From assembly GCA_003164715.1 (NCBI GenBank), contig PLTZ01000026.1, positions 712 to 64,711 on the forward strand: 64,000 bases of DNA. The letters are read 5' to 3'. Within the stretch, counting starts at the first letter, position 1. Each line of letters opens with the position of its first letter. The position numbers were made by a program, and so were the translations under genes. Of the stretch, positions 1-64,000 are shown one piece after another. The DNA is from Opitutaceae bacterium (GTDB lineage Bacteria > Verrucomicrobiota > Verrucomicrobiia > Opitutales > Opitutaceae). The notes below the pieces were generated by a model. The model saw only the letters and a list, made by a program, of their open reading frames with translations. It was not told where the DNA came from and did no database searches.

Positions 1-221
1 TCGTTGACCCACGGCAGCTGGTCGGGTCCGATGTCGACCATCACGTCGTCGCTCATCTGGGCGTACACCACGATGAGCTTCGCCGCCTCGGCCGCCTCCG
101 GGCTCGAGACGCTCTTCTCCATCACCGCAATGGCCTGCAGCACCTCGTGCTTGGTCGGGGTCGCGCCCAATCCGCAGGCCGCGCAGGCCAGGAATGCAGC
201 TGCGGCAAGGGATTGCCTCAT
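1..221 (-). CDS. Putative lipoprotein, N-terminal fragment (gene runs off the window start)
   Basis: A reverse-strand ATG at 219-221 opens a frame that stays open to position 1, so it is absent from the ORF track. My own translation is MRQSLAAAAFLACAACGLGATPTKHEVLQAIAVMEKSVSSPEAAEAAKLIVVYAQMSDDVMVDIGPDQLPWVN. It has a signal peptide with a lipobox-like FLAC and GC-rich third codon positions. Confidence 0.4.
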   Translation of the reverse strand, partial: MRQSLAAAAFLACAACGLGATPTKHEVLQAIAVMEKSVSSPEAAEAAKLIVVYAQMSDDVMVDIGPDQLPWVN

Positions 222-334
222 CAGGGACAGGGTGCGGTTCACGTTCCGGGCTAATCTCGCCCCAGTCGTCGATTCGCGCAACAAGATTGGTTCGTGTTTC
301 CGGCTCATTCAGCCCATTTTCCCCTTCCTCCCCG

Positions 335-988
335 ATGTCCCAAGACCCCAACGCACTCTTCGACCAGGCCGTCCTTGACATGATCGAGCACAGCCCGACC
401 GGCGTGGTGCCGGTCACGCCTTCCTACCAGGACGCCCTGAACCGGCTCTACGCGTCGCACCAGGTCTACGCCAACGCGGACCACAAGGGCGGGCATGTGA
501 CGGCCCGCTTGCTGGCGAGGCTCCCGAGCTTCCACGCGGCCGACCTGCCTGCCCTCATCGCCGGGCGGATCGGCCCCGGGGCCCTCGAGGCCAATTCCGG
601 CGTCTTCGACCGCTACCTGTCGTCGCTGCCGGCCGACCGGCGCCTGCGGGCGGGCGCGTTCCGCACGAAGGTGGTCGGCAGGCCGGTCCTGCATCGGGCC
701 AAGCACATCGGCGCGGAGAAGGTCCAGGCCGCCCATGACCTCCCCCACACGCTCTTTCTGGTGCCTGGGGCGGGGCCCCATCCGGGCCTGCCGGGAAACT
801 ACCTGTATGGATCCGTCCTCCAGACGGGCGACGGCTCATGGGCCGTGCAGGTCCACGACAGCGACGACGGCGCCGCCTTGTTCGGCGCCGCCTCGATGCA
901 GGAGGCCCTCGCGAAGCTCCAGGAGATCCTCGACTGCGCACCCTTCCACATGAGCGAGCTCGAGGCGCTGGGCTTCAGGCAAGCGTAG
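335..988 (+). CDS. Hypothetical protein
   Basis: ORF 194..988 trimmed to the first ATG at 335 (MSQDPNALFDQAVLDMIEH...), which clears the divergent gene ending at 221. Third-position GC bias is coherent. I recognise no family motif. Confidence 0.5.
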   Translation: MSQDPNALFDQAVLDMIEHSPTGVVPVTPSYQDALNRLYASHQVYANADHKGGHVTARLLARLPSFHAADLPALIAGRIGPGALEANSGVFDRYLSSLPADRRLRAGAFRTKVVGRPVLHRAKHIGAEKVQAAHDLPHTLFLVPGAGPHPGLPGNYLYGSVLQTGDGSWAVQVHDSDDGAALFGAASMQEALAKLQEILDCAPFHMSELEALGFRQA

Positions 989-1008
989 GGCCCGGGAGGG
1001 GCGTCGCA

Positions 1009-1791
1009 ATGGAAGCGGACATGCCCCGCCTCGACCCGCTGCGGCGGTTCTCGGACCGCGTGGAGGACTATGTCCGCTACCGCCCCGGCTACCCGGATGC
1101 GGTCATCGAGCTTCTCCGCGCGAGGGCCGGGCTCTCGGAGGCGACCGCCGTGGCGGATATCGGCGCGGGCACGGGCATCTTCACGCGGATGCTGCTCGCG
1201 GCCGGAGCCACCGTGTTTGCGGTGGAGCCCAACGACGCGATGCGGACGGCGGCGGAGGCCGAATTGCGCGGGCGCGGGGGCTTCCGGAGCGTGAAGGGCA
1301 GCGCCGAGGCCACGGGGCTGGCGGACGGCGCCGTGTCGATGGTGACCTGCGCCCAGGCCTTTCACTGGTTCGAGCCGGCGGCCGCGCGCAGGGAATTCAG
1401 GAGGATCCTGGTTCCGGGCGGCTGGTGCGCCATGATCTGGAACACCGCGATCGTTGACGCGTCGGAGTTCGCCGCCGGCTATGAGCGCCTCAAGGAGGAG
1501 TTCGGCACCGACTTCAGGCACGTGCGGCACGAGTACATCGAGAACACCGGGCGGTTTGACGTGTTCTTCGGCCCCGGCAATTGGGAAAAGCGGGAATTTG
1601 GGAACTTCCAGACCCTGGACTTCGGCGGCCTCAAAGGGCGGCTGCTCTCGTCGTCGTACGCCCCGAAGGAGGGGCATCCCCGGCACCTGGCCATGATCGC
1701 GGCATTGGGAAAGCTCTTTGATCGCTGCCAGAAGGGCGGCGCCGTCCGGATGGACTACAGGACCGAGGTGTTCCTCGGGCGCCCGGCGTAG
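1009..1791 (+). CDS. Class I SAM-dependent methyltransferase
   Basis: ORF 838..1791 trimmed to the ATG at 1009 (MEADMPRLDPL...). It carries SAM-binding motif I (VADIGAGTGIFT) and a downstream AVEPN...MVTCAQAFHWF pattern typical of Methyltransf_11/25 proteins. The 339 aa antisense ORF 799..1818 is treated as spurious. Confidence 0.8.
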   Translation: MEADMPRLDPLRRFSDRVEDYVRYRPGYPDAVIELLRARAGLSEATAVADIGAGTGIFTRMLLAAGATVFAVEPNDAMRTAAEAELRGRGGFRSVKGSAEATGLADGAVSMVTCAQAFHWFEPAAARREFRRILVPGGWCAMIWNTAIVDASEFAAGYERLKEEFGTDFRHVRHEYIENTGRFDVFFGPGNWEKREFGNFQTLDFGGLKGRLLSSSYAPKEGHPRHLAMIAALGKLFDRCQKGGAVRMDYRTEVFLGRPA

Positions 1792-1866
1792 CCGCGGGGC
1801 AACGCGGCCCTTCGGCAACTTTCGTCTTGGACGACGTCCCCAACTTGGCCGACACTACAGCGCCTC

Positions 1867-2520
1867 ATGCACGCTTTCCGCACCGTTCTCTTCGACCTCG
1901 ATGGCACATTGGTGGACGCGTTCACGACCCTTCACCGGGCCTACTGCCACATCCTTCCCCAGTTCGGCCTGCCCGCCCCGACGGCGCTGGAAGTCCGGCG
2001 TGCGGTCGGTGGCGGCCTGGAAAAGGCCATGAGCCACTTCGTTTCGCCGGAACTCATCGCCGAGGCGTGCCGGGCCCATGTCGCCTACACCGAAAGGATC
2101 CTCCTCGAGGATCCGGTGCTCTACGACGGGGCCGCGGAATTGGTCGGGGCGCTCCACGCGCAGGGGGTCAAGACCGGCGTCCTCACGAACAAGATCGGGG
2201 AGCACGCCCGCGCGGTCCTTAAGCACCTCGGGATAGCCGGGCAGCTCGACCTCATCCTCGGCGCCCGCGACTGCGCGTGGCGAAAGCCCGCCGCCGAATT
2301 CACGGCCGAGGCGCTGCGCCGGATGGGCGGCGACGCGGCCCACTGCTGCCTGGTCGGCGACTCGCCGTTCGACCTCACCACGGCGAGGAACGCAGGCTTC
2401 CCCTGCTTCTGCGTCACGACCGGCACGCACGATGAGCCCGCGCTGCGGGCCGCGGGCGCCTTGTCCGTCCATCCCAACCTGCGGGCGCTGGCGGCGGCAG
2501 AATTCGGAATCGCGATCTGA
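1867..2520 (+). CDS. HAD-superfamily hydrolase (phosphoglycolate phosphatase-like)
   Basis: HAD motif I is LFDLDGTLVD, motif II is GVLTNK, and motif III/IV is VGDSPFD. Length is 217 aa. Confidence 0.8.
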   Translation: MHAFRTVLFDLDGTLVDAFTTLHRAYCHILPQFGLPAPTALEVRRAVGGGLEKAMSHFVSPELIAEACRAHVAYTERILLEDPVLYDGAAELVGALHAQGVKTGVLTNKIGEHARAVLKHLGIAGQLDLILGARDCAWRKPAAEFTAEALRRMGGDAAHCCLVGDSPFDLTTARNAGFPCFCVTTGTHDEPALRAAGALSVHPNLRALAAAEFGIAI

Positions 2521-2603
2521 GCGCGTAGGGCCGCTCAGGATCGGAAAGCGGAAGTTAGATATCGACCAGCGGTTGTCCCCTTGCAGGAATTGGCCCTGAC
2601 CGA

Positions 2604-3446
2604 ATGCGAATCGTCGAACGCCTTAGAGACTGCCTCAGCCCGGCCGCCGGAGCCTCCCGGATTGCCTTGGTCGCCCTCACAGCAGCGGCGTTTGTCAGCC
2701 GCGCGCGCGCCGCCGACGCCGCGCGTCCGGCCGCGCTGTCCGTCGCGGCGGCCGCGAACCTGGTCTATGCGCTGGACGCCCTCAATGCCGAGTTCGGGAA
2801 GACGGCCCCCGAGATCGCGGTCACGAGCGCAACGGGCGCCTCCGGCAGCCTGGTCGCCCAGATCGCGCACGGCGCCCCCTACGACGTGTTCCTGTCGGCC
2901 GACCGAGGCTTTGCGCAGGCCCTGGTCAATGCGGGGAATGCGGACGCGAAGAGCCTGAGCACGTTCGCCGTGGGGCGGCTGGTGCTGTGGACCACGAGGG
3001 CGGCAGTCGACGTCTCGGATGTTGCGGGGGCCGTCCGGAGCCCGTTGGTGAGGAAGCTGGCCGTGGCGAATGTCGACACCGCCCCCTATGGCCGGGCCGC
3101 GCAGCAGGCGCTCAAGGCCCTGGGCGCCTGGGGCGACGCCCAGCCCAAGATCGTGATGGGCGAGAACATCTCCCAGACGGCGCAGTTCGTGGAGACCGGC
3201 AACGCCGACGCCGGCTTCGTGGCGCTGTCGATCGTGATATCGCCGAGGCTGAAGGGCCGGGGCCGGTGGACGGAAGTGCCCGAGGCCCTCCACGAGCCCC
3301 TCGAGCAGTGCGCGGTCATCACGACCCGCGGTTCCGCGAACCCGGCCGCCACGCGCTACGTCGCCTTTCTGAACTCGCCAGCGGCTCGGGCGATCCTCGA
3401 GGCGTTCGGCTACGGCATCCCTCCCGGCGCCAAGCCGGGCGGCTGA
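2604..3446 (+). CDS. modA: Molybdate ABC transporter substrate-binding protein
   Basis: Signal peptide followed by ModA-like blocks: SVAAAANLVYALDAL, SGSLVAQIAHGAPYDVFLSAD, VANVDTAPYGRAAQQALKALG. No modB or modC follows. Confidence 0.7.
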   Translation: MRIVERLRDCLSPAAGASRIALVALTAAAFVSRARAADAARPAALSVAAAANLVYALDALNAEFGKTAPEIAVTSATGASGSLVAQIAHGAPYDVFLSADRGFAQALVNAGNADAKSLSTFAVGRLVLWTTRAAVDVSDVAGAVRSPLVRKLAVANVDTAPYGRAAQQALKALGAWGDAQPKIVMGENISQTAQFVETGNADAGFVALSIVISPRLKGRGRWTEVPEALHEPLEQCAVITTRGSANPAATRYVAFLNSPAARAILEAFGYGIPPGAKPGG

Positions 3447-3504
3447 CCGGGGGCGGGGCCTGGAAGGCCCCGGCGCCCGAATCCCGGCCCGACCGGTTTC
3501 CCTG

Positions 3505-3549
3505 TTGACGTCCTGAAGGTAGGGGTGATTGCTTCTCTTGTAGGACGTC
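3505..3549 (+). promoter_or_regulatory. Candidate operator/promoter upstream of the PadR gene (paired GACGTC palindromes)
   Basis: tTGACGTCCt at 3505-3514 and AGGACGTCt at 3542-3549 form an inverted repeat. Each arm contains the palindrome GACGTC, and the pair ends 14 nt before the PadR start codon. TTGACG could double as a -35 element. Confidence 0.25.
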
Positions 3550-3562
3550 TAAAGGGAAACAT

Positions 3563-3895
3563 ATGCCCACGGAAAAATCAGAGCTGCTGCAGGGGACCCT
3601 CGACATGCTGATCCTGAAGGCTCTCCAGAGGGAGTCGACGCACGGCTTCGGCCTCTCCCAGCGCATTCGCGAGATGTCGCGCAACGTATTCCAGGTCGAG
3701 ATGGGCTCCCTTTATCCGGCGCTCTGCCGCCTCGAGGCCCGCGGGCTGATCAGGGGAGCCTGGGGCGTCTCGGAAACCAACCGCAAGGCCCGCTACTATT
3801 CATTGACCCCGACCGGCCGCAGGAGGCTGCGGGACGAAAGGGTGAAATGGGAGATGCTCTCGGGAACGATCAACCTGATGCTCAGGGAGACATAG
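3563..3895 (+). CDS. PadR-family transcriptional regulator
   Basis: 110 aa with the winged-helix PadR signature LLQGTLDMLILKAL....HGFGLSQRI........GSLYPALCRLEARGLI. It sits immediately upstream of the permease, the usual PadR-ADOP pairing. Confidence 0.85.
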   Translation: MPTEKSELLQGTLDMLILKALQRESTHGFGLSQRIREMSRNVFQVEMGSLYPALCRLEARGLIRGAWGVSETNRKARYYSLTPTGRRRLRDERVKWEMLSGTINLMLRET

Positions 3896-3905
3896 GGACC
3901 CCGCC

Positions 3906-6593
3906 ATGGGCTGGCTAAGGCAGTTCGTCTTCCGCCTTCAGGCGGTCTTTAGGAGAAAAGACATAGAGGCGGAGCTGGCCGACGAGGTCCAGGCGCACCT
4001 CGACATGGCGACGGAGGCCAACCTCGCGGCGGGCATGTCCCCGGAGGATGCGCGTGATGCGGCGCTTAGGGAGTTCGGGGGCGTCGAGCAGGTGAAGGAG
4101 CGCTACCGCGACGAGCATTCCTTCGTCGGGCTCGACCAGCTCTCGGGCGACATGCGCCTGGCCGTGCGCTCGCTGCTGCGCGCCCGCGGCTTCACGCTCA
4201 CCGTGCTCTTGATCGTGGCGCTGTGCCTGGGGGCCAACGTGGTGATCTTCTCGATCGTCAACGGCGCCCTGCTTCGGCCGCTGCCGTTTCGCGATCCCGG
4301 ACGGCTTGTCACAGTGTTCAACAGCTATCCCAAGGCGGGAATCGGGTGGGCAGGCGTGTCGGTCCCCCATTATCTTGAGCGGCGAAGCGGGATCGCCGCG
4401 TTCGAAGATTCCGCGCTTATCCGCGGCGCCGTCGTCCCGGTCGGCGACGACGACGCCCCGCAAAAAGTCAATGCGCCGGGCGTCACGCCGTCGTTCTTTC
4501 ACGTGCTTGGCATCGAGGCCGCCCTCGGGCGCACGTTCACGGATGACGAGGGCGTCTATGGCAGGGACCACGTGGTGATCCTCAGCGACGGCTATTGGCA
4601 CGCGGTTTTCAACGGCGACAGGTCGGTGATCGGGCGAACGCTGCGCATCTCAAAGACGACCTATACGGTCATAGGCGTCATGCCGCCGGGTTTTCACTTT
4701 CTCGCCTACGACGCGAGGCTCTGGCTGCCGCTCTGCTTCTCAGATTATGACAAGCGCAACGACCTCCGCCACGGCGGCGGCGGCGAGATGGTCTCGCGCC
4801 TGCGCCCGGGCGCCACCCTTGCGCAGGCGCAGGCGCAGATCGACGCCCTGAATGCGCGCACGATTATGACGGATCCGATGGGCAAGGCGGTGCTCTCCGT
4901 GGGATTCCACACGACCGTCCTCGGCCTCCACGCTTTCCATGTGGCCGGGCTGCGCCCGGTGCTCCTGCTGCTGCAGACGGCCGTGCTGTTCCTCCTTTTG
5001 ATCGGCACGGTCAACCTGGCCAACCTGTTCATGGTCCGAGCGACAAGCCGGGCCAGGGAATTCATGCTGCGCCAGGTCCTTGGCGCAGGCCGGATCCAGC
5101 TAGTCCGCACCATCCTTGCCGAGACACTCCTGCTCTCCCTCGCGGGCGGGCTGCTCGGGGTCGGGGTCGGTGCGGCCGCCATCCGGGGCATGACGGCGCT
5201 TGCGGCCAACCGGCTTCCAAGCGATGTCCTGCCGAGCCTGGACCCGACCGTCTGTCTCGCGGCCGTGGGAGCCTCCGGGGTCCTCGCGCTTCTGCTTGCG
5301 CTGCCGGTCATCTGGTTGACGGGCCAGCGCAGCCCCGCCGCATCCCTGGCCGTGGAATCGCGCGGCGGTACGACCACCCGCGCGGTCCACAGGCTGCGCC
5401 ACACGCTTATCGTCGCGCAGGTCGCGCTGGCGTTCGTGCTCCTGTCGTGCGCCGGGTTCCTCGGCCTGAGCTTCGTGCGCGTGCTCGACGTGAAGCCCGG
5501 GTTTGAAAGGCAGAACCTCCTAACGAGCGTGGTGGCCCTTCCGCCGGACGGCTACAAGGAGCCGGGCCAACGCCTCGCCTTCATCGGGAAGCTTGCGTCG
5601 GCGGCCCGGTCGATGCCGGGCGTGAGCTCGGCGGCCCTTAGCAACGGGACGCCTTTCAGCGGCCGGGTGTGGGACCTCGCCTGGTTCATCGCGGGGGCGA
5701 CGGCCTCGTCCGATGAGTTCGTGAAGGAGGCCGTGTACACCTACTTTGTTACGGGGGACTATTTCGCGACGCTCGGCGTTCCGCTGCGGGAGGGCCGGCT
5801 TCTGACGGACGACGACTATCGGCTCTCCCGGAAAGTGTGCGTCATCGACGAGGAGTTCGCCAACCGGCACTGGCCAAGACACGACGCGCTCGGCCATCAG
5901 ATGGTGCTTCCGATTGATCCCAAGGAGGCGGAGAGGCAGTTCGTCACGATTGTTGGCGTCGTCGGATCCGTGAAGCAGGACGATCTCGCCGACCGCGCGG
6001 ACCGCGCGGCGGTCTATTTCCCGATCGGGGTTCCGTCGGAATTCCCGGTTCCGTCGGATTTCATGGTGAGCGTGCGCACCCAGTTCGCGCCGGAGGCGGC
6101 CGGCCCCGGGCTGCGGGCCGCGGTCATGGGCATCGACCGAAGCGCCGAGCTTTACGACATGAAGACGATGGACACGAGGGTGGGCGACAGCCTCGTCGAC
6201 CGTCGGACACCGCTTGTCCTTGCCTGGATATTCGCCGGCGTGTCACTGGCGCTTACGGTCGTCGGCATCTACAGCGTGCTCTCCTTCAGTGTGGCGCAGC
6301 GCAGGCGCGAGATCGGCGTGCGCATGGCCCTGGGCGCGCGTCCGGAGCAGATTATGGGGCAGTTCGTGGGCATGGGCCTGCGCCTCCTTGGCATTGGCCT
6401 TCCGCTGGGCCTTCTTGGGGCGTGGCTTGCGGGTCGCGCGCTGGCGGGCGCGCTTTATGGAGTGACCCCGGCAAGTCCCCTCGTGCTTTGCTGCACGGCG
6501 GCGCTGCTCGCTGCGGTTGCCATGCCCGCGTGCCTCCTTCCGTCGCAGCGGGCTGCGCACGTGGCCCCCGCCGAGGCGCTACGCAGCGACTGA
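3906..6593 (+). CDS. ADOP-family ABC-type permease (duplicated MacB-like periplasmic domain + FtsX)
   Basis: 895 aa with the characteristic N-terminus (FRRKDIEAELADEVQAHLDM...REFGGVEQVKERYRD). It has two MacB_PCD/FtsX halves, and the second half contains AQRRREIGVRMALGA. It starts 10 nt after the PadR stop. No ATPase gene is adjacent. Confidence 0.85.
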   Translation: MGWLRQFVFRLQAVFRRKDIEAELADEVQAHLDMATEANLAAGMSPEDARDAALREFGGVEQVKERYRDEHSFVGLDQLSGDMRLAVRSLLRARGFTLTVLLIVALCLGANVVIFSIVNGALLRPLPFRDPGRLVTVFNSYPKAGIGWAGVSVPHYLERRSGIAAFEDSALIRGAVVPVGDDDAPQKVNAPGVTPSFFHVLGIEAALGRTFTDDEGVYGRDHVVILSDGYWHAVFNGDRSVIGRTLRISKTTYTVIGVMPPGFHFLAYDARLWLPLCFSDYDKRNDLRHGGGGEMVSRLRPGATLAQAQAQIDALNARTIMTDPMGKAVLSVGFHTTVLGLHAFHVAGLRPVLLLLQTAVLFLLLIGTVNLANLFMVRATSRAREFMLRQVLGAGRIQLVRTILAETLLLSLAGGLLGVGVGAAAIRGMTALAANRLPSDVLPSLDPTVCLAAVGASGVLALLLALPVIWLTGQRSPAASLAVESRGGTTTRAVHRLRHTLIVAQVALAFVLLSCAGFLGLSFVRVLDVKPGFERQNLLTSVVALPPDGYKEPGQRLAFIGKLASAARSMPGVSSAALSNGTPFSGRVWDLAWFIAGATASSDEFVKEAVYTYFVTGDYFATLGVPLREGRLLTDDDYRLSRKVCVIDEEFANRHWPRHDALGHQMVLPIDPKEAERQFVTIVGVVGSVKQDDLADRADRAAVYFPIGVPSEFPVPSDFMVSVRTQFAPEAAGPGLRAAVMGIDRSAELYDMKTMDTRVGDSLVDRRTPLVLAWIFAGVSLALTVVGIYSVLSFSVAQRRREIGVRMALGARPEQIMGQFVGMGLRLLGIGLPLGLLGAWLAGRALAGALYGVTPASPLVLCCTAALLAAVAMPACLLPSQRAAHVAPAEALRSD

Positions 6594-6601
6594 GGATCCG
6601 C

Positions 6602-8326
6602 ATGCACTCGAGGAGACCCCGCTCGGATCGGACGTGCCAGTCGGCCTGGATTGCGGCCGCCCTCCTGTGGCCGGTCGCAGCTTTCGCTGCCGCGCCGCCA
6701 GGCGAAAAGGTCACCGTGCTTGATCCGGTCTTCGTGGAGGCGTCCCCGGTTGCCTCCGGGGCCGCCGGGATCCCGTGGCAGTATTTCACGGTGCCGGGCT
6801 TCGAGATCATCTCGCGCTGCCCCAACGCCTTCAACGAGGCCTATGCGCAGGCTCTGGAACGTGCGACCGCCGCCCGGCTTGCATTCCTCCCAGCGGAGTT
6901 CTGGGGGGAACTCCCGACGCCGATCAAGATCGTGATGTACAACCGGCCGCCCGATCCCAGGGAGGGAGCCGTGCAGCTGAACCCGATCGACCTGACCTGG
7001 TCCTCGGAGGACAGCGCGATACTGGGCTCGGACTCGGTGCTCCTGTCGCACCCCCTTACGCTCGGGGATGGGGACACCTACATCAACTGCGGGAACTACT
7101 GGGACATCCAGTCGGGCCTCTCCGACTTCAGCGTCGACGTGGACAGCGCAATCTTGATTGAAAGCCGCGTCCCCCACCTGCCGGCCTGGTTCATTGCCGG
7201 CACGGTGGGTCAGTGCGGTCTTTTTTCCCACAGGGCAATCCGGTCCGCGCTTCTGGGGTACGTCGCCGTCCTGCCCAACGCGATTTGGACGACGACGGAC
7301 GACACCCTCGCGATACAGCAGGAGGCTGCGAGGACGGCGAAGGGCAGGGAGAAGCCCCGCGTCCGGATGCTGCCGCCGATCGACGAACTCCTCCACAACA
7401 GCGGCAGCAGAGACCAGCGCGACCTCTGGAACGCGGAGTCCGCCCTTCTCGTTCGGTGGGGCCTCTTTGGAAGCGGCAAACGGCAGGCATTCCTCGATTT
7501 TGTGGACCAGGCGACGAGGGAACCCGTCAGCGAGGCAATGTTCAGGAGGTTCCTCGGATTTGGATATGTCGAGGCGCAACGGCGCCTTGGCGAGTACCTA
7601 CCCGATGCGGCCAGCCACTCGATCACGTTCCCGATTGCCGTCCCGGACCGCGAAGACCTTGAGATTCGGGATGCGACCTCAACCGAGGTGGCCAGGATCG
7701 TCGGGGACTGGGGACGCCTTGAAGGAAAGGCCGCGGGGTCGCTCCAGTTCGATTACAGGCGCGAATGCCTGGAACAGGCCGACGTGTTGTTCGAGCGTAT
7801 TGCCGCCCGGAAGGAGAAGGACCCTCTTTTTCTGGCCGCATTCGGTCTGTACGAGTTCCTGACCACCGACAACGTTCGCGCCCGAGACGCGCTGGAGGCT
7901 GCGGCCAGCGCCGGGGTCGTTCGTCCACGGGCCTACGTGGAGCTGGCCCGCCTGCGGCTCCAAGCTGCCCTGCCGGGCATATCGGAGGGGATAGGCGACC
8001 TGAACGAGGCCGAGTTTAGGGGCGTTGTCGGGCTGCTGACGACCGCGCGGATCCAGATGCCGTCGCTCCTTGGAGGCTATTTCCTCCTCGCGCGCACCTT
8101 GGAACACGCCCCAACGAGGCCCAGTCGAGAGGACCTCTGGCCCCTTAGGCAGGCAGTCCGCCTCTTTCCGCAGAACGCGGCCCTTGCCTACAAGGTGGCG
8201 ACCCTGTACCGGAGGTTTGGTTACGGGGACGACGCGGCTGCAATCGTCAGTCGGGCCCAGGGCTTCGCGGAGTCGGACAACGACAGGTTCCTCCTCGCCG
8301 CATTTTCGGCCGAAGGATCCAGGTAG
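6602..8326 (+). CDS. Secreted hypothetical protein (third gene of the PadR-ADOP operon)
   Basis: ORF 6422..8326 trimmed to the ATG at 6602, 8 nt after the permease stop. The N-terminus MHSRRPRSDRTCQSAWIAAALLWPVAAFAAAPPG is a signal peptide. The rest of the 574 aa shows no motif I recognise, and the C-terminal third looks helical-repeat-like. Confidence 0.6.
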   Translation: MHSRRPRSDRTCQSAWIAAALLWPVAAFAAAPPGEKVTVLDPVFVEASPVASGAAGIPWQYFTVPGFEIISRCPNAFNEAYAQALERATAARLAFLPAEFWGELPTPIKIVMYNRPPDPREGAVQLNPIDLTWSSEDSAILGSDSVLLSHPLTLGDGDTYINCGNYWDIQSGLSDFSVDVDSAILIESRVPHLPAWFIAGTVGQCGLFSHRAIRSALLGYVAVLPNAIWTTTDDTLAIQQEAARTAKGREKPRVRMLPPIDELLHNSGSRDQRDLWNAESALLVRWGLFGSGKRQAFLDFVDQATREPVSEAMFRRFLGFGYVEAQRRLGEYLPDAASHSITFPIAVPDREDLEIRDATSTEVARIVGDWGRLEGKAAGSLQFDYRRECLEQADVLFERIAARKEKDPLFLAAFGLYEFLTTDNVRARDALEAAASAGVVRPRAYVELARLRLQAALPGISEGIGDLNEAEFRGVVGLLTTARIQMPSLLGGYFLLARTLEHAPTRPSREDLWPLRQAVRLFPQNAALAYKVATLYRRFGYGDDAAAIVSRAQGFAESDNDRFLLAAFSAEGSR

Positions 8327-8391
8327 GGGACGGCCCGCCGAACCGGCCATCCCCCGTGCCTCGTCGGCCCGATCCGAGGCTCCTCAGGGCC

Positions 8392-9309
8392 TCAGGAGTT
8401 GCAGGGACAGGGCAGCCCCGCGGGCTCCACGGTATCGCGGCGGGAGACCCCGGCGTTCCGGAGGGCCTGCACCCTCTGATCGACCTTCCGGGGGCTAAGC
8501 TTTGCATCCTTCTCAAAATAGACCCAGTCGATGTCCTCCTCGTAGCTGCGGAGCTGGCGGGAGGGCGTGGCGCCCTCCCGCGTGAACCAGAGGTTGAAGT
8601 CAAAGCACATGATCTCCCGCGGATAGTACGGGCCGCCGTGGTCGGCGATCTGGCGCCCGTCGAGGAAGTACCGCACGTGGCCGCCTGCGACCTGGAGCAC
8701 GAGGACGTGCCAGCCGCCCTCGGGGCCCGGGATGACGTCGTGGGTGTTGTCCTGCGTCCCGTCCGGCAAGGGGTCCGCGGTCCTCCAGGTCGTGACAAAG
8801 AGGGCCGGCCCCTTCTGGCCCCAGCCCCCCCCGGGCAGGTACTCGAAGTCGCATTCGCTGTAGTTCGGGTTCTTGGGCACATCCACCGTGGAGAACATGT
8901 AGCAGCTCTCGACGACGCCGTCGCCCGCGGGCCCCGTTGCGGGGCCGAACGAGAAGTGCACCCGCGCCCCGTAGGTGCCCTCCTTGAATTTGCGCTGCTG
9001 GCAGATCTGCGTCTGGGTCGTGTGGCCGGGCGTCCCGTCCGTGAACGACGTCATCCGAAGGATCCGGTTGTCCGGCCTGCCGGGCTCCGCCGGAAAGGAG
9101 ACCCCCTCCCTTTTCCACGTGGCATTCTCGATTCCCGGCCAGCCCGGCGTGGTCCGCACGGTCCAGCCATGGGCCTCCAGCTCGTCCGCGCTCGCATAGG
9201 AGAAATCGTCAAAGAACACCTTCGGGGCGGCCGGGGGCGGGTCGGCCGAGAGGGCCCGCACCGAGCAGAGGAGCGCGGCGGACAGGATCAGGGGCGTTGG
9301 GCGGCGCAT
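8392..9309 (-). CDS. Glycoside hydrolase family 16-like (concanavalin-type glucanase fold), secreted
   Basis: ORF 8392..9345 with the probable start MRRPTPLILSAALLCSV (signal peptide). The ExDxE-type catalytic motif is present in SECDFEY. The surrounding beta-sandwich-like sequence includes GTYGARVHF and HVLVLQVAGGHVRYFLDG. Confidence 0.65.
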   Translation of the reverse strand: MRRPTPLILSAALLCSVRALSADPPPAAPKVFFDDFSYASADELEAHGWTVRTTPGWPGIENATWKREGVSFPAEPGRPDNRILRMTSFTDGTPGHTTQTQICQQRKFKEGTYGARVHFSFGPATGPAGDGVVESCYMFSTVDVPKNPNYSECDFEYLPGGGWGQKGPALFVTTWRTADPLPDGTQDNTHDVIPGPEGGWHVLVLQVAGGHVRYFLDGRQIADHGGPYYPREIMCFDFNLWFTREGATPSRQLRSYEEDIDWVYFEKDAKLSPRKVDQRVQALRNAGVSRRDTVEPAGLPCPCNS

Positions 9310-9426
9310 GAGGGCCGAGCATGGCGCCGGATCCGGCGAATGCAACCCGGGTTCCCCATGGGTAGATCCTCTTAGTGCCTGTTCTTAACTTGTTCGCAAC
9401 GGGATGCCCGGCCTAGGTTGGAGGGG

Positions 9427-10107
9427 ATGAAATGGCTCCTCTTCATCCTGGCTTCATTGGGCTGCGCGGGTTCCGCGCTTTCCAGCGCTGTGGGCGACAC
9501 CTATGACCAGGTGATCGCCGAGAAGGGCAAGCCCACCAGCCACATCGAGGCGGGGGCCGTGCAGATCCTCAAGTACCCGGACGCGACGATCAAACTGAAG
9601 GACAACATCATCGTCTCAATAAGGCCGCCCGAGCCGGTGTCGCAGGCGAGCAGCGCGCCGCCCGTGCCGCGCCCGGGCCCCGCCCCCGTGAGCGCCATGG
9701 CGCCCCTCCCGGAGCCCTTCGATCCGAACGCCAAGCTGACGTGGTCCACCGACTACGAAGGGTCGCTCGACCGGGCGAAGCAGGAGCACAAGCACGTCTT
9801 TCTCTTCTTCACGGGATCCGACTGGTGCAGCTGGTGCAAGAAGCTCAATCGCGAGGTCCTGACCACGGGCGAATTCATCCAGTATGCCCAGGACAAGCTG
9901 ATCCTGGTCGAGCTGGATTACCCCCGCCAGACCCCGCAGTCGTACGAAGTGAGGGTGCAGAACAAGATGCTGGAGAGCCGATACAGCATCACCGGCTTCC
10001 CGACCGTGGTCGTCCTCGACTACACCGGGAAGGCTGTCACCCGGATGGGCTACAAGCCCGGCGGGCCGGAGCCGTTCATCGACCAGCTGAAGGCGCTCGG
10101 CGACTGA
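9427..10107 (+). CDS. Thioredoxin-fold protein, secreted
   Basis: Signal peptide MKWLLFILASLGCAGSALS. Thioredoxin_7-like block VFLFFTGSDWCSWCKKLNREV carries the CxxC motif (CSWC). The track start at 9418 is TTG and an ATG lies at 9427. Confidence 0.75.
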   Translation: MKWLLFILASLGCAGSALSSAVGDTYDQVIAEKGKPTSHIEAGAVQILKYPDATIKLKDNIIVSIRPPEPVSQASSAPPVPRPGPAPVSAMAPLPEPFDPNAKLTWSTDYEGSLDRAKQEHKHVFLFFTGSDWCSWCKKLNREVLTTGEFIQYAQDKLILVELDYPRQTPQSYEVRVQNKMLESRYSITGFPTVVVLDYTGKAVTRMGYKPGGPEPFIDQLKALGD

Positions 10108-10285
10108 GCGCGGGGGGGCTGGACGGTCGGCGCTCGCTTTTCCCCCTTGACCATCTCGATCCGTTTCCGGGAGCGTGGCGTCGCCGCCGCGGCGGGGTTC
10201 CCGGGGAGCGTGGGAGCGGCCGCGAAGCAGGGGAACAATGGAGGATGATATTGTGTCCTGTGAGGCGGAGGGCCACCCCTGACCC

Positions 10286-12691
10286 ATGATTCAATCCCTG
10301 AGGCACGCCCTCCGCCAGCTCGCCAGGTCGCCTGCGTTCACGGGCGTGTCCGTCGTCATGCTTGCCCTTGGGATCGGCATGAGCACGTCGACCTTCAGCG
10401 TCACGAACAGCGCCCTGCTAAGCTCGATGCCGTTCCCGGATTCGGACCGTCTCTATCGGATCTTCAGCACGTCCCTCCAGTCCCAGATGATGGAGCACGC
10501 CCCGGGGAACTTCCTGGACATACGGTCGGCCAAGCTGGAGTCGTTCTCGAGCATCGTGGGCTTCGTCCCGCACAACTCCAACGTCGCGGAGCCGGGCCAG
10601 CCGCCCGAGCAGCAGTTCGGGCTCATCGTCACGGCCAATTTCCTGACGACCCTCGGCGTGCAGCCGTCCCTTGGGCGCGGATTCGCGCCGGACGAGGACC
10701 AGCCTGGCAAGGGGGCCGTCGTGATTTTAACCGACTCATTCTGGAGACACCGGTTTGGCGCGGACCCCAAGATCATCGGCCGGACGCTGCGGATCGGAAT
10801 CGACAGTTTCACGGTGATCGGGATCCTTCCGCCCGTTTTCGACAAGACCCTCCTATGGTACGGATGCGCGTTCCTGCAGCCCCTGACGGTCTATTCCCAA
10901 TGGGAGCCGCAGCGGAAGGACAAATGGGTCAGTATCTTTGGCCGGCTCAGACCCGGCGCGACCCTAAGGTCCGCGCAGGCGGAGTTGGCGATCCTTGCAG
11001 CCCGGCTGGACCACGACTACGCGGCCGACAACGGCCTGGACGGCCTGAGGGCGACGGGCCTTTCCTCCTCGTACATCGATGACGGCAGCAGGAAGCTCTC
11101 GTGGCTAGTCGTCGGGCTCGCCGCGCTCGTCCTGGTGATCGCGTGCTCCAATCTCGCCGGCGTCCAGGTGGCCCGCGCCTTCGGTCGGAGCCACGAGTTC
11201 GCGATCCGTTCGGCGCTCGGGGCGGGCCGCCTGGACCTGATGGCCCCTCTGCTGGTCGAGAGTATCCTGCTGACGGCGGCCGGAGGGGGCTTGGGGATGC
11301 TGTTCGCGCACTGGGCGAACCACCTGGTCAGCCACTTCTATATCGGCAACTTCGAGATACTGATCGACCGGCGCGTGCTGCTGTTCGCGTCGCTCGCATG
11401 CCTGGCCACGGCCCTGACGTTTGGTTTCGCTCCCGCGTGGTTCGCCTCGCGGGTGTCGACCGGCGACGCGCTCAAGGAGAGCTCCCGCGGAAGCACGTCG
11501 AGCCGCTTCCAAAGGCGGCTCAAGTTCTCCCTCATCGTGGGGCAGCTCGCCCTTGCCTTGGTGCTCGTGAGCGCGGCGCTTTCTTTCAGCGTCGCGGTCA
11601 GGGCCTTCCTGAGGCGCGACCTCGGCTGGAGGCCCGAGCGACTTGTGACGGGCATCGTGAACATCCCCTACACGATCTTCAAGGAGGACGAAAAGAAGCC
11701 GCTCATCGTCCGGGAAATGATGGAGCACCTGGGCCGGATACCCGGGGTCAGCCGAGTCTCCATCGCCTCCGGGGTGCCGATCTACGGCTACGAGAACACG
11801 AAGAAGGTGATTGCGGAGGGTGCCGCCCCGATTCCGACGGGGCAGGAGCCGGCGGCGTACATCACCGGAGTCGACAGTGGATTCTTCGCCACCATGAGCA
11901 TTCCGCTGAAGTCGGGGAGCCTCCTCCCGGAAAACCCCAAGGCGGGCGATCCCCCGGTCATCGTGATCAACGAATCCATGGCCCGGCGCTACTGGCCCGG
12001 CCAGAGCGCCATCGGCAAGCGCGTGAGGTTCACGGACAAGGAGGGATGGCACGAGGTGATCGGGGTCGTCGGCGACATCAGCATAGCGACCAATTTCGAC
12101 GCCCCGCCCACGCGCATGCAGGTCTACTGGGGGCTGCAGGAGGAGGGCGGCATCTGGTACAATTTCATGCTGAAGAGCACCCTGCCCGCCGAGACCCTGG
12201 TTCAGCCGATCCGCAGGGCGATCGGTGAGATCAACCCCGACCTCTTGGTCTCGAGCATCGGCGGCGTGCCGCAGATGCTCGAGAGCATGCTGGCCGGCAA
12301 CAACCTGATGATCATCACGCTCGGCTCGTTTGCGTTCATCGGGCTGCTCATCGCGCTGATCGGCCTCTACGGCGTCGTCAGCCAGCTTACCCAGCAGCGA
12401 ATCCGCGAGATCGGGATCCGCATGGCGCTTGGCGCGGATTATCGCTCCGTTGTCACGATGATCCTTTCGCAGGGCGCCGTCCTCATAGCCTGCGGCCTAG
12501 CCGGGGGCCTTGCCGGGTCGTATGCCGTCAGCGCGGTCTACCGGCAGACGATGCCTGAACTCCGGCTTCCGGGCGCGGACCTGCAGGTGGGGATAGCCGC
12601 GCTCCTGTGCGCCGCCGGCCTTGTTGCGTGCTATTTCCCTGCCCGGCGGGCCGGACGCGTCAATCCCGTGGACGCCCTGCGTGCGGAGTAG
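10286..12691 (+). CDS. ADOP/MacB-like ABC-type permease (second copy, no PadR partner)
   Basis: 801 aa. The N-terminus LRHALRQLARSPAFTGVSVVMLALGIG is typical of FtsX/MacB permeases. It has two FtsX halves (RSHEFAIRSALGA and QRIREIGIRMALGA). Confidence 0.85.
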   Translation: MIQSLRHALRQLARSPAFTGVSVVMLALGIGMSTSTFSVTNSALLSSMPFPDSDRLYRIFSTSLQSQMMEHAPGNFLDIRSAKLESFSSIVGFVPHNSNVAEPGQPPEQQFGLIVTANFLTTLGVQPSLGRGFAPDEDQPGKGAVVILTDSFWRHRFGADPKIIGRTLRIGIDSFTVIGILPPVFDKTLLWYGCAFLQPLTVYSQWEPQRKDKWVSIFGRLRPGATLRSAQAELAILAARLDHDYAADNGLDGLRATGLSSSYIDDGSRKLSWLVVGLAALVLVIACSNLAGVQVARAFGRSHEFAIRSALGAGRLDLMAPLLVESILLTAAGGGLGMLFAHWANHLVSHFYIGNFEILIDRRVLLFASLACLATALTFGFAPAWFASRVSTGDALKESSRGSTSSRFQRRLKFSLIVGQLALALVLVSAALSFSVAVRAFLRRDLGWRPERLVTGIVNIPYTIFKEDEKKPLIVREMMEHLGRIPGVSRVSIASGVPIYGYENTKKVIAEGAAPIPTGQEPAAYITGVDSGFFATMSIPLKSGSLLPENPKAGDPPVIVINESMARRYWPGQSAIGKRVRFTDKEGWHEVIGVVGDISIATNFDAPPTRMQVYWGLQEEGGIWYNFMLKSTLPAETLVQPIRRAIGEINPDLLVSSIGGVPQMLESMLAGNNLMIITLGSFAFIGLLIALIGLYGVVSQLTQQRIREIGIRMALGADYRSVVTMILSQGAVLIACGLAGGLAGSYAVSAVYRQTMPELRLPGADLQVGIAALLCAAGLVACYFPARRAGRVNPVDALRAE

Positions 12692-12741
12692 AGCCCGTGG
12701 ACGATGCGGGGCCCGCCCGCTACCCATCTCCGCGGCGAAGA

Positions 12742-13833
12742 CTACTTCGAGAAAAGGCCCTCGAGAATCGGAGTGCCCGCCCCATCGCGCCCGCGGACCC
12801 CGAAGCTGTCATTGTAGTCCCAGACGGCCCAGCCCCAGCCCCGCCTTTCCGCGTCCGAGCGCACCGCGTGAATCCAGCAGCGCTTGGAAGCCGAGTCGGC
12901 CGCCTCGTACACGCCGAATTCCCCGACGTAGACCTCGATCTTCGGGGCATGCTGCGCGAGCCAGCTGGATACGCCGGCGAACGTCTCTTCGATCTGGGCC
13001 TCCGTGAGCCTGTCGCCGGCGTGAAGATTCATGTGGAAGGACGCAAGCACGTGGCCGGTGACGTCGGGCACCGTCCCGGGGAAGGAGACCGCGGGCAGCG
13101 TGCGCGTGAAGCCGACCCACGGCGCCCGCTGGTGCGTGAAGACAATCGGCTCATAGAAGTGGATCGTGAGGGCGATGTTCGGGTCGTCCGGCAGGACGAC
13201 GTCCCCGACCGTGTGGAAGCTACTCCATTTGTTCGAGGTGACGTACACGATGCGCGTCGGGTTGCTCTCCCGGATGGCGGCGAGCATGAGCTTCATGAAG
13301 GGATTGAGCTGGGGGTTCTCCGCGGCGACGGGCTCATTCAGGATCTCGAAGCGGAGCCACGGGCCCTCGGCCGCGAAGTGCGTGGCCATCTGCCGCCAGC
13401 ACCGCGCCGCGGTTTCCTGGAGAGCCGGATCCGTGTAGACCCGCCGGTCGCCGCCGACCGAGTTGAAGTCGGCGCCCGGCAGAAAATGGGCGTCCAGCAC
13501 CACCCCGAGGCCGCGGGCGCGCGCCCACCGGATGGCATCGGCGATCGGCTTGAGCCTGGCCTCGATCAGCGAGCCGTCGGCGGCGAGACAGAGCCGGAAA
13601 TCGACTGGGAGGCGGATGTGGTCGAACCCCTGCATCGCGATCCACTCGACGTCGCGTTCGCCAAACCACGGGGCGCCGTAGGCCTGCGCGGACTCATTCT
13701 GCGAGAGCCAGTGGGAGATGTTGACGCCGCGCTTGAACGTGAAGGCGGGCTCCGTTGCGGCATTGGTCGCGGTCAGCGCGCCGAGGAGCAGCGCGAGAAG
13801 CCCGCCGAGGGGGAGAAAAGAGCGGATCGTCAT
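12742..13833 (-). CDS. Glycoside hydrolase family 5 (cellulase-type), secreted
   Basis: ORF 12742..14010 trimmed to MTIRSFLPLGGLLALLLGALTATNA (signal peptide, ATG at 13833). It has the GH5 acid/base motif FEILNEP, the nucleophile region YVGEFG, and GVNISHWL near the N-terminus. Confidence 0.8.
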   Translation of the reverse strand: MTIRSFLPLGGLLALLLGALTATNAATEPAFTFKRGVNISHWLSQNESAQAYGAPWFGERDVEWIAMQGFDHIRLPVDFRLCLAADGSLIEARLKPIADAIRWARARGLGVVLDAHFLPGADFNSVGGDRRVYTDPALQETAARCWRQMATHFAAEGPWLRFEILNEPVAAENPQLNPFMKLMLAAIRESNPTRIVYVTSNKWSSFHTVGDVVLPDDPNIALTIHFYEPIVFTHQRAPWVGFTRTLPAVSFPGTVPDVTGHVLASFHMNLHAGDRLTEAQIEETFAGVSSWLAQHAPKIEVYVGEFGVYEAADSASKRCWIHAVRSDAERRGWGWAVWDYNDSFGVRGRDGAGTPILEGLFSK

Positions 13834-13969
13834 AGGGGAAAACCGGGGCCTGTGGACCGATGAAACTAGCCGGGCGAGAATGCCGTGTAAAGCGGTCCCC
13901 GCGCCGGCGATCCGAGACTCGACCGCGCGGCCCCTTTCCTGCAGGCTCGGGGGTCCGCACCTTGGCGCC

Positions 13970-14437
13970 ATGCCCGACCAACCCCCGATCCTCATCCGCC
14001 CGCTGCGCATCGGCGACTACGCCAAGATCTATGCGCTCTGGAAGGACGCTGGAGAGGGCGTGGGCCTTGGCGAATCGGACAGCCGGGCCGCGATCGGGCG
14101 CTACCTGAGCAGAAACCGCGGCCTGAGCCTCGTCGCCACGTCCGGCGGCCGGGTGGTGGCGGCCGTGCTGTGCGGCCACGACGGCCGCCGGGGCTACCTG
14201 CACCACCTCGCCGTGGCGAGAAAGTGGCGGCGCCGGGGCATCGGGCGCAGGCTGGTGGCCGCCTGCCTGGAGAAGCTCCGCTCCGAGGACATCCCCAAGT
14301 GCAACCTGTTTCTCTTTGCCAGCAACGTGAAGGGACAGGCCTTCTGGCGGAGCCTCGGCTGGACCGTCCGCTCCGACCTGAGGCTTGTGCAGCGCGGGAC
14401 GGCGTCCGCCGAGGCGGCTTGCCGCAAGAGCTGCTGA
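13970..14437 (+). CDS. GNAT-family N-acetyltransferase
   Basis: ORF 13718..14437 trimmed to the ATG at 13970 (MPDQPPILIRPL...). The acetyl-CoA binding motif is LAVARKWRRRGIGRRLV (Q/RxxGxG/A). Confidence 0.8.
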   Translation: MPDQPPILIRPLRIGDYAKIYALWKDAGEGVGLGESDSRAAIGRYLSRNRGLSLVATSGGRVVAAVLCGHDGRRGYLHHLAVARKWRRRGIGRRLVAACLEKLRSEDIPKCNLFLFASNVKGQAFWRSLGWTVRSDLRLVQRGTASAEAACRKSC

Positions 14438-14531
14438 GAGGAAGGGTCCGTGGAGGACGCATATTGGGTCGACCTGCGGGACCGATTCGCGCATTCGATT
14501 CATTCCGCAGAATTCCAACGAGTGAAGAACC

Positions 14532-14990
14532 ATGAAGATGGAGCGTGAAGGGATCCTCATCAGCACCGAGCCCGAGCGGCTGGACCTGGACTTCATATGC
14601 CGCGGCCTGAAGCGCACCTATTGGGCGACGACCCGCAGGCGAGACGTCATCAAGGAGTCGATCCGCAACTCCGTCTGCTTCGGGGTCTACGACCAGGCCG
14701 CCGGCACGCAGATAGGGTTTGCCCGGGTCGTGACGGACAGGTCGACCTTTGCGTGGATCTGCGACGTCTTCATCGACGAGGGATACCGGGGCAGGGGCTT
14801 GGGGAAGTGGCTCATGTCGTGCGTGACGGCGCACCCGGACGTGAGGAATTCGATGAGCATCCTAGGGACACGCGACGCGCACGGCCTCTATGAGAAGTTT
14901 GGCTTCGTGCGCGCCGAACTCATGAAGCGCCCGCCGGGATGGCAGGGACCGGGCCAGCCGCGGGATGAGATTCCCGCCCGCGGGCCATGA
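14532..14990 (+). CDS. GNAT-family N-acetyltransferase
   Basis: 152 aa with DVFIDEGYRGRGLGKWLM (the RxxGxG motif). It overlaps the next gene by ATGA. Confidence 0.75.
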   Translation: MKMEREGILISTEPERLDLDFICRGLKRTYWATTRRRDVIKESIRNSVCFGVYDQAAGTQIGFARVVTDRSTFAWICDVFIDEGYRGRGLGKWLMSCVTAHPDVRNSMSILGTRDAHGLYEKFGFVRAELMKRPPGWQGPGQPRDEIPARGP

Positions 14991-15658
14991 TCGTCTTTGA
15001 CGCGGACGGCACGCTGATCGGCGGGGAGTCCACGGACAAGGAGAGCTTCGAGGCGGCGTTCAAGGAAGCCGCCGGGTTCGCGCTTGAAGAGGCCTTCTTC
15101 GCCAGCCTTCAGGAGGTCACCGCCAGGGCCATCGTCCATCAGGCGCTGGGCGCCGCCGATCCCGAGAAAGTCAGGTCAACGGAGCGCGCCGTCTGCGAGG
15201 GTTACCTGCGGCGATTAAAACAGGCCCACGATCGGAACCCCGCCTCCTTCTGGGCCACGAGGGGGGCCGTGGCTTTGCTGAAGGACCTGAGCGCAAAGGG
15301 GACGCCGGTCGCCATAGCCACGGGAGACTGGCGGGAGACCATTTCGTTCAAGCTCCGGGCGGCCGGCATACCGCTTCACGGCGTTCCCTTGGTGACCTCG
15401 TCCGACTTCTACAGCCGTGCCGAGATCATCACCGAGGCCGTCGCGAGAGCGGGCCGGCCGCTGCGCGAGGCGATCTACGTGGGCGACGGCCTCTGGGACC
15501 TTAGGGCCTGCAGGGCGCTCGGAATCCCCTTCATGGGCGTCGGAGCCAGGCGGGAGCTGCTGCGCGAGGCGGGTGCCGCATACATCCTGGCGAGCCTTGA
15601 ACCGGCCGAATTCTGGCGCGTCAAGGGGATGGTGACGATGCCTCGCGGTGCGCCGTAG
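14987..15658 (+). CDS. HAD-superfamily hydrolase
   Basis: The motif I variant is IVFDADGTLIG and the later block is IYVGDGLWD. The start overlaps the upstream stop (ATGA at 14987-14990). Confidence 0.75.
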   Translation: MIVFDADGTLIGGESTDKESFEAAFKEAAGFALEEAFFASLQEVTARAIVHQALGAADPEKVRSTERAVCEGYLRRLKQAHDRNPASFWATRGAVALLKDLSAKGTPVAIATGDWRETISFKLRAAGIPLHGVPLVTSSDFYSRAEIITEAVARAGRPLREAIYVGDGLWDLRACRALGIPFMGVGARRELLREAGAAYILASLEPAEFWRVKGMVTMPRGAP

Positions 15659-15682
15659 GCCTCGCGCGGGGCAGGCGTTCCC

Positions 15683-16549
15683 TCAGGTCTTGTCCGGCGA
15701 CGGGTTGGGCGGAGTGAAGACCACTGGCACGTCGGCCATGGTCTCGACCGGATAGCCGTTACTCACCTTGGGAAGGAATCGCCACAGCTTGACGGCCGCC
15801 AGCGCCGCGTCGCCGAAGGCCGGGTCCGTCGCGCTCTTGATCACGGGATCGAAGACGTCGCCGTTGGCCCCGATGCGCACGGAGATCACCGCCCGCCCCT
15901 TGATGTTCTGCTTCCTGAGCGCGGGGGGATACGCCGGGCCGAGCCCCATGAAGAGCTTCGGCATGGCCTCCTGGACGTCCTTGATCCGCGCGGCCACCAT
16001 CCGGTTGAGCGCGGTGTTTCGCTCACCGAAGGAGACCAGGGACTGGAGCACCTCGGCTCCGCCTGAGAAAAGGTGGAAGGTGTACCTGCTGGACCCGATG
16101 GCCGAGGTCATCGGAACAATGATGTGGACATCGCGCCCCTTGTTCGGCGTCAGCTCGCCGACCTCCCAAAGAAAAAGGGCCATTCCCCGGTCCTCGGTGT
16201 CCATGGCGAGAACGACAAAGACGTCCTTGAGGTGGTAGCCCGTCTCGAATTCGGCGTCGAAATGGAAGTCATTGTTGATCTGATCGGCCCCGCTCCGGGT
16301 GGTGAGGTAGGTGATCTTCACGGACACGTTGCGCACGGCGACGAACGCGGGAAGGTACTCGGGCACCTCCTTCAACGCGTACCGGTAGGCGTTCAACGTG
16401 ACGACCTTGCCGTCCTTCTCCACGCGGGGCTTGTCGCCGTCCGCGGCGCGCACGACGTAGAATTTCCCCTCGTCCTTGGCCAGGAGCACGTGCTGGGCGC
16501 CGAGGCGGGCCGTCAGCAGGGGCAGGAGCAGCAGCGCCGGGGCGAGCAT
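15683..16549 (-). CDS. Secreted protein with C-terminal TonB-like domain
   Basis: ORF 15683..17059 trimmed to MLAPALLLLPLLTARLGAQ (ATG at 16549), because the upstream part overlaps the next gene out of frame. The C-terminus PPALRKQNIKGRAVISVRIGANGDV...AALAAVKLWRFLP resembles TonB_C. Confidence 0.6.
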   Translation of the reverse strand: MLAPALLLLPLLTARLGAQHVLLAKDEGKFYVVRAADGDKPRVEKDGKVVTLNAYRYALKEVPEYLPAFVAVRNVSVKITYLTTRSGADQINNDFHFDAEFETGYHLKDVFVVLAMDTEDRGMALFLWEVGELTPNKGRDVHIIVPMTSAIGSSRYTFHLFSGGAEVLQSLVSFGERNTALNRMVAARIKDVQEAMPKLFMGLGPAYPPALRKQNIKGRAVISVRIGANGDVFDPVIKSATDPAFGDAALAAVKLWRFLPKVSNGYPVETMADVPVVFTPPNPSPDKT

Positions 16550-16632
16550 CCGGGACAAAGCGGTGGGGGTCACGCCCGGGATTCCTCGACGAATCGCCGC
16601 CCGAGGCAACACCAATGGCGCGGACAAAGGGC

Positions 16633-17106
16633 CTACTTCTCGGGGAACGTCGCCACCTGAGTGAAGAGCCACGTTCCCGAGCGATCCCTCACCCAGGCGA
16701 TCTCGAACCTTCCCTTGGCCTCGAACAGCTTGCCGTCCGGCAGGCGGATGCTCTGGCGGTAGGTGCCCAGCTGCTCGGCGGTGTCGCCGTCGACCGTGGT
16801 GCCCTCGAGCACATCGACGTTGGAAAGGACGTGGAAGTCCGAGAATCCGGCATAGAACTTCTCGATGGCGGCCCGCCCGTGGACGGGGGGCCGGCTCGGG
16901 TTCACCAACTCGCCGTCCGGGGCGAACATGGCGGCGATCCCGGCTGAGTCCATCGCGAGGACGAGCGCCGAGTAGTGCTGGAGCCGCGCCTCGAGCGCGG
17001 CCTTGTCGGCCCTGAGCCTGGCGACCTTCGGGTTCTCGCACGCGGCGAGGAGCGCGCACAAGAGAAGCGCAGCGGTCCCCGCCAGATATCCGGTGTCGCG
17101 CCGCAT
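16633..17106 (-). CDS. SnoaL/NTF2-like (DUF4440-like) lipoprotein
   Basis: Signal/lipobox region TAALLLCALLAAC, then the NTF2-like block MFAPDGELVNPSRPPVHGRAAIEKFYAGF...FEIAWVRDRSGTWLF. The start could be 17106 or 17121. Confidence 0.55.
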   Translation of the reverse strand: MRRDTGYLAGTAALLLCALLAACENPKVARLRADKAALEARLQHYSALVLAMDSAGIAAMFAPDGELVNPSRPPVHGRAAIEKFYAGFSDFHVLSNVDVLEGTTVDGDTAEQLGTYRQSIRLPDGKLFEAKGRFEIAWVRDRSGTWLFTQVATFPEK

Positions 17107-17110
17107 TCCG

Positions 17111-18094
17111 CTAGTCCGCAAGCGGCCCGGAGATCGTGTCCAGCTCCCTCATGACCTGCGGCGTCAGCTTCTCGACGGCGTCAAGCGCCCCCAGGTTCTC
17201 GCTCAGTTGCTCGACCTTCGACGCCCCCAGGATGACCGTGCTGACGTTGGGGTTCTTCAGGCACCAGGCGATCGCGAGGCAGGGGAGGGTCGTCCCGACG
17301 CCCTTGGCGATCGCGGCGATCCTTGAAATCGCGGCCAGCTTCCCTTCGACCCCGGGCTTCTTCAGGAGTTCGTCCTGCAGCCACTCCAACCCGGGTGTGC
17401 TGAGGCGCGTGCCCTCTGGGACGCCCTTGTTGTACTTTCCGGTCAACAGCCCCGAGGCGAGCGGCGACCAGATCGTGGTCCCGAGGCCCGGGCTCCTGTA
17501 GAGGGGCGCGTACTCCTTCTCGACCCGCTGGCGGTGGAAGAGGTTGTACTGCGGCTGCTCCACCACGGGGTGGTGGAGCCCGAGCCGGTCGCACACCGCG
17601 TGGGCCGCCTCGATCTGCGCCGCGCTCCACTCGCTTGTGCCCCAGTAGAGGACCTTTCCCTGGACGATGAGGTCGTGCATGGCCCTGCAGGTCTCCCCGA
17701 TCGGGACCGTCGGGTCCGGCCGGTGGCAGTAGTAGAGGTCGAGATAGTCGACCTGGAGGCGCCGGAGCGCGTCGTGGCAGGCCTCGACCACGTGCTTTCG
17801 CGAAAGCCCGTCCTCGTTGGGCCGATCGCCCACGGTGCCGAAGAAGACCTTGCTCGAGACCAGGTAGCTGCTGCGGCGCCAGCCGGACTTCTTGAGGATC
17901 GCGCCCATCACCACCTCGGCCTGGCCGTCCGCGTACGCCTCGGCGTTGTCGAAGAAGTTGATCCCGGCGTCGTAGGCCGTGTGGAGGAGCTGCCTCGCCA
18001 CGGGGTCGCCGATCTGTTTGCCGAACGTGACCCAGGCCCCGAAGGAGAGGGCGCTCACCTTGAGTCCTGATTTGCCGAGTTGGCGGTAGTGCAT
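17111..18094 (-). CDS. Aldo/keto reductase (Kv-beta-like subfamily)
   Basis: ORF 17111..18289 trimmed to MHYRQLGKSGLKVSALSFGAWVTFG (ATG at 18094). It has classic AKR blocks: INFFDNAEAYADGQAE, DYLDLYYCHRPD, and WSPLASGLLTGKY. Confidence 0.85.
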   Translation of the reverse strand: MHYRQLGKSGLKVSALSFGAWVTFGKQIGDPVARQLLHTAYDAGINFFDNAEAYADGQAEVVMGAILKKSGWRRSSYLVSSKVFFGTVGDRPNEDGLSRKHVVEACHDALRRLQVDYLDLYYCHRPDPTVPIGETCRAMHDLIVQGKVLYWGTSEWSAAQIEAAHAVCDRLGLHHPVVEQPQYNLFHRQRVEKEYAPLYRSPGLGTTIWSPLASGLLTGKYNKGVPEGTRLSTPGLEWLQDELLKKPGVEGKLAAISRIAAIAKGVGTTLPCLAIAWCLKNPNVSTVILGASKVEQLSENLGALDAVEKLTPQVMRELDTISGPLAD

Positions 18095-18239
18095 GGGGGT
18101 GTAGAGGGGGAGGTTGGGACGCGCAAAGAATGGGGCAGGTTTCGCAGATCTGCAAGGGTGGGGCGCTTGACTCCGCGGCGCCGTGCGGGCACCTGTTAGC
18201 GGATGACGCCACGGGCGGACGCGAACCGGAGCCTCACCC

Positions 18240-20213
18240 TTGAAAAACCTCTGGAACAGCGCTGAGGCGGCGGGTTTCCCCGGGGACATGGGCCAGCGGG
18301 TCTATTCCTCGAGGCTGCTGGGAAGGGACGAGTCGCTCGTGTTCCACGGCGGCGGAAATACCTCGGTCAAGATCTCGCAGAAGAACATCTTCGGCGAGGA
18401 CGAGGCCCTTCTCTATGTGAAGGGGAGCGGATGGGACCTTGCGACCATCGAGGCGGCCGGCTTCTCGCCCTGCCGGATGGCGCACCTGCTCAGGCTCGCG
18501 GGGCTCGCCGAGCTCTCGGACCTGCGCATGGCCGCCGAGCTCAAGGGCTGCATGACGAATCCATCCGCGCCTGCGCCGTCCGTGGAGGCGATTCTCCACG
18601 CCGTGCTGCCGGCGAGGTTCGTCGACCACACGCATGCCGACGCCTTCATTTCGGTCACGAACACGCCCGGCGGCGCCGAGCGCGTCCGCGAGGTCTACGG
18701 CGACCGGGTGGTGGTCGTTCCCTACGTGATGCCTGGATTCAAGCTCGCGCGGGCGTTTGCGGAGCTCTTCCCGAGGGAATCCTCGGCGCGCACGATCGGG
18801 GTCGCGCTCCTAAGCCACGGCCTGATCTCGTTCGGCGACACGGCCGAGGAGTCCTACGTGCGGATGATCGAGCTGGTGGCGATGGCCGAGGAGTATCTCG
18901 ACCGGCGCAAGGCGTGGACGGTCGATTGGCCCGCTGCCGCCGGCCGGCCGCGCCCGATTCGGGCCGAGCTCGCGGCCTTCCGGCGCGACCTTTCCGCGGC
19001 GATGGGCGCCCCCGCCATCCTCAGGGCGCAAGACGACGCGAGGTCCCTCGGCTTCATCGGCCGGCCCGACGTTGGCCTCATCTCGCAGCAGGGGCCCGCC
19101 ACGCCCGATCACGTGATCCGCACCAAGCGCGTGCCGATGATCGGGCGCAACCTCGCCGCCTACCGCCGGGACTACGAGGCCTATTTTGGCGCGTGCGAAG
19201 AGCGGTCAAATCCTCGGCCGGTGGCGCTCGACCCGGCGCCCCGCGTGATCCTGGACCCCGAGTGGGGCGTGGTGGTCGTGGGGCGGACGGCCCGGGACGC
19301 GTCGATCGCCGCCGACCTGTACCGGCACACGATCGACATCATCGTGCGCTCGACGGCGCTCGGCGGATGGCGCGCGCTTCCCGCCCAGGACATCTTCGAC
19401 TGCGAATACTGGGACCTTGAGCAGGCGAAGCTGCGGCGGACGGGCCCCGCGCCCGCCTTCGCGGGCGAGGTGGCCCTCGTGACGGGCGCCGCCTCCGGGA
19501 TAGGGCGCGCGTGCGTCGACGCGCTCCTTGAGCGGGGCGCCGCCGTGGTCGGGCTTGACGTGAACGCCGACATCGCTCGGATGCTCGCCCGGCCGGACTT
19601 CCTGGGGCTCCCCTGCGACCTCACGAGGGAGGCCGACGTGGCCGCGGCGCTCGAGGCGGCCGCGAGGGCGTTCGGGGGACTCGACATGCTGGTCCTGAAC
19701 GCGGGCATCTTCCCCAAGGGCAGTCCGATCGGGGAGCTCGGCAGCGACACCTGGCGCACGATCATGGCGGTCAACCTGGACGCGAACTTCGTGATGCTGC
19801 GCGAATGCCACCCGCTCCTGAAGGTGGCGCCGAGGGGAGGACGCGTGGTGGTCATCGGCTCGAAGAACGTGCCGGCGCCCGGCCCCGGCGCGGCGGCGTA
19901 CTCGGCGTCGAAGGCGGCGGTGAACCAGCTCGCGCGGGTGGCCGCGCTGGAGTGGGGGGCCGACCGCATCCGGATCAACACGCTGCACCCCAACATGGTC
20001 TTCGACACCGCGCTGTGGACGCGGGAGATCCTGGAGTCGAGGGCGCGCCACTACGGCATGAGCGTCGAGGCCTACCGGACGAACAACGTGCTCAGGGTGG
20101 AGGTGACGAGCCGGGACGTCGCCGCGCTTGCGGCCGAGCTCTGCGGCCCCCTGTTCGCCAAGACGACCGGCGCGCAGATTCCCGTCGACGGCGGGAACGA
20201 AAGGGTCATTTGA
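18240..20213 (+). CDS. Bifunctional class II aldolase / short-chain dehydrogenase
   Basis: 657 aa with a TTG start at 18240. The N-terminal aldolase half has HGGGNTS and the metal-site region FVDHTHAD. The C-terminal SDR half has VALVTGAASGIGRA (TGxxxGxG) and YSASKAA (YxxxK). Confidence 0.8.
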   Translation: MKNLWNSAEAAGFPGDMGQRVYSSRLLGRDESLVFHGGGNTSVKISQKNIFGEDEALLYVKGSGWDLATIEAAGFSPCRMAHLLRLAGLAELSDLRMAAELKGCMTNPSAPAPSVEAILHAVLPARFVDHTHADAFISVTNTPGGAERVREVYGDRVVVVPYVMPGFKLARAFAELFPRESSARTIGVALLSHGLISFGDTAEESYVRMIELVAMAEEYLDRRKAWTVDWPAAAGRPRPIRAELAAFRRDLSAAMGAPAILRAQDDARSLGFIGRPDVGLISQQGPATPDHVIRTKRVPMIGRNLAAYRRDYEAYFGACEERSNPRPVALDPAPRVILDPEWGVVVVGRTARDASIAADLYRHTIDIIVRSTALGGWRALPAQDIFDCEYWDLEQAKLRRTGPAPAFAGEVALVTGAASGIGRACVDALLERGAAVVGLDVNADIARMLARPDFLGLPCDLTREADVAAALEAAARAFGGLDMLVLNAGIFPKGSPIGELGSDTWRTIMAVNLDANFVMLRECHPLLKVAPRGGRVVVIGSKNVPAPGPGAAAYSASKAAVNQLARVAALEWGADRIRINTLHPNMVFDTALWTREILESRARHYGMSVEAYRTNNVLRVEVTSRDVAALAAELCGPLFAKTTGAQIPVDGGNERVI

Positions 20214-21328
20214 AGGTCAAGGGCCAGCCCTACCGCACGATCTGGCCGGGCGCCGACGGCGCCTCGGTCGAGATCATCGACCAGACGCGCCTGCCCCACG
20301 AGTTTGCTGTCGCGAGGCTGCGCACGGTCGGGGACGCGGCCCACGCCATCCGGGCGATGCTTGTACGCGGAGCGCCGCTGATCGGCGCGACGGCCGCCTA
20401 CGGGCTGTGGCTCGCGCTCCGCGCCGATGCGTCGGACGAGGCGCTCGCGAGCGCAGGCTCCGAGCTCCTGGCCACGCGGCCGACGGCCGTCAACCTCCGG
20501 TGGGCCGTGGAGCGGGTGACCGCGTGGCTTGCGCCCCTGCCGCCCGAGATGCGGGCGGCGGCGGCCTTCGAGCGCGCCGCCGAGATCTGTGACGAGGACG
20601 TCGGCATCAACCGCGCGATCGGGGCGGCGGGGCTTCCCGTCATCCGGGCACTTGCGGCGGCGAAGCCGCCGGGAGTTGCCGTCAACATCCTGACCCACTG
20701 CAACGCCGGGTGGCTCGCGACCGTCGACGTGGGCACGGCCACGGCCCCGATCTACGCTGCCCACGACGAGGGCCTGAGCGTCCACGTCTGGGTGGACGAG
20801 ACGCGGCCCCGCAACCAGGGCGCGAGCCTCACGGCCTGGGAGCTCCTCAATCACGGGGTCAGGCACACGGTGATAGCCGACAACGCGGGCGGGCACCTCA
20901 TGCAGCGGGGCCAGGTGGACCTGGTGATCGTCGGGACGGACCGGACGACCGCGTGCGGCGACGTCTGCAACAAGATCGGCACCTACCTGAAGGCGCTGGC
21001 GGCGCGCGACAACGGCGTGCCGTTCTACGTCGCGGCGCCGTCGCCGTCGATCGACTGGGGCCTGCGCGACGGACTCCGCGAGATCCCGATCGAGAACCGC
21101 TCGGAGCGCGAGGTGACCCACATCTCGGGCCGCCTCCCGGACGGGAGCGTCGCGACGGTCGCGCTTACGCCCGAGGGCAGCGGCGCGGCGAACCCCGCCT
21201 TCGACGTCACCCCGGCCCGGCTGGTGACGGGAATCGTCACGGAGCGCGGGATCGCCGAGGCCTCGGAGGCCGGGCTGAGGAGGCTCTTTCCCGAACACTA
21301 TGGCCCCGAAACCCATGAACGAGATTGA
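20210..21328 (+). CDS. mtnA: S-methyl-5-thioribose-1-phosphate isomerase family (MtnA/DrdI-like)
   Basis: ORF 19805..21328 trimmed to the TTG at 20210, which overlaps the upstream TGA (TTGA). It has eIF-2B/MtnA blocks: VRGAPLIGATAAYG, TRPTAVNLRWA, ILTHCNAGWLAT, ETRPRNQGASLTAWEL, VIVGTDRTTACGDVCNKIGTY, and VPFYVAAPSPSID. Confidence 0.8.
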   Translation: MKVKGQPYRTIWPGADGASVEIIDQTRLPHEFAVARLRTVGDAAHAIRAMLVRGAPLIGATAAYGLWLALRADASDEALASAGSELLATRPTAVNLRWAVERVTAWLAPLPPEMRAAAAFERAAEICDEDVGINRAIGAAGLPVIRALAAAKPPGVAVNILTHCNAGWLATVDVGTATAPIYAAHDEGLSVHVWVDETRPRNQGASLTAWELLNHGVRHTVIADNAGGHLMQRGQVDLVIVGTDRTTACGDVCNKIGTYLKALAARDNGVPFYVAAPSPSIDWGLRDGLREIPIENRSEREVTHISGRLPDGSVATVALTPEGSGAANPAFDVTPARLVTGIVTERGIAEASEAGLRRLFPEHYGPETHERD

Positions 21329-22127
21329 CCGCCGCGACTTCCTGAAAGCCTCCCTCACAGCCTCCGCTGCGGCGACCCTTGCCGCAATGGCGCCCTCCTC
21401 CCGGGCGGCCGAGCCGCCGGCCGCGGGCGGGGAGTTCCTTGAGCTCCGGGCGTACCGGCTAAGGCCCGGCGCGCCGCACGCCCTCCTCGACGGGTACCTC
21501 GAGAGGTCCCTCATCCCGGCGCTCAACGCCCGCGGCGTGGGCGCCGTGGGCGTCTTCACCGAGCCGGACTCGAAGGAGGGCCCGGCGGTCTGGGTCCTGA
21601 TTGCCCATCCGTCGCTCGAATCCGCCGCGTCGGTCGCCGCCTCCCTCAATACTGACCCCGCCGTCCAGGCGTCGGGCGGGGACTACCTGACCTTGCCCAC
21701 GAAGGAAGAGCCGGCGTATGACCGGATCGATAGCTGGCTCTTCCTCCCGTTTTCCGGGCTTCCACGGCTCGCCGTTCCCGCGCTCGCCCGCGAGCGCAGG
21801 CCGCGGATCTTCGAGATGCGCACCTACGAGAGCTACAGCGAGTTGAAGGCCCTTAAGAAGGTGGCCATGTTTAACGCGGGCGAGATCGCCCTTATGCAGG
21901 AGCTCGGCCTCTCCCCCGTGTTCTACGGCCAGGCGCTCCTCGGCCGTGACCTTCCCCAGCTCACCTACCTGCTCTGCAGCCCGGACATGGAGACGCACAA
22001 GAGGAACTGGGCGGCCTTCGGCGCCCACCCGGCCTGGGTGAGGCTCAAGAACGATCCGCAGTACGCGGACACCGTCTCGAAGATCACGAGCCGGTTTCTC
22101 GTTCCCGCCGGGTACTCGCAGATATAG
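21315..22127 (+). CDS. NIPSNAP-family protein with twin-arginine signal
   Basis: TAT motif in MNEIDRRDFLKASLTASAAATLAAMAP. It has two NIPSNAP-like halves (FLELRAYRL... and IFEMRTYESYS...). An alternative start lies at 21300. Confidence 0.65.
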   Translation: MNEIDRRDFLKASLTASAAATLAAMAPSSRAAEPPAAGGEFLELRAYRLRPGAPHALLDGYLERSLIPALNARGVGAVGVFTEPDSKEGPAVWVLIAHPSLESAASVAASLNTDPAVQASGGDYLTLPTKEEPAYDRIDSWLFLPFSGLPRLAVPALARERRPRIFEMRTYESYSELKALKKVAMFNAGEIALMQELGLSPVFYGQALLGRDLPQLTYLLCSPDMETHKRNWAAFGAHPAWVRLKNDPQYADTVSKITSRFLVPAGYSQI

Positions 22128-22141
22128 TCCGCACCGGCTGG

Positions 22142-22360
22142 CTAACCCGCGGAGCCGGCGCTTGGGGCCGGAGCGCGGCCGCGCGGCCTGAGCAGAAAGC
22201 CGTCGGTGAAGACGAAGACGGCCATTGCGAGAAAGATGAAGAATGCCGCGACCCAGAAGAACGGACTGTGGTGGAGGGGCCTGCGGGCGCCGGCATGAGG
22301 CTTTCCGGCCTCCGTATGGGGTCCGCCATGGTGTTTTTGGATGCGCTCGGTGTCGTTCAT
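22142..22360 (-). CDS. Small single-pass membrane protein, hypothetical
   Basis: ORF 22142..22513 trimmed to MNDTERIQKHHGGPHTEAGKPH...FFWVAAFFIFLAMAVFVFT. It has a His-rich head and one TM helix. No homology is recognisable. Confidence 0.35.
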   Translation of the reverse strand: MNDTERIQKHHGGPHTEAGKPHAGARRPLHHSPFFWVAAFFIFLAMAVFVFTDGFLLRPRGRAPAPSAGSAG

Positions 22361-22560
22361 GAATGGGGTGTGTTTTGTTTGGCGGCTCCATGCCGTTGGA
22401 CACCCGCCGCCGCCTTTGGTCACGGGCGCCGCATCGCGCATCGCAGGGACGTTCGCCCCTGGCCCAACGCCCTGTCGGGTTACACCCCATACCCCGCGGG
22501 CTGGCGCCGGCATATATTCGCGCGAGCGGGTGTATGCCCGCCAAAACTCAAGGATCCTAT

Positions 22561-22758
22561 ATGCCTATCGTATCCGTTGTCCTCACCCTGATCGTCGTCG
22601 GCGTAATCCTCTGGCTGATAAACACGTACATCCCGATGCAGTCCACCATCAAGTCCATCATCAACGCGGTGGTAGTGATCGCGGTGGTCCTTTGGCTCCT
22701 CTATGGTTTCGGCATCATCTCGCACTCGGGAGACATCCACATGCCGGTGGTGAAGTAG
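22561..22758 (+). CDS. Small two-TM membrane protein, hypothetical
   Basis: ORF 22363..22758 trimmed to the ATG at 22561. The 65 aa product MPIVSVVLTLIVVGVILWLINTYIPMQSTIKSIINAVVVIAVVLWLLYGFGII has two hydrophobic helices. Confidence 0.45.
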   Translation: MPIVSVVLTLIVVGVILWLINTYIPMQSTIKSIINAVVVIAVVLWLLYGFGIISHSGDIHMPVVK

Positions 22759-22884
22759 GGCGGCGCGGTTCCACCGCCGGCCGCGTTTCTTTGATCCTTC
22801 GGCGCGGCTTTTCGCGCATGGATAGGGTCCGAGTAGCGGCTCCGGGGCCGCCGCTTGTCATTCCTATACGTGAACCTGGCGATG

Positions 22885-23841
22885 AATCAGCTCAGCGACG
22901 CCGAGATGGGCGTCGGCCACTCCGAGTTCGAGCGGGACGGATGCGCCCTGCTCGAGGGTTTCTTCGACCCCTTCCGCGTGGACCGCGCGGCATCGGCCGC
23001 GCGCCGGGTGCTGCGGGAGAGGCCGCGCGAGGTGGTCGTCGACTGCCTGCAGAGCGGCCAGCGCACGTTCTGGGCGCAGGCCGCCCACCCCGAGACGCGC
23101 CACTTCAAGTTCAACGACCTCCATCTGCTCTGCGAGGCGCTCCGGGACCTGGCGCTCGATCCCGAGCTGACCGCGGTCCTCAGGGCGCTTCTCGGCGACG
23201 CGCCGGTGCTGTGCAGCAGCGTCAGTTTTGAGAAGGGCAGCTCGCAGCCGAAGCACATCGACTCGCTGTGCATGACCCCGCGCACGCCCCATTCGCTGGT
23301 CACCGCGTGGATCGCGTACGAGGACGCCCATCCGGACGCGGGCCCCCCGGTCTATTACCCGGGAAGCCACAAGATCCCGCTCTACACCTTCAACGACGGC
23401 AGCCACCACGCTTCGCGCGACGAGATCGTGGACTGGTTCGACTACATCGACGTGCAGCTGCGGCTCAGGGGCCTGAGGGCGAGGAAGCTCGTGGCCAGGA
23501 AGGGCGACGTGTTCATACGGCACGCGGACCTCGTCCACGGGGGCAGCCCGATCGCGGACTTCGGCCGCACGTGCGGCTGCGCGGCCTTACACTACTTCAG
23601 CGCGGGCGACTGCGTCGAAAGGGGCATGGACATCGAGCCGCTGCGCGGGGGCTACTGGTTCCGGCGGCTGAGGGCCCCGGTCGCGGCGGACCCGTCGGCC
23701 TTCGGGCCGGGCTTCCCTTTCCCCGAGGAGTCCTATCTCCGGCGCTATCCCGACGTCCGGGAGGCCGTCGAGACCGGGATGTGCCCGTCGGGCGAATCCC
23801 ACTACCGGATGTACGGGTTCGACGAGGGCAGGGGCGTCTAA
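22885..23841 (+). CDS. Phytanoyl-CoA dioxygenase (PhyH) family Fe(II)/2-oxoglutarate oxygenase
   Basis: The ATG is at 22885 (MNQLSDAEMG...). It has a PhyH-like N-terminus (FERDGCALLEGFF), an HxD motif in PKHIDS, and a distal His in LVHGGSP. Confidence 0.7.
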   Translation, partial: NQLSDAEMGVGHSEFERDGCALLEGFFDPFRVDRAASAARRVLRERPREVVVDCLQSGQRTFWAQAAHPETRHFKFNDLHLLCEALRDLALDPELTAVLRALLGDAPVLCSSVSFEKGSSQPKHIDSLCMTPRTPHSLVTAWIAYEDAHPDAGPPVYYPGSHKIPLYTFNDGSHHASRDEIVDWFDYIDVQLRLRGLRARKLVARKGDVFIRHADLVHGGSPIADFGRTCGCAALHYFSAGDCVERGMDIEPLRGGYWFRRLRAPVAADPSAFGPGFPFPEESYLRRYPDVREAVETGMCPSGESHYRMYGFDEGRGV

Positions 23842-23851
23842 TAGCAGGGGC

Positions 23852-24667
23852 TCACGGGTTGCGCGAGGCGACCCAGAACCTGCAGTTGTCCGAGAAGCTG
23901 GCGACGCTGGGCCCCTCCGTCGCGAGTTCGCTCCTCATCGCGTCGAAGACGCGGCTCCAGCCGGTCGCGGCCAGGTCGTCGAGGATCTCCCGGCGGTCCG
24001 GGATGTGGATGAAGACCTCGCCGCTTTCGTCCCGGAAGCGCCGGTCCCCGAAATCGGTGAGAGCCGGGTCCTGGCGCCCGGTCGCCCACCGGGCGGCCTC
24101 GTTCCGCCACCAGGACCCGTCGTCGCCGGCAACATCCCGGTCGTGCGCGGTGAAGATGAGGGGCGCGCCCTCCCGGCAGAGGGCGTGCAGCCGGCCGAGC
24201 GCCGCCCGGCGGTTCCCGCGGCCGGGGATCTGCATGAGGCCGTTGAACATGAAGAGGGCCGCCCCGAAGCCCCCGGCGGGCGCCGCTGCGAGTTCGGAGC
24301 AGCCGACGGTCCTCGCGTCGGCGCACGAAAAGGCGATCGATCCGGCGCCCTGCTCCCGCGCAAGGTCGCGCGCCTGCTCCAAGAGCTCGTCCGCGAAGTC
24401 GAACGCGTGGATCCTCCTAAAACCCATCCTCCAGAGCCCCAGGGTCACCCGGCCGGCGCCGCAGCCGGCCTCGAGGATGTCGGTCTCCGGATCCTTGAGG
24501 AACCGCTCGATCACCCGGCGCTCGGAATTCCACAGCCCGAGAAAATGGGCCGCCCGCGTGTAATGGAGGATCGAGTGGATCCCGTTGAAGCACTCCCTCA
24601 CCTGGGCCCCCGACCATGCCGCCGGTTCTTCGGAGCGGGCAGGGGACCGCGGATCGGAAGCCTCCAT
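23852..24667 (-). CDS. Class I SAM-dependent methyltransferase
   Basis: ORF 23852..25057 trimmed to MEASDPRSP (ATG at 24667), because the upstream part overlaps the neighbouring oxidoreductase. SAM motif I is ILEAGCGAGRVTLGL. Confidence 0.75.
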   Translation of the reverse strand: MEASDPRSPARSEEPAAWSGAQVRECFNGIHSILHYTRAAHFLGLWNSERRVIERFLKDPETDILEAGCGAGRVTLGLWRMGFRRIHAFDFADELLEQARDLAREQGAGSIAFSCADARTVGCSELAAAPAGGFGAALFMFNGLMQIPGRGNRRAALGRLHALCREGAPLIFTAHDRDVAGDDGSWWRNEAARWATGRQDPALTDFGDRRFRDESGEVFIHIPDRREILDDLAATGWSRVFDAMRSELATEGPSVASFSDNCRFWVASRNP

Positions 24668-24723
24668 GTGTCTCGTGCGTCCGAGGCCGGGTCGCTTCGC
24701 CGCCCGGAGCGACCCGCGCCGGA

Positions 24724-26109
24724 TCAGCCGCTGAAGCTGTAGTCGTAGGGGGCGCGCATCGGCCGCGACAGGTAGCGGTTCGCCTCCGCCGCGTTCTCGC
24801 CCACGAACCTTTCGGCGCCGGAATCCCACGTGAGCTTCAGGCCCGTGCGCAGGGCGATGGCGCCCAGGTGGCACATGTTCGCCGAGCGGTGCCCGGTCAC
24901 GACGTCGCAGATCGGCAGCTGCCGGGAGCGGACGCAGTCGAAGAAGTTCCCCATGTGGTTCTTGCTCACGACGAGCTTGTCCTTCTCCTCGGCCGCGGGG
25001 GTGTGCAGCAGTGCGGGGTCGCTGGCGGTGATCTCCTGGCGGTTGACCCAGATCCACCCGTCCGTGCCGACGAAGCGGATACCGTTATGCTGGCCCTTGG
25101 CGTTCACCGATTCACCGTAGATGTCGTCGTCCTTGGTCGTGCGCACATGCAGGCTGACGCCGTTCTCGTAGGTGTACCTCACGTCGTAATCGGCGAAGGC
25201 GGTGTAGCCGCCGGGCACGGGCTTCGACAGCGCCCGGGCCTCCACCTCGCGCGGCGCGACCAGGCCGATCGCCCAGTAGGCGATGTCGTTGTGGTGCGCC
25301 CCCCAGTCCGTCATCGTGCCCCCGGAATAGTCGTACCAGTAGCGGAAATAGGTGTGGCAGCGCTCCTTCACGTAGGGGACGGACGGCGTCTGCCCCTGCC
25401 AGAAGTCCCAGTCGAGCCCCTGGGGGACGGGAGAGGCCGCGAACGGGCCGCCGCGCTTGCCGGCCGGCAGCCACACCTCCGCGACCTTGAGCTTCCCGAT
25501 CCGGTTGTTGCGGACGAGCTCCGCCGCCAGCCGGAAGCGCTGCGAGCTGCGCTGCTGCGTGCCGGTCTGCAGCACGACGCCGTGGCGCTGCACGGCCCCG
25601 ATGACGTTATTCCCCTCGTCGATCGTGAGCGTCAGGGGTTTCTCGCTGTAAATGTCCTTGCCGGCGCGGGCCGCCGCAATGTTGACCAGGGAGTGCCAGT
25701 GGTCGGGCGTGGCGTTGACGACTGCGTTTATGTCATTACGCTCAAGGAGCTTGCGGAAATCTGAGTACTTCACGGGGACCTTGGTGCCCACCGTGAACTT
25801 CTTCGCGGCCTCCTCGGCGTGGCTCTCGTCGACGTCGCAGACGGCGATGATGTCGCCGTGGTTGGAGGCGTTGACCGCGTCGCCCTTTCCCTGCCCGCCG
25901 CAGCCTATGAGGGCGATGCCCGGCCGGTCGTTCGGCGACGGGACCTTGGTCTCCTCGGCCGCCTCCAACATCTGGCGTTCGACAAACCAGAGGGGCAGGC
26001 CGGTCATCGCCGCGACCGTCGCGACCCGCTTCACAAACGTCCGGCGCGAGACCTGGAAGTCCTTGATCGATGAAGCTTGGGGGCGGGAGGGGGGAGGGGA
26101 CGGGTTCAT
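24724..26109 (-). CDS. Gfo/Idh/MocA-family oxidoreductase with TAT signal
   Basis: TAT motif SRRTFVKRVATVAAMTG. The Rossmann start is IALIGCGGQGKGD, and the protein continues with a Gfo/Idh/MocA C-terminal domain. Length is 461 aa. Confidence 0.85.
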   Translation of the reverse strand: MNPSPPPSRPQASSIKDFQVSRRTFVKRVATVAAMTGLPLWFVERQMLEAAEETKVPSPNDRPGIALIGCGGQGKGDAVNASNHGDIIAVCDVDESHAEEAAKKFTVGTKVPVKYSDFRKLLERNDINAVVNATPDHWHSLVNIAAARAGKDIYSEKPLTLTIDEGNNVIGAVQRHGVVLQTGTQQRSSQRFRLAAELVRNNRIGKLKVAEVWLPAGKRGGPFAASPVPQGLDWDFWQGQTPSVPYVKERCHTYFRYWYDYSGGTMTDWGAHHNDIAYWAIGLVAPREVEARALSKPVPGGYTAFADYDVRYTYENGVSLHVRTTKDDDIYGESVNAKGQHNGIRFVGTDGWIWVNRQEITASDPALLHTPAAEEKDKLVVSKNHMGNFFDCVRSRQLPICDVVTGHRSANMCHLGAIALRTGLKLTWDSGAERFVGENAAEANRYLSRPMRAPYDYSFSG

Positions 26110-26440
26110 GGAAGGGGTGCTGATGCGGGGTGCAACGGTGGAAAAAGAGGAGGATGAAGCATCGGGGGTGCGTCGATTGCAAGCCGCCGCATTGTCCCGC
26201 GCCGAACGGACCTAATCACGATTATCAGGACGCGCACTAATGCAAACGCCCGCGGCCGCCGCAGGCTGTTTAGGTTGAACCCGATTTGGCGCCGGCGGCA
26301 GAATCACGGTCCCTGTAGGGGCCCCCGGGCGCGGGTCCGTGAAGCCCTGCCCGGGCCATGGATTCCCTGGTCATTTTTTTTGTCACGCTTCTTGCCCCGG
26401 GGAGTGCATTCGCCAAAGTTGTTCCCCTCCCCAATCCCTT

Positions 26441-27781
26441 ATGAACACCCCTGAAATGAACCGTCGCACCTTCCTGAAGACCGCCTCGCTCGCCACCGCG
26501 GCGGCCTCCCTGCCGAACATCCTGCGCTCGCAGGGGCCCGGCGACCAGGCGCCTGTCAACAAGATCAACGTCGCCTGCTGCGGCGTGGGCGGGCGCGGCT
26601 ACGACGCGGTCCAGGGGATGAAGGGCGAGAATCTGGTCGCCTTCTGCGATGTCGATGACGAGCGGGCCGCCAAGACCTACCAGGAGTTCCCCGGGGTCCC
26701 CCACTTCCGCGACTTCCGCGTCATGCTCGACAAGCTGGGCAACAAGATTGACGCGGTGACGGTGTCGACGCCCGACTTCATGCACTTCCCGATCGCCATG
26801 GCGGCGCTCGCTCTCGGAAAGCACGTTTTTATCGAGAAGCCGATGGCCCACACGGTGGCCGAGGCCCGCAAGCTGGCCGAGGTCGCCCGCGAGAAGAAGG
26901 TGGCGACGCAGATGGGCAACCAGGGGCACGCGCGCGAGGGGGCCCGCCTCCTCAAGGAATGGGTCGAGGCCGGCGTCCTCGGAGAGGTGAAGGAGGTGCA
27001 CAGCTGGACCGACCGCCCGATCTGGCCCCAGGGCGTGAAGCCCTTCGACCACACGAAATTGATGCCCGTCGTCCCGGCGACGCTCGACTGGGACCTCTGG
27101 ACCGGGGTCGCCCAGCCCCGCGAGTTCGACCCGGGCTACCTGCCCTTTGTCTGGCGCGGCTTCTGGGACTTCGGCTGCGGGTCGCTCGGCGACATGGGCT
27201 GCCACATCATGGACGGCGCCTACTGGGCGCTGGGGCTCACCGCCCCGACCTCCGTGGAGCCCGTCAGCGCGAACCAGACCGAGATAAGCGCCCCGACGGC
27301 GTCGGTCACCCGCCTGCATTTCCCGGCCCGGGGCTCGATGCCCGCGGTCAAGTGGACGTGGTACGACGGCGGCATGATGCCGCCCGTCCCCGCCGACCTG
27401 GAGGAGAGCCGCAAGCTGCAGGAGAACGGCACGCTGCTCATCGGCTCGAAGGCGACGGTCATGTGCGACACCTACTATGACAGCGTCCGGATCATCCCCG
27501 AGGCCAAGATGAAGGAGTTGGCGCCCAGCCTTCCCCCGAAGACGATCCCGCGCGTGGCCGGCGGCCATTTCGCCGAATGGCTGCGCGCCTGCAAGGGCGG
27601 CGTCCCGGCCGGCTCGAATTTCGAGTATGCCTCGCGCCTCACGGAGAGCGTGCTGATCGGCAATGTCGCGCTGCGCGCCAAGCGCCGGATCGAATGGGAC
27701 TCGGCGTCGATGAAGGTGACGAACCTCGCCTCCGCCAACGCATTCGTGACCACCCAGTACCGCGCCGGCTTCGGCGTCTAA
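26441..27781 (+). CDS. Gfo/Idh/MocA-family oxidoreductase with TAT signal
   Basis: ORF 26339..27781 trimmed to the ATG at 26441 (MNTPEMNRRTFLKTASLATAAASLP). The Rossmann start is VACCGVGGRGYDA, followed by DAVTVSTPDFMH and EKPMAHT blocks. The 558 aa antisense ORF is treated as spurious. Confidence 0.85.
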   Translation: MNTPEMNRRTFLKTASLATAAASLPNILRSQGPGDQAPVNKINVACCGVGGRGYDAVQGMKGENLVAFCDVDDERAAKTYQEFPGVPHFRDFRVMLDKLGNKIDAVTVSTPDFMHFPIAMAALALGKHVFIEKPMAHTVAEARKLAEVAREKKVATQMGNQGHAREGARLLKEWVEAGVLGEVKEVHSWTDRPIWPQGVKPFDHTKLMPVVPATLDWDLWTGVAQPREFDPGYLPFVWRGFWDFGCGSLGDMGCHIMDGAYWALGLTAPTSVEPVSANQTEISAPTASVTRLHFPARGSMPAVKWTWYDGGMMPPVPADLEESRKLQENGTLLIGSKATVMCDTYYDSVRIIPEAKMKELAPSLPPKTIPRVAGGHFAEWLRACKGGVPAGSNFEYASRLTESVLIGNVALRAKRRIEWDSASMKVTNLASANAFVTTQYRAGFGV

Positions 27782-27803
27782 CCCCGGTCGAACCCAAGAT
27801 CCC

Positions 27804-28265
27804 ATGAGCGAACCCACACCGTCCTCCCCGGCGGCCTCGCGCTGCGAGTACACCTGGGCCTTTCTGATCCTGCGGCTGTTCCTCGGCCTGCGCACCTTCT
27901 TCGAGGGCGTCGAGAAGTTCGAGAAGGGCGGCACGTACTCGTTCAAGAACTATTACGAGAACATGGGCCGGATGGCGCAGGGGATCACCGGCGCCTCCTT
28001 CCTGCCGCTCTGGGCCACCCGCAACTACGCGCACACGCTCGGCTACCTCCTCTTGGTCCTGGGCGCCGCGCTCCTGCTTGGCGTCAAGACGCGCGTCACC
28101 CTCATCCTGACCGGCCTCCTGTACGTGAGTCTCTCCTTCGGGCTCATGGCCGTGCAGGAGAACGAGGGCGTCGCCTGGCTCGGGGTCTACATCGGCCTCT
28201 TCGCCGGGGCGCTGGCCCTCGTGCGCCACAACCGCTTCGTCCTCTGGCGCGACCGTTTCGAATAA
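27804..28265 (+). CDS. DoxX-like polytopic membrane protein
   Basis: 153 aa with four hydrophobic segments (WAFLILRLFLGLRTFFEG..., LGYLLLVLGAALLLG, LILTGLLYVSLSFGL, LGVYIGLFAGALAL). The family assignment is tentative. Confidence 0.5.
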   Translation: MSEPTPSSPAASRCEYTWAFLILRLFLGLRTFFEGVEKFEKGGTYSFKNYYENMGRMAQGITGASFLPLWATRNYAHTLGYLLLVLGAALLLGVKTRVTLILTGLLYVSLSFGLMAVQENEGVAWLGVYIGLFAGALALVRHNRFVLWRDRFE

Positions 28266-28284
28266 AGCCCGACAGCCCGCCCCC

Positions 28285-29679
28285 ATGCCCACCCCCACGA
28301 CCACGGGATTCACCCGCCGCGACTTCCTCGCCACCGGCGCCAAGCTGGGGGCCGCCTTCATCGCGGCGCCCTACCTCGCCCGCGCGGCATCGATCGGAAG
28401 CGGCACGGACAGCCTCAACATCGGGCTCATTGGTTGCGGCGAGGAGGGCCGCGTCCTCATGAACGCGGCGCTCAAGATCCCCAACATCCGGTTCCGCGCC
28501 GTCTGCGACATCTGGCCCTACAACCGCAGGTACGGCGAGCGCCTCCTTGAGAAGTTCGGGCACGACCCGAAGCCCTTCGAGGATTACCGGGAGATGCTCT
28601 CCGCGGTCCCGGACCTGGACGCGGTGATCGTGGCGACGCCCGACTTCGTCCACGCCGAGCACACGAACACGTCGCTCAAGGCCGGAAAGCACGTCTACTG
28701 CGAGAAGCTCATGTCAAACACGGTCGAGGGCGCGCGCTCCATGGTGCGCACCGCCAGGGAGACGGGCCGCCTCCTCCAGATCGGCCACCAGCGCCGCAGC
28801 AACCCGCGCTACATCTACGCCCGCGACCGGATCGTGCATGGGAACCGGCTTCTCGGGCGGGTGACCAACGCGATCGCTCAGTGGAACCGGGCCGTCACCG
28901 AGGACCTCGGCTTCCCGGCGAAGCAGGCCATCCCGGAGGACGTGCTGCAAAGGTACGGCTACGCCAACATGCACGAGTTCCGGAACTGGCGCTGGTTCAA
29001 GCGGTACTCCGGGGGCGTCATCTCCGACCTCGGGGCCCACCAGATCGACGTGTTCAACTGGATGCTGGGCTCGAACCCGACCTCGGTGATCGCGGGCGGC
29101 GGGCGCGACTACTACCCGAACCACGAGTGGTACGACAACGTGTTCGTGATCTACGAGTACCCCACGGCGGAACAAGTGGTCCGCGCCTCCTACCACGTGC
29201 TCACCACCACGAGCGCGGGCGGGGGGTACAACGAGTACTTCATGGGCGACGAGGGCGCGCTCAAGATGTCCGAGAACCCGAAGTATACGAAGCTCTACCG
29301 CGAGGACCGGGCCCCGGATTGGGGCGAGTGGGTAAAGCAGGGCCTGGTCGTCCGGCCGGACTCGGGCGAGGGCGCGCTGCCCCCTGTCAAACCCTGGGAG
29401 AAGCCGCTGTCGCACCCACCCATGATGTCCAAGTCAGTCTCCTCCGTGGTCGACGTGCGCGAGACCGCCGAGCTGTCGGCATGGGACATGCCGGTCACGC
29501 TCGACAAGGCGATCCACCAGCCCCACCTCGAGAACTTCTTCGACGCCATCCGGGGCAAGGCGGCCCTCAACTGCCCCGGCGAGACCGCGCTCGCATCCGC
29601 GGCGACGATCCTCAGGGTGAACGAAGCCGTCGCCGCCCGCAAGATGCTCAGCTTCGTCCCCGAGGACTTCACCGCCTGA
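28285..29679 (+). CDS. Gfo/Idh/MocA-family oxidoreductase with TAT signal
   Basis: TAT motif FTRRDFLATGAKLGAAFIAAPYLARA. The Rossmann start is IGLIGCGEEGRVL, followed by VIVATPDFVHAEH and CEKLM blocks. Confidence 0.85.
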   Translation: MPTPTTTGFTRRDFLATGAKLGAAFIAAPYLARAASIGSGTDSLNIGLIGCGEEGRVLMNAALKIPNIRFRAVCDIWPYNRRYGERLLEKFGHDPKPFEDYREMLSAVPDLDAVIVATPDFVHAEHTNTSLKAGKHVYCEKLMSNTVEGARSMVRTARETGRLLQIGHQRRSNPRYIYARDRIVHGNRLLGRVTNAIAQWNRAVTEDLGFPAKQAIPEDVLQRYGYANMHEFRNWRWFKRYSGGVISDLGAHQIDVFNWMLGSNPTSVIAGGGRDYYPNHEWYDNVFVIYEYPTAEQVVRASYHVLTTTSAGGGYNEYFMGDEGALKMSENPKYTKLYREDRAPDWGEWVKQGLVVRPDSGEGALPPVKPWEKPLSHPPMMSKSVSSVVDVRETAELSAWDMPVTLDKAIHQPHLENFFDAIRGKAALNCPGETALASAATILRVNEAVAARKMLSFVPEDFTA

Positions 29680-29690
29680 ACCACGCCCTT

Positions 29691-30347
29691 ATGCTCCGAA
29701 CACTCGCCATCCTCCTTGCCCTCTCTTCCGTCGGCGCCGCGCGGGCCGAGGAGCTCGTCCCGCTCAAGATCGAGCTCCCGAAGCCGCTGTTCGTCGGGAC
29801 GCCGAGGCCGATCAAGGTCTCGAACCTCGAGCCCGAGCAGGCTGCGAACGCGGGCCCGCTCATGGTGCCCGCCGGCACGGCGCTCCTGTCCCTCAACAAG
29901 CCCGTCGCCTCGAGCGACACGTCCCCGGTGATCGGCGAGCTGACCTGCGTCACCGACGGGGATAAGTCGGGGGACGAGGGATCCTACGTCGAGCTGGGGC
30001 CTGGCGTGCAATGGGTGCAGATCGACCTCGGCGGCCCGGCCAGGATCGCCGCGATCGCCGTATGGCATTTCCACGCCCAGGCGCGCGTCTATCACGCGGT
30101 CGTGGTCCAGGCGTCGAACGACCCGCAGTTCAAGACCGGCGTCACGACGCTCTTCAACAACGACGACACCAATTCCGACGGGCTGGGCAACGGCTCGGAC
30201 TACGCCTATGTGGAGACCTACAAGGGCAAGATCATCGACGCCAAGGGCGTGACTGCGCGCTTCGTGCGCCTCTACAGCAACGGCAACACGTCGGACGAGC
30301 TCAACCACTACACCGAGGTGGAGGTTTACGGTAAGCCCGTGAACTGA
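29691..30347 (+). CDS. Secreted discoidin (F5/8 type C)-domain protein
   Basis: ORF 28881..30347 trimmed to the ATG at 29691 (MLRTLAILLALSSVGAARA, signal peptide). It has discoidin-like blocks WVQIDLGGPARIAAIAVWH and ARFVRLYSNGNTSDELNHYTEVEVYG. Confidence 0.7.
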   Translation: MLRTLAILLALSSVGAARAEELVPLKIELPKPLFVGTPRPIKVSNLEPEQAANAGPLMVPAGTALLSLNKPVASSDTSPVIGELTCVTDGDKSGDEGSYVELGPGVQWVQIDLGGPARIAAIAVWHFHAQARVYHAVVVQASNDPQFKTGVTTLFNNDDTNSDGLGNGSDYAYVETYKGKIIDAKGVTARFVRLYSNGNTSDELNHYTEVEVYGKPVN

Positions 30348-30381
30348 ACCCCTCCCGCGTGGCGCACGCCCCCCGCCCGCG

Positions 30382-31839
30382 ATGCCCCGGAACCTCCCCA
30401 GCTGGCTGCCCCTGGTCCTGCTGACCCTGGCGGCGTTCGGGTGGCGGGCCTGGGACCTGGCCGCCCGGCCGATGCACGCGGACGAGGCGAACCAGGCGGT
30501 CAAGGCCGGGGAGCTGCTGGAGTCGGGACGCTATGCCTACGACCCGCACGACCATCACGGCCCGGTGCTCTATTACGCGGTTTTGCCCATCGCCTGGGCC
30601 CGGGGGCAGCGGACGCTTGCGCAGCTTGACGAGGTGACGGTGCGCCTGGTGCCCGCGCTGGTCGGCGCCGCCTCGGTGTTCCTCCTCGGACTCCTGGCGG
30701 CGCCGCTCGGCCGCTGGCCGGCGCTCGCGGCGGCGGCGTTCCTGGCCGCGTCCCCGCCCGCCGTCTACTACAGCCGGTACTTCGTGCAGGAGACGCTCCT
30801 GGCGACTTTCACGCTGGCGGCGTTCGTCTGCGCCAGGCGGTGGTGGGCCACGGGCCGCGCCCGCTGGGCGGCGGCGGCGGGGGCCTGCGCGGGCCTGATG
30901 GAGGCCGCCAAGGAGAGCGCCCCTTTGTTCGTGCTCGCGGCGCTTGCGGCGCTCCTGGCGACCCGCGGCCGGGCGGCCGGCCCCGCGGCCCGGCGGCCGC
31001 TGCGCGAAGCGGCGGTCGCTGCGGCGGCCGCTTTGGCGGTGGCGGCCCTCTTTTACTCCTCGTTCGGAGCGCACCCGGCCGGGCTCGGCGACGCGCTTTC
31101 GGCCTACGTGTCCCAGGCGGAGCGCCTCGCTTCGGGCGACACCGGCCACGAGAAGCCCTGGGGGTACTTCCTGCGGCTCTTCGCGTGGCAGCGAAACGGC
31201 GGCCTCGTGTTCGAGCAGGCCGGCTTCTCGGCGCTTGCGCTCGCCGGCCTTGTGGCCGCCGCGGCGACCCGGACGGCGCTCCTGCGGTGGGCCGCCGCGT
31301 ATTCGCTCCTGGTCCTCGTTGCCCTGTCGTCGGTCGCCTACAAGACGCCCTGGCACGCCATCGACCTGGTGCCGGGATTCGCCCTCCTTGCGGCAGGCGC
31401 GCTCGGCGCCCTTCCCGAGGGGCGGATATGGAGGGCGGCGGCGGCCACGACCGCGCTCGTGGTTCTCGGGCTCCTCGTCCACCAGGCGGACAAGGTCGCC
31501 CGGGCCTATGCGTCCGACGCGCGCAACCCCTACGCCTACGTCCACAGTTCCCCGGATGTCCTCAAGTTCAGGGGCCTGGCGGACGCCGCCCGCAGCCGTT
31601 CGCCGGGAGCGCCGGTGCGCGTGATCAGCGAGGAATACTGGCCGCTTCCGTGGTATCTGCGCGGGATGGACGGCGTCGGCTACTGGACAAGCCCGCCCGC
31701 GGACTGCGACGGCGCCCTCGTGATCGCGTCAGCCGGCCTGGCGGACGCGGTCCACGCCCGCCTGCACGGCGCCTATGACCGGTCGTACCTCGGCCTGCGG
31801 CCCGGCTTCGTCTGCGTCCTGTTCACCCCCCGGAAATGA
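30382..31839 (+). CDS. Polytopic glycosyltransferase, GT39/ArnT-like (TIGR03663-like)
   Basis: 485 aa with many TM helices. The N-terminal RPMHADEANQA...YDPHDHHGPVLYY pattern is like PMT_2/ArnT-type lipid-linked-sugar transferases. Confidence 0.6.
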   Translation: MPRNLPSWLPLVLLTLAAFGWRAWDLAARPMHADEANQAVKAGELLESGRYAYDPHDHHGPVLYYAVLPIAWARGQRTLAQLDEVTVRLVPALVGAASVFLLGLLAAPLGRWPALAAAAFLAASPPAVYYSRYFVQETLLATFTLAAFVCARRWWATGRARWAAAAGACAGLMEAAKESAPLFVLAALAALLATRGRAAGPAARRPLREAAVAAAAALAVAALFYSSFGAHPAGLGDALSAYVSQAERLASGDTGHEKPWGYFLRLFAWQRNGGLVFEQAGFSALALAGLVAAAATRTALLRWAAAYSLLVLVALSSVAYKTPWHAIDLVPGFALLAAGALGALPEGRIWRAAAATTALVVLGLLVHQADKVARAYASDARNPYAYVHSSPDVLKFRGLADAARSRSPGAPVRVISEEYWPLPWYLRGMDGVGYWTSPPADCDGALVIASAGLADAVHARLHGAYDRSYLGLRPGFVCVLFTPRK

Positions 31840-32537
31840 ACCCGCGCTATTCCCTCGTCGTGCCGTTCCACAACGAGGCCGGCAACGTGATCCCCGTGGT
31901 CGCGGGAGCGGTCGAGGTCCTCGCGTCCTTAGGGCAGCCCTTCGAGGCGGTGCTGGTCGACGACGGAAGCACTGATGCCACGGGGGAGGAGATCGCCGCG
32001 GCCGCCGCCCGCTGGCCCGTATGCCGGGGCCTGCGCCTGCCCGAGCGCCTGGGCCAGGCGGCGGCGCTCCTGGCCGGCCTCCAGAGCGCCCGGGGAGAGC
32101 AGATCCTCACGATGGACGGCGACGGCCAGAACGACCCCCGAGACTTTCCGGCGCTGCTCGCGCTCGCCGAGTCGGGCCGCTTCGACCTGGTCTGTGGGTG
32201 GCGCGTCGACCGGAGGGACGCCCGGTGGCGCCGGCTCGCCTCGCGGGTCGCTAACGCCGTCCGGCGGGCGGTCCTCGGCGACCGGGTGCACGACGCGGGC
32301 TGCCAGCTGCGCGTCATGCGCAAGGAGGTGCGCGCGGCGCTGCGGCCGATGGAGCTGCTCCAGACGTTCATCCCGGCCCTCGCCGTCGCCGCGGGCTTGC
32401 GCGTCGGGGAGCTGCCGGTCGGCCACCATCCGAGGCGCCACGGCCGCTCCAAGTACGGCCCCGCCCAGCTCTGGTGGCGGCCGGCGGCCGCCATGCTGCG
32501 GCTGCGCTGGGAGCTGTGGAGGCGCCCGCCGCCATGA
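31836..32537 (+). CDS. Family 2 glycosyltransferase (polyprenyl-phosphate sugar synthase-like)
   Basis: It has VVPFHNEAGNV, VDDGSTD and MDGDGQNDP (a DxD-type motif). The start overlaps the upstream stop (ATGA at 31836). Confidence 0.8.
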   Translation: MNPRYSLVVPFHNEAGNVIPVVAGAVEVLASLGQPFEAVLVDDGSTDATGEEIAAAAARWPVCRGLRLPERLGQAAALLAGLQSARGEQILTMDGDGQNDPRDFPALLALAESGRFDLVCGWRVDRRDARWRRLASRVANAVRRAVLGDRVHDAGCQLRVMRKEVRAALRPMELLQTFIPALAVAAGLRVGELPVGHHPRRHGRSKYGPAQLWWRPAAAMLRLRWELWRRPPP

Positions 32538-33376
32538 GCCGCGCCCTCTTCAGGCACGAGGCCATGGCCACCACCTTTGAGATCGTCGTCGACGGCCAAG
32601 CGGAGCCCTACGCCCGGCAGGCGGCGGCGGCCGCGTTCCGGGAGCTCGACCGGCTTGAGGGCGAGCTCAGCCGATTCGTGGAGTCGAGCGACATCTCGCG
32701 CGCAAGCCGCCTCGAGTCCGGGGGCGCGGTCGTGATCGGCGAGGACGCGCTCGAGTGCCTGTTGATCGCCGCCGAGATGGCGCAGGAGACCGGCAGGGCG
32801 TTCGACCCCGCGTACGGCTCCGAGCGCGGGCCGGAACTCGCGGACGACGCTCCCGCGTTCACCCTCGACCCGGCCGCGCATGTCCTGACCGCCCGGGCAC
32901 GGCGGCTGCGGCTGGACCTCGGCGCCGTGGGCAAGGGATACGCCCTCGACCGGCTCGCCGGCGTGCTGGCCGAGTGGGGCGTCGATTCGGCCTGCCTCAA
33001 CAGCGGCGGAAGCACGGCGCTCGCCCTCGGACAACCGCCGTCCAGCTCCGGGTGGCCGGTCGGGATGGGGGAGGGCGAGGCGCGCCTCGAGCTCTCCCTA
33101 TGCCGGGCGGCGCTCAGCGGCTCTGGGCTCGCCGTGAAGGGCTCGCACCTGCTGGACCCGAGGACGGGCCGGCCGGCGGCGCGCGCGTTGCGCGCATGGG
33201 CCTCGTCGCCAAGCGCGGCCGTGGCCGACGCCCTGTCCACGGCCTTCTTCGTGATGACCGACACCGAGGTGGCCGCGTTCTGCGCGGCCCATCCCGACAC
33301 GGGCGCGGCCCTGGCGCGGGCGGACAGGCGGCTCCGGCTGCACGGCACGCTTCGGACCCTGGGCTCCGGCGCCTAG
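32534..33376 (+). CDS. apbE: FAD:protein FMN transferase (ApbE family), no signal peptide
   Basis: ORF 32474..33376 trimmed to the ATG at 32534, which overlaps the upstream stop (ATGA). It has ApbE blocks AMATTFEIVV, DLGAVGKGYALDR and SGSGLAVKGSHLLDPRTG. Confidence 0.8.
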   Translation: MSRALFRHEAMATTFEIVVDGQAEPYARQAAAAAFRELDRLEGELSRFVESSDISRASRLESGGAVVIGEDALECLLIAAEMAQETGRAFDPAYGSERGPELADDAPAFTLDPAAHVLTARARRLRLDLGAVGKGYALDRLAGVLAEWGVDSACLNSGGSTALALGQPPSSSGWPVGMGEGEARLELSLCRAALSGSGLAVKGSHLLDPRTGRPAARALRAWASSPSAAVADALSTAFFVMTDTEVAAFCAAHPDTGAALARADRRLRLHGTLRTLGSGA

Positions 33377-33488
33377 CCGGGGCTCTCCGGGACGGGCGGG
33401 CCCCCCGAGCGAATGCGCCTCCCTGTAACCGCGGCGCCGGGAAGGCGTCTCTGGTCTGCGGCAATCATCCCTCTCAACCAAGAAGATT

Positions 33489-34595
33489 ATGTACCCGATC
33501 AACATGAAACTCTGGAATCGAACAGCATTCGCCCTCGTTGCATTCCTCGCGGCCGGCCTCGGCCACGCCTGCGCCCAGGTGAGCCTGCGCGGCATCTACA
33601 CGGCGCAGGTCAACGGCACGCTCACCGCCGTGATCGCGGCCCACGACAACAACACGCTCGACGCGTTTCTCTTTGACACCGGCCAGCAGGAGGTGGGCAA
33701 GGGCTCGACCACGATCGACTCCTCGGGCGATTTCTCGCTCGCCAACGTGATCGGGTACAGCGTCACCGGAACGCTCTCGGCCACGGGATCGTCCGCGACG
33801 ATAGCGGGCTCCGTGAACTTTGCGGGCTGGGCCGCCCCGGTCGCCTACTCCGCGCCGCGGACCGTTTGGTTCGGGGCCAACAACAGCGGCGGCTCCATCA
33901 TCAACGGGCGGTTCACCGGCAAGGCCACGAACGCGAGCGCCGCCGGCAGCACGAACCTCACGCTGATCGTGGACGCCAACGACAACCTCTACGCCATCCA
34001 CGAGGTGTCCGCCGGGGTGTTCACGGGCGGCATCGGGACGGTCACTCCGAATGCCGGCGAGACCGGAGGAACATTCGTGTTCACGAGCGTCAAGGGAGAC
34101 ACGGGCAGCGGCACGTTCACGACGAACGCCTACACGATGTCCGGCACGTTCACCGACTCGGCCGGAACGTTTGACTTCGTGGCGTTTCGCGACGCCGCGG
34201 CCAACCGCCTGGGTAACCTCTCGACCCGCGGCTTCGTGGGCACGGGCCAGAACATCCTCATCGGCGGGTTTGTGATCCAGGGTGGCCCGAAGCTGGTCCT
34301 GATCCGGGTCCTCGGCCCGGGACTGGCCAACTACGGGATCACCGCACCCCTCATGGACCCCTCGGTGGCGCTCTACCACGGGTCGACCGAACTCACCTCC
34401 AACACCGGGTGGCAGAACCAGTCGAGCCCCAGCGTGGTCGCGGAGATCCAGGCGACGCACCTTTCGCCCCCGAGCACGGGGGACGACGCCATCCTGATCC
34501 AGCTTGAGGCGGGCGCCTACACCACCGTGGTCACCGGGGCCAGCGGAGACACGGGCACCGCGCTCGTGGAGGCTTACGAGGTCCTTCTGGACTAA
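33489..34595 (+). CDS. Secreted protein with a conserved C-terminal ~130 aa module (NxSTR...LIRxxGP...GAYT...ALVEAYE)
   Basis: Signal peptide (MKLWNRTAFALVAFLAAGLGHACAQ). The C-terminal module at 34209-34592 is clearly paralogous to the two tandem modules at 44472-45293. Confidence 0.65.
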   Translation: MYPINMKLWNRTAFALVAFLAAGLGHACAQVSLRGIYTAQVNGTLTAVIAAHDNNTLDAFLFDTGQQEVGKGSTTIDSSGDFSLANVIGYSVTGTLSATGSSATIAGSVNFAGWAAPVAYSAPRTVWFGANNSGGSIINGRFTGKATNASAAGSTNLTLIVDANDNLYAIHEVSAGVFTGGIGTVTPNAGETGGTFVFTSVKGDTGSGTFTTNAYTMSGTFTDSAGTFDFVAFRDAAANRLGNLSTRGFVGTGQNILIGGFVIQGGPKLVLIRVLGPGLANYGITAPLMDPSVALYHGSTELTSNTGWQNQSSPSVVAEIQATHLSPPSTGDDAILIQLEAGAYTTVVTGASGDTGTALVEAYEVLLD

Positions 34596-34628
34596 GGTCC
34601 CGGTCCGCGGGGTATTGAACCCGCGCAA

Positions 34629-34663
34629 GGTGCCGGCCCGATCGATGGGCCGGCGCCTTTTTT
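34629..34663 (+). terminator. Rho-independent terminator of gene 33489..34595
   Basis: GGTGCCGGCCC-gatcgat-GGGCCGGCGCC is an 11 bp stem with one G-U pair, followed by TTTTTT. It lies 34 nt after the stop codon. Confidence 0.7.
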
Positions 34664-34774
34664 GTGGCGCGGCGCCTCGCGACCCTTTGCCCGCCATGGA
34701 CTAATGCCAGACGCTGCGCGTCGACATGCGCAGCCTGCACGAGGGCGCAGAGTAGGCCGGATCCGGCGGGCGAC

Positions 34775-34806
34775 AAAAAAGGCCGGCCCCCTGCGGGGAC
34801 GGCCTT
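34775..34806 (-). terminator. Rho-independent terminator of the small minus-strand ORF
   Basis: The minus-strand read is GGCCGTCCCCGCAGGGGGCCGGCC followed by TTTTTT (seen on the plus strand as AAAAAA at 34775-34780). It lies about 25 nt downstream of the stop at 34830. Confidence 0.6.
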
Positions 34807-34829
34807 CGTATCAGACGGGGGGCGAAGCG

Positions 34830-35024
34830 CTACAGTTTTGCCGCGGGGGCCGGCTGCTGCCTGTTCTTCTTGGCCTTGCGAGGATTCACAAAGGTCGGGT
34901 TGGCGGTCGCCGGTTTCGGCTGGGGCGCGATCCCTGAGATGATCGGGGCGGCGGGGGCCTGGGCCGACGTGGCGGTGGGTGTTGCTGCAGGAGCTGCAAC
35001 AGGAGTTGGAGATTCAGTGTTCAT
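34830..35024 (-). CDS. Small Ala/Pro/Thr-rich basic-tailed protein, hypothetical (64 aa)
   Basis: ORF 34830..35159 trimmed to MNTESPTPVAAPAATPTATSAQAPAAPIISGIAPQPKPATANPTFVNPRKAKKNRQQPAPAAKL. It has its own terminator and an AT-rich upstream region. The first ~13 codens end in A/T, unlike the rest of the window. Low complexity keeps confidence modest. Confidence 0.4.
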   Translation of the reverse strand: MNTESPTPVAAPAATPTATSAQAPAAPIISGIAPQPKPATANPTFVNPRKAKKNRQQPAPAAKL

Positions 35025-35224
35025 TTTGATTTCTGTTTTATGACTTATTTTGGCGCCGAAAGGTAAGGATCGGCGCTTGGGGTACGCTACGCCGTTAGGA
35101 GGGCGCGTTCTCCGCAGTTGTTGTCCATAATCGCGCATCCTTTGCAGGCGAATTCGCATCTGAATGATTGTTAACTATCTTTATAATAGATATATATGAG
35201 TTTTTTAGCTACGAAGTCCCTGCT

Positions 35225-35600
35225 GAACGTGAGTCATGGTGACACATCTGATTTCGCCTCGAAACATCCGGTTCCGGGTTCGTCCATGGCGCGGCTGGGC
35301 TTAAGTGCCGGATACGCCCTCCCTTTGGGGAGGGCAGAAGAGCCCCGTCGGACCAGCTGAGCCTACCCGCCACCCAGGGGAACCCGGCCTTGTGACACCC
35401 GTACCTGGGGAGGCGTCCCGATCCCGAGGCCGCCGGGATCTCCGAGCGAGAAACGGCGTAAGATGATGGTTGGGATCGTTGTGCGTGAGCCCTCTGCCGG
35501 TGCACGAAACCCCAAGGACCCGCTGCTTGCCGCCCGGACTTCCGTGGCGGCAGCGTTCGCCCATGTAATCTAGCGCGACCTCACGCTGCGCGCACCCCTG
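35225..35600 (-). ncRNA. Structured non-coding RNA; possible RNase P RNA (rnpB-like), class not resolved
   Basis: This ~380 nt stretch has no credible CDS; track ORFs 35209..35505 and 35301..35645 have no protein-like features. The minus-strand read shows, in colinear order, GGAAGUCCGGGC (35543-35532), GUGCACCGGCAGAGGGC, ACAAGGCC, GGGUAGGCU and ACGAACCCGG (35283-35274). These resemble the ordered conserved blocks of bacterial RNase P RNA. Strong local hairpins are present (GAUCCCG-GCGGCCU-CGGGAUC; GCCCUCCC-CAAA-GGGAGGGC). Caveat: I could not draw a canonical P1/P3/P4. Confidence 0.45.
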
Positions 35601-35601
35601 C

Positions 35602-36549
35602 CTAGCCGGGAGGGGGTGCGGCGGAGGAGGGGGCCGGCATGCCATCCACGGTGCCCGACTCCATGACCTCCACGCGGGTGCCGTCGGGGTCGTAAGCGTT
35701 GACCTGCCGCTTCCGGTTGATCCCGGTTCTCGCCGGAGTCAGCGGCTTGCAGCCTTCCGGGAGGATTCGGCCCCTGAGCACGGCCTCGGCCGCCGTCACG
35801 CTGGGCACCTCGAGGCAGGGATGGTGGAGGATATGGAGCCGGTCCGTGTCGGGCGCGGCGCCGACCAGCATGAGTTCAAGGTAGTCCGTCCCATCCGGCA
35901 CGCGCAGGGTGACCCAGCTCAAGGTCTTTCCGTCGCTGCTTCCCCTCCACGTCTCCGCGAACCCGACGGTGTCCCTGTAGAACCTGAGGGACGCCTCAAG
36001 GTTGGCGACGACGACGCCCGCGTGGCTCATCCTTTCCGAGATGCGGGTAGGCGGGAGGAATCGGCCCTTGTTGGCCTGGGTCCACCCGCCCGGTAGGTAC
36101 TGTACGAATTCGATGATGTGGCCGTCCGGGTCCTCGGTGAAATAGTTGAGGTTTCCCACCCGCCCGGCCGGGGCGGTTGCCGGCAGGGGCCTGCCGCCGG
36201 GGCCCTTGACGCCCCGTGAGACGAGGTAGTCCAGCATGCCCTGCGCATTGTCGGTTTCGAACGCGACATGGTAGAGGCTGTCGCCGTTCCTGGGGGTCGC
36301 CTCGCTTATGGGAAATAGCTCCAGCGACTGGCGGTCGTTGATCTTGATGCAGGCGAGCAGCACACCCCCGTCCTTCGTCGGGAGCGTGTAGGGCTCGTCG
36401 AACCCGAGATAGCCCTTGTAGAACGCCCGCGACCGGTCGAGGTTCGCGACCCAGAGCGCGACATGCGAGAGGCCGGTGATCAGGGGCCGGCGGGGCGCGG
36501 GGGTGTCCCCGGCCGGGCAGGGGGCCGGCAACAGTGCGGCGGACGCCAT
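35602..36549 (-). CDS. VOC-family protein (tandem glyoxalase/dioxygenase domains)
   Basis: It has two VOC repeats: LSHVALWVANLDRSRAFYKGYLGFDE and MSHAGVVVANLEASLRFYRDTVGFAE. The start is taken at the ATG at 36549. The track start at 36657 would overlap the upstream gene by 74 nt. Confidence 0.75.
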   Translation of the reverse strand: MASAALLPAPCPAGDTPAPRRPLITGLSHVALWVANLDRSRAFYKGYLGFDEPYTLPTKDGGVLLACIKINDRQSLELFPISEATPRNGDSLYHVAFETDNAQGMLDYLVSRGVKGPGGRPLPATAPAGRVGNLNYFTEDPDGHIIEFVQYLPGGWTQANKGRFLPPTRISERMSHAGVVVANLEASLRFYRDTVGFAETWRGSSDGKTLSWVTLRVPDGTDYLELMLVGAAPDTDRLHILHHPCLEVPSVTAAEAVLRGRILPEGCKPLTPARTGINRKRQVNAYDPDGTRVEVMESGTVDGMPAPSSAAPPPG

Positions 36550-36583
36550 CGATACGAGGAGGCGGAGGATCCGCCGCTCCGCG

Positions 36584-37093
36584 CTAGCTCCCGTGCGCGG
36601 CCCTTTTGGACTTCCTGAGCCTGTAGCGGCTCCAGACGAGGCTTGCGACGTAGACAAGGATGACGGCGTTGACGACGAGGATCGAGAGCTTCAGCCAAGT
36701 GAAATGCCGCCAGGTCGCAAGGCATTCCTCGGGCACGAACAGCCCCGAGGAGATGACGACCATGTACTCCGCCCACCCGGCGCCGAGCCAGAGGCCGAAC
36801 CCCTCGACCAGGAGCACGGAGGCGTACAGCGCCGAGAGGATGCCGAGGTGAACGAGGGTGGACGGCTCGACAAGCCCCAGCTTATCCAGCAGGAGCACGA
36901 CGAACCGGTTCTCGGGCGAGATGCGGAAGGCCAGGACGAAATGCAGGGCGACCGCGGCGACATCCTTGTGGATCATGTCCAGGATCCCGAGGGAGAGGAA
37001 CGACAGGATGACGCCCTTCACGAGCTTCGCCGCCGCGATGAGCCGCAGGCCGATGGGGGCCTCGATCTCGGGTTTGGGTCCTTCGGTGGCCAT
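36584..37093 (-). CDS. DUF2127-like polytopic membrane protein
   Basis: ORF 36584..37147 trimmed to MATEGPKPEIEAPIGLRLIAAAKLVKGVILSFLSLGILDMIHKD. It has four predicted TM helices, a pattern reminiscent of DUF2127. Confidence 0.55.
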   Translation of the reverse strand: MATEGPKPEIEAPIGLRLIAAAKLVKGVILSFLSLGILDMIHKDVAAVALHFVLAFRISPENRFVVLLLDKLGLVEPSTLVHLGILSALYASVLLVEGFGLWLGAGWAEYMVVISSGLFVPEECLATWRHFTWLKLSILVVNAVILVYVASLVWSRYRLRKSKRAAHGS

Positions 37094-37283
37094 GGTGAGC
37101 CACCCATTCCAGCAGCGCCGGGTCCCAAGATAAAGAAGCATCCGCAATGGCGTTGCGTGGCATCGGGGTCGCGAATGGGGGCGGCGGCCCGCCGAAGGGG
37201 ATGAAGGGCGCAGGGGGATGCGCTGGGGGGAGGGGGACGACTCCCCGGCTTGTATGCCCGTCCCGGGTCCCTATCGTGCCCCA

Positions 37284-38240
37284 ATGAGACCCAGGGTCGT
37301 CGTCGTCGGCAGCTTTGTGCAGGACCTCACCTGGAAGTGCGCCCAGTTCCCACGCGCGGGGGAGACCGTGATCGGCACGTTCGTGACCGGCCCGGGCGGG
37401 AAGGGCTCGAACCAGGCGGTGGCCTGCGCCCGCGCGGGCGTGCCGACCCTCTTCGTCGGGGCCGTCGGCCGCGACGTCTTCGCGGACGGGGCGCGCAGGT
37501 TCTACAGGGCCGAGGGCATCGGCGCGCGCTTTGTCGTTAAGCCCCGCCACGCGACCGGCACCGCCGCCATCTTTGTCGACTCCGAGGCTCAGAACGAGAT
37601 CATCGTCGCCCTCGGGGCCAGCGCGCAGCTTCGGCCCCGGGACGTCGACCCCGGCCTGATCCGGGGCGCGAAGGTCCTGGTCTGCCAGCATGAGGCGAGC
37701 CTCACGGTCAACGCGCACGCCTTCCGCGCGGCCCGCCGCGCCGGGGCCACGACGGTCCTCAATCCCGCGCCCATGCGGGCCGACTTCGACCCCGCGATCC
37801 TCGAGCTGACCGACGTGCTGATTCCCAACGAATCCGAGTTCGTCGCCCTGGTGAACCGTTTGGGCGGGCGGTCCGCCGGCCTCGAGGAGTCGGCGCTCGC
37901 GGCCCTCGCTCCGGAGGACCTGCACCGGCTCTGCCGCGCGCTGGCCGTCCCGTCGGTCATCGTCACCCTCGGCCGCCGCGGCTGCTTTGTGTCGCTCACG
38001 GGCGGAAGCCACACGCACCTTGCCGGGCACGGCGGCCTGAAGGTTGTCGACACCACGGGGGCAGGGGACGCGTTCATCGGCGGCTTCGCCGCCGGTCTCG
38101 TGCGCTACGGCGGGGACGTGCTCGCCGCGGCGCGGCAGGCCAACGCGGTCGCGGCCCTGTCCGTCACGAGGTTCGGCACCGCGCCGTCCATGCCCCGGGA
38201 GGCGCAAATCCGCCGCTTCCTGCTGTGCAGGAGCGCCTGA
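37284..38240 (+). CDS. rbsK: Ribokinase (PfkB family)
   Basis: ORF 37218..38240 trimmed to the ATG at 37284 (MRPRVVVVGSF). PfkB signature 1 is GPGGKGSNQAVA and signature 2 is VVDTTGAGDAFIGGF. The 479 aa antisense ORF is treated as spurious. Confidence 0.8.
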   Translation: MRPRVVVVGSFVQDLTWKCAQFPRAGETVIGTFVTGPGGKGSNQAVACARAGVPTLFVGAVGRDVFADGARRFYRAEGIGARFVVKPRHATGTAAIFVDSEAQNEIIVALGASAQLRPRDVDPGLIRGAKVLVCQHEASLTVNAHAFRAARRAGATTVLNPAPMRADFDPAILELTDVLIPNESEFVALVNRLGGRSAGLEESALAALAPEDLHRLCRALAVPSVIVTLGRRGCFVSLTGGSHTHLAGHGGLKVVDTTGAGDAFIGGFAAGLVRYGGDVLAAARQANAVAALSVTRFGTAPSMPREAQIRRFLLCRSA

Positions 38241-38336
38241 CGGGCGGACGCGGGATCCCTGCAATTTATGCACGGTGTTCGCCCATAAACGCGCAGCGGG
38301 GAAGCGCCGCCGCGGGCACAATCAACACGTCTGTAC

Positions 38337-39251
38337 ATGCATGCGATCATCCAGGATACACCGGGCCGCGGCCCGCCTCCGTCGGCGGACGCCGTCCGGC
38401 TGTGCCTGCGCCGGCTCCTCAACACCAGCGTGCGGGCCTACCGCCGGGACCTCGCGAACTGCCGGCGCCGGCTGTCGAAACGGTCGATCCACGAGCTGCG
38501 GATCGCCATCCGCAGGCTTCTGGTATGCCTGAGGCTCGTCGGGGTTGCGCAGAAGGAGCCGCCGGGCGTGAGCGCCTTGCTGCGGCTCCAGCTCAAGGCC
38601 CTCGGGGAGGTGCGCGACACCCAGGTCCAGCTGCAGCTGATCAAGGAGGGGGCGTTCCGCCCCGCGCCCGAGATGAGGCCGCTTCGCGACCATCTTCGGC
38701 GTCGAAAGCGCCGCAGGATGAAGGCCGCCGCGCAGGTCCTGAAGTTGGACAAGGCCCTCCGGCGGTTGCAGGAGTGGCGCCCGCGCCTCGAGAAGGAGGG
38801 GCCGCGCGTCATCCCGCGCCTTCGCCGGCTGGTCGACGGCAAGATCCGAGCGGCCATCGCCTGCCTTTCGTCAATCTCGGGGTCGGACACCCCCGATTCG
38901 GAGGCCCTGCATCGCTGCAGGGTGCTCTCGAGGGAGTGCGGCTACATCGTCGAGGCGCTCCAGCCGTGCTGGCGGGGGGATCCGGCCGGCGAACTGCTCT
39001 CAAGCCTGCGGGCCCGGCAGCAGGGGATCGGGCGTCGGCACGACCGTGAGCTGCTGCTTAGGCGGATGGTTCGCATGGTCGGTGACGGCGAGCTTCAGGC
39101 GGCGCCCGCCCGCCGGTTCGGGGAGACGCTTCTTTCGGAGCCCGCCAAGCGGGTGAAATCCTCATTCCTTCGGGACTGGCGGGAGGGCCTCGAGACCCTG
39201 CTCGCCCGCCGAGGCGGGCGCGGCGATTTTCGCCGTTGGCCTGGGCGCTGA
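38337..39251 (+). CDS. CHAD domain-containing protein
   Basis: 304 aa, Arg-rich and helical. It has the CHAD hallmark IHELRIAIRRL and repeated R/L-rich helices. Confidence 0.6.
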   Translation: MHAIIQDTPGRGPPPSADAVRLCLRRLLNTSVRAYRRDLANCRRRLSKRSIHELRIAIRRLLVCLRLVGVAQKEPPGVSALLRLQLKALGEVRDTQVQLQLIKEGAFRPAPEMRPLRDHLRRRKRRRMKAAAQVLKLDKALRRLQEWRPRLEKEGPRVIPRLRRLVDGKIRAAIACLSSISGSDTPDSEALHRCRVLSRECGYIVEALQPCWRGDPAGELLSSLRARQQGIGRRHDRELLLRRMVRMVGDGELQAAPARRFGETLLSEPAKRVKSSFLRDWREGLETLLARRGGRGDFRRWPGR

Positions 39252-39270
39252 ATCCGTCAACGCTTCGGCG

Positions 39271-40611
39271 ATGGACAACCAGGCCCTCTCCGTAAGGGAA
39301 AAGGTCGGCTACGGGCTGGGCGACGCGGCCAGCCACATCGTGTTCGACAACGTCATGTTCTACATGATGTTCTTCTACACGGACATCTTCGGGCTGCCGG
39401 CGGGCTTTGTCGGGGCCATGTTCCTGATCGCGCGCGGGTTGGACGCGGCGAGCGATCCGGTCATGGGCTGGCTGGCGGACCAGACGCAAACCCGCTGGGG
39501 CCGGTTCCGGCCCTACATCCTGTGGGGCGCCGTGCCGTTCGGGCTGAGCTGCGTGCTCGCGTACAGCACGCCCAATCTGGGGCTGGGCGGCAAGATGGTC
39601 TTCGCCGCGTTCACTTACCCGCTGCTGACGCTCATGTACACCGTCGTCAACATCCCGTACTGCGCGCTGGGCGGCGTCATCACGGCGGACGACACTCAGC
39701 GCATCACCCTGCAGGCCTACCGTTTCGTGCTGGCGACGGCGGGCGGGATGCTCAGCACGGTCCTCATGGTGCCGCTGGCGGGCTGGATCGGCGGGACCAA
39801 CAGGGCCCTGGGCTACCAGGGGGCTATCGCGGTGCTGGCCGTCGCCGCCGCCGCCATGCTGATCGTCTGCTTCGCAACGACGAGGGAGCGGGTCGTCCCC
39901 AAGAAGGCGGCGGCGGCCTCGTTCTGGGCCGACGTGAGGGACATCGCGAGGAACGACCAGTGGCGGATCGTCGGCGTCCTGACGATCCTCAACATCCTCG
40001 GGGTCGCGACGCGCGGCGGCGCGATGATGTACTACGTGACCTACATCATGGGGAGCGCGGGGCTCTTCACGGCGTTCCTGGCGACCTACTCGGTCGGGAA
40101 CATCGCGGGGTGCCTGCTGACTAAGCCGCTCACCGACCGCTTCTGCAAGGTGAGCGTCTACGCGTGGACCAATCTCGCCCTGGCGGCGCTCAGCGTGGCC
40201 ATGTTCTTCGTCCCCCTGCAGCAGCGGACGCTCATGTTCGCCCTCATCGCGGTCATCGGCGTCCTCCACCAGATGATCACCCCGATCCAGTGGGTCATGA
40301 TGTCTGACACCGTCGACTACGGCGAATGCAGGCAGGGCAGGCGGCTCACCGGGGTCAGCTTCGCCGGCACGCTGTTCGTGCTCAAGCTGGGGCTGGCGAT
40401 CAGCGGGGCGGCGATCGGCTGGGCGCTCGCGGCCTGCGGCTACGTGCCGGCCGGGGCGACCCAGTCGCCGCAGACGCTGCGCTGCATCATCGCGCTGTTC
40501 ACCCTATTTCCCGCCGCCTGCTACGCCCTAAGCGCCCTGGTGACGCGTAGCTACCGCCTTCGCCGCACCGAGATGCGCGCCATCGCTGAGACGCTGGGCG
40601 CTGGTGCCTAG
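39271..40611 (+). CDS. Glycoside-pentoside-hexuronide (GPH):cation symporter, MFS
   Basis: The N-terminal GPH signature is KVGYGLGDAASHIVFDNVMFYMMFFYTDIFGL...RGLDAASDPVMGWLADQTQTRWGRFRP. It has 12 TM-like segments. Confidence 0.85.
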   Translation: MDNQALSVREKVGYGLGDAASHIVFDNVMFYMMFFYTDIFGLPAGFVGAMFLIARGLDAASDPVMGWLADQTQTRWGRFRPYILWGAVPFGLSCVLAYSTPNLGLGGKMVFAAFTYPLLTLMYTVVNIPYCALGGVITADDTQRITLQAYRFVLATAGGMLSTVLMVPLAGWIGGTNRALGYQGAIAVLAVAAAAMLIVCFATTRERVVPKKAAAASFWADVRDIARNDQWRIVGVLTILNILGVATRGGAMMYYVTYIMGSAGLFTAFLATYSVGNIAGCLLTKPLTDRFCKVSVYAWTNLALAALSVAMFFVPLQQRTLMFALIAVIGVLHQMITPIQWVMMSDTVDYGECRQGRRLTGVSFAGTLFVLKLGLAISGAAIGWALAACGYVPAGATQSPQTLRCIIALFTLFPAACYALSALVTRSYRLRRTEMRAIAETLGAGA

Positions 40612-40743
40612 GCCGTTACGGCGTGCGGAAAGGGCGCGGGCCCGGAAATTGGCAATAACTTCGGATTGCCGACGGGCGGGATTAATGTTCTCTCAACCCG
40701 GTTACGCGGCTCGGGTGGCAACCCCTTTGGCCCGCAGTCTCCA

Positions 40744-41031
40744 ATGAACGACGACCAGACAAAATTCACGCGCCTCAGGAAGTATGAGGCAAGGGAGAGG
40801 CGCCATCGGATCGCCGGCGTGATCTTCAACGGCCTCGTCCTCTTCATGATCTGGCTGCTGTACAAGGAGGATTTTGACCAGAACCGGTTCGTCGTGCGGG
40901 ACGCGTTCCACCGCCTGAAGTTCCTGTTCGTCTCCATGGGCCTCCTGGCGACCTTCGTCACGACGCTCCTCCTCGCGTTCCGCCTGAACAAGGTCGAGAG
41001 GGAGCACGACAAGACGGAGCCGGACCTCTGA
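40744..41031 (+). CDS. Small two-TM membrane protein, hypothetical
   Basis: ORF 40666..41031 trimmed to the ATG at 40744 (MNDDQTKFTRLRKYEARERRHRIAGVIFNGLVLFMIWLLY...MGLLATFVTTLLLAF). GC is visibly lower than in the neighbouring genes. Confidence 0.4.
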   Translation: MNDDQTKFTRLRKYEARERRHRIAGVIFNGLVLFMIWLLYKEDFDQNRFVVRDAFHRLKFLFVSMGLLATFVTTLLLAFRLNKVEREHDKTEPDL

Positions 41032-41094
41032 CGGCCAGGTTACGGGGCCGCCGGCGGATGCCGCTGCGGGCTCCCGCTCCGGAGACACACCGCT

Positions 41095-42273
41095 ATGACC
41101 CGCCGCAACCCCACCGCAGGCCGTGTCGACACCCCGTGGCGCGCCGCGGGAATCGCGCTTGGCGCCTCACTCGTCGCCCTGGTCGCGGGCTGCGCCACAC
41201 GCCCGGGCGGGACGACAGGCTCGCCCGGCTTTGTCCTGGGAGCCGACATCTCGGCGTTGGACTCGCCCTGGCGTCCCGGGCCTGAGGGGACCCGGATCTA
41301 CCGGGACCACGGCGTCCCGAGCGACGAGCTCACGATCCTCAGGGCCCATGGCTGGACGGCCTTTCGGGTCCGCGTGTTCGTCCCGCCGGTCCGGAAGGCC
41401 CCCAACAACACGCTTGAGGCGGCGCTGCCGCTGGCCCGGCGGATCAAGGCTGCGAACGCGACCTTCCTCCTGGACATCCACCTGTCAGACACGTGGGCCG
41501 ACCCCGGTCACCAGGAGACGCCGGTGGCGTGGAGAGGCCTGGACATCGACGGCCTCGAGCGGCAGGTCGAGGCGTACTGCTACGACACCGTCAAACGGCT
41601 CAAGGATGCGGGCGCGATGCCCGACTGGGTGCAGGTCGGCAACGAGATCACCCGGGGGACGCTCTGGCCGACGGCCGAGCTCAAGGTCCCCGGCTCCCCG
41701 GAGTTCAGCGTGCCCGGGCCCTACGACGAGGCGAGGCAGTGGGACCACCTTGCGCGGGTGCTCAAGGCGGGCATCCGGGGCGTGATGAGGGCGGCGGGCT
41801 CCACGCCGCCGCGCATCGCGATCCACATCGACAAGGGCGCGAGCTGGGCCGTCACGCAGTGGTTCTTCGACCACCTGAACGACGCGCACGTCCCGTACGA
41901 CATCATCGCCGAGAGCTTCTACCCCGAATGGGCCCACGGCACGCTCGAGCAGGTCTGGGACAACATGAACCGGTGCGCCGAGCGCTATCGCAAGGATTTC
42001 CTGGTCGTCGAGACCGGCTACGGCCGCTCGCACCTGCAGGACAACCCGTGCATGCTCTGGCCGGTGACGCCCGAGGGCCGGCTGCAGTACATGGCGGACA
42101 TCGTGAACACCGTGAGAAAGGCGCCGCGCGGGATCGGCGTCATGTACTGGGCCCCGGAGTGGGAGGCGTGGAACGAGGACGGAAGCCCGGGCCCCGTGGT
42201 CTCGGTGATGGATCGCCTTGAGGCCCTCACGAGCCGCCCGGCGAGCCGCGCGCCGGCCCCCGTCAATCCGTGA
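41095..42273 (+). CDS. Arabinogalactan endo-beta-1,4-galactanase (GH53), lipoprotein
   Basis: Lipobox LVAGC. GH53 blocks are GADISALD, LDIHLSDTWADPGHQETPVAW, VQVGNEITRGTLWP (acid/base Glu), AESFYPEW and LVVETGY (nucleophile Glu). Confidence 0.8.
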   Translation: MTRRNPTAGRVDTPWRAAGIALGASLVALVAGCATRPGGTTGSPGFVLGADISALDSPWRPGPEGTRIYRDHGVPSDELTILRAHGWTAFRVRVFVPPVRKAPNNTLEAALPLARRIKAANATFLLDIHLSDTWADPGHQETPVAWRGLDIDGLERQVEAYCYDTVKRLKDAGAMPDWVQVGNEITRGTLWPTAELKVPGSPEFSVPGPYDEARQWDHLARVLKAGIRGVMRAAGSTPPRIAIHIDKGASWAVTQWFFDHLNDAHVPYDIIAESFYPEWAHGTLEQVWDNMNRCAERYRKDFLVVETGYGRSHLQDNPCMLWPVTPEGRLQYMADIVNTVRKAPRGIGVMYWAPEWEAWNEDGSPGPVVSVMDRLEALTSRPASRAPAPVNP

Positions 42274-42479
42274 TGCCCCGCGGGGCGCATGAAGGCGTCC
42301 GCACCAGGCTGACGGCCCCGCCGCACACTGAAGCGCGCCCCCTTTAGGCCTGCAAAAAATGCACGATGTTGGTCCAAAAACGCGGAGCCGTGGCGCGCCT
42401 GAGGGCCTACACTTCGCTCGCCCGAACCCGCTGCGCGTGCGCCCGCGCCGGATCCGCGGCCGAACCCCCTTTCGATCCG

Positions 42480-45296
42480 ATGAAGCCATTTCACGATGGG
42501 CGCCTCGTGGTCATCGCGGCCCTTGCGGCGGCGGGATCCGGGTGCATTGCCTCGGCCGCCGCGCGCAGGGACCCCGTGTTTCCTACGGCGTCAGTCGTGG
42601 CGAACCAGCCGATGGGGGTGGCCAAGGGAATCTACCCCGGCCGGGTGGTCTGGGTCCATGATCCGACCGCCGTCAACCAGGCCTGCGTCGTGGACGCCCC
42701 GGGCCACGGGTGGTACCTGAGCGAGAACAACAACCAGGCGGTGATCGACGGGATGGTCTCGATGGCGCTTCGGAACCTCGCCGGGAGCAACAGCGACGCC
42801 GGCGCCTGGGACGCGATCCTCAGGTACCACAACGCGGCCCGCGGAAAGGGGGCAGTGGGGTACACGAGCGGCGAGAAGGTCTTCATCAAGATCAACGCCA
42901 CGAGCGCGTGGGACGGGAATTTCGACCCGGTGGAGCTCACCCCCGACGCCTACATCTCGGAGACCTCCATGGGGCCGGTCCTGAGCGTCCTGCGCCAGCT
43001 GGTCGGCGTCGTCGGCGTGAGCCAGCAGGACATCTACGTCGGCGACCCCATGAAGCACATCTACAAGCACCTCTACGATGTCTGGCACGGGGAGTTCCCG
43101 GGGGTCCACTACCTCGACAACGGCGGCTACGAGAGCCTCGGCCGGGAGTCCGTGGTGCCCAGCACGACGGCCATCATCCACTACTCCGACCGGGGAACGA
43201 TCCTCATGACCGACCCCGGTGACCAGCCGGTCAACCAGGACTACCTCTACACGGTCTTCGAGGACGCGGAGTATCTGATCAACATCCCGATGCTCAAGGG
43301 GCACATGCGGGCCGGGATGACGATGTTCGCCAAGAACCACTTCGGCTCGCAGACTCGCGTCGACGCTTCCCACCTGCACGGCGGGCTCGTGGCCCCCGCC
43401 GAGGCGCCCAACGTGACGCGGGGCACGTACGGGCTGTACCGGGTCCAGGTGGACATCCTGGGGCATTCGCTCCTCGGCGGGAAGAACCTCGTCTACCTGA
43501 TGGACGCCCTGTGGGCGACCGACTACGAGCTGGACGTCCCCCTCAAGTGGCAGATGCCGCCTTTCAACAATGGCTATTCGGCGTCGCTCTTCGCTTCGCT
43601 CGACCCGGTTGCGATCGAGTCGGTCGGCTACGATTTCCTGCGCTCGGAGTTCACGGCGGAGCGCGTCCCCGCCGCCGGCACATATGTGCAGATGCCGGCC
43701 GTGGACGACTACCTCCGCCAGGCCGCGGACTCCGCGAACTGGCCGGTCACGATCATGTACGACCCGGACAACTCCGGCCTGCCGCTCGGGAGCCTCGGCA
43801 CGCACGAGAACTGGAACAACGCCGCGAGCATGCAGTATTCAAGGAACCTCGACCCGGCGGGTACCGGCATCGAGCTCATCCAGGCCGGCCAGAACACCCG
43901 GACCGAGCGGCTCGCGGACCAGACGGCGGGCACGGGCGGCACGGCGGCGTTCTCCGTCGTGGCCATTGGGACAACCCCGCTCACCTACCAGTGGCAGCGG
44001 CAGGCGGCGGGGAGCCAGGGGTGGACCAACCTTAGCGACGGCGCGACCTACGCGGGGTCGACCACGAGCACGCTCACCGTGAGCGGTGCGGCGCTGCAGA
44101 TGAACGGCGACCAGTTCCGCTGCGTGGTCACAAGCGCAGTGGGCCCCAGCGTGACGTCGAACGCGGCCGTGCTCGACGTCGTGATCGTGCCGACGATCCT
44201 CCTGCAACCCGCCTCCTGCGCGGCGGGTGCGGGAGCCCGGGTCCTGTTCTCGGTGCTTGCGACCGACCCGAGCGCGCTCAGCTACCAGTGGCTCAAGGAC
44301 GACGCGGATATTCCTGGGGCCACGGCGGCCGTTCTCGCCCTCCCGAGCGTCGGAGCCGCAGACGCGGGGGTCTACACGGTGTACATTCGCAACGCCACGG
44401 GAGGCTCGATCACCACTGCCGGTGCCGTGCTTGCGGTGAGCGCCCAGGCGTTCGCGGCGCCCCCATCGGCGCTAACCAACATCTCGACCCGCGCCCAGGT
44501 CGGCACGGGCGCCGGAATCATGATCGCGGGCTTTGTCGTGGGCGGGACCGGCGCCAAACCGCTTCTCATCCGCGCTGTCGGACCGGCCCTCACGGGCTTC
44601 GACCCCGTGGGCCTGAACGCCGGCGTGGTGCTCGCCAACCCCGTGCTTCAGCTCACCAAGTCCGACGGGACGGCGCTTCTTTCCAACGAGGGCTGGGGGG
44701 GCGATCCGGCCATCGCGGCCGCGGCGGCCGGCGCGGGCGCCTTTGCGCTTCCTCCGGGCAGCTCGGACGCCGCCATGGTCGTCACCCTTCCCCCGGGCGC
44801 CTACACGGCCCTCGTGACCGGCAAGAACGGAGCCACCGGAGTTGCCCTGGTGGAGGTCTACGACCTGGACACCTCGGCGGCCTCGCGCCTGGTCAACATT
44901 TCGACCCGAGTCCAGGCAGGGACCGGCGCGCACTCGCTTATCGCCGGGTTCGTGGTGGCGGGCTCTGGTGCGCGCAACGTGCTCGTTAGGGCCGTGGGGC
45001 CCTCCCTGACCCCGTTCGACCCGACCGACTTCGGGCCCGCGGTCGTGCTTGCCGACCCGCAGCTGGAGCTGACCGGGCTCAGCGGACAGGTGCTCGGGTC
45101 GAACGACGACTGGTATTCGGACAATGGCGCGGCGATCGCCGCGGCCGCCGCCGCCGTCAACGCATTCACCTTGGAAGTCGGCTCCAAGGACGCCGCCCTG
45201 CTTTCAAGCCTCGGCCCCGGAGCGTACACCCCCGTCGTCTCCGGCAAGGACGGCGGCACGGGCATCGCGCTTGTGGAGGTCTACGAGGCGCCGTGA
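42480..45296 (+). CDS. Large secreted lipoprotein: DUF362-like domain + two YQW-type Ig-like domains + two C-terminal ~130 aa modules
   Basis: ORF 42366..45296 trimmed to the ATG at 42480 (MKPFHDGRLVVIAALAAAGSGC, lipobox). It has DUF362-like blocks VFIKINATSAW and INIPMLKGHMRAGMTMFAKNHFG. Two Ig-like repeats are present (PLTYQWQRQ..., ALSYQWLKDD...GVYTVYIRN). Two tandem NISTR...LIRAVGP...GAYT...ALVEVY modules follow. Confidence 0.7.
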   Translation: MKPFHDGRLVVIAALAAAGSGCIASAAARRDPVFPTASVVANQPMGVAKGIYPGRVVWVHDPTAVNQACVVDAPGHGWYLSENNNQAVIDGMVSMALRNLAGSNSDAGAWDAILRYHNAARGKGAVGYTSGEKVFIKINATSAWDGNFDPVELTPDAYISETSMGPVLSVLRQLVGVVGVSQQDIYVGDPMKHIYKHLYDVWHGEFPGVHYLDNGGYESLGRESVVPSTTAIIHYSDRGTILMTDPGDQPVNQDYLYTVFEDAEYLINIPMLKGHMRAGMTMFAKNHFGSQTRVDASHLHGGLVAPAEAPNVTRGTYGLYRVQVDILGHSLLGGKNLVYLMDALWATDYELDVPLKWQMPPFNNGYSASLFASLDPVAIESVGYDFLRSEFTAERVPAAGTYVQMPAVDDYLRQAADSANWPVTIMYDPDNSGLPLGSLGTHENWNNAASMQYSRNLDPAGTGIELIQAGQNTRTERLADQTAGTGGTAAFSVVAIGTTPLTYQWQRQAAGSQGWTNLSDGATYAGSTTSTLTVSGAALQMNGDQFRCVVTSAVGPSVTSNAAVLDVVIVPTILLQPASCAAGAGARVLFSVLATDPSALSYQWLKDDADIPGATAAVLALPSVGAADAGVYTVYIRNATGGSITTAGAVLAVSAQAFAAPPSALTNISTRAQVGTGAGIMIAGFVVGGTGAKPLLIRAVGPALTGFDPVGLNAGVVLANPVLQLTKSDGTALLSNEGWGGDPAIAAAAAGAGAFALPPGSSDAAMVVTLPPGAYTALVTGKNGATGVALVEVYDLDTSAASRLVNISTRVQAGTGAHSLIAGFVVAGSGARNVLVRAVGPSLTPFDPTDFGPAVVLADPQLELTGLSGQVLGSNDDWYSDNGAAIAAAAAAVNAFTLEVGSKDAALLSSLGPGAYTPVVSGKDGGTGIALVEVYEAP
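44472..45293 (+). repeat. Tandem duplication of a ~133 aa protein module (copy 1 at 44472-44870, copy 2 at 44889-45293); third copy at 34209-34592
   Basis: Copy 1 reads LTNISTRAQVGTGAGIMIAGFVVGGTGAKPLLIRAVGPAL...PPGAYTALVTGKNGATGVALVEVYDLD. Copy 2 reads LVNISTRVQAGTGAHSLIAGFVVAGSGARNVLVRAVGPSL...GPGAYTPVVSGKDGGTGIALVEVYEAP. The copy in gene 33489..34595 reads LGNLSTRGFVGTGQNILIGGFVIQGGPKLVLIRVLGPGL...EAGAYTTVVTGASGDTGTALVEAYEV. Confidence 0.65.
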
Positions 45297-45358
45297 TCCG
45301 GTAGCGCCTGCGCGCGGCCCGCGGATTCCCGCAGCGGGGCCATCCGGTTCGGAATCTG

Positions 45359-46498
45359 TCAAGGCTGCCGTCCGGCAACCGCGGATTCGCCCGGACCCAG
45401 CAGGCGGGAGAACGATCCCATGGCCTCGGCGAATTCGGCGGGAGCAAAATCGGGCTGCGATTGCGCCAGCTCGAACAGGCGGTCGAGCTGACTGGATACG
45501 CCGGCGCCCCGCTCGGCGGGTGGAAGCGCGCCGACCAGCCGGTCCAGTGCCAGGACCAGACGCTCGGCCCGGTAAGCCTGCTGCAGGGCCGGAATCCCTG
45601 CGTCAAGGAAGTCCCCCTGGGTGGCGGATAGGCGGCGCAGCGCGGTCCAGGTGTCCCGCGGTGTCCAAGCGCGCGCCGCGCGCCTGGCGAGCTGGTCGGC
45701 TGTAGCCATCGTTTCAACGAGCTCGTTGCGCGAAGGGGCGGCCGCGTCGTGTGGAGCGCTGGCGCTTGTCAAGCCACTCCGGTTCGCGAGCCAAGCCAAG
45801 CCTTGCCAAGTCAGCACGGCCCGATCCGAGGCGGCCGAGCCATTGAGCAGGGACCAGCTGGCCTCACGCAACGCCACGGATTGCCCGACACACCACGCCT
45901 GTGCGCCCGCGAAGGGGGGAATTTCCCGCCAGTGCCGGGGCTCGTCCTGGGTCTGGCCGTCGAGCTCGAATACCAAGGTCGGGTGGCGGCCCGAGCGGAC
46001 GATCTCGGGATCAATGTTTTGGTGGCATGCCACACAGGTGTTCGCCCGGGTGTAAAGGTCGTTCAGGTCGCGCATCCCAGCCGCAACCCGGTCGGCATGG
46101 GTCCAGTCGGGGCGGGTGTGCCCCCGGAGCCAGCCGTCGGGCAGCGCGTGGCAGCTGACGCACGACACCCCCTCGGCCGGGTCCGCCCCGGTCCCCGGAG
46201 GCGCGCCGGCCAGGGGTGCGTGGCAGACAACGCAACGCGAGCTTTGCTCGGGGTGGGGGATTCCGAGCGCCTCGCCCATTCGCGCGGCGCGGGCGGTGGC
46301 CAGGGTGGCATAGGAGCGGGAGTGCACATCCCGCTGCGACCAGGTGACAAACTGGCTGCTCTTGTCTCCCGCCCCCCCGTGACAGCTGCTCGCTGAACAG
46401 GAATTCGCCCCCAGGGAAACGGCCTCCGCAGCCCGGACCCTCAAAAGGAGGGCAACACCCAAGGCGAAAATCAATCGATTCTTGTTGGCCGATTTCAT
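45359..46498 (-). CDS. Secreted multiheme c-type cytochrome (cytochrome c554-like N-terminal domain)
   Basis: Signal peptide MKSANKNRLIFALGVALLLRVRAAEA. It has three canonical CXXCH motifs (CVVCH, CVSCH, CVACH) plus an N-terminal CSASSCH (CX4CH-type). The C-terminal ~200 aa are heme-free and helical. Confidence 0.8.
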   Translation of the reverse strand: MKSANKNRLIFALGVALLLRVRAAEAVSLGANSCSASSCHGGAGDKSSQFVTWSQRDVHSRSYATLATARAARMGEALGIPHPEQSSRCVVCHAPLAGAPPGTGADPAEGVSCVSCHALPDGWLRGHTRPDWTHADRVAAGMRDLNDLYTRANTCVACHQNIDPEIVRSGRHPTLVFELDGQTQDEPRHWREIPPFAGAQAWCVGQSVALREASWSLLNGSAASDRAVLTWQGLAWLANRSGLTSASAPHDAAAPSRNELVETMATADQLARRAARAWTPRDTWTALRRLSATQGDFLDAGIPALQQAYRAERLVLALDRLVGALPPAERGAGVSSQLDRLFELAQSQPDFAPAEFAEAMGSFSRLLGPGESAVAGRQP

Positions 46499-46537
46499 GA
46501 TTATTCGTTTGGCGCCGGTGATGACGGTCGTCTAGCA

Positions 46538-47902
46538 ATGGTCCGCAAGGTCAGCTCTTCCAGCAGCAAATTGCATGGATTGGGTCCGACCGGGCAACTC
46601 TACAACGAAATGCTAGCGAAAATATTGGATGCGATCGCAGCGCATCCGGCGCTGTACGTCGGGTTGCTGACCGTCTTTTGCTTGGTCCTGCAGGTTTTCC
46701 TCCTGGGCGCGCAGGGCGTCGGCCGGATGCTCGACGATCGCAAGCGGGCCGTACTCGAGCGCCGCCGCCTGGAATTGGAGATCGAGAAGGCCCGCCTGCA
46801 CATCAAGGCGGCGGAGGAGGCCAAGCAGGCGTGGAATGGGGTCCGCAAATTCGCGGTCGCCCGGAAGATGCTGGAGTGCGCGGACACCTTCTCCTACTAC
46901 CTCGAGCCCCACGACCGTCGGCCGCTGCCGGCCTTCAAGCCGGGGCAGTACCTGACCTTCCATCTCAACGTCCCGGGTGCCAGCAAGCCGATCGTGCGGT
47001 GCTACTCGCTCTCCGACATGGCGCGGGCCACGCACTACCGGGTCACGATCAAGCGCTGCGCGGCCCCGGAGGGCTCGCCGCACCCGCCGGGCGTCGGGTC
47101 CTCCTTCTTCACCGACCAGGTCAAGGTGGGCGACATCCTGGATGTGAAGGCCCCCAGCGGCCATTTCTTCCTCGACATCGAGAAGGACCGGCAGGTCGTG
47201 CTCATCTCGGGCGGGGTGGGCGTCACCCCGATGATGGCCATGGCGCAGGCCCTGAAATACGCGGGCTCGACCCGCGAGATCTGGTTTTTCCACGGCGCCC
47301 GCAACACCAAGGACCACATGATGCGGGAGGAGATGGCCGCGCTGGCGGCCGACTACGAGCATCTCCGAATGCACATCTGCTATTCCAAGCCGCTCGAAAC
47401 CGACGTGATGGGACGGGATTACCAGCACGCCGGGCGGGTGACGGTGGAGCTGTTCAAGCAGCTCCTCCCCTCGAACAATTACGATTACTTCCTCTGCGGC
47501 CCCGGACCCTTTATGGAGACGATCACGGAGGACCTGCGCAAATGGGGCGTCCCGGACGCCTGGGTGCATTTCGAGGCCTTTGGCCCCGCCTCGGTCAAGC
47601 GCACGGCCAAGCCCGAGACCAAGGTGGGGGTAACGGTGCCTCCAATGGGCGGGATCGACGTCACCTTTGCGAAATCCGGCCGCACCCTCACGTGGCAGGG
47701 TTCCGGCCTGTCGCTCCTGGACCTGGCCGACGAGAACCAGATCAAGATCGACGCGGGCTGCCGCGCGGGAAACTGCGGCTCCTGCCTCGTGGCCATTAAA
47801 TCGGGCACGGTGGAGTATCTCGGGGCGCACGCCGACGTCGAGGACGGATCCTGCCTGGCCTGCGTCTGCCGACCCGCCTCCGCACTCGTCATTGACGCAT
47901 AA
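46538..47902 (+). CDS. Membrane-anchored FNR-type flavoprotein reductase with C-terminal plant-type 2Fe-2S ferredoxin domain
   Basis: N-terminal TM helix (ALYVGLLTVFCLVLQVFLLGA) followed by a coiled coil. It has the FAD motif RCYSLS, the NAD(P)H motif LISGGVGVTPMM, and CGPGPFM. The 2Fe-2S motif is CRAGNCGSC (CX4CX2C) plus a distal CLAC. An alternative start at 46610 (MLAKIL) is possible. Confidence 0.8.
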   Translation: MVRKVSSSSSKLHGLGPTGQLYNEMLAKILDAIAAHPALYVGLLTVFCLVLQVFLLGAQGVGRMLDDRKRAVLERRRLELEIEKARLHIKAAEEAKQAWNGVRKFAVARKMLECADTFSYYLEPHDRRPLPAFKPGQYLTFHLNVPGASKPIVRCYSLSDMARATHYRVTIKRCAAPEGSPHPPGVGSSFFTDQVKVGDILDVKAPSGHFFLDIEKDRQVVLISGGVGVTPMMAMAQALKYAGSTREIWFFHGARNTKDHMMREEMAALAADYEHLRMHICYSKPLETDVMGRDYQHAGRVTVELFKQLLPSNNYDYFLCGPGPFMETITEDLRKWGVPDAWVHFEAFGPASVKRTAKPETKVGVTVPPMGGIDVTFAKSGRTLTWQGSGLSLLDLADENQIKIDAGCRAGNCGSCLVAIKSGTVEYLGAHADVEDGSCLACVCRPASALVIDA

Positions 47903-49626
47903 TGAGCAAATCGAATGCAGGCCTGAACCGGCCCAAGCGCTGGGATTTCGCGTTCAGCGATGAGATGTCCGACCAATTGGTGGACCGCATCATGCAGATG
48001 GCACCCTTCAGGGACATGGACCCGGAGGGCTTCCCCCGCTCGGCCCAGCTGCCGGACATCCTGAAGAACGATGCGCGCCTGCGGGTCTTCGAGCCCGGCG
48101 AGATTGTCGTCCGGCAGGGGGACTACGGCAACAGCGCCTTCATGGTCTTGACCGGGTCGGCGGAGGTCGTGCTCAGCCCCGGCCTGCCGCCCCGGCTGGA
48201 GGGCCGCAGCGAGCCCAAGCGGAAGCGATGGCTTCACCTGCTGGGCCAGTTTATCGGTAACTCGCGCGAGGACGAGGTGGTCCGGACCTCTTCCGCGCGG
48301 CCGGCCGGCGTGGCGCCGTCGGCCCAGGGGACGGCGCGGGGCGTGATCCTCCAGGACGTTCCGCGGGTCCTGAGCGGGCAGCGCACCGCGACGATCCGGG
48401 AGAGGGATTTTTTCGGGGAGATCGCCGCGCTCTCGCGGCTGCCCCGGACCGCGACCATCTTGGCCGGGGTCCAGGGGGCGGAGATGCTCGAGCTCCGCTG
48501 GCAGGGGCTGCGCGACCTGATGCGAAACGCTCCGCAGCTGCGGCGGTTCATCGACGGGATCTACCGCGAGCGGGCCCTGTCCACGTTCCTGGACGCGTTG
48601 CCCTTCATCAAGTACCTGAGCCCTGAGGCCAAGCAGGAGCTTATGGACGCCACCCAGTTCGAGACCTATGGGGAATACGACTGGTCCGGCGACTACAAGC
48701 AGCTGATCAAGAAGGGTGCCTCCGCAGCCCAGGAACCGACCATCGCGGTCGAGGGCGACTATCCCAACAGCGTCGTCATTGTCCGCGCCGGGTTCGGTCG
48801 CCTGACCCAGCGCTACGGCAACAGCCACCGCACCCTCAACTATCTCGGCTCTGGCAAGATGTACGGCTTCGACGAGATCGCCCACAACTGGCGCGAGCCG
48901 AACCACCACGTGCCGCTGCAGTACACCCTGAGGGTGATCGGCTACACCCACGTCGTAGTGATCCCGGCCGCGGTGGTCGAGCGACTGGTGCTGCCCGTCC
49001 TCCCCAAGTCGTCGCTGCCGCCCCTCATCCCCCAGGACCGGCGGACCCGGCCGCGGTTCGAGCCCGCCGCCGGCGACGCCGCCGGGCCCAGGATCCCGCA
49101 GGACGTGATGGAATTCGTCACCCAGGGCCGGTTCTTCAACGGCACGAAGACGATGGTGATCGACCTGGACCGCTGCACGCGGTGCGACGACTGCGTTCGG
49201 GCCTGCGCCGATACGCACGACAACAACCCTCGCTTCCTCCGGTATGGCCCCATCCATGACAACCTGATGATCGCCGAGGCGTGCATGCACTGCGCCGACC
49301 CGGTGTGCATGATCGGTTGCCCCACGGGCGCGATTCACCGGGATACCTTTGCCGGGAGCGTGGTGGTGAACGCCGACACGTGCATCGGCTGCTCCGCCTG
49401 CGCCAACAACTGCCCCTACAAGGCAATCCGGATGGTGGAGGCCCGCGACGCGGACGGGGAGATCCTCGTGGCCAGCGACTCGAATCCCATCCACAAGGCC
49501 ACCAAGTGCGATCTCTGCGTCGACCAGTTCGGCGGTCCGGCCTGCGAGCGCGCCTGTCCTCACGACGCCCTCACGCGGATCAACCTCAACACCACGCACG
49601 AACTGGCCCGGTGGCTGCAGCGATGA
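47902..49626 (+). CDS. Cyclic-nucleotide-binding-domain protein fused to a DmsB/HybA-like four-cluster 4Fe-4S ferredoxin domain (cytoplasmic)
   Basis: The first cNMP domain is FEPGEIVVRQGDYGNSAFMVLTGSAEV...FFGEIAALSRLPRTATILA. A second degenerate cNMP-like domain follows. Four Cys motifs are present: CTRCDDCVRAC, CMHCADPVCMIGCP, CIGCSACANNCP and CDLCVDQFGGPACERACP. There is no signal or TAT peptide. The start overlaps the upstream stop (TAATG). Confidence 0.8.
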   Translation: MSKSNAGLNRPKRWDFAFSDEMSDQLVDRIMQMAPFRDMDPEGFPRSAQLPDILKNDARLRVFEPGEIVVRQGDYGNSAFMVLTGSAEVVLSPGLPPRLEGRSEPKRKRWLHLLGQFIGNSREDEVVRTSSARPAGVAPSAQGTARGVILQDVPRVLSGQRTATIRERDFFGEIAALSRLPRTATILAGVQGAEMLELRWQGLRDLMRNAPQLRRFIDGIYRERALSTFLDALPFIKYLSPEAKQELMDATQFETYGEYDWSGDYKQLIKKGASAAQEPTIAVEGDYPNSVVIVRAGFGRLTQRYGNSHRTLNYLGSGKMYGFDEIAHNWREPNHHVPLQYTLRVIGYTHVVVIPAAVVERLVLPVLPKSSLPPLIPQDRRTRPRFEPAAGDAAGPRIPQDVMEFVTQGRFFNGTKTMVIDLDRCTRCDDCVRACADTHDNNPRFLRYGPIHDNLMIAEACMHCADPVCMIGCPTGAIHRDTFAGSVVVNADTCIGCSACANNCPYKAIRMVEARDADGEILVASDSNPIHKATKCDLCVDQFGGPACERACPHDALTRINLNTTHELARWLQR

Positions 49627-50450
49627 GGGTGCGCCGGCTCTTGAACCGCCTTTCCTACCCGGTCTGCTTCCTCATGGCCGGCGCCGCGGCGCTTTGGGAG
49701 TTCCCGCGGGCGCGGACGGCCTATCCGCGGCTGGACTACTTGACCGGCTGGTTGCTGATGGCGGCGGTGCTCTTTCTCACCGCCTATAACGGCAGGAAGA
49801 AGATTGCCTTCCTGCCCCTCGCCAGCTCGCGGGCCTGGCTGCGCGTCCATGCGTGGCTCGGCATGCTGACCGGCCTCGTTTTTTTCCTCCACACCCGCTG
49901 GCGGGCGCCCTCCAGCCCCTTCGAGCTCGCCCTGGCCGCCCTATTTGTCGCCGTGACCCTGAGCGGGCTGGTCGGCTGGGGGCTCTCGCGCATCCTGCCG
50001 GGACGCCTCACCACCGCCGGCGGCGAGGTGCCCTACGAGAGGATTCCCGTGATCCGGCGTGCGCTGCGGGAAAGGGCCCAGGAGCTGGTCCTCGAGGTCG
50101 TGCCGACGGCGGGGACCACGACCCTGGCGGATTTCTACGCCGCCCGGCTCAGTCCGTTCTTTTCCGGCCCGAAGGGCTTCGCCTCGCACCTGTTCGGCTC
50201 GGCCCGGACCCTCAAGGGTCTCTTGACCGACATCGACCAGGTGAAGATGCACCTCGGCGACCACGAGAAGTCGGCCGCCATCGAGCTGGCCGCCCTCGTC
50301 CGTGAGAAGGACGCACTCGACCTGCACCGCTCGGTCCAGCTGGTCCTGAAGGGCTGGCTCTTCGTGCACATACCGTTGACCTACGGGTTGCTCGCCTTCG
50401 TTGCAGTCCACGTGGTGCTGGTCTACTCGTTTGCCGGGGGGGCGCGATGA
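49623..50450 (+). CDS. Polytopic membrane protein with conserved-looking His in TM helices (possible b-heme/ferric-reductase-like transmembrane electron carrier)
   Basis: ORF 49281..50450 trimmed to the ATG at 49623, which overlaps the upstream stop (ATGA). It has about 5 TM helices. Histidines lie inside or next to helices: WLRVHAWLGMLTGLVFFLHTRW, WLFVHIPLTYGLLAFVAVHVV. The function is inferred, not recognised. Confidence 0.55.
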   Translation: MRVRRLLNRLSYPVCFLMAGAAALWEFPRARTAYPRLDYLTGWLLMAAVLFLTAYNGRKKIAFLPLASSRAWLRVHAWLGMLTGLVFFLHTRWRAPSSPFELALAALFVAVTLSGLVGWGLSRILPGRLTTAGGEVPYERIPVIRRALRERAQELVLEVVPTAGTTTLADFYAARLSPFFSGPKGFASHLFGSARTLKGLLTDIDQVKMHLGDHEKSAAIELAALVREKDALDLHRSVQLVLKGWLFVHIPLTYGLLAFVAVHVVLVYSFAGGAR

Positions 50451-52156
50451 GCCAGGGCAAGGTTCCGTCCCCCCATTTCGACGATTCGCGCTATGAGCGG
50501 CCGAACAAGGGCTGGCTGTGCGGCCACACCTGCGAAGGCTGCCCCTGCCGGATCGGGCCGAGCCCGAAGGGCCAGTGCCGCGCGACGACCGAGTGCACGC
50601 CGCGGCTCGTCCTCAAGCCCGGGGAAACGAAGGGGACCTGGGCCTGTACCCGGCAGGCGGACTGGGGCGGGCCCTGCGAGCCGGGCCCGTTGCCGGACGG
50701 GCAATGCTGCCGTCAGATTGAGCGGTGCCGGCCCGTGCGCAGCCTGCGCAAGCGCCGGGGCCTCGTGGTCGCGGCGGTCCTGGCCGTCTGCCTGGGCATC
50801 CTCATGATCGGGCTCTCCTGGCCGCTGCGGGCCTCCTTCATCAGCCCCCGCCCGCTGTCCGAGCACCATTCCGGGGCCGCTTTCGCGCGCATAGGCAAAA
50901 ACCCCGCCGACCAGGGCTGCGCGCATTGTCACGGCAACGCCAATGCCAGGTTCGGCGAGCTGGTCTTCGCGGCGGTGGCGGCTTCCCGGACCTCCCTCCG
51001 GTTCTCCGAGCTACCCTCCGGCCATCCCACGGACTTCTCCGCGATGGACCGGTCCTGCCTCGCCTGCCACGCGGCCAAGTCGTTCCACCATGCCAATGTG
51101 GCGGCGAACGACTCCTGTTCAATCTGCCACCGCGAGCACCAGGGCGGCGGCCCGATGGCGGCGGTCACGCCCGCCAACTGCGTCGGGTGCCACGGCGACG
51201 CGGTGCAGATGGCCGCCGCCCGGGAAAAGGGGCGACTCCTGCCCGCGGCGCTCCTGGCGCCGCGGTTGCCGCCCGGGGTGATCGTCCCGCCGGTTCCCCG
51301 GCCATCGACCGGCTACACCGAGGTCATCACCAGTTTCGCCGTCGACCACCCGGAATTCCGGGTGCTCCGCGACCATATTCCGGACCCGAATACCCTGCGG
51401 TTCAACCACCGGCTGCATCTGGGCGGCTCCGACATCCCGCTGGTGAACGGCCGGCCGCTCGACTGCGCCTTCTGCCACGCCCCGGATGCTTCCGGCGCGT
51501 TCAAGAAGCCCGTGCCCTTCGAGACGGCCTGCAGGGTCTGCCATGACCTCAGCTTCGACGAGCACAATCCCGGCCTCGTCCTGCCTCACGGGGACCCGGC
51601 CATCGTGCGCGCCTTCCTGCGGAGCTTGCCCGTGCAGTACGCCGATTACGCGAACCGAAGGCTGGGCCTCGGCGGCAAGGACCAGATCGACGCCTTTGTC
51701 CGGTCCCAGGTGCGGTCCCTGCGGGAGCGGGCGCGCAGCGGTGAGGACCTCGAACAAGTGGTGTTCCTGAGCACGATGGCGAAGGGTCCGGTGCCAGGCA
51801 TCGCCGGTTCCGGAGTGGTCGGGCGGACCCGGTTCTCCGGCTGCGCGCTTTGCCACCAGGTCTCCTGGCGGGGAGGCGCGGCGGTTCCGATCGTGGCGGC
51901 GCCCCGGCCGCCGGACCGGTGGCTACCCGGAGCCCGTTTCAGCCATGCCTTCCATGAATCGGTCGCCTGTGCGGATTGCCACGCCGCGGCGAAGAGCGAG
52001 CGAACCTCCGACGTGCTGATTCCGACGCAGCAGAGCTGCGTCCGCTGCCACAGCCCCAATGGCGGGGTCGCAGATTCCTGCACGACCTGCCATACGTTCC
52101 ATAACCCGCCGCCCGCGTCTCCGGCCGCCAGGACGCTCGCGACCTCGCAGCCTTGA
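50447..52156 (+). CDS. Membrane-anchored decaheme c-type cytochrome with Cys-rich N-terminal (cytoplasmic-side) domain
   Basis: It has ten CXXCH motifs: CAHCH, CLACH, CSICH, CVGCH, CAFCH, CRVCH, CALCH, CADCH, CVRCH, CTTCH. The N-terminal ~100 aa contain 11 Cys (WLCGHTCEGCPC...QCCRQIERC) ahead of RKRRG and one TM helix (LVVAAVLAVCLGILMIGLSW). The start overlaps the upstream stop (ATGA). Confidence 0.85.
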   Translation: MSQGKVPSPHFDDSRYERPNKGWLCGHTCEGCPCRIGPSPKGQCRATTECTPRLVLKPGETKGTWACTRQADWGGPCEPGPLPDGQCCRQIERCRPVRSLRKRRGLVVAAVLAVCLGILMIGLSWPLRASFISPRPLSEHHSGAAFARIGKNPADQGCAHCHGNANARFGELVFAAVAASRTSLRFSELPSGHPTDFSAMDRSCLACHAAKSFHHANVAANDSCSICHREHQGGGPMAAVTPANCVGCHGDAVQMAAAREKGRLLPAALLAPRLPPGVIVPPVPRPSTGYTEVITSFAVDHPEFRVLRDHIPDPNTLRFNHRLHLGGSDIPLVNGRPLDCAFCHAPDASGAFKKPVPFETACRVCHDLSFDEHNPGLVLPHGDPAIVRAFLRSLPVQYADYANRRLGLGGKDQIDAFVRSQVRSLRERARSGEDLEQVVFLSTMAKGPVPGIAGSGVVGRTRFSGCALCHQVSWRGGAAVPIVAAPRPPDRWLPGARFSHAFHESVACADCHAAAKSERTSDVLIPTQQSCVRCHSPNGGVADSCTTCHTFHNPPPASPAARTLATSQP

Positions 52157-52173
52157 AACGGGGCCTTGTCGCA

Positions 52174-54345
52174 ATGTCGGTCGTCCTACTGCTGGTCGCC
52201 TGCGCACACGTGGCGTCAGAGGCCGGCAAGCCGCGGCCAAGGGCCCGCCAGCGGCCGAGCGAGGGCCCTCCCCCGGCGGAGCCCGGGACGGTCCGCCTTG
52301 ATCCCGGGGCGCCATTGCCGCCGTTGCCCCCGGTGTCGGGCCTGCCGCCCCTCCACGTGGTGAGGGTGCCGGAAGGGCGGGCGCAGCCGGGCACCCAGTT
52401 CAACCCTGATCCCGGCGCCTCCGGGCTGGCGACCCCCGCACCGGAACCGCCCCTCTTTACCACTTGGACGGGCGAGGACCTCGTTGCGTCCGCACCGATC
52501 CCGACCGCGCAGGGCGACCTGTACCGCGCCCAGATCGAGCCGGCGCCGGCGGCGACTCCCACGGTTCCCTTTGGGACGGATCCCCTGCCGCCGGCACTGA
52601 AGCTGCCGCGGCCGGGCGTGAAGGCCAACGAGTACATTCCCACGAACTGGCAGGCGCCGGACCACTATTCCCCGGTCGACCCCAGCGCCGAGTACCCCGG
52701 GGCCGAGCTGGTCCGCGACCGATGGTCGGTCGGTTACCAGCCGTGGCGCCGGTACTCCGTCGGCAATCCCGAGGAGATGCCCTATTTCTTCCCGGCCCCA
52801 GCGCTGTGGCACTTTTACCGCCAAAGCCGACTGAAGGGCGATGTGCCGATTCGGGGCCCGGACCTTTTCCTTCGGCTCACCGCCGCCGAGTCGCTGACCG
52901 CGGTGGAAGCCCGGGTGCCCGTTCCGGGCGGCGAGGCGCGGGCGGTCCCGGGCGGCCCCGATTTCTTCGGCGGGAGCACGGAGCGGTTCGTTGAGTCGGA
53001 CTTTGCCTTTGAGGCCGACCTTTTCCGGGGTGACACCGTGTTCCAGCCCTCCGATTGGCTGGTGCACCTGAAGACGGTCATCGACTTTAACCACCTTGAT
53101 TTTCGCGAGACGTGGCGGGAGGACCCTGGGGCGAAGTCCGGCGCCGGCGAGGACACCGTGGTCGCACCCACCACCCGGAATCGAAACTATTTCGCCCTGG
53201 AGGAGGCGTTTGTGGAGAAGCACCTGACGAACCTCTCGCCCAATTTTGATTTTTCCTCGGTTCGCATCGGCAACCAGCACTTCAACAGTGATTTCCGGGG
53301 TTTCGTATTCAACGACACCGACTTCGGCGCCCGGCTGTTTGGCAACTACGACTCCAATCGGTGGCAGTACAACCTGGCGCTCTTTGACCTGCGGGAGAAG
53401 GATGCGGATTCCGGACTCAACACCCTGCGGCGCCGGGGCCAGCTAGTCGCGGTGGCCAATTTATACCACCAGGATTCGTGGCTTCCGGGCTATACCACAG
53501 AGGTCAGCGTGCTCGCCAGCTTTGACCAGGGCGACCCGTACGCCGACGACAATGGCTTGATGGTGCGCCCGGCGCAGCTGGGCGCGGCGCGGCCGCACCG
53601 GGTCGAAAGCTACTACCTCGGTTGGACCGGCGAGGGCCACCTCGGCCGCTGGAACCTCACCGACGCCCTCTACCTGGCCACCGGCCGGGATGATTTCAAC
53701 AGCCTCTCGGGCCAATCCGAGGATATCCTCGCCGGGATGGCGGCGGTGGAGGTCAGCTATGACCGCGACTGGCTCCGGTACAAGGCGGTGGGCTTCTTTG
53801 CCTCCGGCGACCAGCACACCCGCGGCGATCTGGCGACCGGATTTGACTCGATCGACGACGACTCCAATTTGGCCGGCCCGTTCAGCTACTGGCTGCACCA
53901 GAGTTTCAACGCCTCAGGTTCCGGCCTGAGCCTCAAGCAGCCGGCGAGCCTCCTGCCGGACGTGCGCGCTGGCGCCGCGGGGGAGGGCGAGGCCAATTTC
54001 GTCAACCCGGGACTGCTTCTGGCTGGCCTCGGCGCGGAGGCGGACCTGACGCCCAGGCTGCGGGCCTTCGCCAACGCCAATTACCTTTGGTTCGATGCCA
54101 CCGACCCGATCAGGACCCTTTTGCCGGGCAGCGTGGTGTCCCCGAACATCGGCACCGACCTGAGCATGGGATGCCAGTGGCGGCCCTTCCTGATCAGCAA
54201 CGTGGTCCTTTCCGCTGGGTGCGGCTTCCTGCTGCCGCAGGCCGGCTTCAAGGCGATGTACCGGACTCTGCCACCGCCGGAGCGAGGAGTCGGGGTTGAC
54301 GATTTCCTCTACAGCGCGATCCTCGCCGCCACGTTCACCTACTAG
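52174..54345 (+). CDS. Putative outer-membrane beta-barrel protein (porin/alginate-export-like), lipoprotein-type signal
   Basis: MSVVLLLVACAH gives a lipobox (LVAC). A Pro-rich ~150 aa linker is followed by long amphipathic beta-like sequence (SVRIGNQHFNSDFRGFVFND, WQYNLALFDL, YYLGWTGEGHLGRWNLTDALYL, ANANYLWFD). The C-terminus AILAATFTY has the aromatic-terminal OMP signature. An alternative TTG start at 52153 overlaps the upstream TGA. Confidence 0.6.
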   Translation: MSVVLLLVACAHVASEAGKPRPRARQRPSEGPPPAEPGTVRLDPGAPLPPLPPVSGLPPLHVVRVPEGRAQPGTQFNPDPGASGLATPAPEPPLFTTWTGEDLVASAPIPTAQGDLYRAQIEPAPAATPTVPFGTDPLPPALKLPRPGVKANEYIPTNWQAPDHYSPVDPSAEYPGAELVRDRWSVGYQPWRRYSVGNPEEMPYFFPAPALWHFYRQSRLKGDVPIRGPDLFLRLTAAESLTAVEARVPVPGGEARAVPGGPDFFGGSTERFVESDFAFEADLFRGDTVFQPSDWLVHLKTVIDFNHLDFRETWREDPGAKSGAGEDTVVAPTTRNRNYFALEEAFVEKHLTNLSPNFDFSSVRIGNQHFNSDFRGFVFNDTDFGARLFGNYDSNRWQYNLALFDLREKDADSGLNTLRRRGQLVAVANLYHQDSWLPGYTTEVSVLASFDQGDPYADDNGLMVRPAQLGAARPHRVESYYLGWTGEGHLGRWNLTDALYLATGRDDFNSLSGQSEDILAGMAAVEVSYDRDWLRYKAVGFFASGDQHTRGDLATGFDSIDDDSNLAGPFSYWLHQSFNASGSGLSLKQPASLLPDVRAGAAGEGEANFVNPGLLLAGLGAEADLTPRLRAFANANYLWFDATDPIRTLLPGSVVSPNIGTDLSMGCQWRPFLISNVVLSAGCGFLLPQAGFKAMYRTLPPPERGVGVDDFLYSAILAATFTY

Positions 54346-54364
54346 GGCCGAAGCCACCCCCGTG

Positions 54365-57300
54365 ATGCCCCCGTCCCTGATGCCCGCCGGATTCCTCGCC
54401 CGCCTGATTGGAGCGGTGCTTGGCGTGGCCGTGGCCGGGAGCGTCCTTGCATCCAAGACGGCCGGCGCCAGTGACGAACCCGGGGTGTCCATCTTCGGGC
54501 CGCCGGTCTCTGTGCCGCGCGACGCCCGCGCGGACGGGGCCGCGCTCCCGCCGCCGAAGGAGCGCAACTGGATCGACCAGACTCCGGAGGCGGCGCGCCG
54601 GAAGAGCGCAGGCTGCCTGGAATGTCACTCCGGGGTGGAGACCATGCACTCCTCGCCCGACGTGGTGCTGGGCTGCGTCGACTGTCACGGCGGAGACCCG
54701 ACGCCCGGGCTGACCCAGCGCAAGGCCCACGTCAGACCGCTGAACCCGGTATTTTGGGAAAGTTCAGCCAAGCCGGCCGACTCCTCGGTCCTGCTGAACC
54801 ACGAATCTCCCGATTTTATCCGTTTCGTGAACCCGTCCGACCTGCGGGTCGCCGGGCAAGCCTGCGGTCCCTGCCACGGCGAGATCGTGACCCACGTCGG
54901 CTCGAGCATGATGAACCACGGTGCGATGCTCTGGGGGGCCGCCTTGTACAACAACGGCTCAACCCCGTTCAAGAATTACCGGTACGGCCAGGCGTACGCC
55001 GGCAATGGCGAGGCGCTGCGCCTTGAGAGCCCCATCCCCGTGACCCCGGAGATGACCATCCTGCACGGCCTGCTTCCCTTCCTGGAGCCGCTGCCGCGCT
55101 TCGAGGCCAGCCAGCCCTCCAACATCCTCCGCGTCTTCGAGGAGGGCCAGCAGAAGCAGCTGGCCCTCGGCAACCCCGACCCCGAGGATTCCCCGGGACG
55201 CCCGGCCCACCGCCTGTCCGAGCGTGGGCTCGGAACGCTCAACCGGATCGACCCCGTGTTCCTCAACCTCCAGAAGACGCGCCTCAACGATCCGCTGCTG
55301 GGGTTCATGGGGACCAACGACCATCCCGGGGATTATCGCTCGTCGGGCTGCGCCGCCTGCCACGTCATCTACGCCAACGATCGGTCCCCGACCAACTCGG
55401 GCTGGTGGTCAAAGTACGGGAACCAGGGCCTGAGCTTCACCGCCGACACGATGATCTCGAAGACGGAGAAGGCGCACCCGATCCGCCATCAGTTCACCCG
55501 CAGTATCCCTTCCAGCCAGTGCATGTCCTGCCACATGCACCAGGGAAACCTCTTCGTTAACCCGTTCCTAGGCTATATCTGGTGGGACCAGGAGAGCGAC
55601 GGCGAGTTCATGTACCCTTCCAAGCAGAAGAACCCCACTGAGAAGGAGATGGCCGACTCCGTGCTCCACAACCCGGAAGCGGCCGCCGCGCGGGGGCTGT
55701 GGGGCGATCCCGATTTCCTCGAAAAGGTCGCCGAACTGAACCCCAAGCTGAAGCAGACGCAGTTCGCGGACTACCACGGGCACGGGTGGGTCTTCCGCGC
55801 GGTGTTCAAGAAGGACCGGGAGGGCACGCTCCTCACCCTGGATGACAAGCCGATCGACCATAACGACCGGGAGAAATTCTCCAAGGCGGTCCACCTGAAG
55901 GACGTCCACCTCGCCCGGGGAATGCAATGCGTGGACTGCCACTTCCAGACAGACGTCCACGGCAACGGGCTCCTGTACGGCGAGCCGCGGGCGGCTACCG
56001 CGATCGAGTGCATCGACTGCCACGGGACGATCGACCGGCGCCCGACCCTGCGCACGAGCGGGAACTCTGGCACCTTCACCGAGGGCCATGTCGAGCCCAT
56101 TGACCTGGCCAAGGGATCGACCCCGTGGGGGCCCCGTTTCTACTGGCAGGGCCCGCGCCTCTTCCAGCGGTCCATGATGTCGCCGAATGTCGTCTGGGAG
56201 GTCCCGCAGACCCGGGACACGATCGACCCCTCCTCCCCGCGGTACAATGCCAAGTCCGCCTATGCGAAGACCCTGCGCAGGGACGGAAGGAGCTGGGGCG
56301 GCGTTCCCACCAAATCCGTGGGGCTCATCACCCCGGAACTCGCGCATGCGAACTCGAACATTTCCTGCGCCATCTGCCACACCTCGTGGGCGACCAGCTG
56401 CTTCGGCTGCCATTTGCCCATGCGGGCCAACAAGGCGGTCGCGGCCAACAAGTTCGAGGGAATCACGACCCGCAACTACACGACCTACAATCCCCAGGTG
56501 GTGCGCGACGACGTGTTCATGCTGGGCCGCGACGCCACCTACAAGGACCACCGGCTCGCGGTCCTGCGGTCGTCGAGCGCCGTAATCGTGGGCTCCCAGA
56601 ACTCCAACCGGGAATGGATCTATGCGCAGCAGCAGACCATTTCCGCCGAGGGCTATTCCGGGCAGGCCTTCAACCCGCATTTTCCCCACACCACCAGCTC
56701 GGTCGGCACGACCAAGAACTGCACCGATTGTCATCTTTCGGCGGCCAATGACAACAATGCCTGGATGACCCAGCTGCTGGGCTTCGGCACGGGAACGGTC
56801 AATTTCTTTGGCCGCTTTGCCTATGTCGCGTCGGGGCCGGCCGGCTTTGACGCCGTCGCCTGGACGGAGGAAGAGGAGCCCCAGGCGGCGATCGGCAGCC
56901 ACCTCCAGCACCTGGCCTATCCCGACAACTATCGGCGGCACGTGGAAACCAACGGCGGCGTGCTGCAGGAATCGTATCACCACGCGGGCGAGGACATCCG
57001 GGATCTCACCATCCGGGGAGAATACCTCTACACCGCCAACGGGCCCGGGGGCTTCGAGGTCTTCGACGTCGCCAACGTGGCCAACAAGGGATTCTCGCAG
57101 CGGATCGTCTCCGCACCGGTGTCGCCGCTCGGCCAGCGGCTCTGGGTCAAGACCAAGTACGCCACCAGCGTGGTCCTGCCGACCACCTTGGGGGTCGACC
57201 CGCTGCGCTCCCACCGGCCGGAAAACGAGGAACAGCCGATCAGCCCCATCTATGGCTACGTCTACGTGACGGACCGCTACGAGGGCCTGGTCACGGTGAT

Positions 57301-58246
57301 GGTGGGAACCCTCCTGGATGGCGATCCGTCGGATAACTTCCTCAAGGAATCCGACGTGACGCGCTTCAACCCGGGAGGGGCCCTGGACGGCGCCACCCAT
57401 GCGTACATGGCCGGTAGCCGCCTCTACGTTACCTGCGACGCCGGGTTGGTCGTGGTCGACATCTTGGACCCGACCAAGCCTCGGATCGTGGGCCGTTCCC
57501 AGGCGGGCGCCCTGCGCCACCCCCGCCGCCTCGCCGTCCAGTTCATGTACGCCTTTGTTTCCGACGACGACGGCGTGAAGGTGTTTGACCTGAGCACCCC
57601 GGATGCCCCCTGCCTGGTGCCCGCCGCCACGGTGCCCCTCCGCGACGCCCAGGGGCTCTATGCCGCTCGCACCTACCTCTACGTTGCCGATGGCGCCGAG
57701 GGCCTGGCAATCGTGGACATCAAGAACCCCGCCGCCGCCCACCTGAGCGAGATCTTCAGTGCCCACGGCGCCCTCAGCGACACCCGCGCCGTGCAAGTGG
57801 GGGCGGTCAACGCGTCCATGTACGCGCTCGTGGCGGACGGAAAGAACGGCCTGCGGGTGCTCCAAATGGTCTCGCCCGAGAACGTCCCCGGCTACATGGG
57901 GTTCAGCCCCCCGCCCAATCCCAAGCTGATCGCCACCTTCCCAACCCGGGGGGCCGCCGTCGCGGTCGGCCGCGGCCTTGACCGTGATCGCGTTGTCGAT
58001 GAATCCGGCAACCAGACGGTGGTCTTCGGGCGCAGGGGCAGCCGGCCCTTGAACGCCGAGGAGTTTGACACCTTCCTGCGCCGTGCGGGCGAGCTCTACC
58101 GGGTGGATGACGTGAAGGTCGTGGATGGCGCCCTGCGTACGAGCGCCGGCGCGACGCTTACGCCCACCGAGACGTTCACGTCCGACGCGCAGACACCCGA
58201 TGCGCCGGAGGAATCGGGCCGGCTCCGGCGGCGGCCTCCGGATTGA
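54365..58246 (+). CDS. Giant decaheme c-type cytochrome fused to a C-terminal LVIVD-repeat beta-propeller
   Basis: ORF 54296..58246 trimmed to the ATG at 54365 (MPPSLMPAGFLARLIGAVLGVAVAGSVLAS, signal/anchor). It has ten CXXCH motifs: CLECH, CVDCH, CGPCH, CAACH, CMSCH, CVDCH, CIDCH, CAICH, CFGCH, CTDCH. From about 56990 there are six LVIVD-type blades: YLYTANGPGGFEVFDV, YVYVTDRYEGLVTVMV, LYVTCDAGLVVVDI, YAFVSDDDGVKVFDL, YLYVADGAEGLAIVDI, MYALVADGKNGLRVLQM. The 920 aa antisense ORF is spurious. Confidence 0.85.
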   Translation: MPPSLMPAGFLARLIGAVLGVAVAGSVLASKTAGASDEPGVSIFGPPVSVPRDARADGAALPPPKERNWIDQTPEAARRKSAGCLECHSGVETMHSSPDVVLGCVDCHGGDPTPGLTQRKAHVRPLNPVFWESSAKPADSSVLLNHESPDFIRFVNPSDLRVAGQACGPCHGEIVTHVGSSMMNHGAMLWGAALYNNGSTPFKNYRYGQAYAGNGEALRLESPIPVTPEMTILHGLLPFLEPLPRFEASQPSNILRVFEEGQQKQLALGNPDPEDSPGRPAHRLSERGLGTLNRIDPVFLNLQKTRLNDPLLGFMGTNDHPGDYRSSGCAACHVIYANDRSPTNSGWWSKYGNQGLSFTADTMISKTEKAHPIRHQFTRSIPSSQCMSCHMHQGNLFVNPFLGYIWWDQESDGEFMYPSKQKNPTEKEMADSVLHNPEAAAARGLWGDPDFLEKVAELNPKLKQTQFADYHGHGWVFRAVFKKDREGTLLTLDDKPIDHNDREKFSKAVHLKDVHLARGMQCVDCHFQTDVHGNGLLYGEPRAATAIECIDCHGTIDRRPTLRTSGNSGTFTEGHVEPIDLAKGSTPWGPRFYWQGPRLFQRSMMSPNVVWEVPQTRDTIDPSSPRYNAKSAYAKTLRRDGRSWGGVPTKSVGLITPELAHANSNISCAICHTSWATSCFGCHLPMRANKAVAANKFEGITTRNYTTYNPQVVRDDVFMLGRDATYKDHRLAVLRSSSAVIVGSQNSNREWIYAQQQTISAEGYSGQAFNPHFPHTTSSVGTTKNCTDCHLSAANDNNAWMTQLLGFGTGTVNFFGRFAYVASGPAGFDAVAWTEEEEPQAAIGSHLQHLAYPDNYRRHVETNGGVLQESYHHAGEDIRDLTIRGEYLYTANGPGGFEVFDVANVANKGFSQRIVSAPVSPLGQRLWVKTKYATSVVLPTTLGVDPLRSHRPENEEQPISPIYGYVYVTDRYEGLVTVMVGTLLDGDPSDNFLKESDVTRFNPGGALDGATHAYMAGSRLYVTCDAGLVVVDILDPTKPRIVGRSQAGALRHPRRLAVQFMYAFVSDDDGVKVFDLSTPDAPCLVPAATVPLRDAQGLYAARTYLYVADGAEGLAIVDIKNPAAAHLSEIFSAHGALSDTRAVQVGAVNASMYALVADGKNGLRVLQMVSPENVPGYMGFSPPPNPKLIATFPTRGAAVAVGRGLDRDRVVDESGNQTVVFGRRGSRPLNAEEFDTFLRRAGELYRVDDVKVVDGALRTSAGATLTPTETFTSDAQTPDAPEESGRLRRRPPD

Positions 58247-58281
58247 GAACCGGTAAACCATTAATCCCCTCGGAGACTGGA

Positions 58282-58358
58282 TGGTGGACGCTACAGGATT
58301 CGAACCTGTGACCCCGTGCGTGTGATGCACGTGCTCTAACCAGCTGAGCTAAGCGTCC
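58282..58358 (-). tRNA. tRNA-Val (anticodon CAC)
   Basis: The minus-strand read is GGACGCUUAGCUCAGCUGGUUAGAGCACGUGCAUCACACGCACGGGGUCACAGGUUCGAAUCCUGUAGCGUCCACCA. It folds as a cloverleaf with a 7 bp acceptor stem and D arm GCUC/GAGC. The anticodon stem is CGUGC/GCACG with loop AUCACAC (anticodon CAC). The T arm is ACAGG-UUCGAAU-CCUGU, and the CCA end is encoded. Confidence 0.95.
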
Positions 58359-58445
58359 GACAGGGGAGGGTGCTTTCTGCCCCAGGGACGCCTGCGAATC
58401 AAGGCTTTTGGTCGGGAGCCAACGGTATTACCCAGCGGAAGGGCG

Positions 58446-61400
58446 TCAGGCCCGCAGCGGACGGCGGCGGAGTCCAAGCAGCGCGACCGCGAGGAGGCCC
58501 GATCCAAGCAGCGCCCACGTGGACGGCTCGGGCACCGGGGTGAAGTTGAGGAACAGGTCGTTCCCGCTCTCGGTGAAGCTGAAGCTGCCCCCGGCGGTGC
58601 TGTTGGAAAATCCGGTCGTGATCAGGTTGAACTCGTTGGCGTTGAACCCGGTGATTGCGCTGGAGGACGCGGCGAACATCCAGGAATACGGGTTCGCCGG
58701 GTTGAAATTGAGCGCCGCCGCAGAGTTTCCGCTCGCGTCAACCGAGACCAGGTTGAACGTGAACGTGTTTGCGCCCGCGGTCAGCGACAGCCCGCCGTTC
58801 GCCGATATCTCGCTGTAGCCGGTGCCCGCGGCCCCGTTCGCATCGTAGAGCTCGAAGCGCATCGCGCCTCCGGACGCGAGCGTGAGCGCGTTGGTGAAGG
58901 CGAGGTTGCCGGGGCCGCCTCCGGGCGACGCGCTCGGCGACAGGACGACCGAGCCGTTCACGGTGACCGGAGCGGACGCGAGGGTGCCGTTGCCCGAGAG
59001 GACGTTGGCGGCATTTGAAAACATCAGCGGGTTGCTGATCGTGACCCCGTTCATCACGTTGAGGTCGGCGCCCCCGGTCAGGCTCACGGTGTCGGCGCTG
59101 GCACCGAGCGCGTTGTTGTTGCCGGCGATCACCGTGCCGCTCGAGATCGTGAAGGGGCCGGTGAGCCCGCTGTTGTTGGCGGTCAGGGTCAGCGTTCCCC
59201 CGCTGCCGCCGGAGTACGTGGTGGCGGCCGTGCCCGTTGAGGCAACGACGCCCGAGATCGTGATGTTGTCATCGTCGGTGTTCCCAAGCTGGGCTGAGGT
59301 GCCGACCATGGTGATGGCGTTCGGGATCGCGCGCGTGATTCCTGTGCCGAGCGCCGAAAGGGTCGTGCCGGTGTCGAGGAGGATGGTTCCCGTGCCGGCG
59401 GCCGTGTCGCTTCCGAGGAGCAGCACCCCGTCGCGCATGTCGATCCCGTACTGGAACGTGTTGTTGCCGGTGAGGGTGAGCGTGCTCCAGGTGCACCAGG
59501 CGATGCCGTTGGTGCCGGAGATCTGGCCGTTAAGCGTCAGGTTGTTGGAGCCGCCGTCGTCGTTGTCGATGTAGCCGGTGCCGTTGAGGACGATCGGGTT
59601 GGCCAGCGTGACATTTGCCGACGGCGAAAGCTCAGTGTCCTGGTCAAACGTCAGGGTCCCGGTGCCGACCGCCGTGTTGCTGCCGACAAAGAGCTCCCCG
59701 GTCGTCACGGCAGTCCCGCCTGCGTAGGTGTTGTTGCCGGAGAGCGTGATGGCGCCAAGGTTGCTCCCGTAGAGCGTGCCCAGGATGTTGACCATGCCCG
59801 AGCCCGAGATGACGCCCGCGAAGACCGAGCTGTCCGTGCTCGACGGAGCGAACTGGAGGGTCCCGTTGTTCACGACGTTGCCGGCGAGCGAGGCCCCGGT
59901 GGCTGCGCCGTCGCCGATGGACAGCATCGCGCCCGAGCCGATCGTCGTCCCCCCGGTGTAGGTGTTGACGCCGTCGAGAACGGTCGTCCCGCCCGATCCC
60001 GTGACCGCGAGGCTGCCGCCGGCGCCGGAAATATTGCCCGCGAAGGTCTGCGAGCCGCTCGTGCCCGCGATCGTCAGGGTCTGGTTTCCAAGGAGGATCG
60101 AGTTGCCGGCGCCCCCGGAGACCGAGCCGACCGTGTTGCTGAACCCGTTCAGGTCGAGCGTGGCCAGGTACGGGAAGTCCAGCTCGCTAAGGCCCGTCGC
60201 CCCTCCGAAGGCGCTCGCCGAGCCCGCCTTCATCGTGCCCCTGAATATCGTCGTCACGCCCGAGTACGTGTTGGTGCCCGACAGGATGACCGTTCCGCTG
60301 CCGTACTGGCCGACGCCCCCGGAACCGGCGACGTTGTTCGCGAAGGTGAAGCTGTCGCCCCGGGAGAAGCTCACGGAACCCGTCCCGATGACGTTGATGT
60401 TCGAGGCGGGGTCGATGTACCCGTTCGAATCGCTGGAATTGCCGATCTGGAGGGCGCCGGAGGTGATGACGATGGCCCCGGTCCCCGTGGCGTAGCCGCC
60501 TGCGTTGTCCGCGAGGAGCGTGCCGTTACTTATCGCCGTCCCTCCGGAATAGGTGTTGCTGCCGGTCAGATCCAAGACGTAGCCGACCGAGTTGAGCGCG
60601 CCGGTGCCGGAGATGGCGCCCGAGAAGAGCGTGTTGCTTGAGCCGGTGCCGACGGTGAGGGCGCCGGCCCCGAGGGTCACCGCGCCGCTGCCGGCCAGCG
60701 ACCCGATCGTGTTGCTGAACCCGTTCAGGTCGAGGGTGGCGCCGCCGCCCACGCTCACCGCGCTCAGGCCCGTTGCCCCGCCGAAGGCGCTCACCGATCC
60801 CGCCTGCAATGTGCCGTGAATGATAGTGATCGCGCCGGAATTGGTGTTGGTCCCGGAGAGCGTGGTAATGCCCGTTCCGGTCTGCACGACCTGGAGGGCC
60901 CCGGAAAGGTTTCCCGCGTAGGTGTAGGCGTTGGAGCGATCGAAGCCCAGCGTGCCCGTGCCCGACACGCCGCTGCTTGCGATGCTGCCGGTCGTCCCCC
61001 CGTTACCAATCTCGATGGCTGTGCCTCCTACGCCATTGATCACGGTCGGGCCGGTGTAGGTGTTGGCGCCTGTCAGGGTTAGCGTGCCCGTCGTGTCCTT
61101 CTCGATCCCGCCGACGCCGGAGATGACCCCAGAAAAGGTCGTGCTGAAGCCGCCGTTCATGAGCAACGAGGCCCCGCTCGCGATGAGGACGGAGCCGCCG
61201 CTGCTTAGGTAGTCCTGGAGATAAGAGACGGTCTCGTTGAAATTGACGTCCACGGCAGCGCCTGAGGTCACGCTCAGCCCGCTGCCGGGCGCAAACGCGC
61301 CTGCGTTCGCGTCCGCGAGCGTTCCGGAGCTCAACAGGGTGTTGCCGGTGTAGGCGTTCGCAGTTCCTCCGAGCGTCAGGATACCGGTTCCGTTGAGGAC

Positions 61401-61757
61401 CAGGTTCATTGTGCCGAGGAGCGGCGCCGAAACGTTGGCGGAATTGGCGCTGCTGTCCGTGAACGCGTTGGTGATGGTCAGGGTCTGGCCCCCACTGTTG
61501 TTCAGCGTGAACAGGCCTGCCCCACTCTGGACGTTGAGCGAGTTGATCGAGTAATTGGTGTCGACGGTGGACGAAGACGTGCTCGCGAGGCCGAAGTCGA
61601 CGGTGGCTGTGCTGTTGTTCGCGGGGGCAGAGCCCGAAAGCCAGCTGGTGCCGGCGCTCCAGTTTCCGGTGAGCACGTTCCACGTCGCCTGTGCGCGCAG
61701 AGGAGCGGCTCCAAATGAAAGAAGAATCGATGCGATGATGACGCGGCGGAACTCCAT
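58446..61757 (-). CDS. Giant autotransporter-associated beta-strand-repeat protein with PEP-CTERM anchor
   Basis: ORF 58446..61865 trimmed to MEFRRVIIASILLSFGAAPLRAQA (signal peptide, ATG at 61757). It has dozens of ~30 aa G/T/N-rich repeats (GTLTLTGANTYTGPTVI, ITTLSGTNTNSGAITI, VILSGTNTYSGVTTI ...). The C-terminus FTPVPEPSTWALLGSGLLAVALLGLRRRPLRA is PEP-CTERM. Confidence 0.85.
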   Translation of the reverse strand: MEFRRVIIASILLSFGAAPLRAQATWNVLTGNWSAGTSWLSGSAPANNSTATVDFGLASTSSSTVDTNYSINSLNVQSGAGLFTLNNSGGQTLTITNAFTDSSANSANVSAPLLGTMNLVLNGTGILTLGGTANAYTGNTLLSSGTLADANAGAFAPGSGLSVTSGAAVDVNFNETVSYLQDYLSSGGSVLIASGASLLMNGGFSTTFSGVISGVGGIEKDTTGTLTLTGANTYTGPTVINGVGGTAIEIGNGGTTGSIASSGVSGTGTLGFDRSNAYTYAGNLSGALQVVQTGTGITTLSGTNTNSGAITIIHGTLQAGSVSAFGGATGLSAVSVGGGATLDLNGFSNTIGSLAGSGAVTLGAGALTVGTGSSNTLFSGAISGTGALNSVGYVLDLTGSNTYSGGTAISNGTLLADNAGGYATGTGAIVITSGALQIGNSSDSNGYIDPASNINVIGTGSVSFSRGDSFTFANNVAGSGGVGQYGSGTVILSGTNTYSGVTTIFRGTMKAGSASAFGGATGLSELDFPYLATLDLNGFSNTVGSVSGGAGNSILLGNQTLTIAGTSGSQTFAGNISGAGGSLAVTGSGGTTVLDGVNTYTGGTTIGSGAMLSIGDGAATGASLAGNVVNNGTLQFAPSSTDSSVFAGVISGSGMVNILGTLYGSNLGAITLSGNNTYAGGTAVTTGELFVGSNTAVGTGTLTFDQDTELSPSANVTLANPIVLNGTGYIDNDDGGSNNLTLNGQISGTNGIAWCTWSTLTLTGNNTFQYGIDMRDGVLLLGSDTAAGTGTILLDTGTTLSALGTGITRAIPNAITMVGTSAQLGNTDDDNITISGVVASTGTAATTYSGGSGGTLTLTANNSGLTGPFTISSGTVIAGNNNALGASADTVSLTGGADLNVMNGVTISNPLMFSNAANVLSGNGTLASAPVTVNGSVVLSPSASPGGGPGNLAFTNALTLASGGAMRFELYDANGAAGTGYSEISANGGLSLTAGANTFTFNLVSVDASGNSAAALNFNPANPYSWMFAASSSAITGFNANEFNLITTGFSNSTAGGSFSFTESGNDLFLNFTPVPEPSTWALLGSGLLAVALLGLRRRPLRA

Positions 61758-61920
61758 GGGCGCGAAGGCTTCTGCAAATGGATGGCGTTCACAAGCCCAT
61801 TTTGCAGAAAACTTATTAACTAAATTCAACAATCTAATGACATTGCGCTCACAAACCGTGAGCATTCATTAGTTGTTCCCATGTAATAACCTAACACACT
61901 TACATCCCGCTCGGTGAAAC

Positions 61921-63243
61921 CTAGTCCTGGGCGCGGTACGCCTCGGCAAGCAATACGATGGGGTGCACTACGCGGGGGCTCGGTCGCTGCTCGTCCTCCT
62001 GGTTCTTTAGACCCTTCAGGATGTGAAGTTGGCATCCTGGGTTTGCCGTCGCGACAATGGCAGCCTGCGTCGATCGTAGATGCCCCAGCTTGCGGTCGCG
62101 CAACCAGGTCGCCGTCACAGGTTGGGTGATCGAATAGACCCCGGCGCTTCCGCAGCACATCGTTGCCTCAGGGCACTCCCGGAACTCAACGCCCGGGATC
62201 GACCGAAGAATCTCGCGGGGCTGGGACGTGATCTTCTGACCGTGACAGAGATGGCAGGCCTCGTGATAGGTGACGGCAACGGGCGTGGCACCCGAGCGGG
62301 GGGGGGCCGGCGGCCGGAATCCGATCTCGACCAGCCATTCCGAGATGTCGCGCACCTTTGACGACCACGCCGCCGCCTTGGAGGCATACGCCGGTTCGTC
62401 GGCGAGGAGGTGCCCATAGCGCTTCAGGTGGGAGCCGCAGCCCGCCGAGTTCGAGATGATCGCGTCGTAGGCGGCGGGATCCAGCGCGTCGAGCTGCCGC
62501 CTGGCGAGCGCACGCGCGGTCTCAAGGTCGCCGTTGTGCACGTGCAGGGAGCCGCAGCAGGACTGCGCGCGCGGCGTCTCCACCTCGCAGCCGTTGGCGA
62601 TGAGCACGTCGACCGTCGCCCGGTTGACGTCCGAGAATGCGATGTCCTGGATGCATCCCGTAAGGACGGCGACGCGGTGCCGGATCTCCCCGCGCGGCCT
62701 CTCGATTTGGGCGATGATCGCGTCCGAAAAATGCCGGCGTATCGAGAAGGCCTGGCTCTCAAGTTCGCCAATCCTTCTCGGTAGGACGGCGAAGATCCCG
62801 GACCCGCGCAGCAGTCGCCGCAGGCCGACCGCCTCGTAGAACCAAAGGAGCCTGCCCGCGAGGCGAAGCGCCCAGGGCCTGAAGAGCAGGAAGCGCAGGG
62901 TGAGGAGGCGCACGAGGGAGCGCACAGCGCCCGCGGTCGCCCCGCTTCGCTCCGCCTCCGCGCGGGCCGCCTCGAAGAGCGTGCCGTAGTCGACGCCGGC
63001 GGGGCACGCCGTCGTGCACGCCAGGCACCCGAGGCAGTAGGCCATCTCGCCGGCGAACGCCGGGGTCACCTCCAGTTCTCCGTCGGCGATGGCCCGCATG
63101 AGCGAGATCCTCCCCCTGGGCGAGTGGCGCTCGTAACCGGTCTCGAGATAGGTGGGGCAGGTGGGAAGGCAGAGCCCGCAGTGCATGCACTGCTGCAGCA
63201 CCGAGTAGTCCAGCGACCGGAGAAGGCTCGGCGTCTTCGTCAC
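61921..63243 (-). CDS. glcF: Glycolate oxidase iron-sulfur subunit-like (Fe-S)-binding protein
   Basis: The GTG start at 63243 overlaps the upstream stop (GTGA). It has two 4Fe-4S ferredoxin motifs (CMHCGLCLPTCP and CLGCLACTTACP) followed by two CCG-type Cys-rich domains (CCGS...). Confidence 0.7.
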   Translation of the reverse strand: MTKTPSLLRSLDYSVLQQCMHCGLCLPTCPTYLETGYERHSPRGRISLMRAIADGELEVTPAFAGEMAYCLGCLACTTACPAGVDYGTLFEAARAEAERSGATAGAVRSLVRLLTLRFLLFRPWALRLAGRLLWFYEAVGLRRLLRGSGIFAVLPRRIGELESQAFSIRRHFSDAIIAQIERPRGEIRHRVAVLTGCIQDIAFSDVNRATVDVLIANGCEVETPRAQSCCGSLHVHNGDLETARALARRQLDALDPAAYDAIISNSAGCGSHLKRYGHLLADEPAYASKAAAWSSKVRDISEWLVEIGFRPPAPPRSGATPVAVTYHEACHLCHGQKITSQPREILRSIPGVEFRECPEATMCCGSAGVYSITQPVTATWLRDRKLGHLRSTQAAIVATANPGCQLHILKGLKNQEDEQRPSPRVVHPIVLLAEAYRAQD

Positions 63244-64000
63244 GGGTCGAAGATCTTGCCGGGATTCAGGAGGTTGTCCGGGTCGAGCGCGCGTTTGACC
63301 GACTTAAGGAGGCCGTAGCTCGCGTCGCCGAACTGCTGCCTGAGGAAGGCCTTCTTCGCGAGGCCGACGCCGTGCTCCCCCGTGATGGTGCCGCCGAGGG
63401 AAAGCGCGTGCGCAAAGATCTCCTTCATCGCGGCCTCGACGCGGCGCATCTCATCCGCGTCCCGCTCGTCCGTCAGGAAGGTCGGATGGAGGTTCCCGTC
63501 CCCGAAGTGCCCGAAGGTCGCGATCTCGAGGCGGTGCCTTGCGCCGGTCTCCTGAATGAACCGGATCATCCGGGCCAGCTCGCTCCGGGGCACCGTCGCG
63601 TCCTCGAGGATCGTGGTCGGCCGCATCCGGGCGAGCGCGCTGAAGGCGCTGCGCCGCGCGGTCGAGAGGCGCGAGGCCTCCGCGGAATCGGCGGCGAGCC
63701 GGACGGAGGTCGCTCCGTTCCTCTCGCAGAGGGCCCGGATCCGCGCGGCGTCGTCCGCGACCGCCGCGGGGTGGCCGTCCGCCTCGACAAGGAGGAGCGC
63801 CTCGGCGTCCACGGGAAGCCCGACGTGCGCATAGTCCTCGACGCAGCGGATCGTCCTCGAGTCGAGGAACTCCAGGGTGCACGGGACGATCCCCTCGGCG
63901 ATGATCGCCGAGACCGTCTCGGCCGCGGCGTCCATCCTGGAGTAGGTGGCCAGGAGGGTCTGCCTCGCTGCGGGCCTCGGCAGGAGCCTCAGGAGCACCT
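63240..64000 (-). CDS. glcD: FAD-linked oxidase (GlcD-like), C-terminal part; gene continues beyond the window end
   Basis: The frame is open to the window edge. It has FAD-oxidase C-terminal domain blocks: GIVPCTLEFLD, EALLLVEADGH, GHFGDGNLHPTF and GGTITGEHGVGLAKK...LDPDNLLNPGKIF. Confidence 0.7.
   Translation of the reverse strand, partial: VLLRLLPRPAARQTLLATYSRMDAAAETVSAIIAEGIVPCTLEFLDSRTIRCVEDYAHVGLPVDAEALLLVEADGHPAAVADDAARIRALCERNGATSVRLAADSAEASRLSTARRSAFSALARMRPTTILEDATVPRSELARMIRFIQETGARHRLEIATFGHFGDGNLHPTFLTDERDADEMRRVEAAMKEIFAHALSLGGTITGEHGVGLAKKAFLRQQFGDASYGLLKSVKRALDPDNLLNPGKIFDP

Follow-up and report, generated by a model that had tools for sequence, protein, structure and literature searches.

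The open reading frame at positions 54365..58246 (+) of the window, the 64,000-nucleotide stretch of Opitutaceae DNA analysed here, encodes a Sec-exported fusion of a decahaem c-type cytochrome with an LVIVD beta-propeller, and this target gene forms, together with the gene of an AlgE-like barrel, a fixed two-gene cassette (55 of 62 loci). In the explanation that we favour, with a probability of about one half, the fusion is the last module, close to the outer membrane, of an NAD(P)H-fed electron chain that crosses the cell envelope. The target family is real, widespread and uncharacterised; the fusion and its wiring are undescribed, though a porin-multihaem cluster was predicted in 2017.

The frame translates without interruption into 1293 aa followed by a stop codon, and a public assembly (P0001) lists, from a separate gene call, the same 1293-aa product with the same start codon. 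An ORF of 920 aa on the opposite strand (55568..58330) overlaps the gene and is taken for a common side effect of 68% G+C. Motif counting found exactly ten CXXCH motifs (aa 84, 104, 167, 329, 386, 522, 549, 668, 679 and 786), as the original prediction had it, against a mean of 0.01 and a maximum of 2 in 20,000 residue shuffles of the protein; they take up 20 of its 22 Cys residues. The pairs of motifs named in that prediction also occur, spaced by 20, 27 and 11 residues. In an alignment across phyla, all ten haems are universal in the family, and ten His residues outside the motifs (H95, H122, H375, H392, H473, H510, H515, H532, H661 and H775) are kept at ≥91%. Because these conserved His match the ten haems in number, all-bis-His ligation is possible, and the haems are probably all six-coordinate. 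A search of homologues for unusual ligands had been advised; its yield was this set of ten His, and the CXXCK motif that it might have revealed was not found, none being present in the 1293 residues of the target.

Haems 1-3 (aa 77-173; 54593..54883, +) form a tri-haem unit similar to that of NrfB, the pentahaem electron carrier of the E. coli nitrite reductase: hhalign matches the target N-terminus to E. coli NrfB with 96% probability (E 1.3e-9), a profile search hits PDB entry 2ozy (NrfB) with E 8e-6, and the first three haems of both proteins align, including their spacing and one conserved His. On the other hand, only 94 of the 1293 residues are aligned, and nothing in NrfB corresponds to the other seven haems or to the propeller. 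The third motif, CXXCH in the target, is CX4CH or CX5CH in some relatives. A tri-haem of this kind is what NrfB uses to hand on electrons; in a relative with 28 haems, another 18 of the c7 type are added at the N-terminus, which identifies this end as the point where a longer wire is joined on. Haems 4-10 (aa 329-790; 55349..56734, +), delineated by motifs, include a di-haem motif at haems 6-7 (aa 512-555) that resembles haems 4-5 of E. coli NrfA (84% probability in hhalign, over 44 residues only), and the CxxCHVxY sequence at haem 4 faintly, and not significantly, recalls NrfA haem 3. Unlike NrfA and octahaem nitrite reductase, which are catalytic multihaem enzymes, the target lacks a CXXCK motif, a catalytic module and any match to Pfam PF02335. 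Family signals of NrfA, HAO, OTR and MccA were likewise absent from 38 diverse members and from PDB profile searches, so that close homology of the haem domain to a known enzyme class, which could have overturned the original prediction, was not found. The best NCBIfam match is ExtM (GSU2935), a 12-haem cytochrome of Geobacter, at 65.7 bits against a cut-off of 800 and over ~50 residues. ExtM, unlike the target, has no propeller; its gene lies in extHIJKLMNOPQS, a conserved cluster of porin, cytochromes and a b-type membrane protein that is similar in make-up to the target locus.

The C-terminal part of the protein (aa ~870-1260; 56972..58144, +) is matched by the Pfam LVIVD family (PF08309) with 69.9 bits (E 1.1e-19; cut-off 20.2), with three stretches passing singly. 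The earlier count of six recognisable blades was a fair one: a motif scan found five strict G-h-x-h-h-D/Q-h blades (aa 896, 1027, 1070, 1113 and 1162), the translation reveals a degenerate sixth (EGLVTVMVG, ~aa 973), and the AlphaFold2 model has about seven, each four-stranded. The structure prediction recommended earlier was informative for the propeller, modelled with pLDDT ~90, and failed for the haem domain (pLDDT <50). Foldseek searches with the propeller returned generic propellers only (AztD, WD40 and BamB, at 10-13% identity), with PQQ, d1 and hydrazine synthase enzymes absent from the top 50, and the lists of invariant residues contain no propeller Cys or His conserved across all phyla. 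R1207, R1209, D1212, R1223 and G1225, all invariant across phyla, fall in a highly conserved, charged loop of the last blade (aa 1204-1228, RGLDRDRVVDESGNQTVVFGRRGSRP; 57974..58048, +), which has pLDDT <50 in the AlphaFold2 model and may serve to bind a partner or a ligand.

The fusion is present in at least 589 species genomes, mostly of Verrucomicrobiota, and is kept down to ~38% identity in Acidobacteria, KSB1, Planctomycetes and Wallbacteria. The covalent joining of multihaem and LVIVD domains is thus genuine in several phyla, and the two halves were not seen as separate genes in full-length relatives. The propeller was matched in every full-length representative of the 50% clusters that has the C-terminal region, except P0121 (1090 aa), where the match extends over 70 residues only. 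Among the 19 loci that hold all seven cluster components, the target is the most conserved, with a median identity of 63.6% versus 37-57% for the others; between orders of Verrucomicrobiota its identity is 62-80%. Such a rank is unusual for a mere wire and would suit a catalyst. Since the family is present in many aerobic soil and freshwater lineages, anaerobic respiration is unlikely to be its sole role.

The partner gene (52153..54345, +) encodes a 730-aa protein with a disordered, Pro-rich N-terminus of ~230 aa and an outer-membrane beta-barrel, modelled by AlphaFold2 with pLDDT ~90 and 18 long strands; Foldseek aligns it to AlgE with E 1e-15 and a TM-score of 0.67-0.70. In the 55 loci mentioned above it lies directly upstream of the target gene, at a median gap of 31 bp, and in distant phyla a homologous barrel (hhalign 100%) is found in the same place. 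Barrels of the AlgE type are channels specific for solutes or polymers. The target itself starts with a signal peptide (~aa 1-35; 54365..54469, +), recognised by inspection and hydropathy, with the hydrophobic core LARLIGAVLGVAVAGSVLA and no lipobox Cys; of 235 homologues, 146 have no Cys ahead of the first haem and 24 (~10%) have a lipobox-like motif. In locus L082, the cytochrome-propeller carries a C-terminal peptidoglycan-binding OmpA domain and its barrel an N-terminal AMIN domain, which points to a periplasmic position of these two ends. The target is probably periplasmic and outer-membrane-proximal, a placement derived mainly from domain additions in one locus and two protein clusters. 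LVIVD repeats elsewhere have been annotated on cell-surface proteins.

In the window, the cassette ends a six-gene operon whose stop and start codons overlap along its length (translational coupling), part of a wider conserved gene system that the original prediction had missed. The gene before the barrel (50447..52156, +) encodes a second decahaem cytochrome (569 aa), which is anchored in the inner membrane by one predicted TM helix (aa 102-120) and has a Cys-rich cytoplasmic N-terminus; ten CXXCH motifs were counted in 30 of 31 homologues, and nine N-terminal Cys are kept at ≥85%. It is preceded by a 275-aa membrane protein (49623..50450, +) with no family match in Pfam or NCBIfam and with two invariant HX13H pairs in predicted TM helices. 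These four His (H77, H91, H250 and H264 in the translation; H76, H90, H249 and H263 counted from Met) are 100% conserved in an alignment of 26 sequences (the window and 25 homologues), making the protein a putative di-haem-b transmembrane electron carrier. Further upstream are a 574-aa cytoplasmic protein (47902..49626, +) with two cNMP-binding domains and a multi-cluster 4Fe-4S ferredoxin domain (Pfam cNMP_binding, 3.3e-18, and Fer4 families; DmsB/HybA/NrfC-like NCBIfam matches) and a 454-aa NAD(P)H:FAD reductase (46538..47902, +) of the flavohaemoprotein-reductase-like type with a C-terminal 2Fe-2S ferredoxin domain (Pfam FAD_binding_6, NAD_binding_1 and Fer2; NCBIfam Hmp reductase domain, 267 bits), which in six other loci is replaced by a NuoE/NuoF-like NADH module. 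A tri-haem c554-like cytochrome with a signal peptide (379 aa; 45359..46498, -; Pfam Cytochrome_C554, 5e-9) is divergently transcribed; its gene is syntenic in many loci, and its three CXXCH are kept in 25 of 26 homologues. Next to it lies the gene of a large DUF362/Ig-domain protein (976 aa; 42366..45296, +; domains from Pfam), whose C-terminal third is homologous to HbpS-like proteins encoded beside the barrel gene in other lineages (39% identity over window positions 44373-45284 in tblastn with the L040 protein as query); 43-44 of 80 loci have an HbpS-like neighbour. The trio of cNMP-Fer4 protein, membrane protein and decahaem was found within 10 kb in 26 of 80 loci and in varied orientations, which implies selection for linkage, and the distant locus L081 has the same input set. 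In many loci the input module is not adjacent; short contigs account for this often, but not always. L082 lacks the module in its neighbourhood and has a small monohaem cytochrome next in line.

What is observed is the domain architecture, a fusion kept among relatives, the fold of the barrel, the synteny and each partner's cofactor motifs, and from these we infer an NOX-style export of electrons from the cell interior to the outer membrane. The FAD/2Fe-2S reductase would oxidise cytoplasmic NAD(P)H and pass the electrons to the cNMP-binding 4Fe-4S protein, possibly a cyclic-nucleotide gate. They would then cross the inner membrane via the four-His, di-haem-b-like protein to the membrane-anchored decahaem, traverse the periplasm, possibly by way of the tri-haem c554-like protein, and enter the target at its NrfB-like N-terminal haems to travel along all ten. 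At the outer membrane, the propeller might either dock the target under the barrel or present an acceptor admitted by the barrel; the best guesses for this acceptor are Fe(III), soluble or chelated, and humic quinones. No quinone-linked component was recognisable among the genes of the conserved locus. Isolates of Verrucomicrobiota whose multihaem cytochromes are associated with porins have been shown to respire Fe(III) (PMC13608581), and a porin-multihaem cluster of Verrucomicrobia, including strain IMCC26134, was proposed to transfer electrons to humics (PMC5615132); locus L014, from the IMCC26134 genome, holds the present cluster.

The same genes could be read as a classical porin-cytochrome conduit, with the target secreted to the cell surface and fed through the barrel by a periplasmic cytochrome, and the propeller gripping minerals, humics or polymers, which was the main idea of the original prediction and also that of the 2017 proposal. 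Indeed, the order of barrel and multihaem genes is analogous to that in Mtr and Pcc clusters, as proposed for Verrucomicrobia (PMC5615132), LVIVD repeats have been described as cell-surface modules (preprint 10.1101/2022.05.06.490989), separate beta-propeller proteins are found in extracellular cytochrome islands of D. ferrophilus (PMC8322314), Limisphaera reduces Fe(III) (PMC13608581), and ~10% of the relatives have the lipobox-like signal. However, the barrel is 18-stranded and AlgE-like, in contrast to the 26-strand MtrB sheath, no small MtrA-like rod cytochrome is encoded beside it, and homology to Mtr or Pcc families is absent (23-24 bits for the DmsE family, cut-off 192). With the lipobox missing in ~90% of members and the OmpA and AMIN additions pointing to the periplasm, this context disfavours contact at the surface, and we consider such a conduit rather unlikely.

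Also unlikely, in our view, is a periplasmic redox enzyme, in which the propeller or one of the haems would be the active site for a small soluble substrate admitted by the barrel and the haem chain would only feed that site. Propellers are combined with cytochrome c in enzymes such as cd1 nitrite reductase and quinohaemoprotein dehydrogenases. Hydrazine synthase offers a further precedent (PMC12758564), the solute or polymer specificity of AlgE-type barrels and the strongly conserved charged loop would both fit, and the top conservation of the target within the cluster (62-80% versus 37-57% for its partners) is a pattern seen more often in enzymes than in outer cytochromes. Yet there are ten conserved His for ten haems and no CXXCK, the enzyme families searched gave no signal, and neither a Cys or His invariant across phyla in the propeller nor a PQQ, d1 or hydrazine synthase enzyme among its top 50 Foldseek matches was found; the original suggestion of a catalytic site, in the propeller or at some special haem, gained no positive evidence. 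Electron uptake, in which the cassette would oxidise Fe(II), reduced humics or another external donor and send the electrons inward, is very improbable. Multihaem chains are reversible in principle and small-barrel cytochrome systems such as Cyc2 do run inward (summarised in PMC6344600), but on the cytoplasmic side the linked module is a flavoprotein of the NAD(P)H type (replaced by a NuoEF-type one in other lineages), reduction of NAD(P)+ by Fe(II) needs an energy input for which no coupling component is encoded, and the hosts are mostly polysaccharide-degrading heterotrophs, with GH53 and GH5 genes in the window itself. An assembly or annotation artefact joining two genes can be rejected, as the full-length fusion is found in distant phyla and in hundreds of assemblies made independently, one of them the complete genome CP011265.

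The NAD(P)H-fed chain that we favour has a parallel in logic in the NADPH oxidase/ferric-reductase-domain superfamily (NOX, FRE and MsrQ), where an NAD(P)H flavoprotein works with a membrane protein that has two TM His pairs for two b haems. The input module here would match it with a flavoprotein and an HX13H protein predicted to bind haem b, but these are separate subunits, Fe-S and cNMP-binding proteins are interposed, and no sequence family match is detectable. MtrCAB of Shewanella, OmaB/OmbB/OmcB of Geobacter and the 2017 Verrucomicrobia cluster (He et al. 2017, PMC5615132) resemble the present locus in that the gene of an outer-membrane barrel stands together with those of several multihaem c-type cytochromes, a presumed electron route across the envelope. 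Sequence homology to Mtr and Pcc proteins is lacking, the barrel differs from the wide Mtr-type sheath, the large cytochrome, probably a periplasmic protein, has a propeller attached, and, in contrast to conduits fed from the quinol pool, the input would come from NAD(P)H via Fe-S clusters and a b-haem-like membrane protein. The 2017 cluster, which shares strain IMCC26134 and may be the same, was described in terms that mismatch the present one in details: its periplasmic cytochrome has eight conserved haem sites and it was reported from humic bog genomes only (PMC5615132), whereas both cytochromes here have ten haems and the present family is found in at least 589 species. Finally, propellers are genetically associated with multihaem systems in D. 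ferrophilus (DFE_0451, DFE_0452 and DFE_0463, of a family not stated in the source; PMC8322314) and, as an LVIVD protein, in 'Ca. Tenderia' (10.1101/2022.05.06.490989); those are encoded by separate genes, while the propeller described here is of the LVIVD type and covalently fused to its cytochrome.

The open reading frame at 54365–58246 (+) is uninterrupted and encodes a product of 1293 residues, which begins with a signal peptide that has no lipobox. A pattern scan of the translation returned exactly ten CXXCH motifs (residues 84, 104, 167, 329, 386, 522, 549, 668, 679 and 786), against a mean of 0.01 and a maximum of 2 expected by chance in 20,000 residue shuffles of the target; only two Cys residues lie outside these motifs. 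With multiple CXXCH motifs, export and all ten motifs kept across phyla, the protein is a multihaem c-type cytochrome, and the ten haem sites of the original prediction are confirmed. Simple counting of CXXCH nevertheless under-reports haems in this family, because the motif of haem 3 (CGPCH, window 54863–54877) alternates between CXXCH in some relatives and CX4CH or CX5CH in others. Apparent nine-haem relatives carry such a variant rather than a loss, and ten haems are thus universal. The predicted C-terminal LVIVD propeller was also borne out: Pfam matched LVIVD (PF08309) in the target with 69.9 bits (E 1.1e-19, gathering cut-off 20.2) and in 38 of 38 diverse relatives, the pattern scan found five strict LVIVD-type motifs, to which a sixth, degenerate one can be added by eye in the translation, and AlphaFold2, run with a 52-sequence alignment, placed a propeller of about seven blades at residues ~870–1260 with a pLDDT of about 90. 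The observation behind the original prediction therefore stands, and its interpretation, a binding platform wired to a haem chain or a catalytic site formed at the propeller, finds support in part.

The barrel gene and the target close a six-gene operon in the window, with overlapping stop and start codons, in the order FAD/NAD(P)H reductase, cNMP/4Fe-4S protein, 275-residue membrane protein, 569-residue decahaem cytochrome, barrel and target. The reductase is Hmp reductase-like (267 bits), with an FAD/NAD(P)H module and a 2Fe-2S domain; the second protein has two cNMP-binding domains and a DmsB/HybA-like multi-cluster 4Fe-4S domain. The membrane protein (49623–50450, +) matches no Pfam or NCBIfam family; it contains predicted transmembrane helices and four His residues that are 100% conserved and form two HX13H pairs. 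Electron carriers with two b haems, as in the NOX/ferric-reductase type, show such paired His residues in helices, and by its sequence the protein looks like an unrecognised transmembrane carrier of this kind. The decahaem cytochrome (50447–52156, +) has a single transmembrane helix preceded by RKRRG, and ten haems are present in 30 of its 31 homologues. In its cytoplasmic N-terminal domain (residues 1–100) nine Cys residues are conserved at ≥85% (C25, C34, C44, C50, C67, C77, C87, C88 and C94), and these may bind a metal or an Fe-S cluster on the cytoplasmic face of what is a periplasmic cytochrome. A gene for a tri-haem c554-like cytochrome is transcribed divergently from the operon.

The barrel protein (52153–54345, 730 residues), encoded directly upstream of the target, was modelled by AlphaFold2 with high confidence as 18 long strands. 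Its best structural neighbours in Foldseek were all AlgE, the alginate exporter (E 1e-15, TM-score 0.67–0.70), which is itself an 18-strand barrel; as modelled, the fold of the partner is similar to that of AlgE. PF13372 (Alginate_exp) is recorded for three of its homologues; the window protein itself matches no Pfam or NCBIfam family and is thus a relative of AlgE at the fold level only. The gene lies directly upstream of the cytochrome gene on the same strand in 55 of the 62 loci with enough flank (median gap 31 bp), and a homologous barrel is found upstream in two phylogenetically distant loci too (hhalign 100%). Its lipobox, LVAC, is not conserved among barrel homologues, which makes it probably not a lipoprotein. 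Residues 1–230 (window 52153–52850) form a long, disordered, Pro-rich extension N-terminal to the barrel, and in the FNPDPG motif of this extension F83, P85, D86, P87 and G88 are invariant.

We consider the target to be the terminal module, close to the outer membrane, of a trans-envelope electron-transfer chain that is fed by NAD(P)H, with a probability of about 0.5. Along the observed elements, namely the domain content, the propeller and barrel folds, the conservation, the synteny and the cofactor motifs, we infer a flow that would run from NAD(P)H through FAD to the 2Fe-2S centre and then to the 4Fe-4S protein, possibly under cNMP gating. The b haems that the 275-residue membrane protein is predicted to bind would carry electrons across the inner membrane to the anchored decahaem cytochrome, from which they might pass, possibly by way of the c554-like cytochrome, to the ten haems of the target. 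The propeller may dock under the AlgE-like barrel, or may bind an acceptor that enters through it. A bolder joint reading, which we hold only tentatively, is that of an unrecognised cyclic-nucleotide-gated, NAD(P)H-driven electron export that would bypass the quinone pool, from flavoprotein to Fe-S protein, di-haem-b membrane protein, inner-membrane decahaem, decahaem-propeller and AlgE-like barrel, with the LVIVD propeller docking, or binding an acceptor, at the outer membrane.

The proposed partners recur beside the cassette. The trio of cNMP/4Fe-4S protein, membrane protein and decahaem cytochrome lies within 10 kb of it in 26 of 80 loci, in three arrangements, and is also present in a distant locus (L081). 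At six Chthoniobacterales-type loci a NuoE/NuoF-like NADH-binding protein takes the place of the FNR-like reductase beside the cNMP/Fe-S protein; this is a non-orthologous replacement that preserves the NAD(P)H-oxidising input. The cluster encodes a CHASE2-adenylate/guanylate cyclase at 13 loci, a plausible source of a local signal for the cNMP-binding domains, and since it sits beside the cNMP-binding Fe-S protein, electron flow may be under the control of cyclic nucleotides. These NuoE/NuoF-like and cyclase genes occupy 17439–22028 and 22030–23694 in one homologous locus (L040) and 3775–5946 in another (L018). A large secreted HbpS-like (PF03928) protein neighbours the barrel gene in 43–44 of the 80 loci (4881–7229 in L040, 5953–7527 in L018), and the 976-residue DUF362 and Ig protein of the window (42366–45296, +) is related to it.

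The target cluster belongs among the envelope-spanning multihaem systems with an outer-membrane barrel, and a surface-exposed conduit as in Mtr or Pcc is the strongest of the rival readings, although we judge it rather unlikely. As in MtrCAB and Pcc, an outer-membrane barrel gene adjoins multihaem cytochrome genes. Unlike in those systems, NCBIfam models reveal in the target no homology to MtrA/DmsE, MtrB, MtrC/OmcA or OmaB/OmbB/OmcB; DmsE-family and OmcA/MtrC-family models score only on neighbouring cytochromes, at 18–24 bits against cut-offs of 192–209. The best NCBIfam match of the target, ExtM (NF040943), reached 65.7 bits against an equivalog cut-off of 800, and this identity was rejected. 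A conduit of the MtrCAB/Pcc kind calls for a barrel of 20–26 strands, wide enough to sheath a rod-like periplasmic cytochrome. The barrel here is modelled with 18, and at this size it is too narrow to enclose a cytochrome the way MtrB sheathes MtrA.

The position of the target also bears on this reading. Like the target, about 90% of its relatives lack a lipobox. At one homologous locus (L082, 7599–14116) the cytochrome-propeller carries an additional C-terminal OmpA-type peptidoglycan-binding domain (residues 1225–1297 of 1371) and the barrel protein an N-terminal AMIN domain; both of these domains bind the cell wall in the periplasm. A small monohaem cytochrome c gene then follows this barrel and cytochrome-propeller pair. 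A 1648-residue homologue from a public metagenome (P0135) has 28 CXXCH motifs, with 18 extra c7-type haems N-terminal to the ten-haem and propeller body, an arrangement which suggests that the NrfB-like N-terminal end is where the target connects to the periplasmic part of the chain. On the indirect evidence of the OmpA and AMIN additions, the general lack of a lipobox, the narrow barrel and the 28-haem relative, we favour a periplasmic, outer-membrane-proximal placement.

The reading as a periplasmic enzyme, in which the propeller or one of the haems would provide the active site, is slightly less likely again than the surface conduit. It would fit with the target being the best conserved protein of the whole cluster (median identity 63.6%, against 37–57% for its partners). 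A PDB search with the single target sequence gave no significant relative of the haem domain, and a family profile detected only two motifs, an NrfB-type one at haems 1–3 (E 8e-6) and, at haems 6–7, the di-haem motif common to NrfA haems 4–5 (E about 0.01). By hhalign, residues 77–173 match Escherichia coli NrfB with 96% probability (E 1.3e-9), and haems 6–7 match E. coli NrfA with 84% probability over 44 residues only. Profile matches to catalytic multihaem enzymes in the PDB had E values of 0.01 or worse. In the haem domain of the target Pfam gave weak generic c3/c7 signals around haems 6–7 and nothing else; across 38 diverse members it gave generic families only (c3, c7, c554 and MtrC/MtrF II–IV), with no match to the catalytic NrfA, HAO, OTR or MccA families. 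The MtrC/MtrF II–IV match (PF22113) was weak, occurring in 17 of the 38 relatives and not in the target. Close homology to a known enzyme class, which the original prediction had named as counter-evidence, was found neither in the 38-member Pfam survey nor in the PDB profile search. Of the unusual haem ligands that it had proposed to look for as a sign of catalysis, a scan of the 1293 residues found no CXXCK. Ten His residues outside the motifs are kept at ≥91% across phyla in the alignment (H95, H122, H375, H392, H473, H510, H515, H532, H661 and H775). This is the exact number that would give all ten haems bis-His ligation, the arrangement of a chain devoted to electron transfer, a count that is suggestive only, because the AlphaFold2 model of the haem domain, with a pLDDT below 50, is unusable. 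Membership of the NrfA, ONR, HAO or OTR families was accordingly rejected, given the lack of CXXCK, the 44-residue extent of the NrfA homology and the lack of a family match in the 38 members.

For the propeller, Foldseek against the PDB returned generic propellers only (AztD, WD40 proteins, BamB and designed ones) at 9–13% identity, none of them informative as to function, with no d1-, PQQ- or hydrazine-synthase-type propeller in the top 50. As we read them, the invariant-residue lists contain no propeller Cys or His that is invariant across phyla, so a redox metal or a covalently held cofactor is not indicated. On these two grounds the cd1 nitrite reductase, quinohaemoprotein dehydrogenase and hydrazine synthase types were rejected. 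The last of these had been considered because Opitutus terrae has hydrazine-synthase-like propeller-cytochrome homologues (PMC12758564); their domain order differs from that of the target, and there was no structural match. The most striking feature of the propeller is a charged loop in its last blade (residues 1204–1228, modelled with low confidence), in which R1207, R1209, D1212, R1223 and G1225 are invariant across phyla, and which is a candidate interface or ligand site.

Electron uptake by the cassette is very improbable, and an assembly or annotation artefact can be set aside as next to impossible, the fusion of haem and propeller domains being found in hundreds of genomes from several phyla. 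The original prediction had allowed that the two halves might be separate genes in relatives, joined here by error; on the contrary, the fusion is real and old, and an artefactual gene fusion is excluded. A word-indexed search with the target gave more than 8000 matches, the best 120 of which were mostly full-length with few fragments, 66–100% identical, drawn from Opitutus, Pedosphaera, Limisphaerales and relatives, and none with an assigned name. With one genome scanned per species, at least 589 species genomes carry the protein. The best 80 of these are nearly all Verrucomicrobiota (a few are labelled just 'bacterium'), cover the Opitutales, Chthoniobacterales, Pedosphaerales/Limisphaerales and Verrucomicrobiales, and include the complete genome of the cultured strain IMCC26134; the closest relatives among the matches listed are Opitutaceae genomes at 80% identity. 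Across verrucomicrobial orders the family shares 60–80% identity. With the haem domain alone as query, exhaustive HMMER searching found 530 clusters (50% identity level, E < 1e-30), and the propeller was matched in all full-length cluster representatives carrying the C-terminal region, down to about 38% identity, the one exception being a 1090-residue protein (P0121) with a propeller match of 70 residues only. A search from one distant member extended the family to Acidobacteria, candidate division KSB1, Wallbacteria and Planctomycetes, always with both the haem and the LVIVD domains.

Verrucomicrobiota are among the most abundant heterotrophs of soils and lakes, and their anaerobic and redox-balancing physiology is poorly known. 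The target is not strange in principle; it is very widespread and highly conserved, its wiring is unusual, and it adds to this phylum a conserved component of 1293 residues, without an assigned function, in at least 589 species genomes. If it does end an NAD(P)H-fed trans-envelope chain, this would be a new architecture for bringing electrons to the cell periphery, one that has a fused propeller, lacks a quinone step and replaces the Mtr-type sheath by a small barrel of the AlgE type, and it would provide the first functional context for LVIVD propellers. Should the joint reading of gated export hold as well, such a system would occur widely in Verrucomicrobiota and also in several further phyla, and it would allow abundant polysaccharide degraders of soil and freshwater to unload reducing equivalents onto external acceptors or to reduce iron for uptake. 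Even a mere structural variant of porin-cytochrome systems would redefine their spread outside Proteobacteria and Desulfobacterota. Since IMCC26134 is in culture, the chain hypothesis is open to direct test; Opitutus terrae and Limisphaera are candidate carriers besides it.

A 'novel porin-multihaem cytochrome complex' has been predicted in freshwater Verrucomicrobia by He et al. 2017 (PMC5615132), who name IMCC26134, O. terrae and 'Ca. Udaeobacter' as its carriers and propose that it passes electrons to humic substances. The cluster described there, with a periplasmic cytochrome of eight conserved haem sites and a porin of at least 20 strands, from humic-bog genomes only, does not match the present one in detail. 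Since the IMCC26134 locus holds the present cluster, the two are probably the same system, as far as a comparison by description allows. A 2026 paper on Fe(III) respiration in Limisphaera isolates mentions porin-associated multihaem cytochromes and contains no analysis of the target protein (PMC13608581). The literature searched (LVIVD with multihaem or cytochrome, and propeller-fused multihaem cytochromes) holds no description of a cytochrome with a fused LVIVD repeat. Beta-propeller proteins encoded by separate genes beside those of extracellular cytochromes are known from D. ferrophilus and 'Ca. Tenderia'. A fused propeller of the LVIVD type, a barrel of the AlgE type and an NAD(P)H input that is apparently independent of quinones set the present cluster apart.

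The target ends in a basic tail, GRLRRRPPD (window 58220–58243). The motif GRL-x-RRP-x-D is kept in the eight closest of the homologues listed and is absent from other phyla, and it may serve as a tag for sorting or interaction that is specific to this lineage. A 920-residue open reading frame antisense to the target (55568–58330, −) is probably a by-product of the 68% G+C of the window and not a gene. A scan for terminators and promoters downstream of the target gene found none. Convergent to the target, 58446–61865 (−) encodes a 1139-residue protein with passenger-associated-transport repeats and a PEP-CTERM sorting signal, which is not syntenic with the cassette in the other genomes compared. 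Beyond it, at 61921–63998 (−), a gene for a GlpC/LldF-like CCG/4Fe-4S protein stands with one for the C-terminal domain of an FAD-linked oxidase. The two probably make up an oxidase operon of the glycolate/lactate type, and only one other locus (L065) has them together with the cassette. Two MacB/FtsX-type ABC permeases, a GH5 cellulase and a GH53 galactanase (3906–6593, 10286–12691, 12742–14010 and 41095–42273) fit a polysaccharide-degrading, Opitutaceae-like host.
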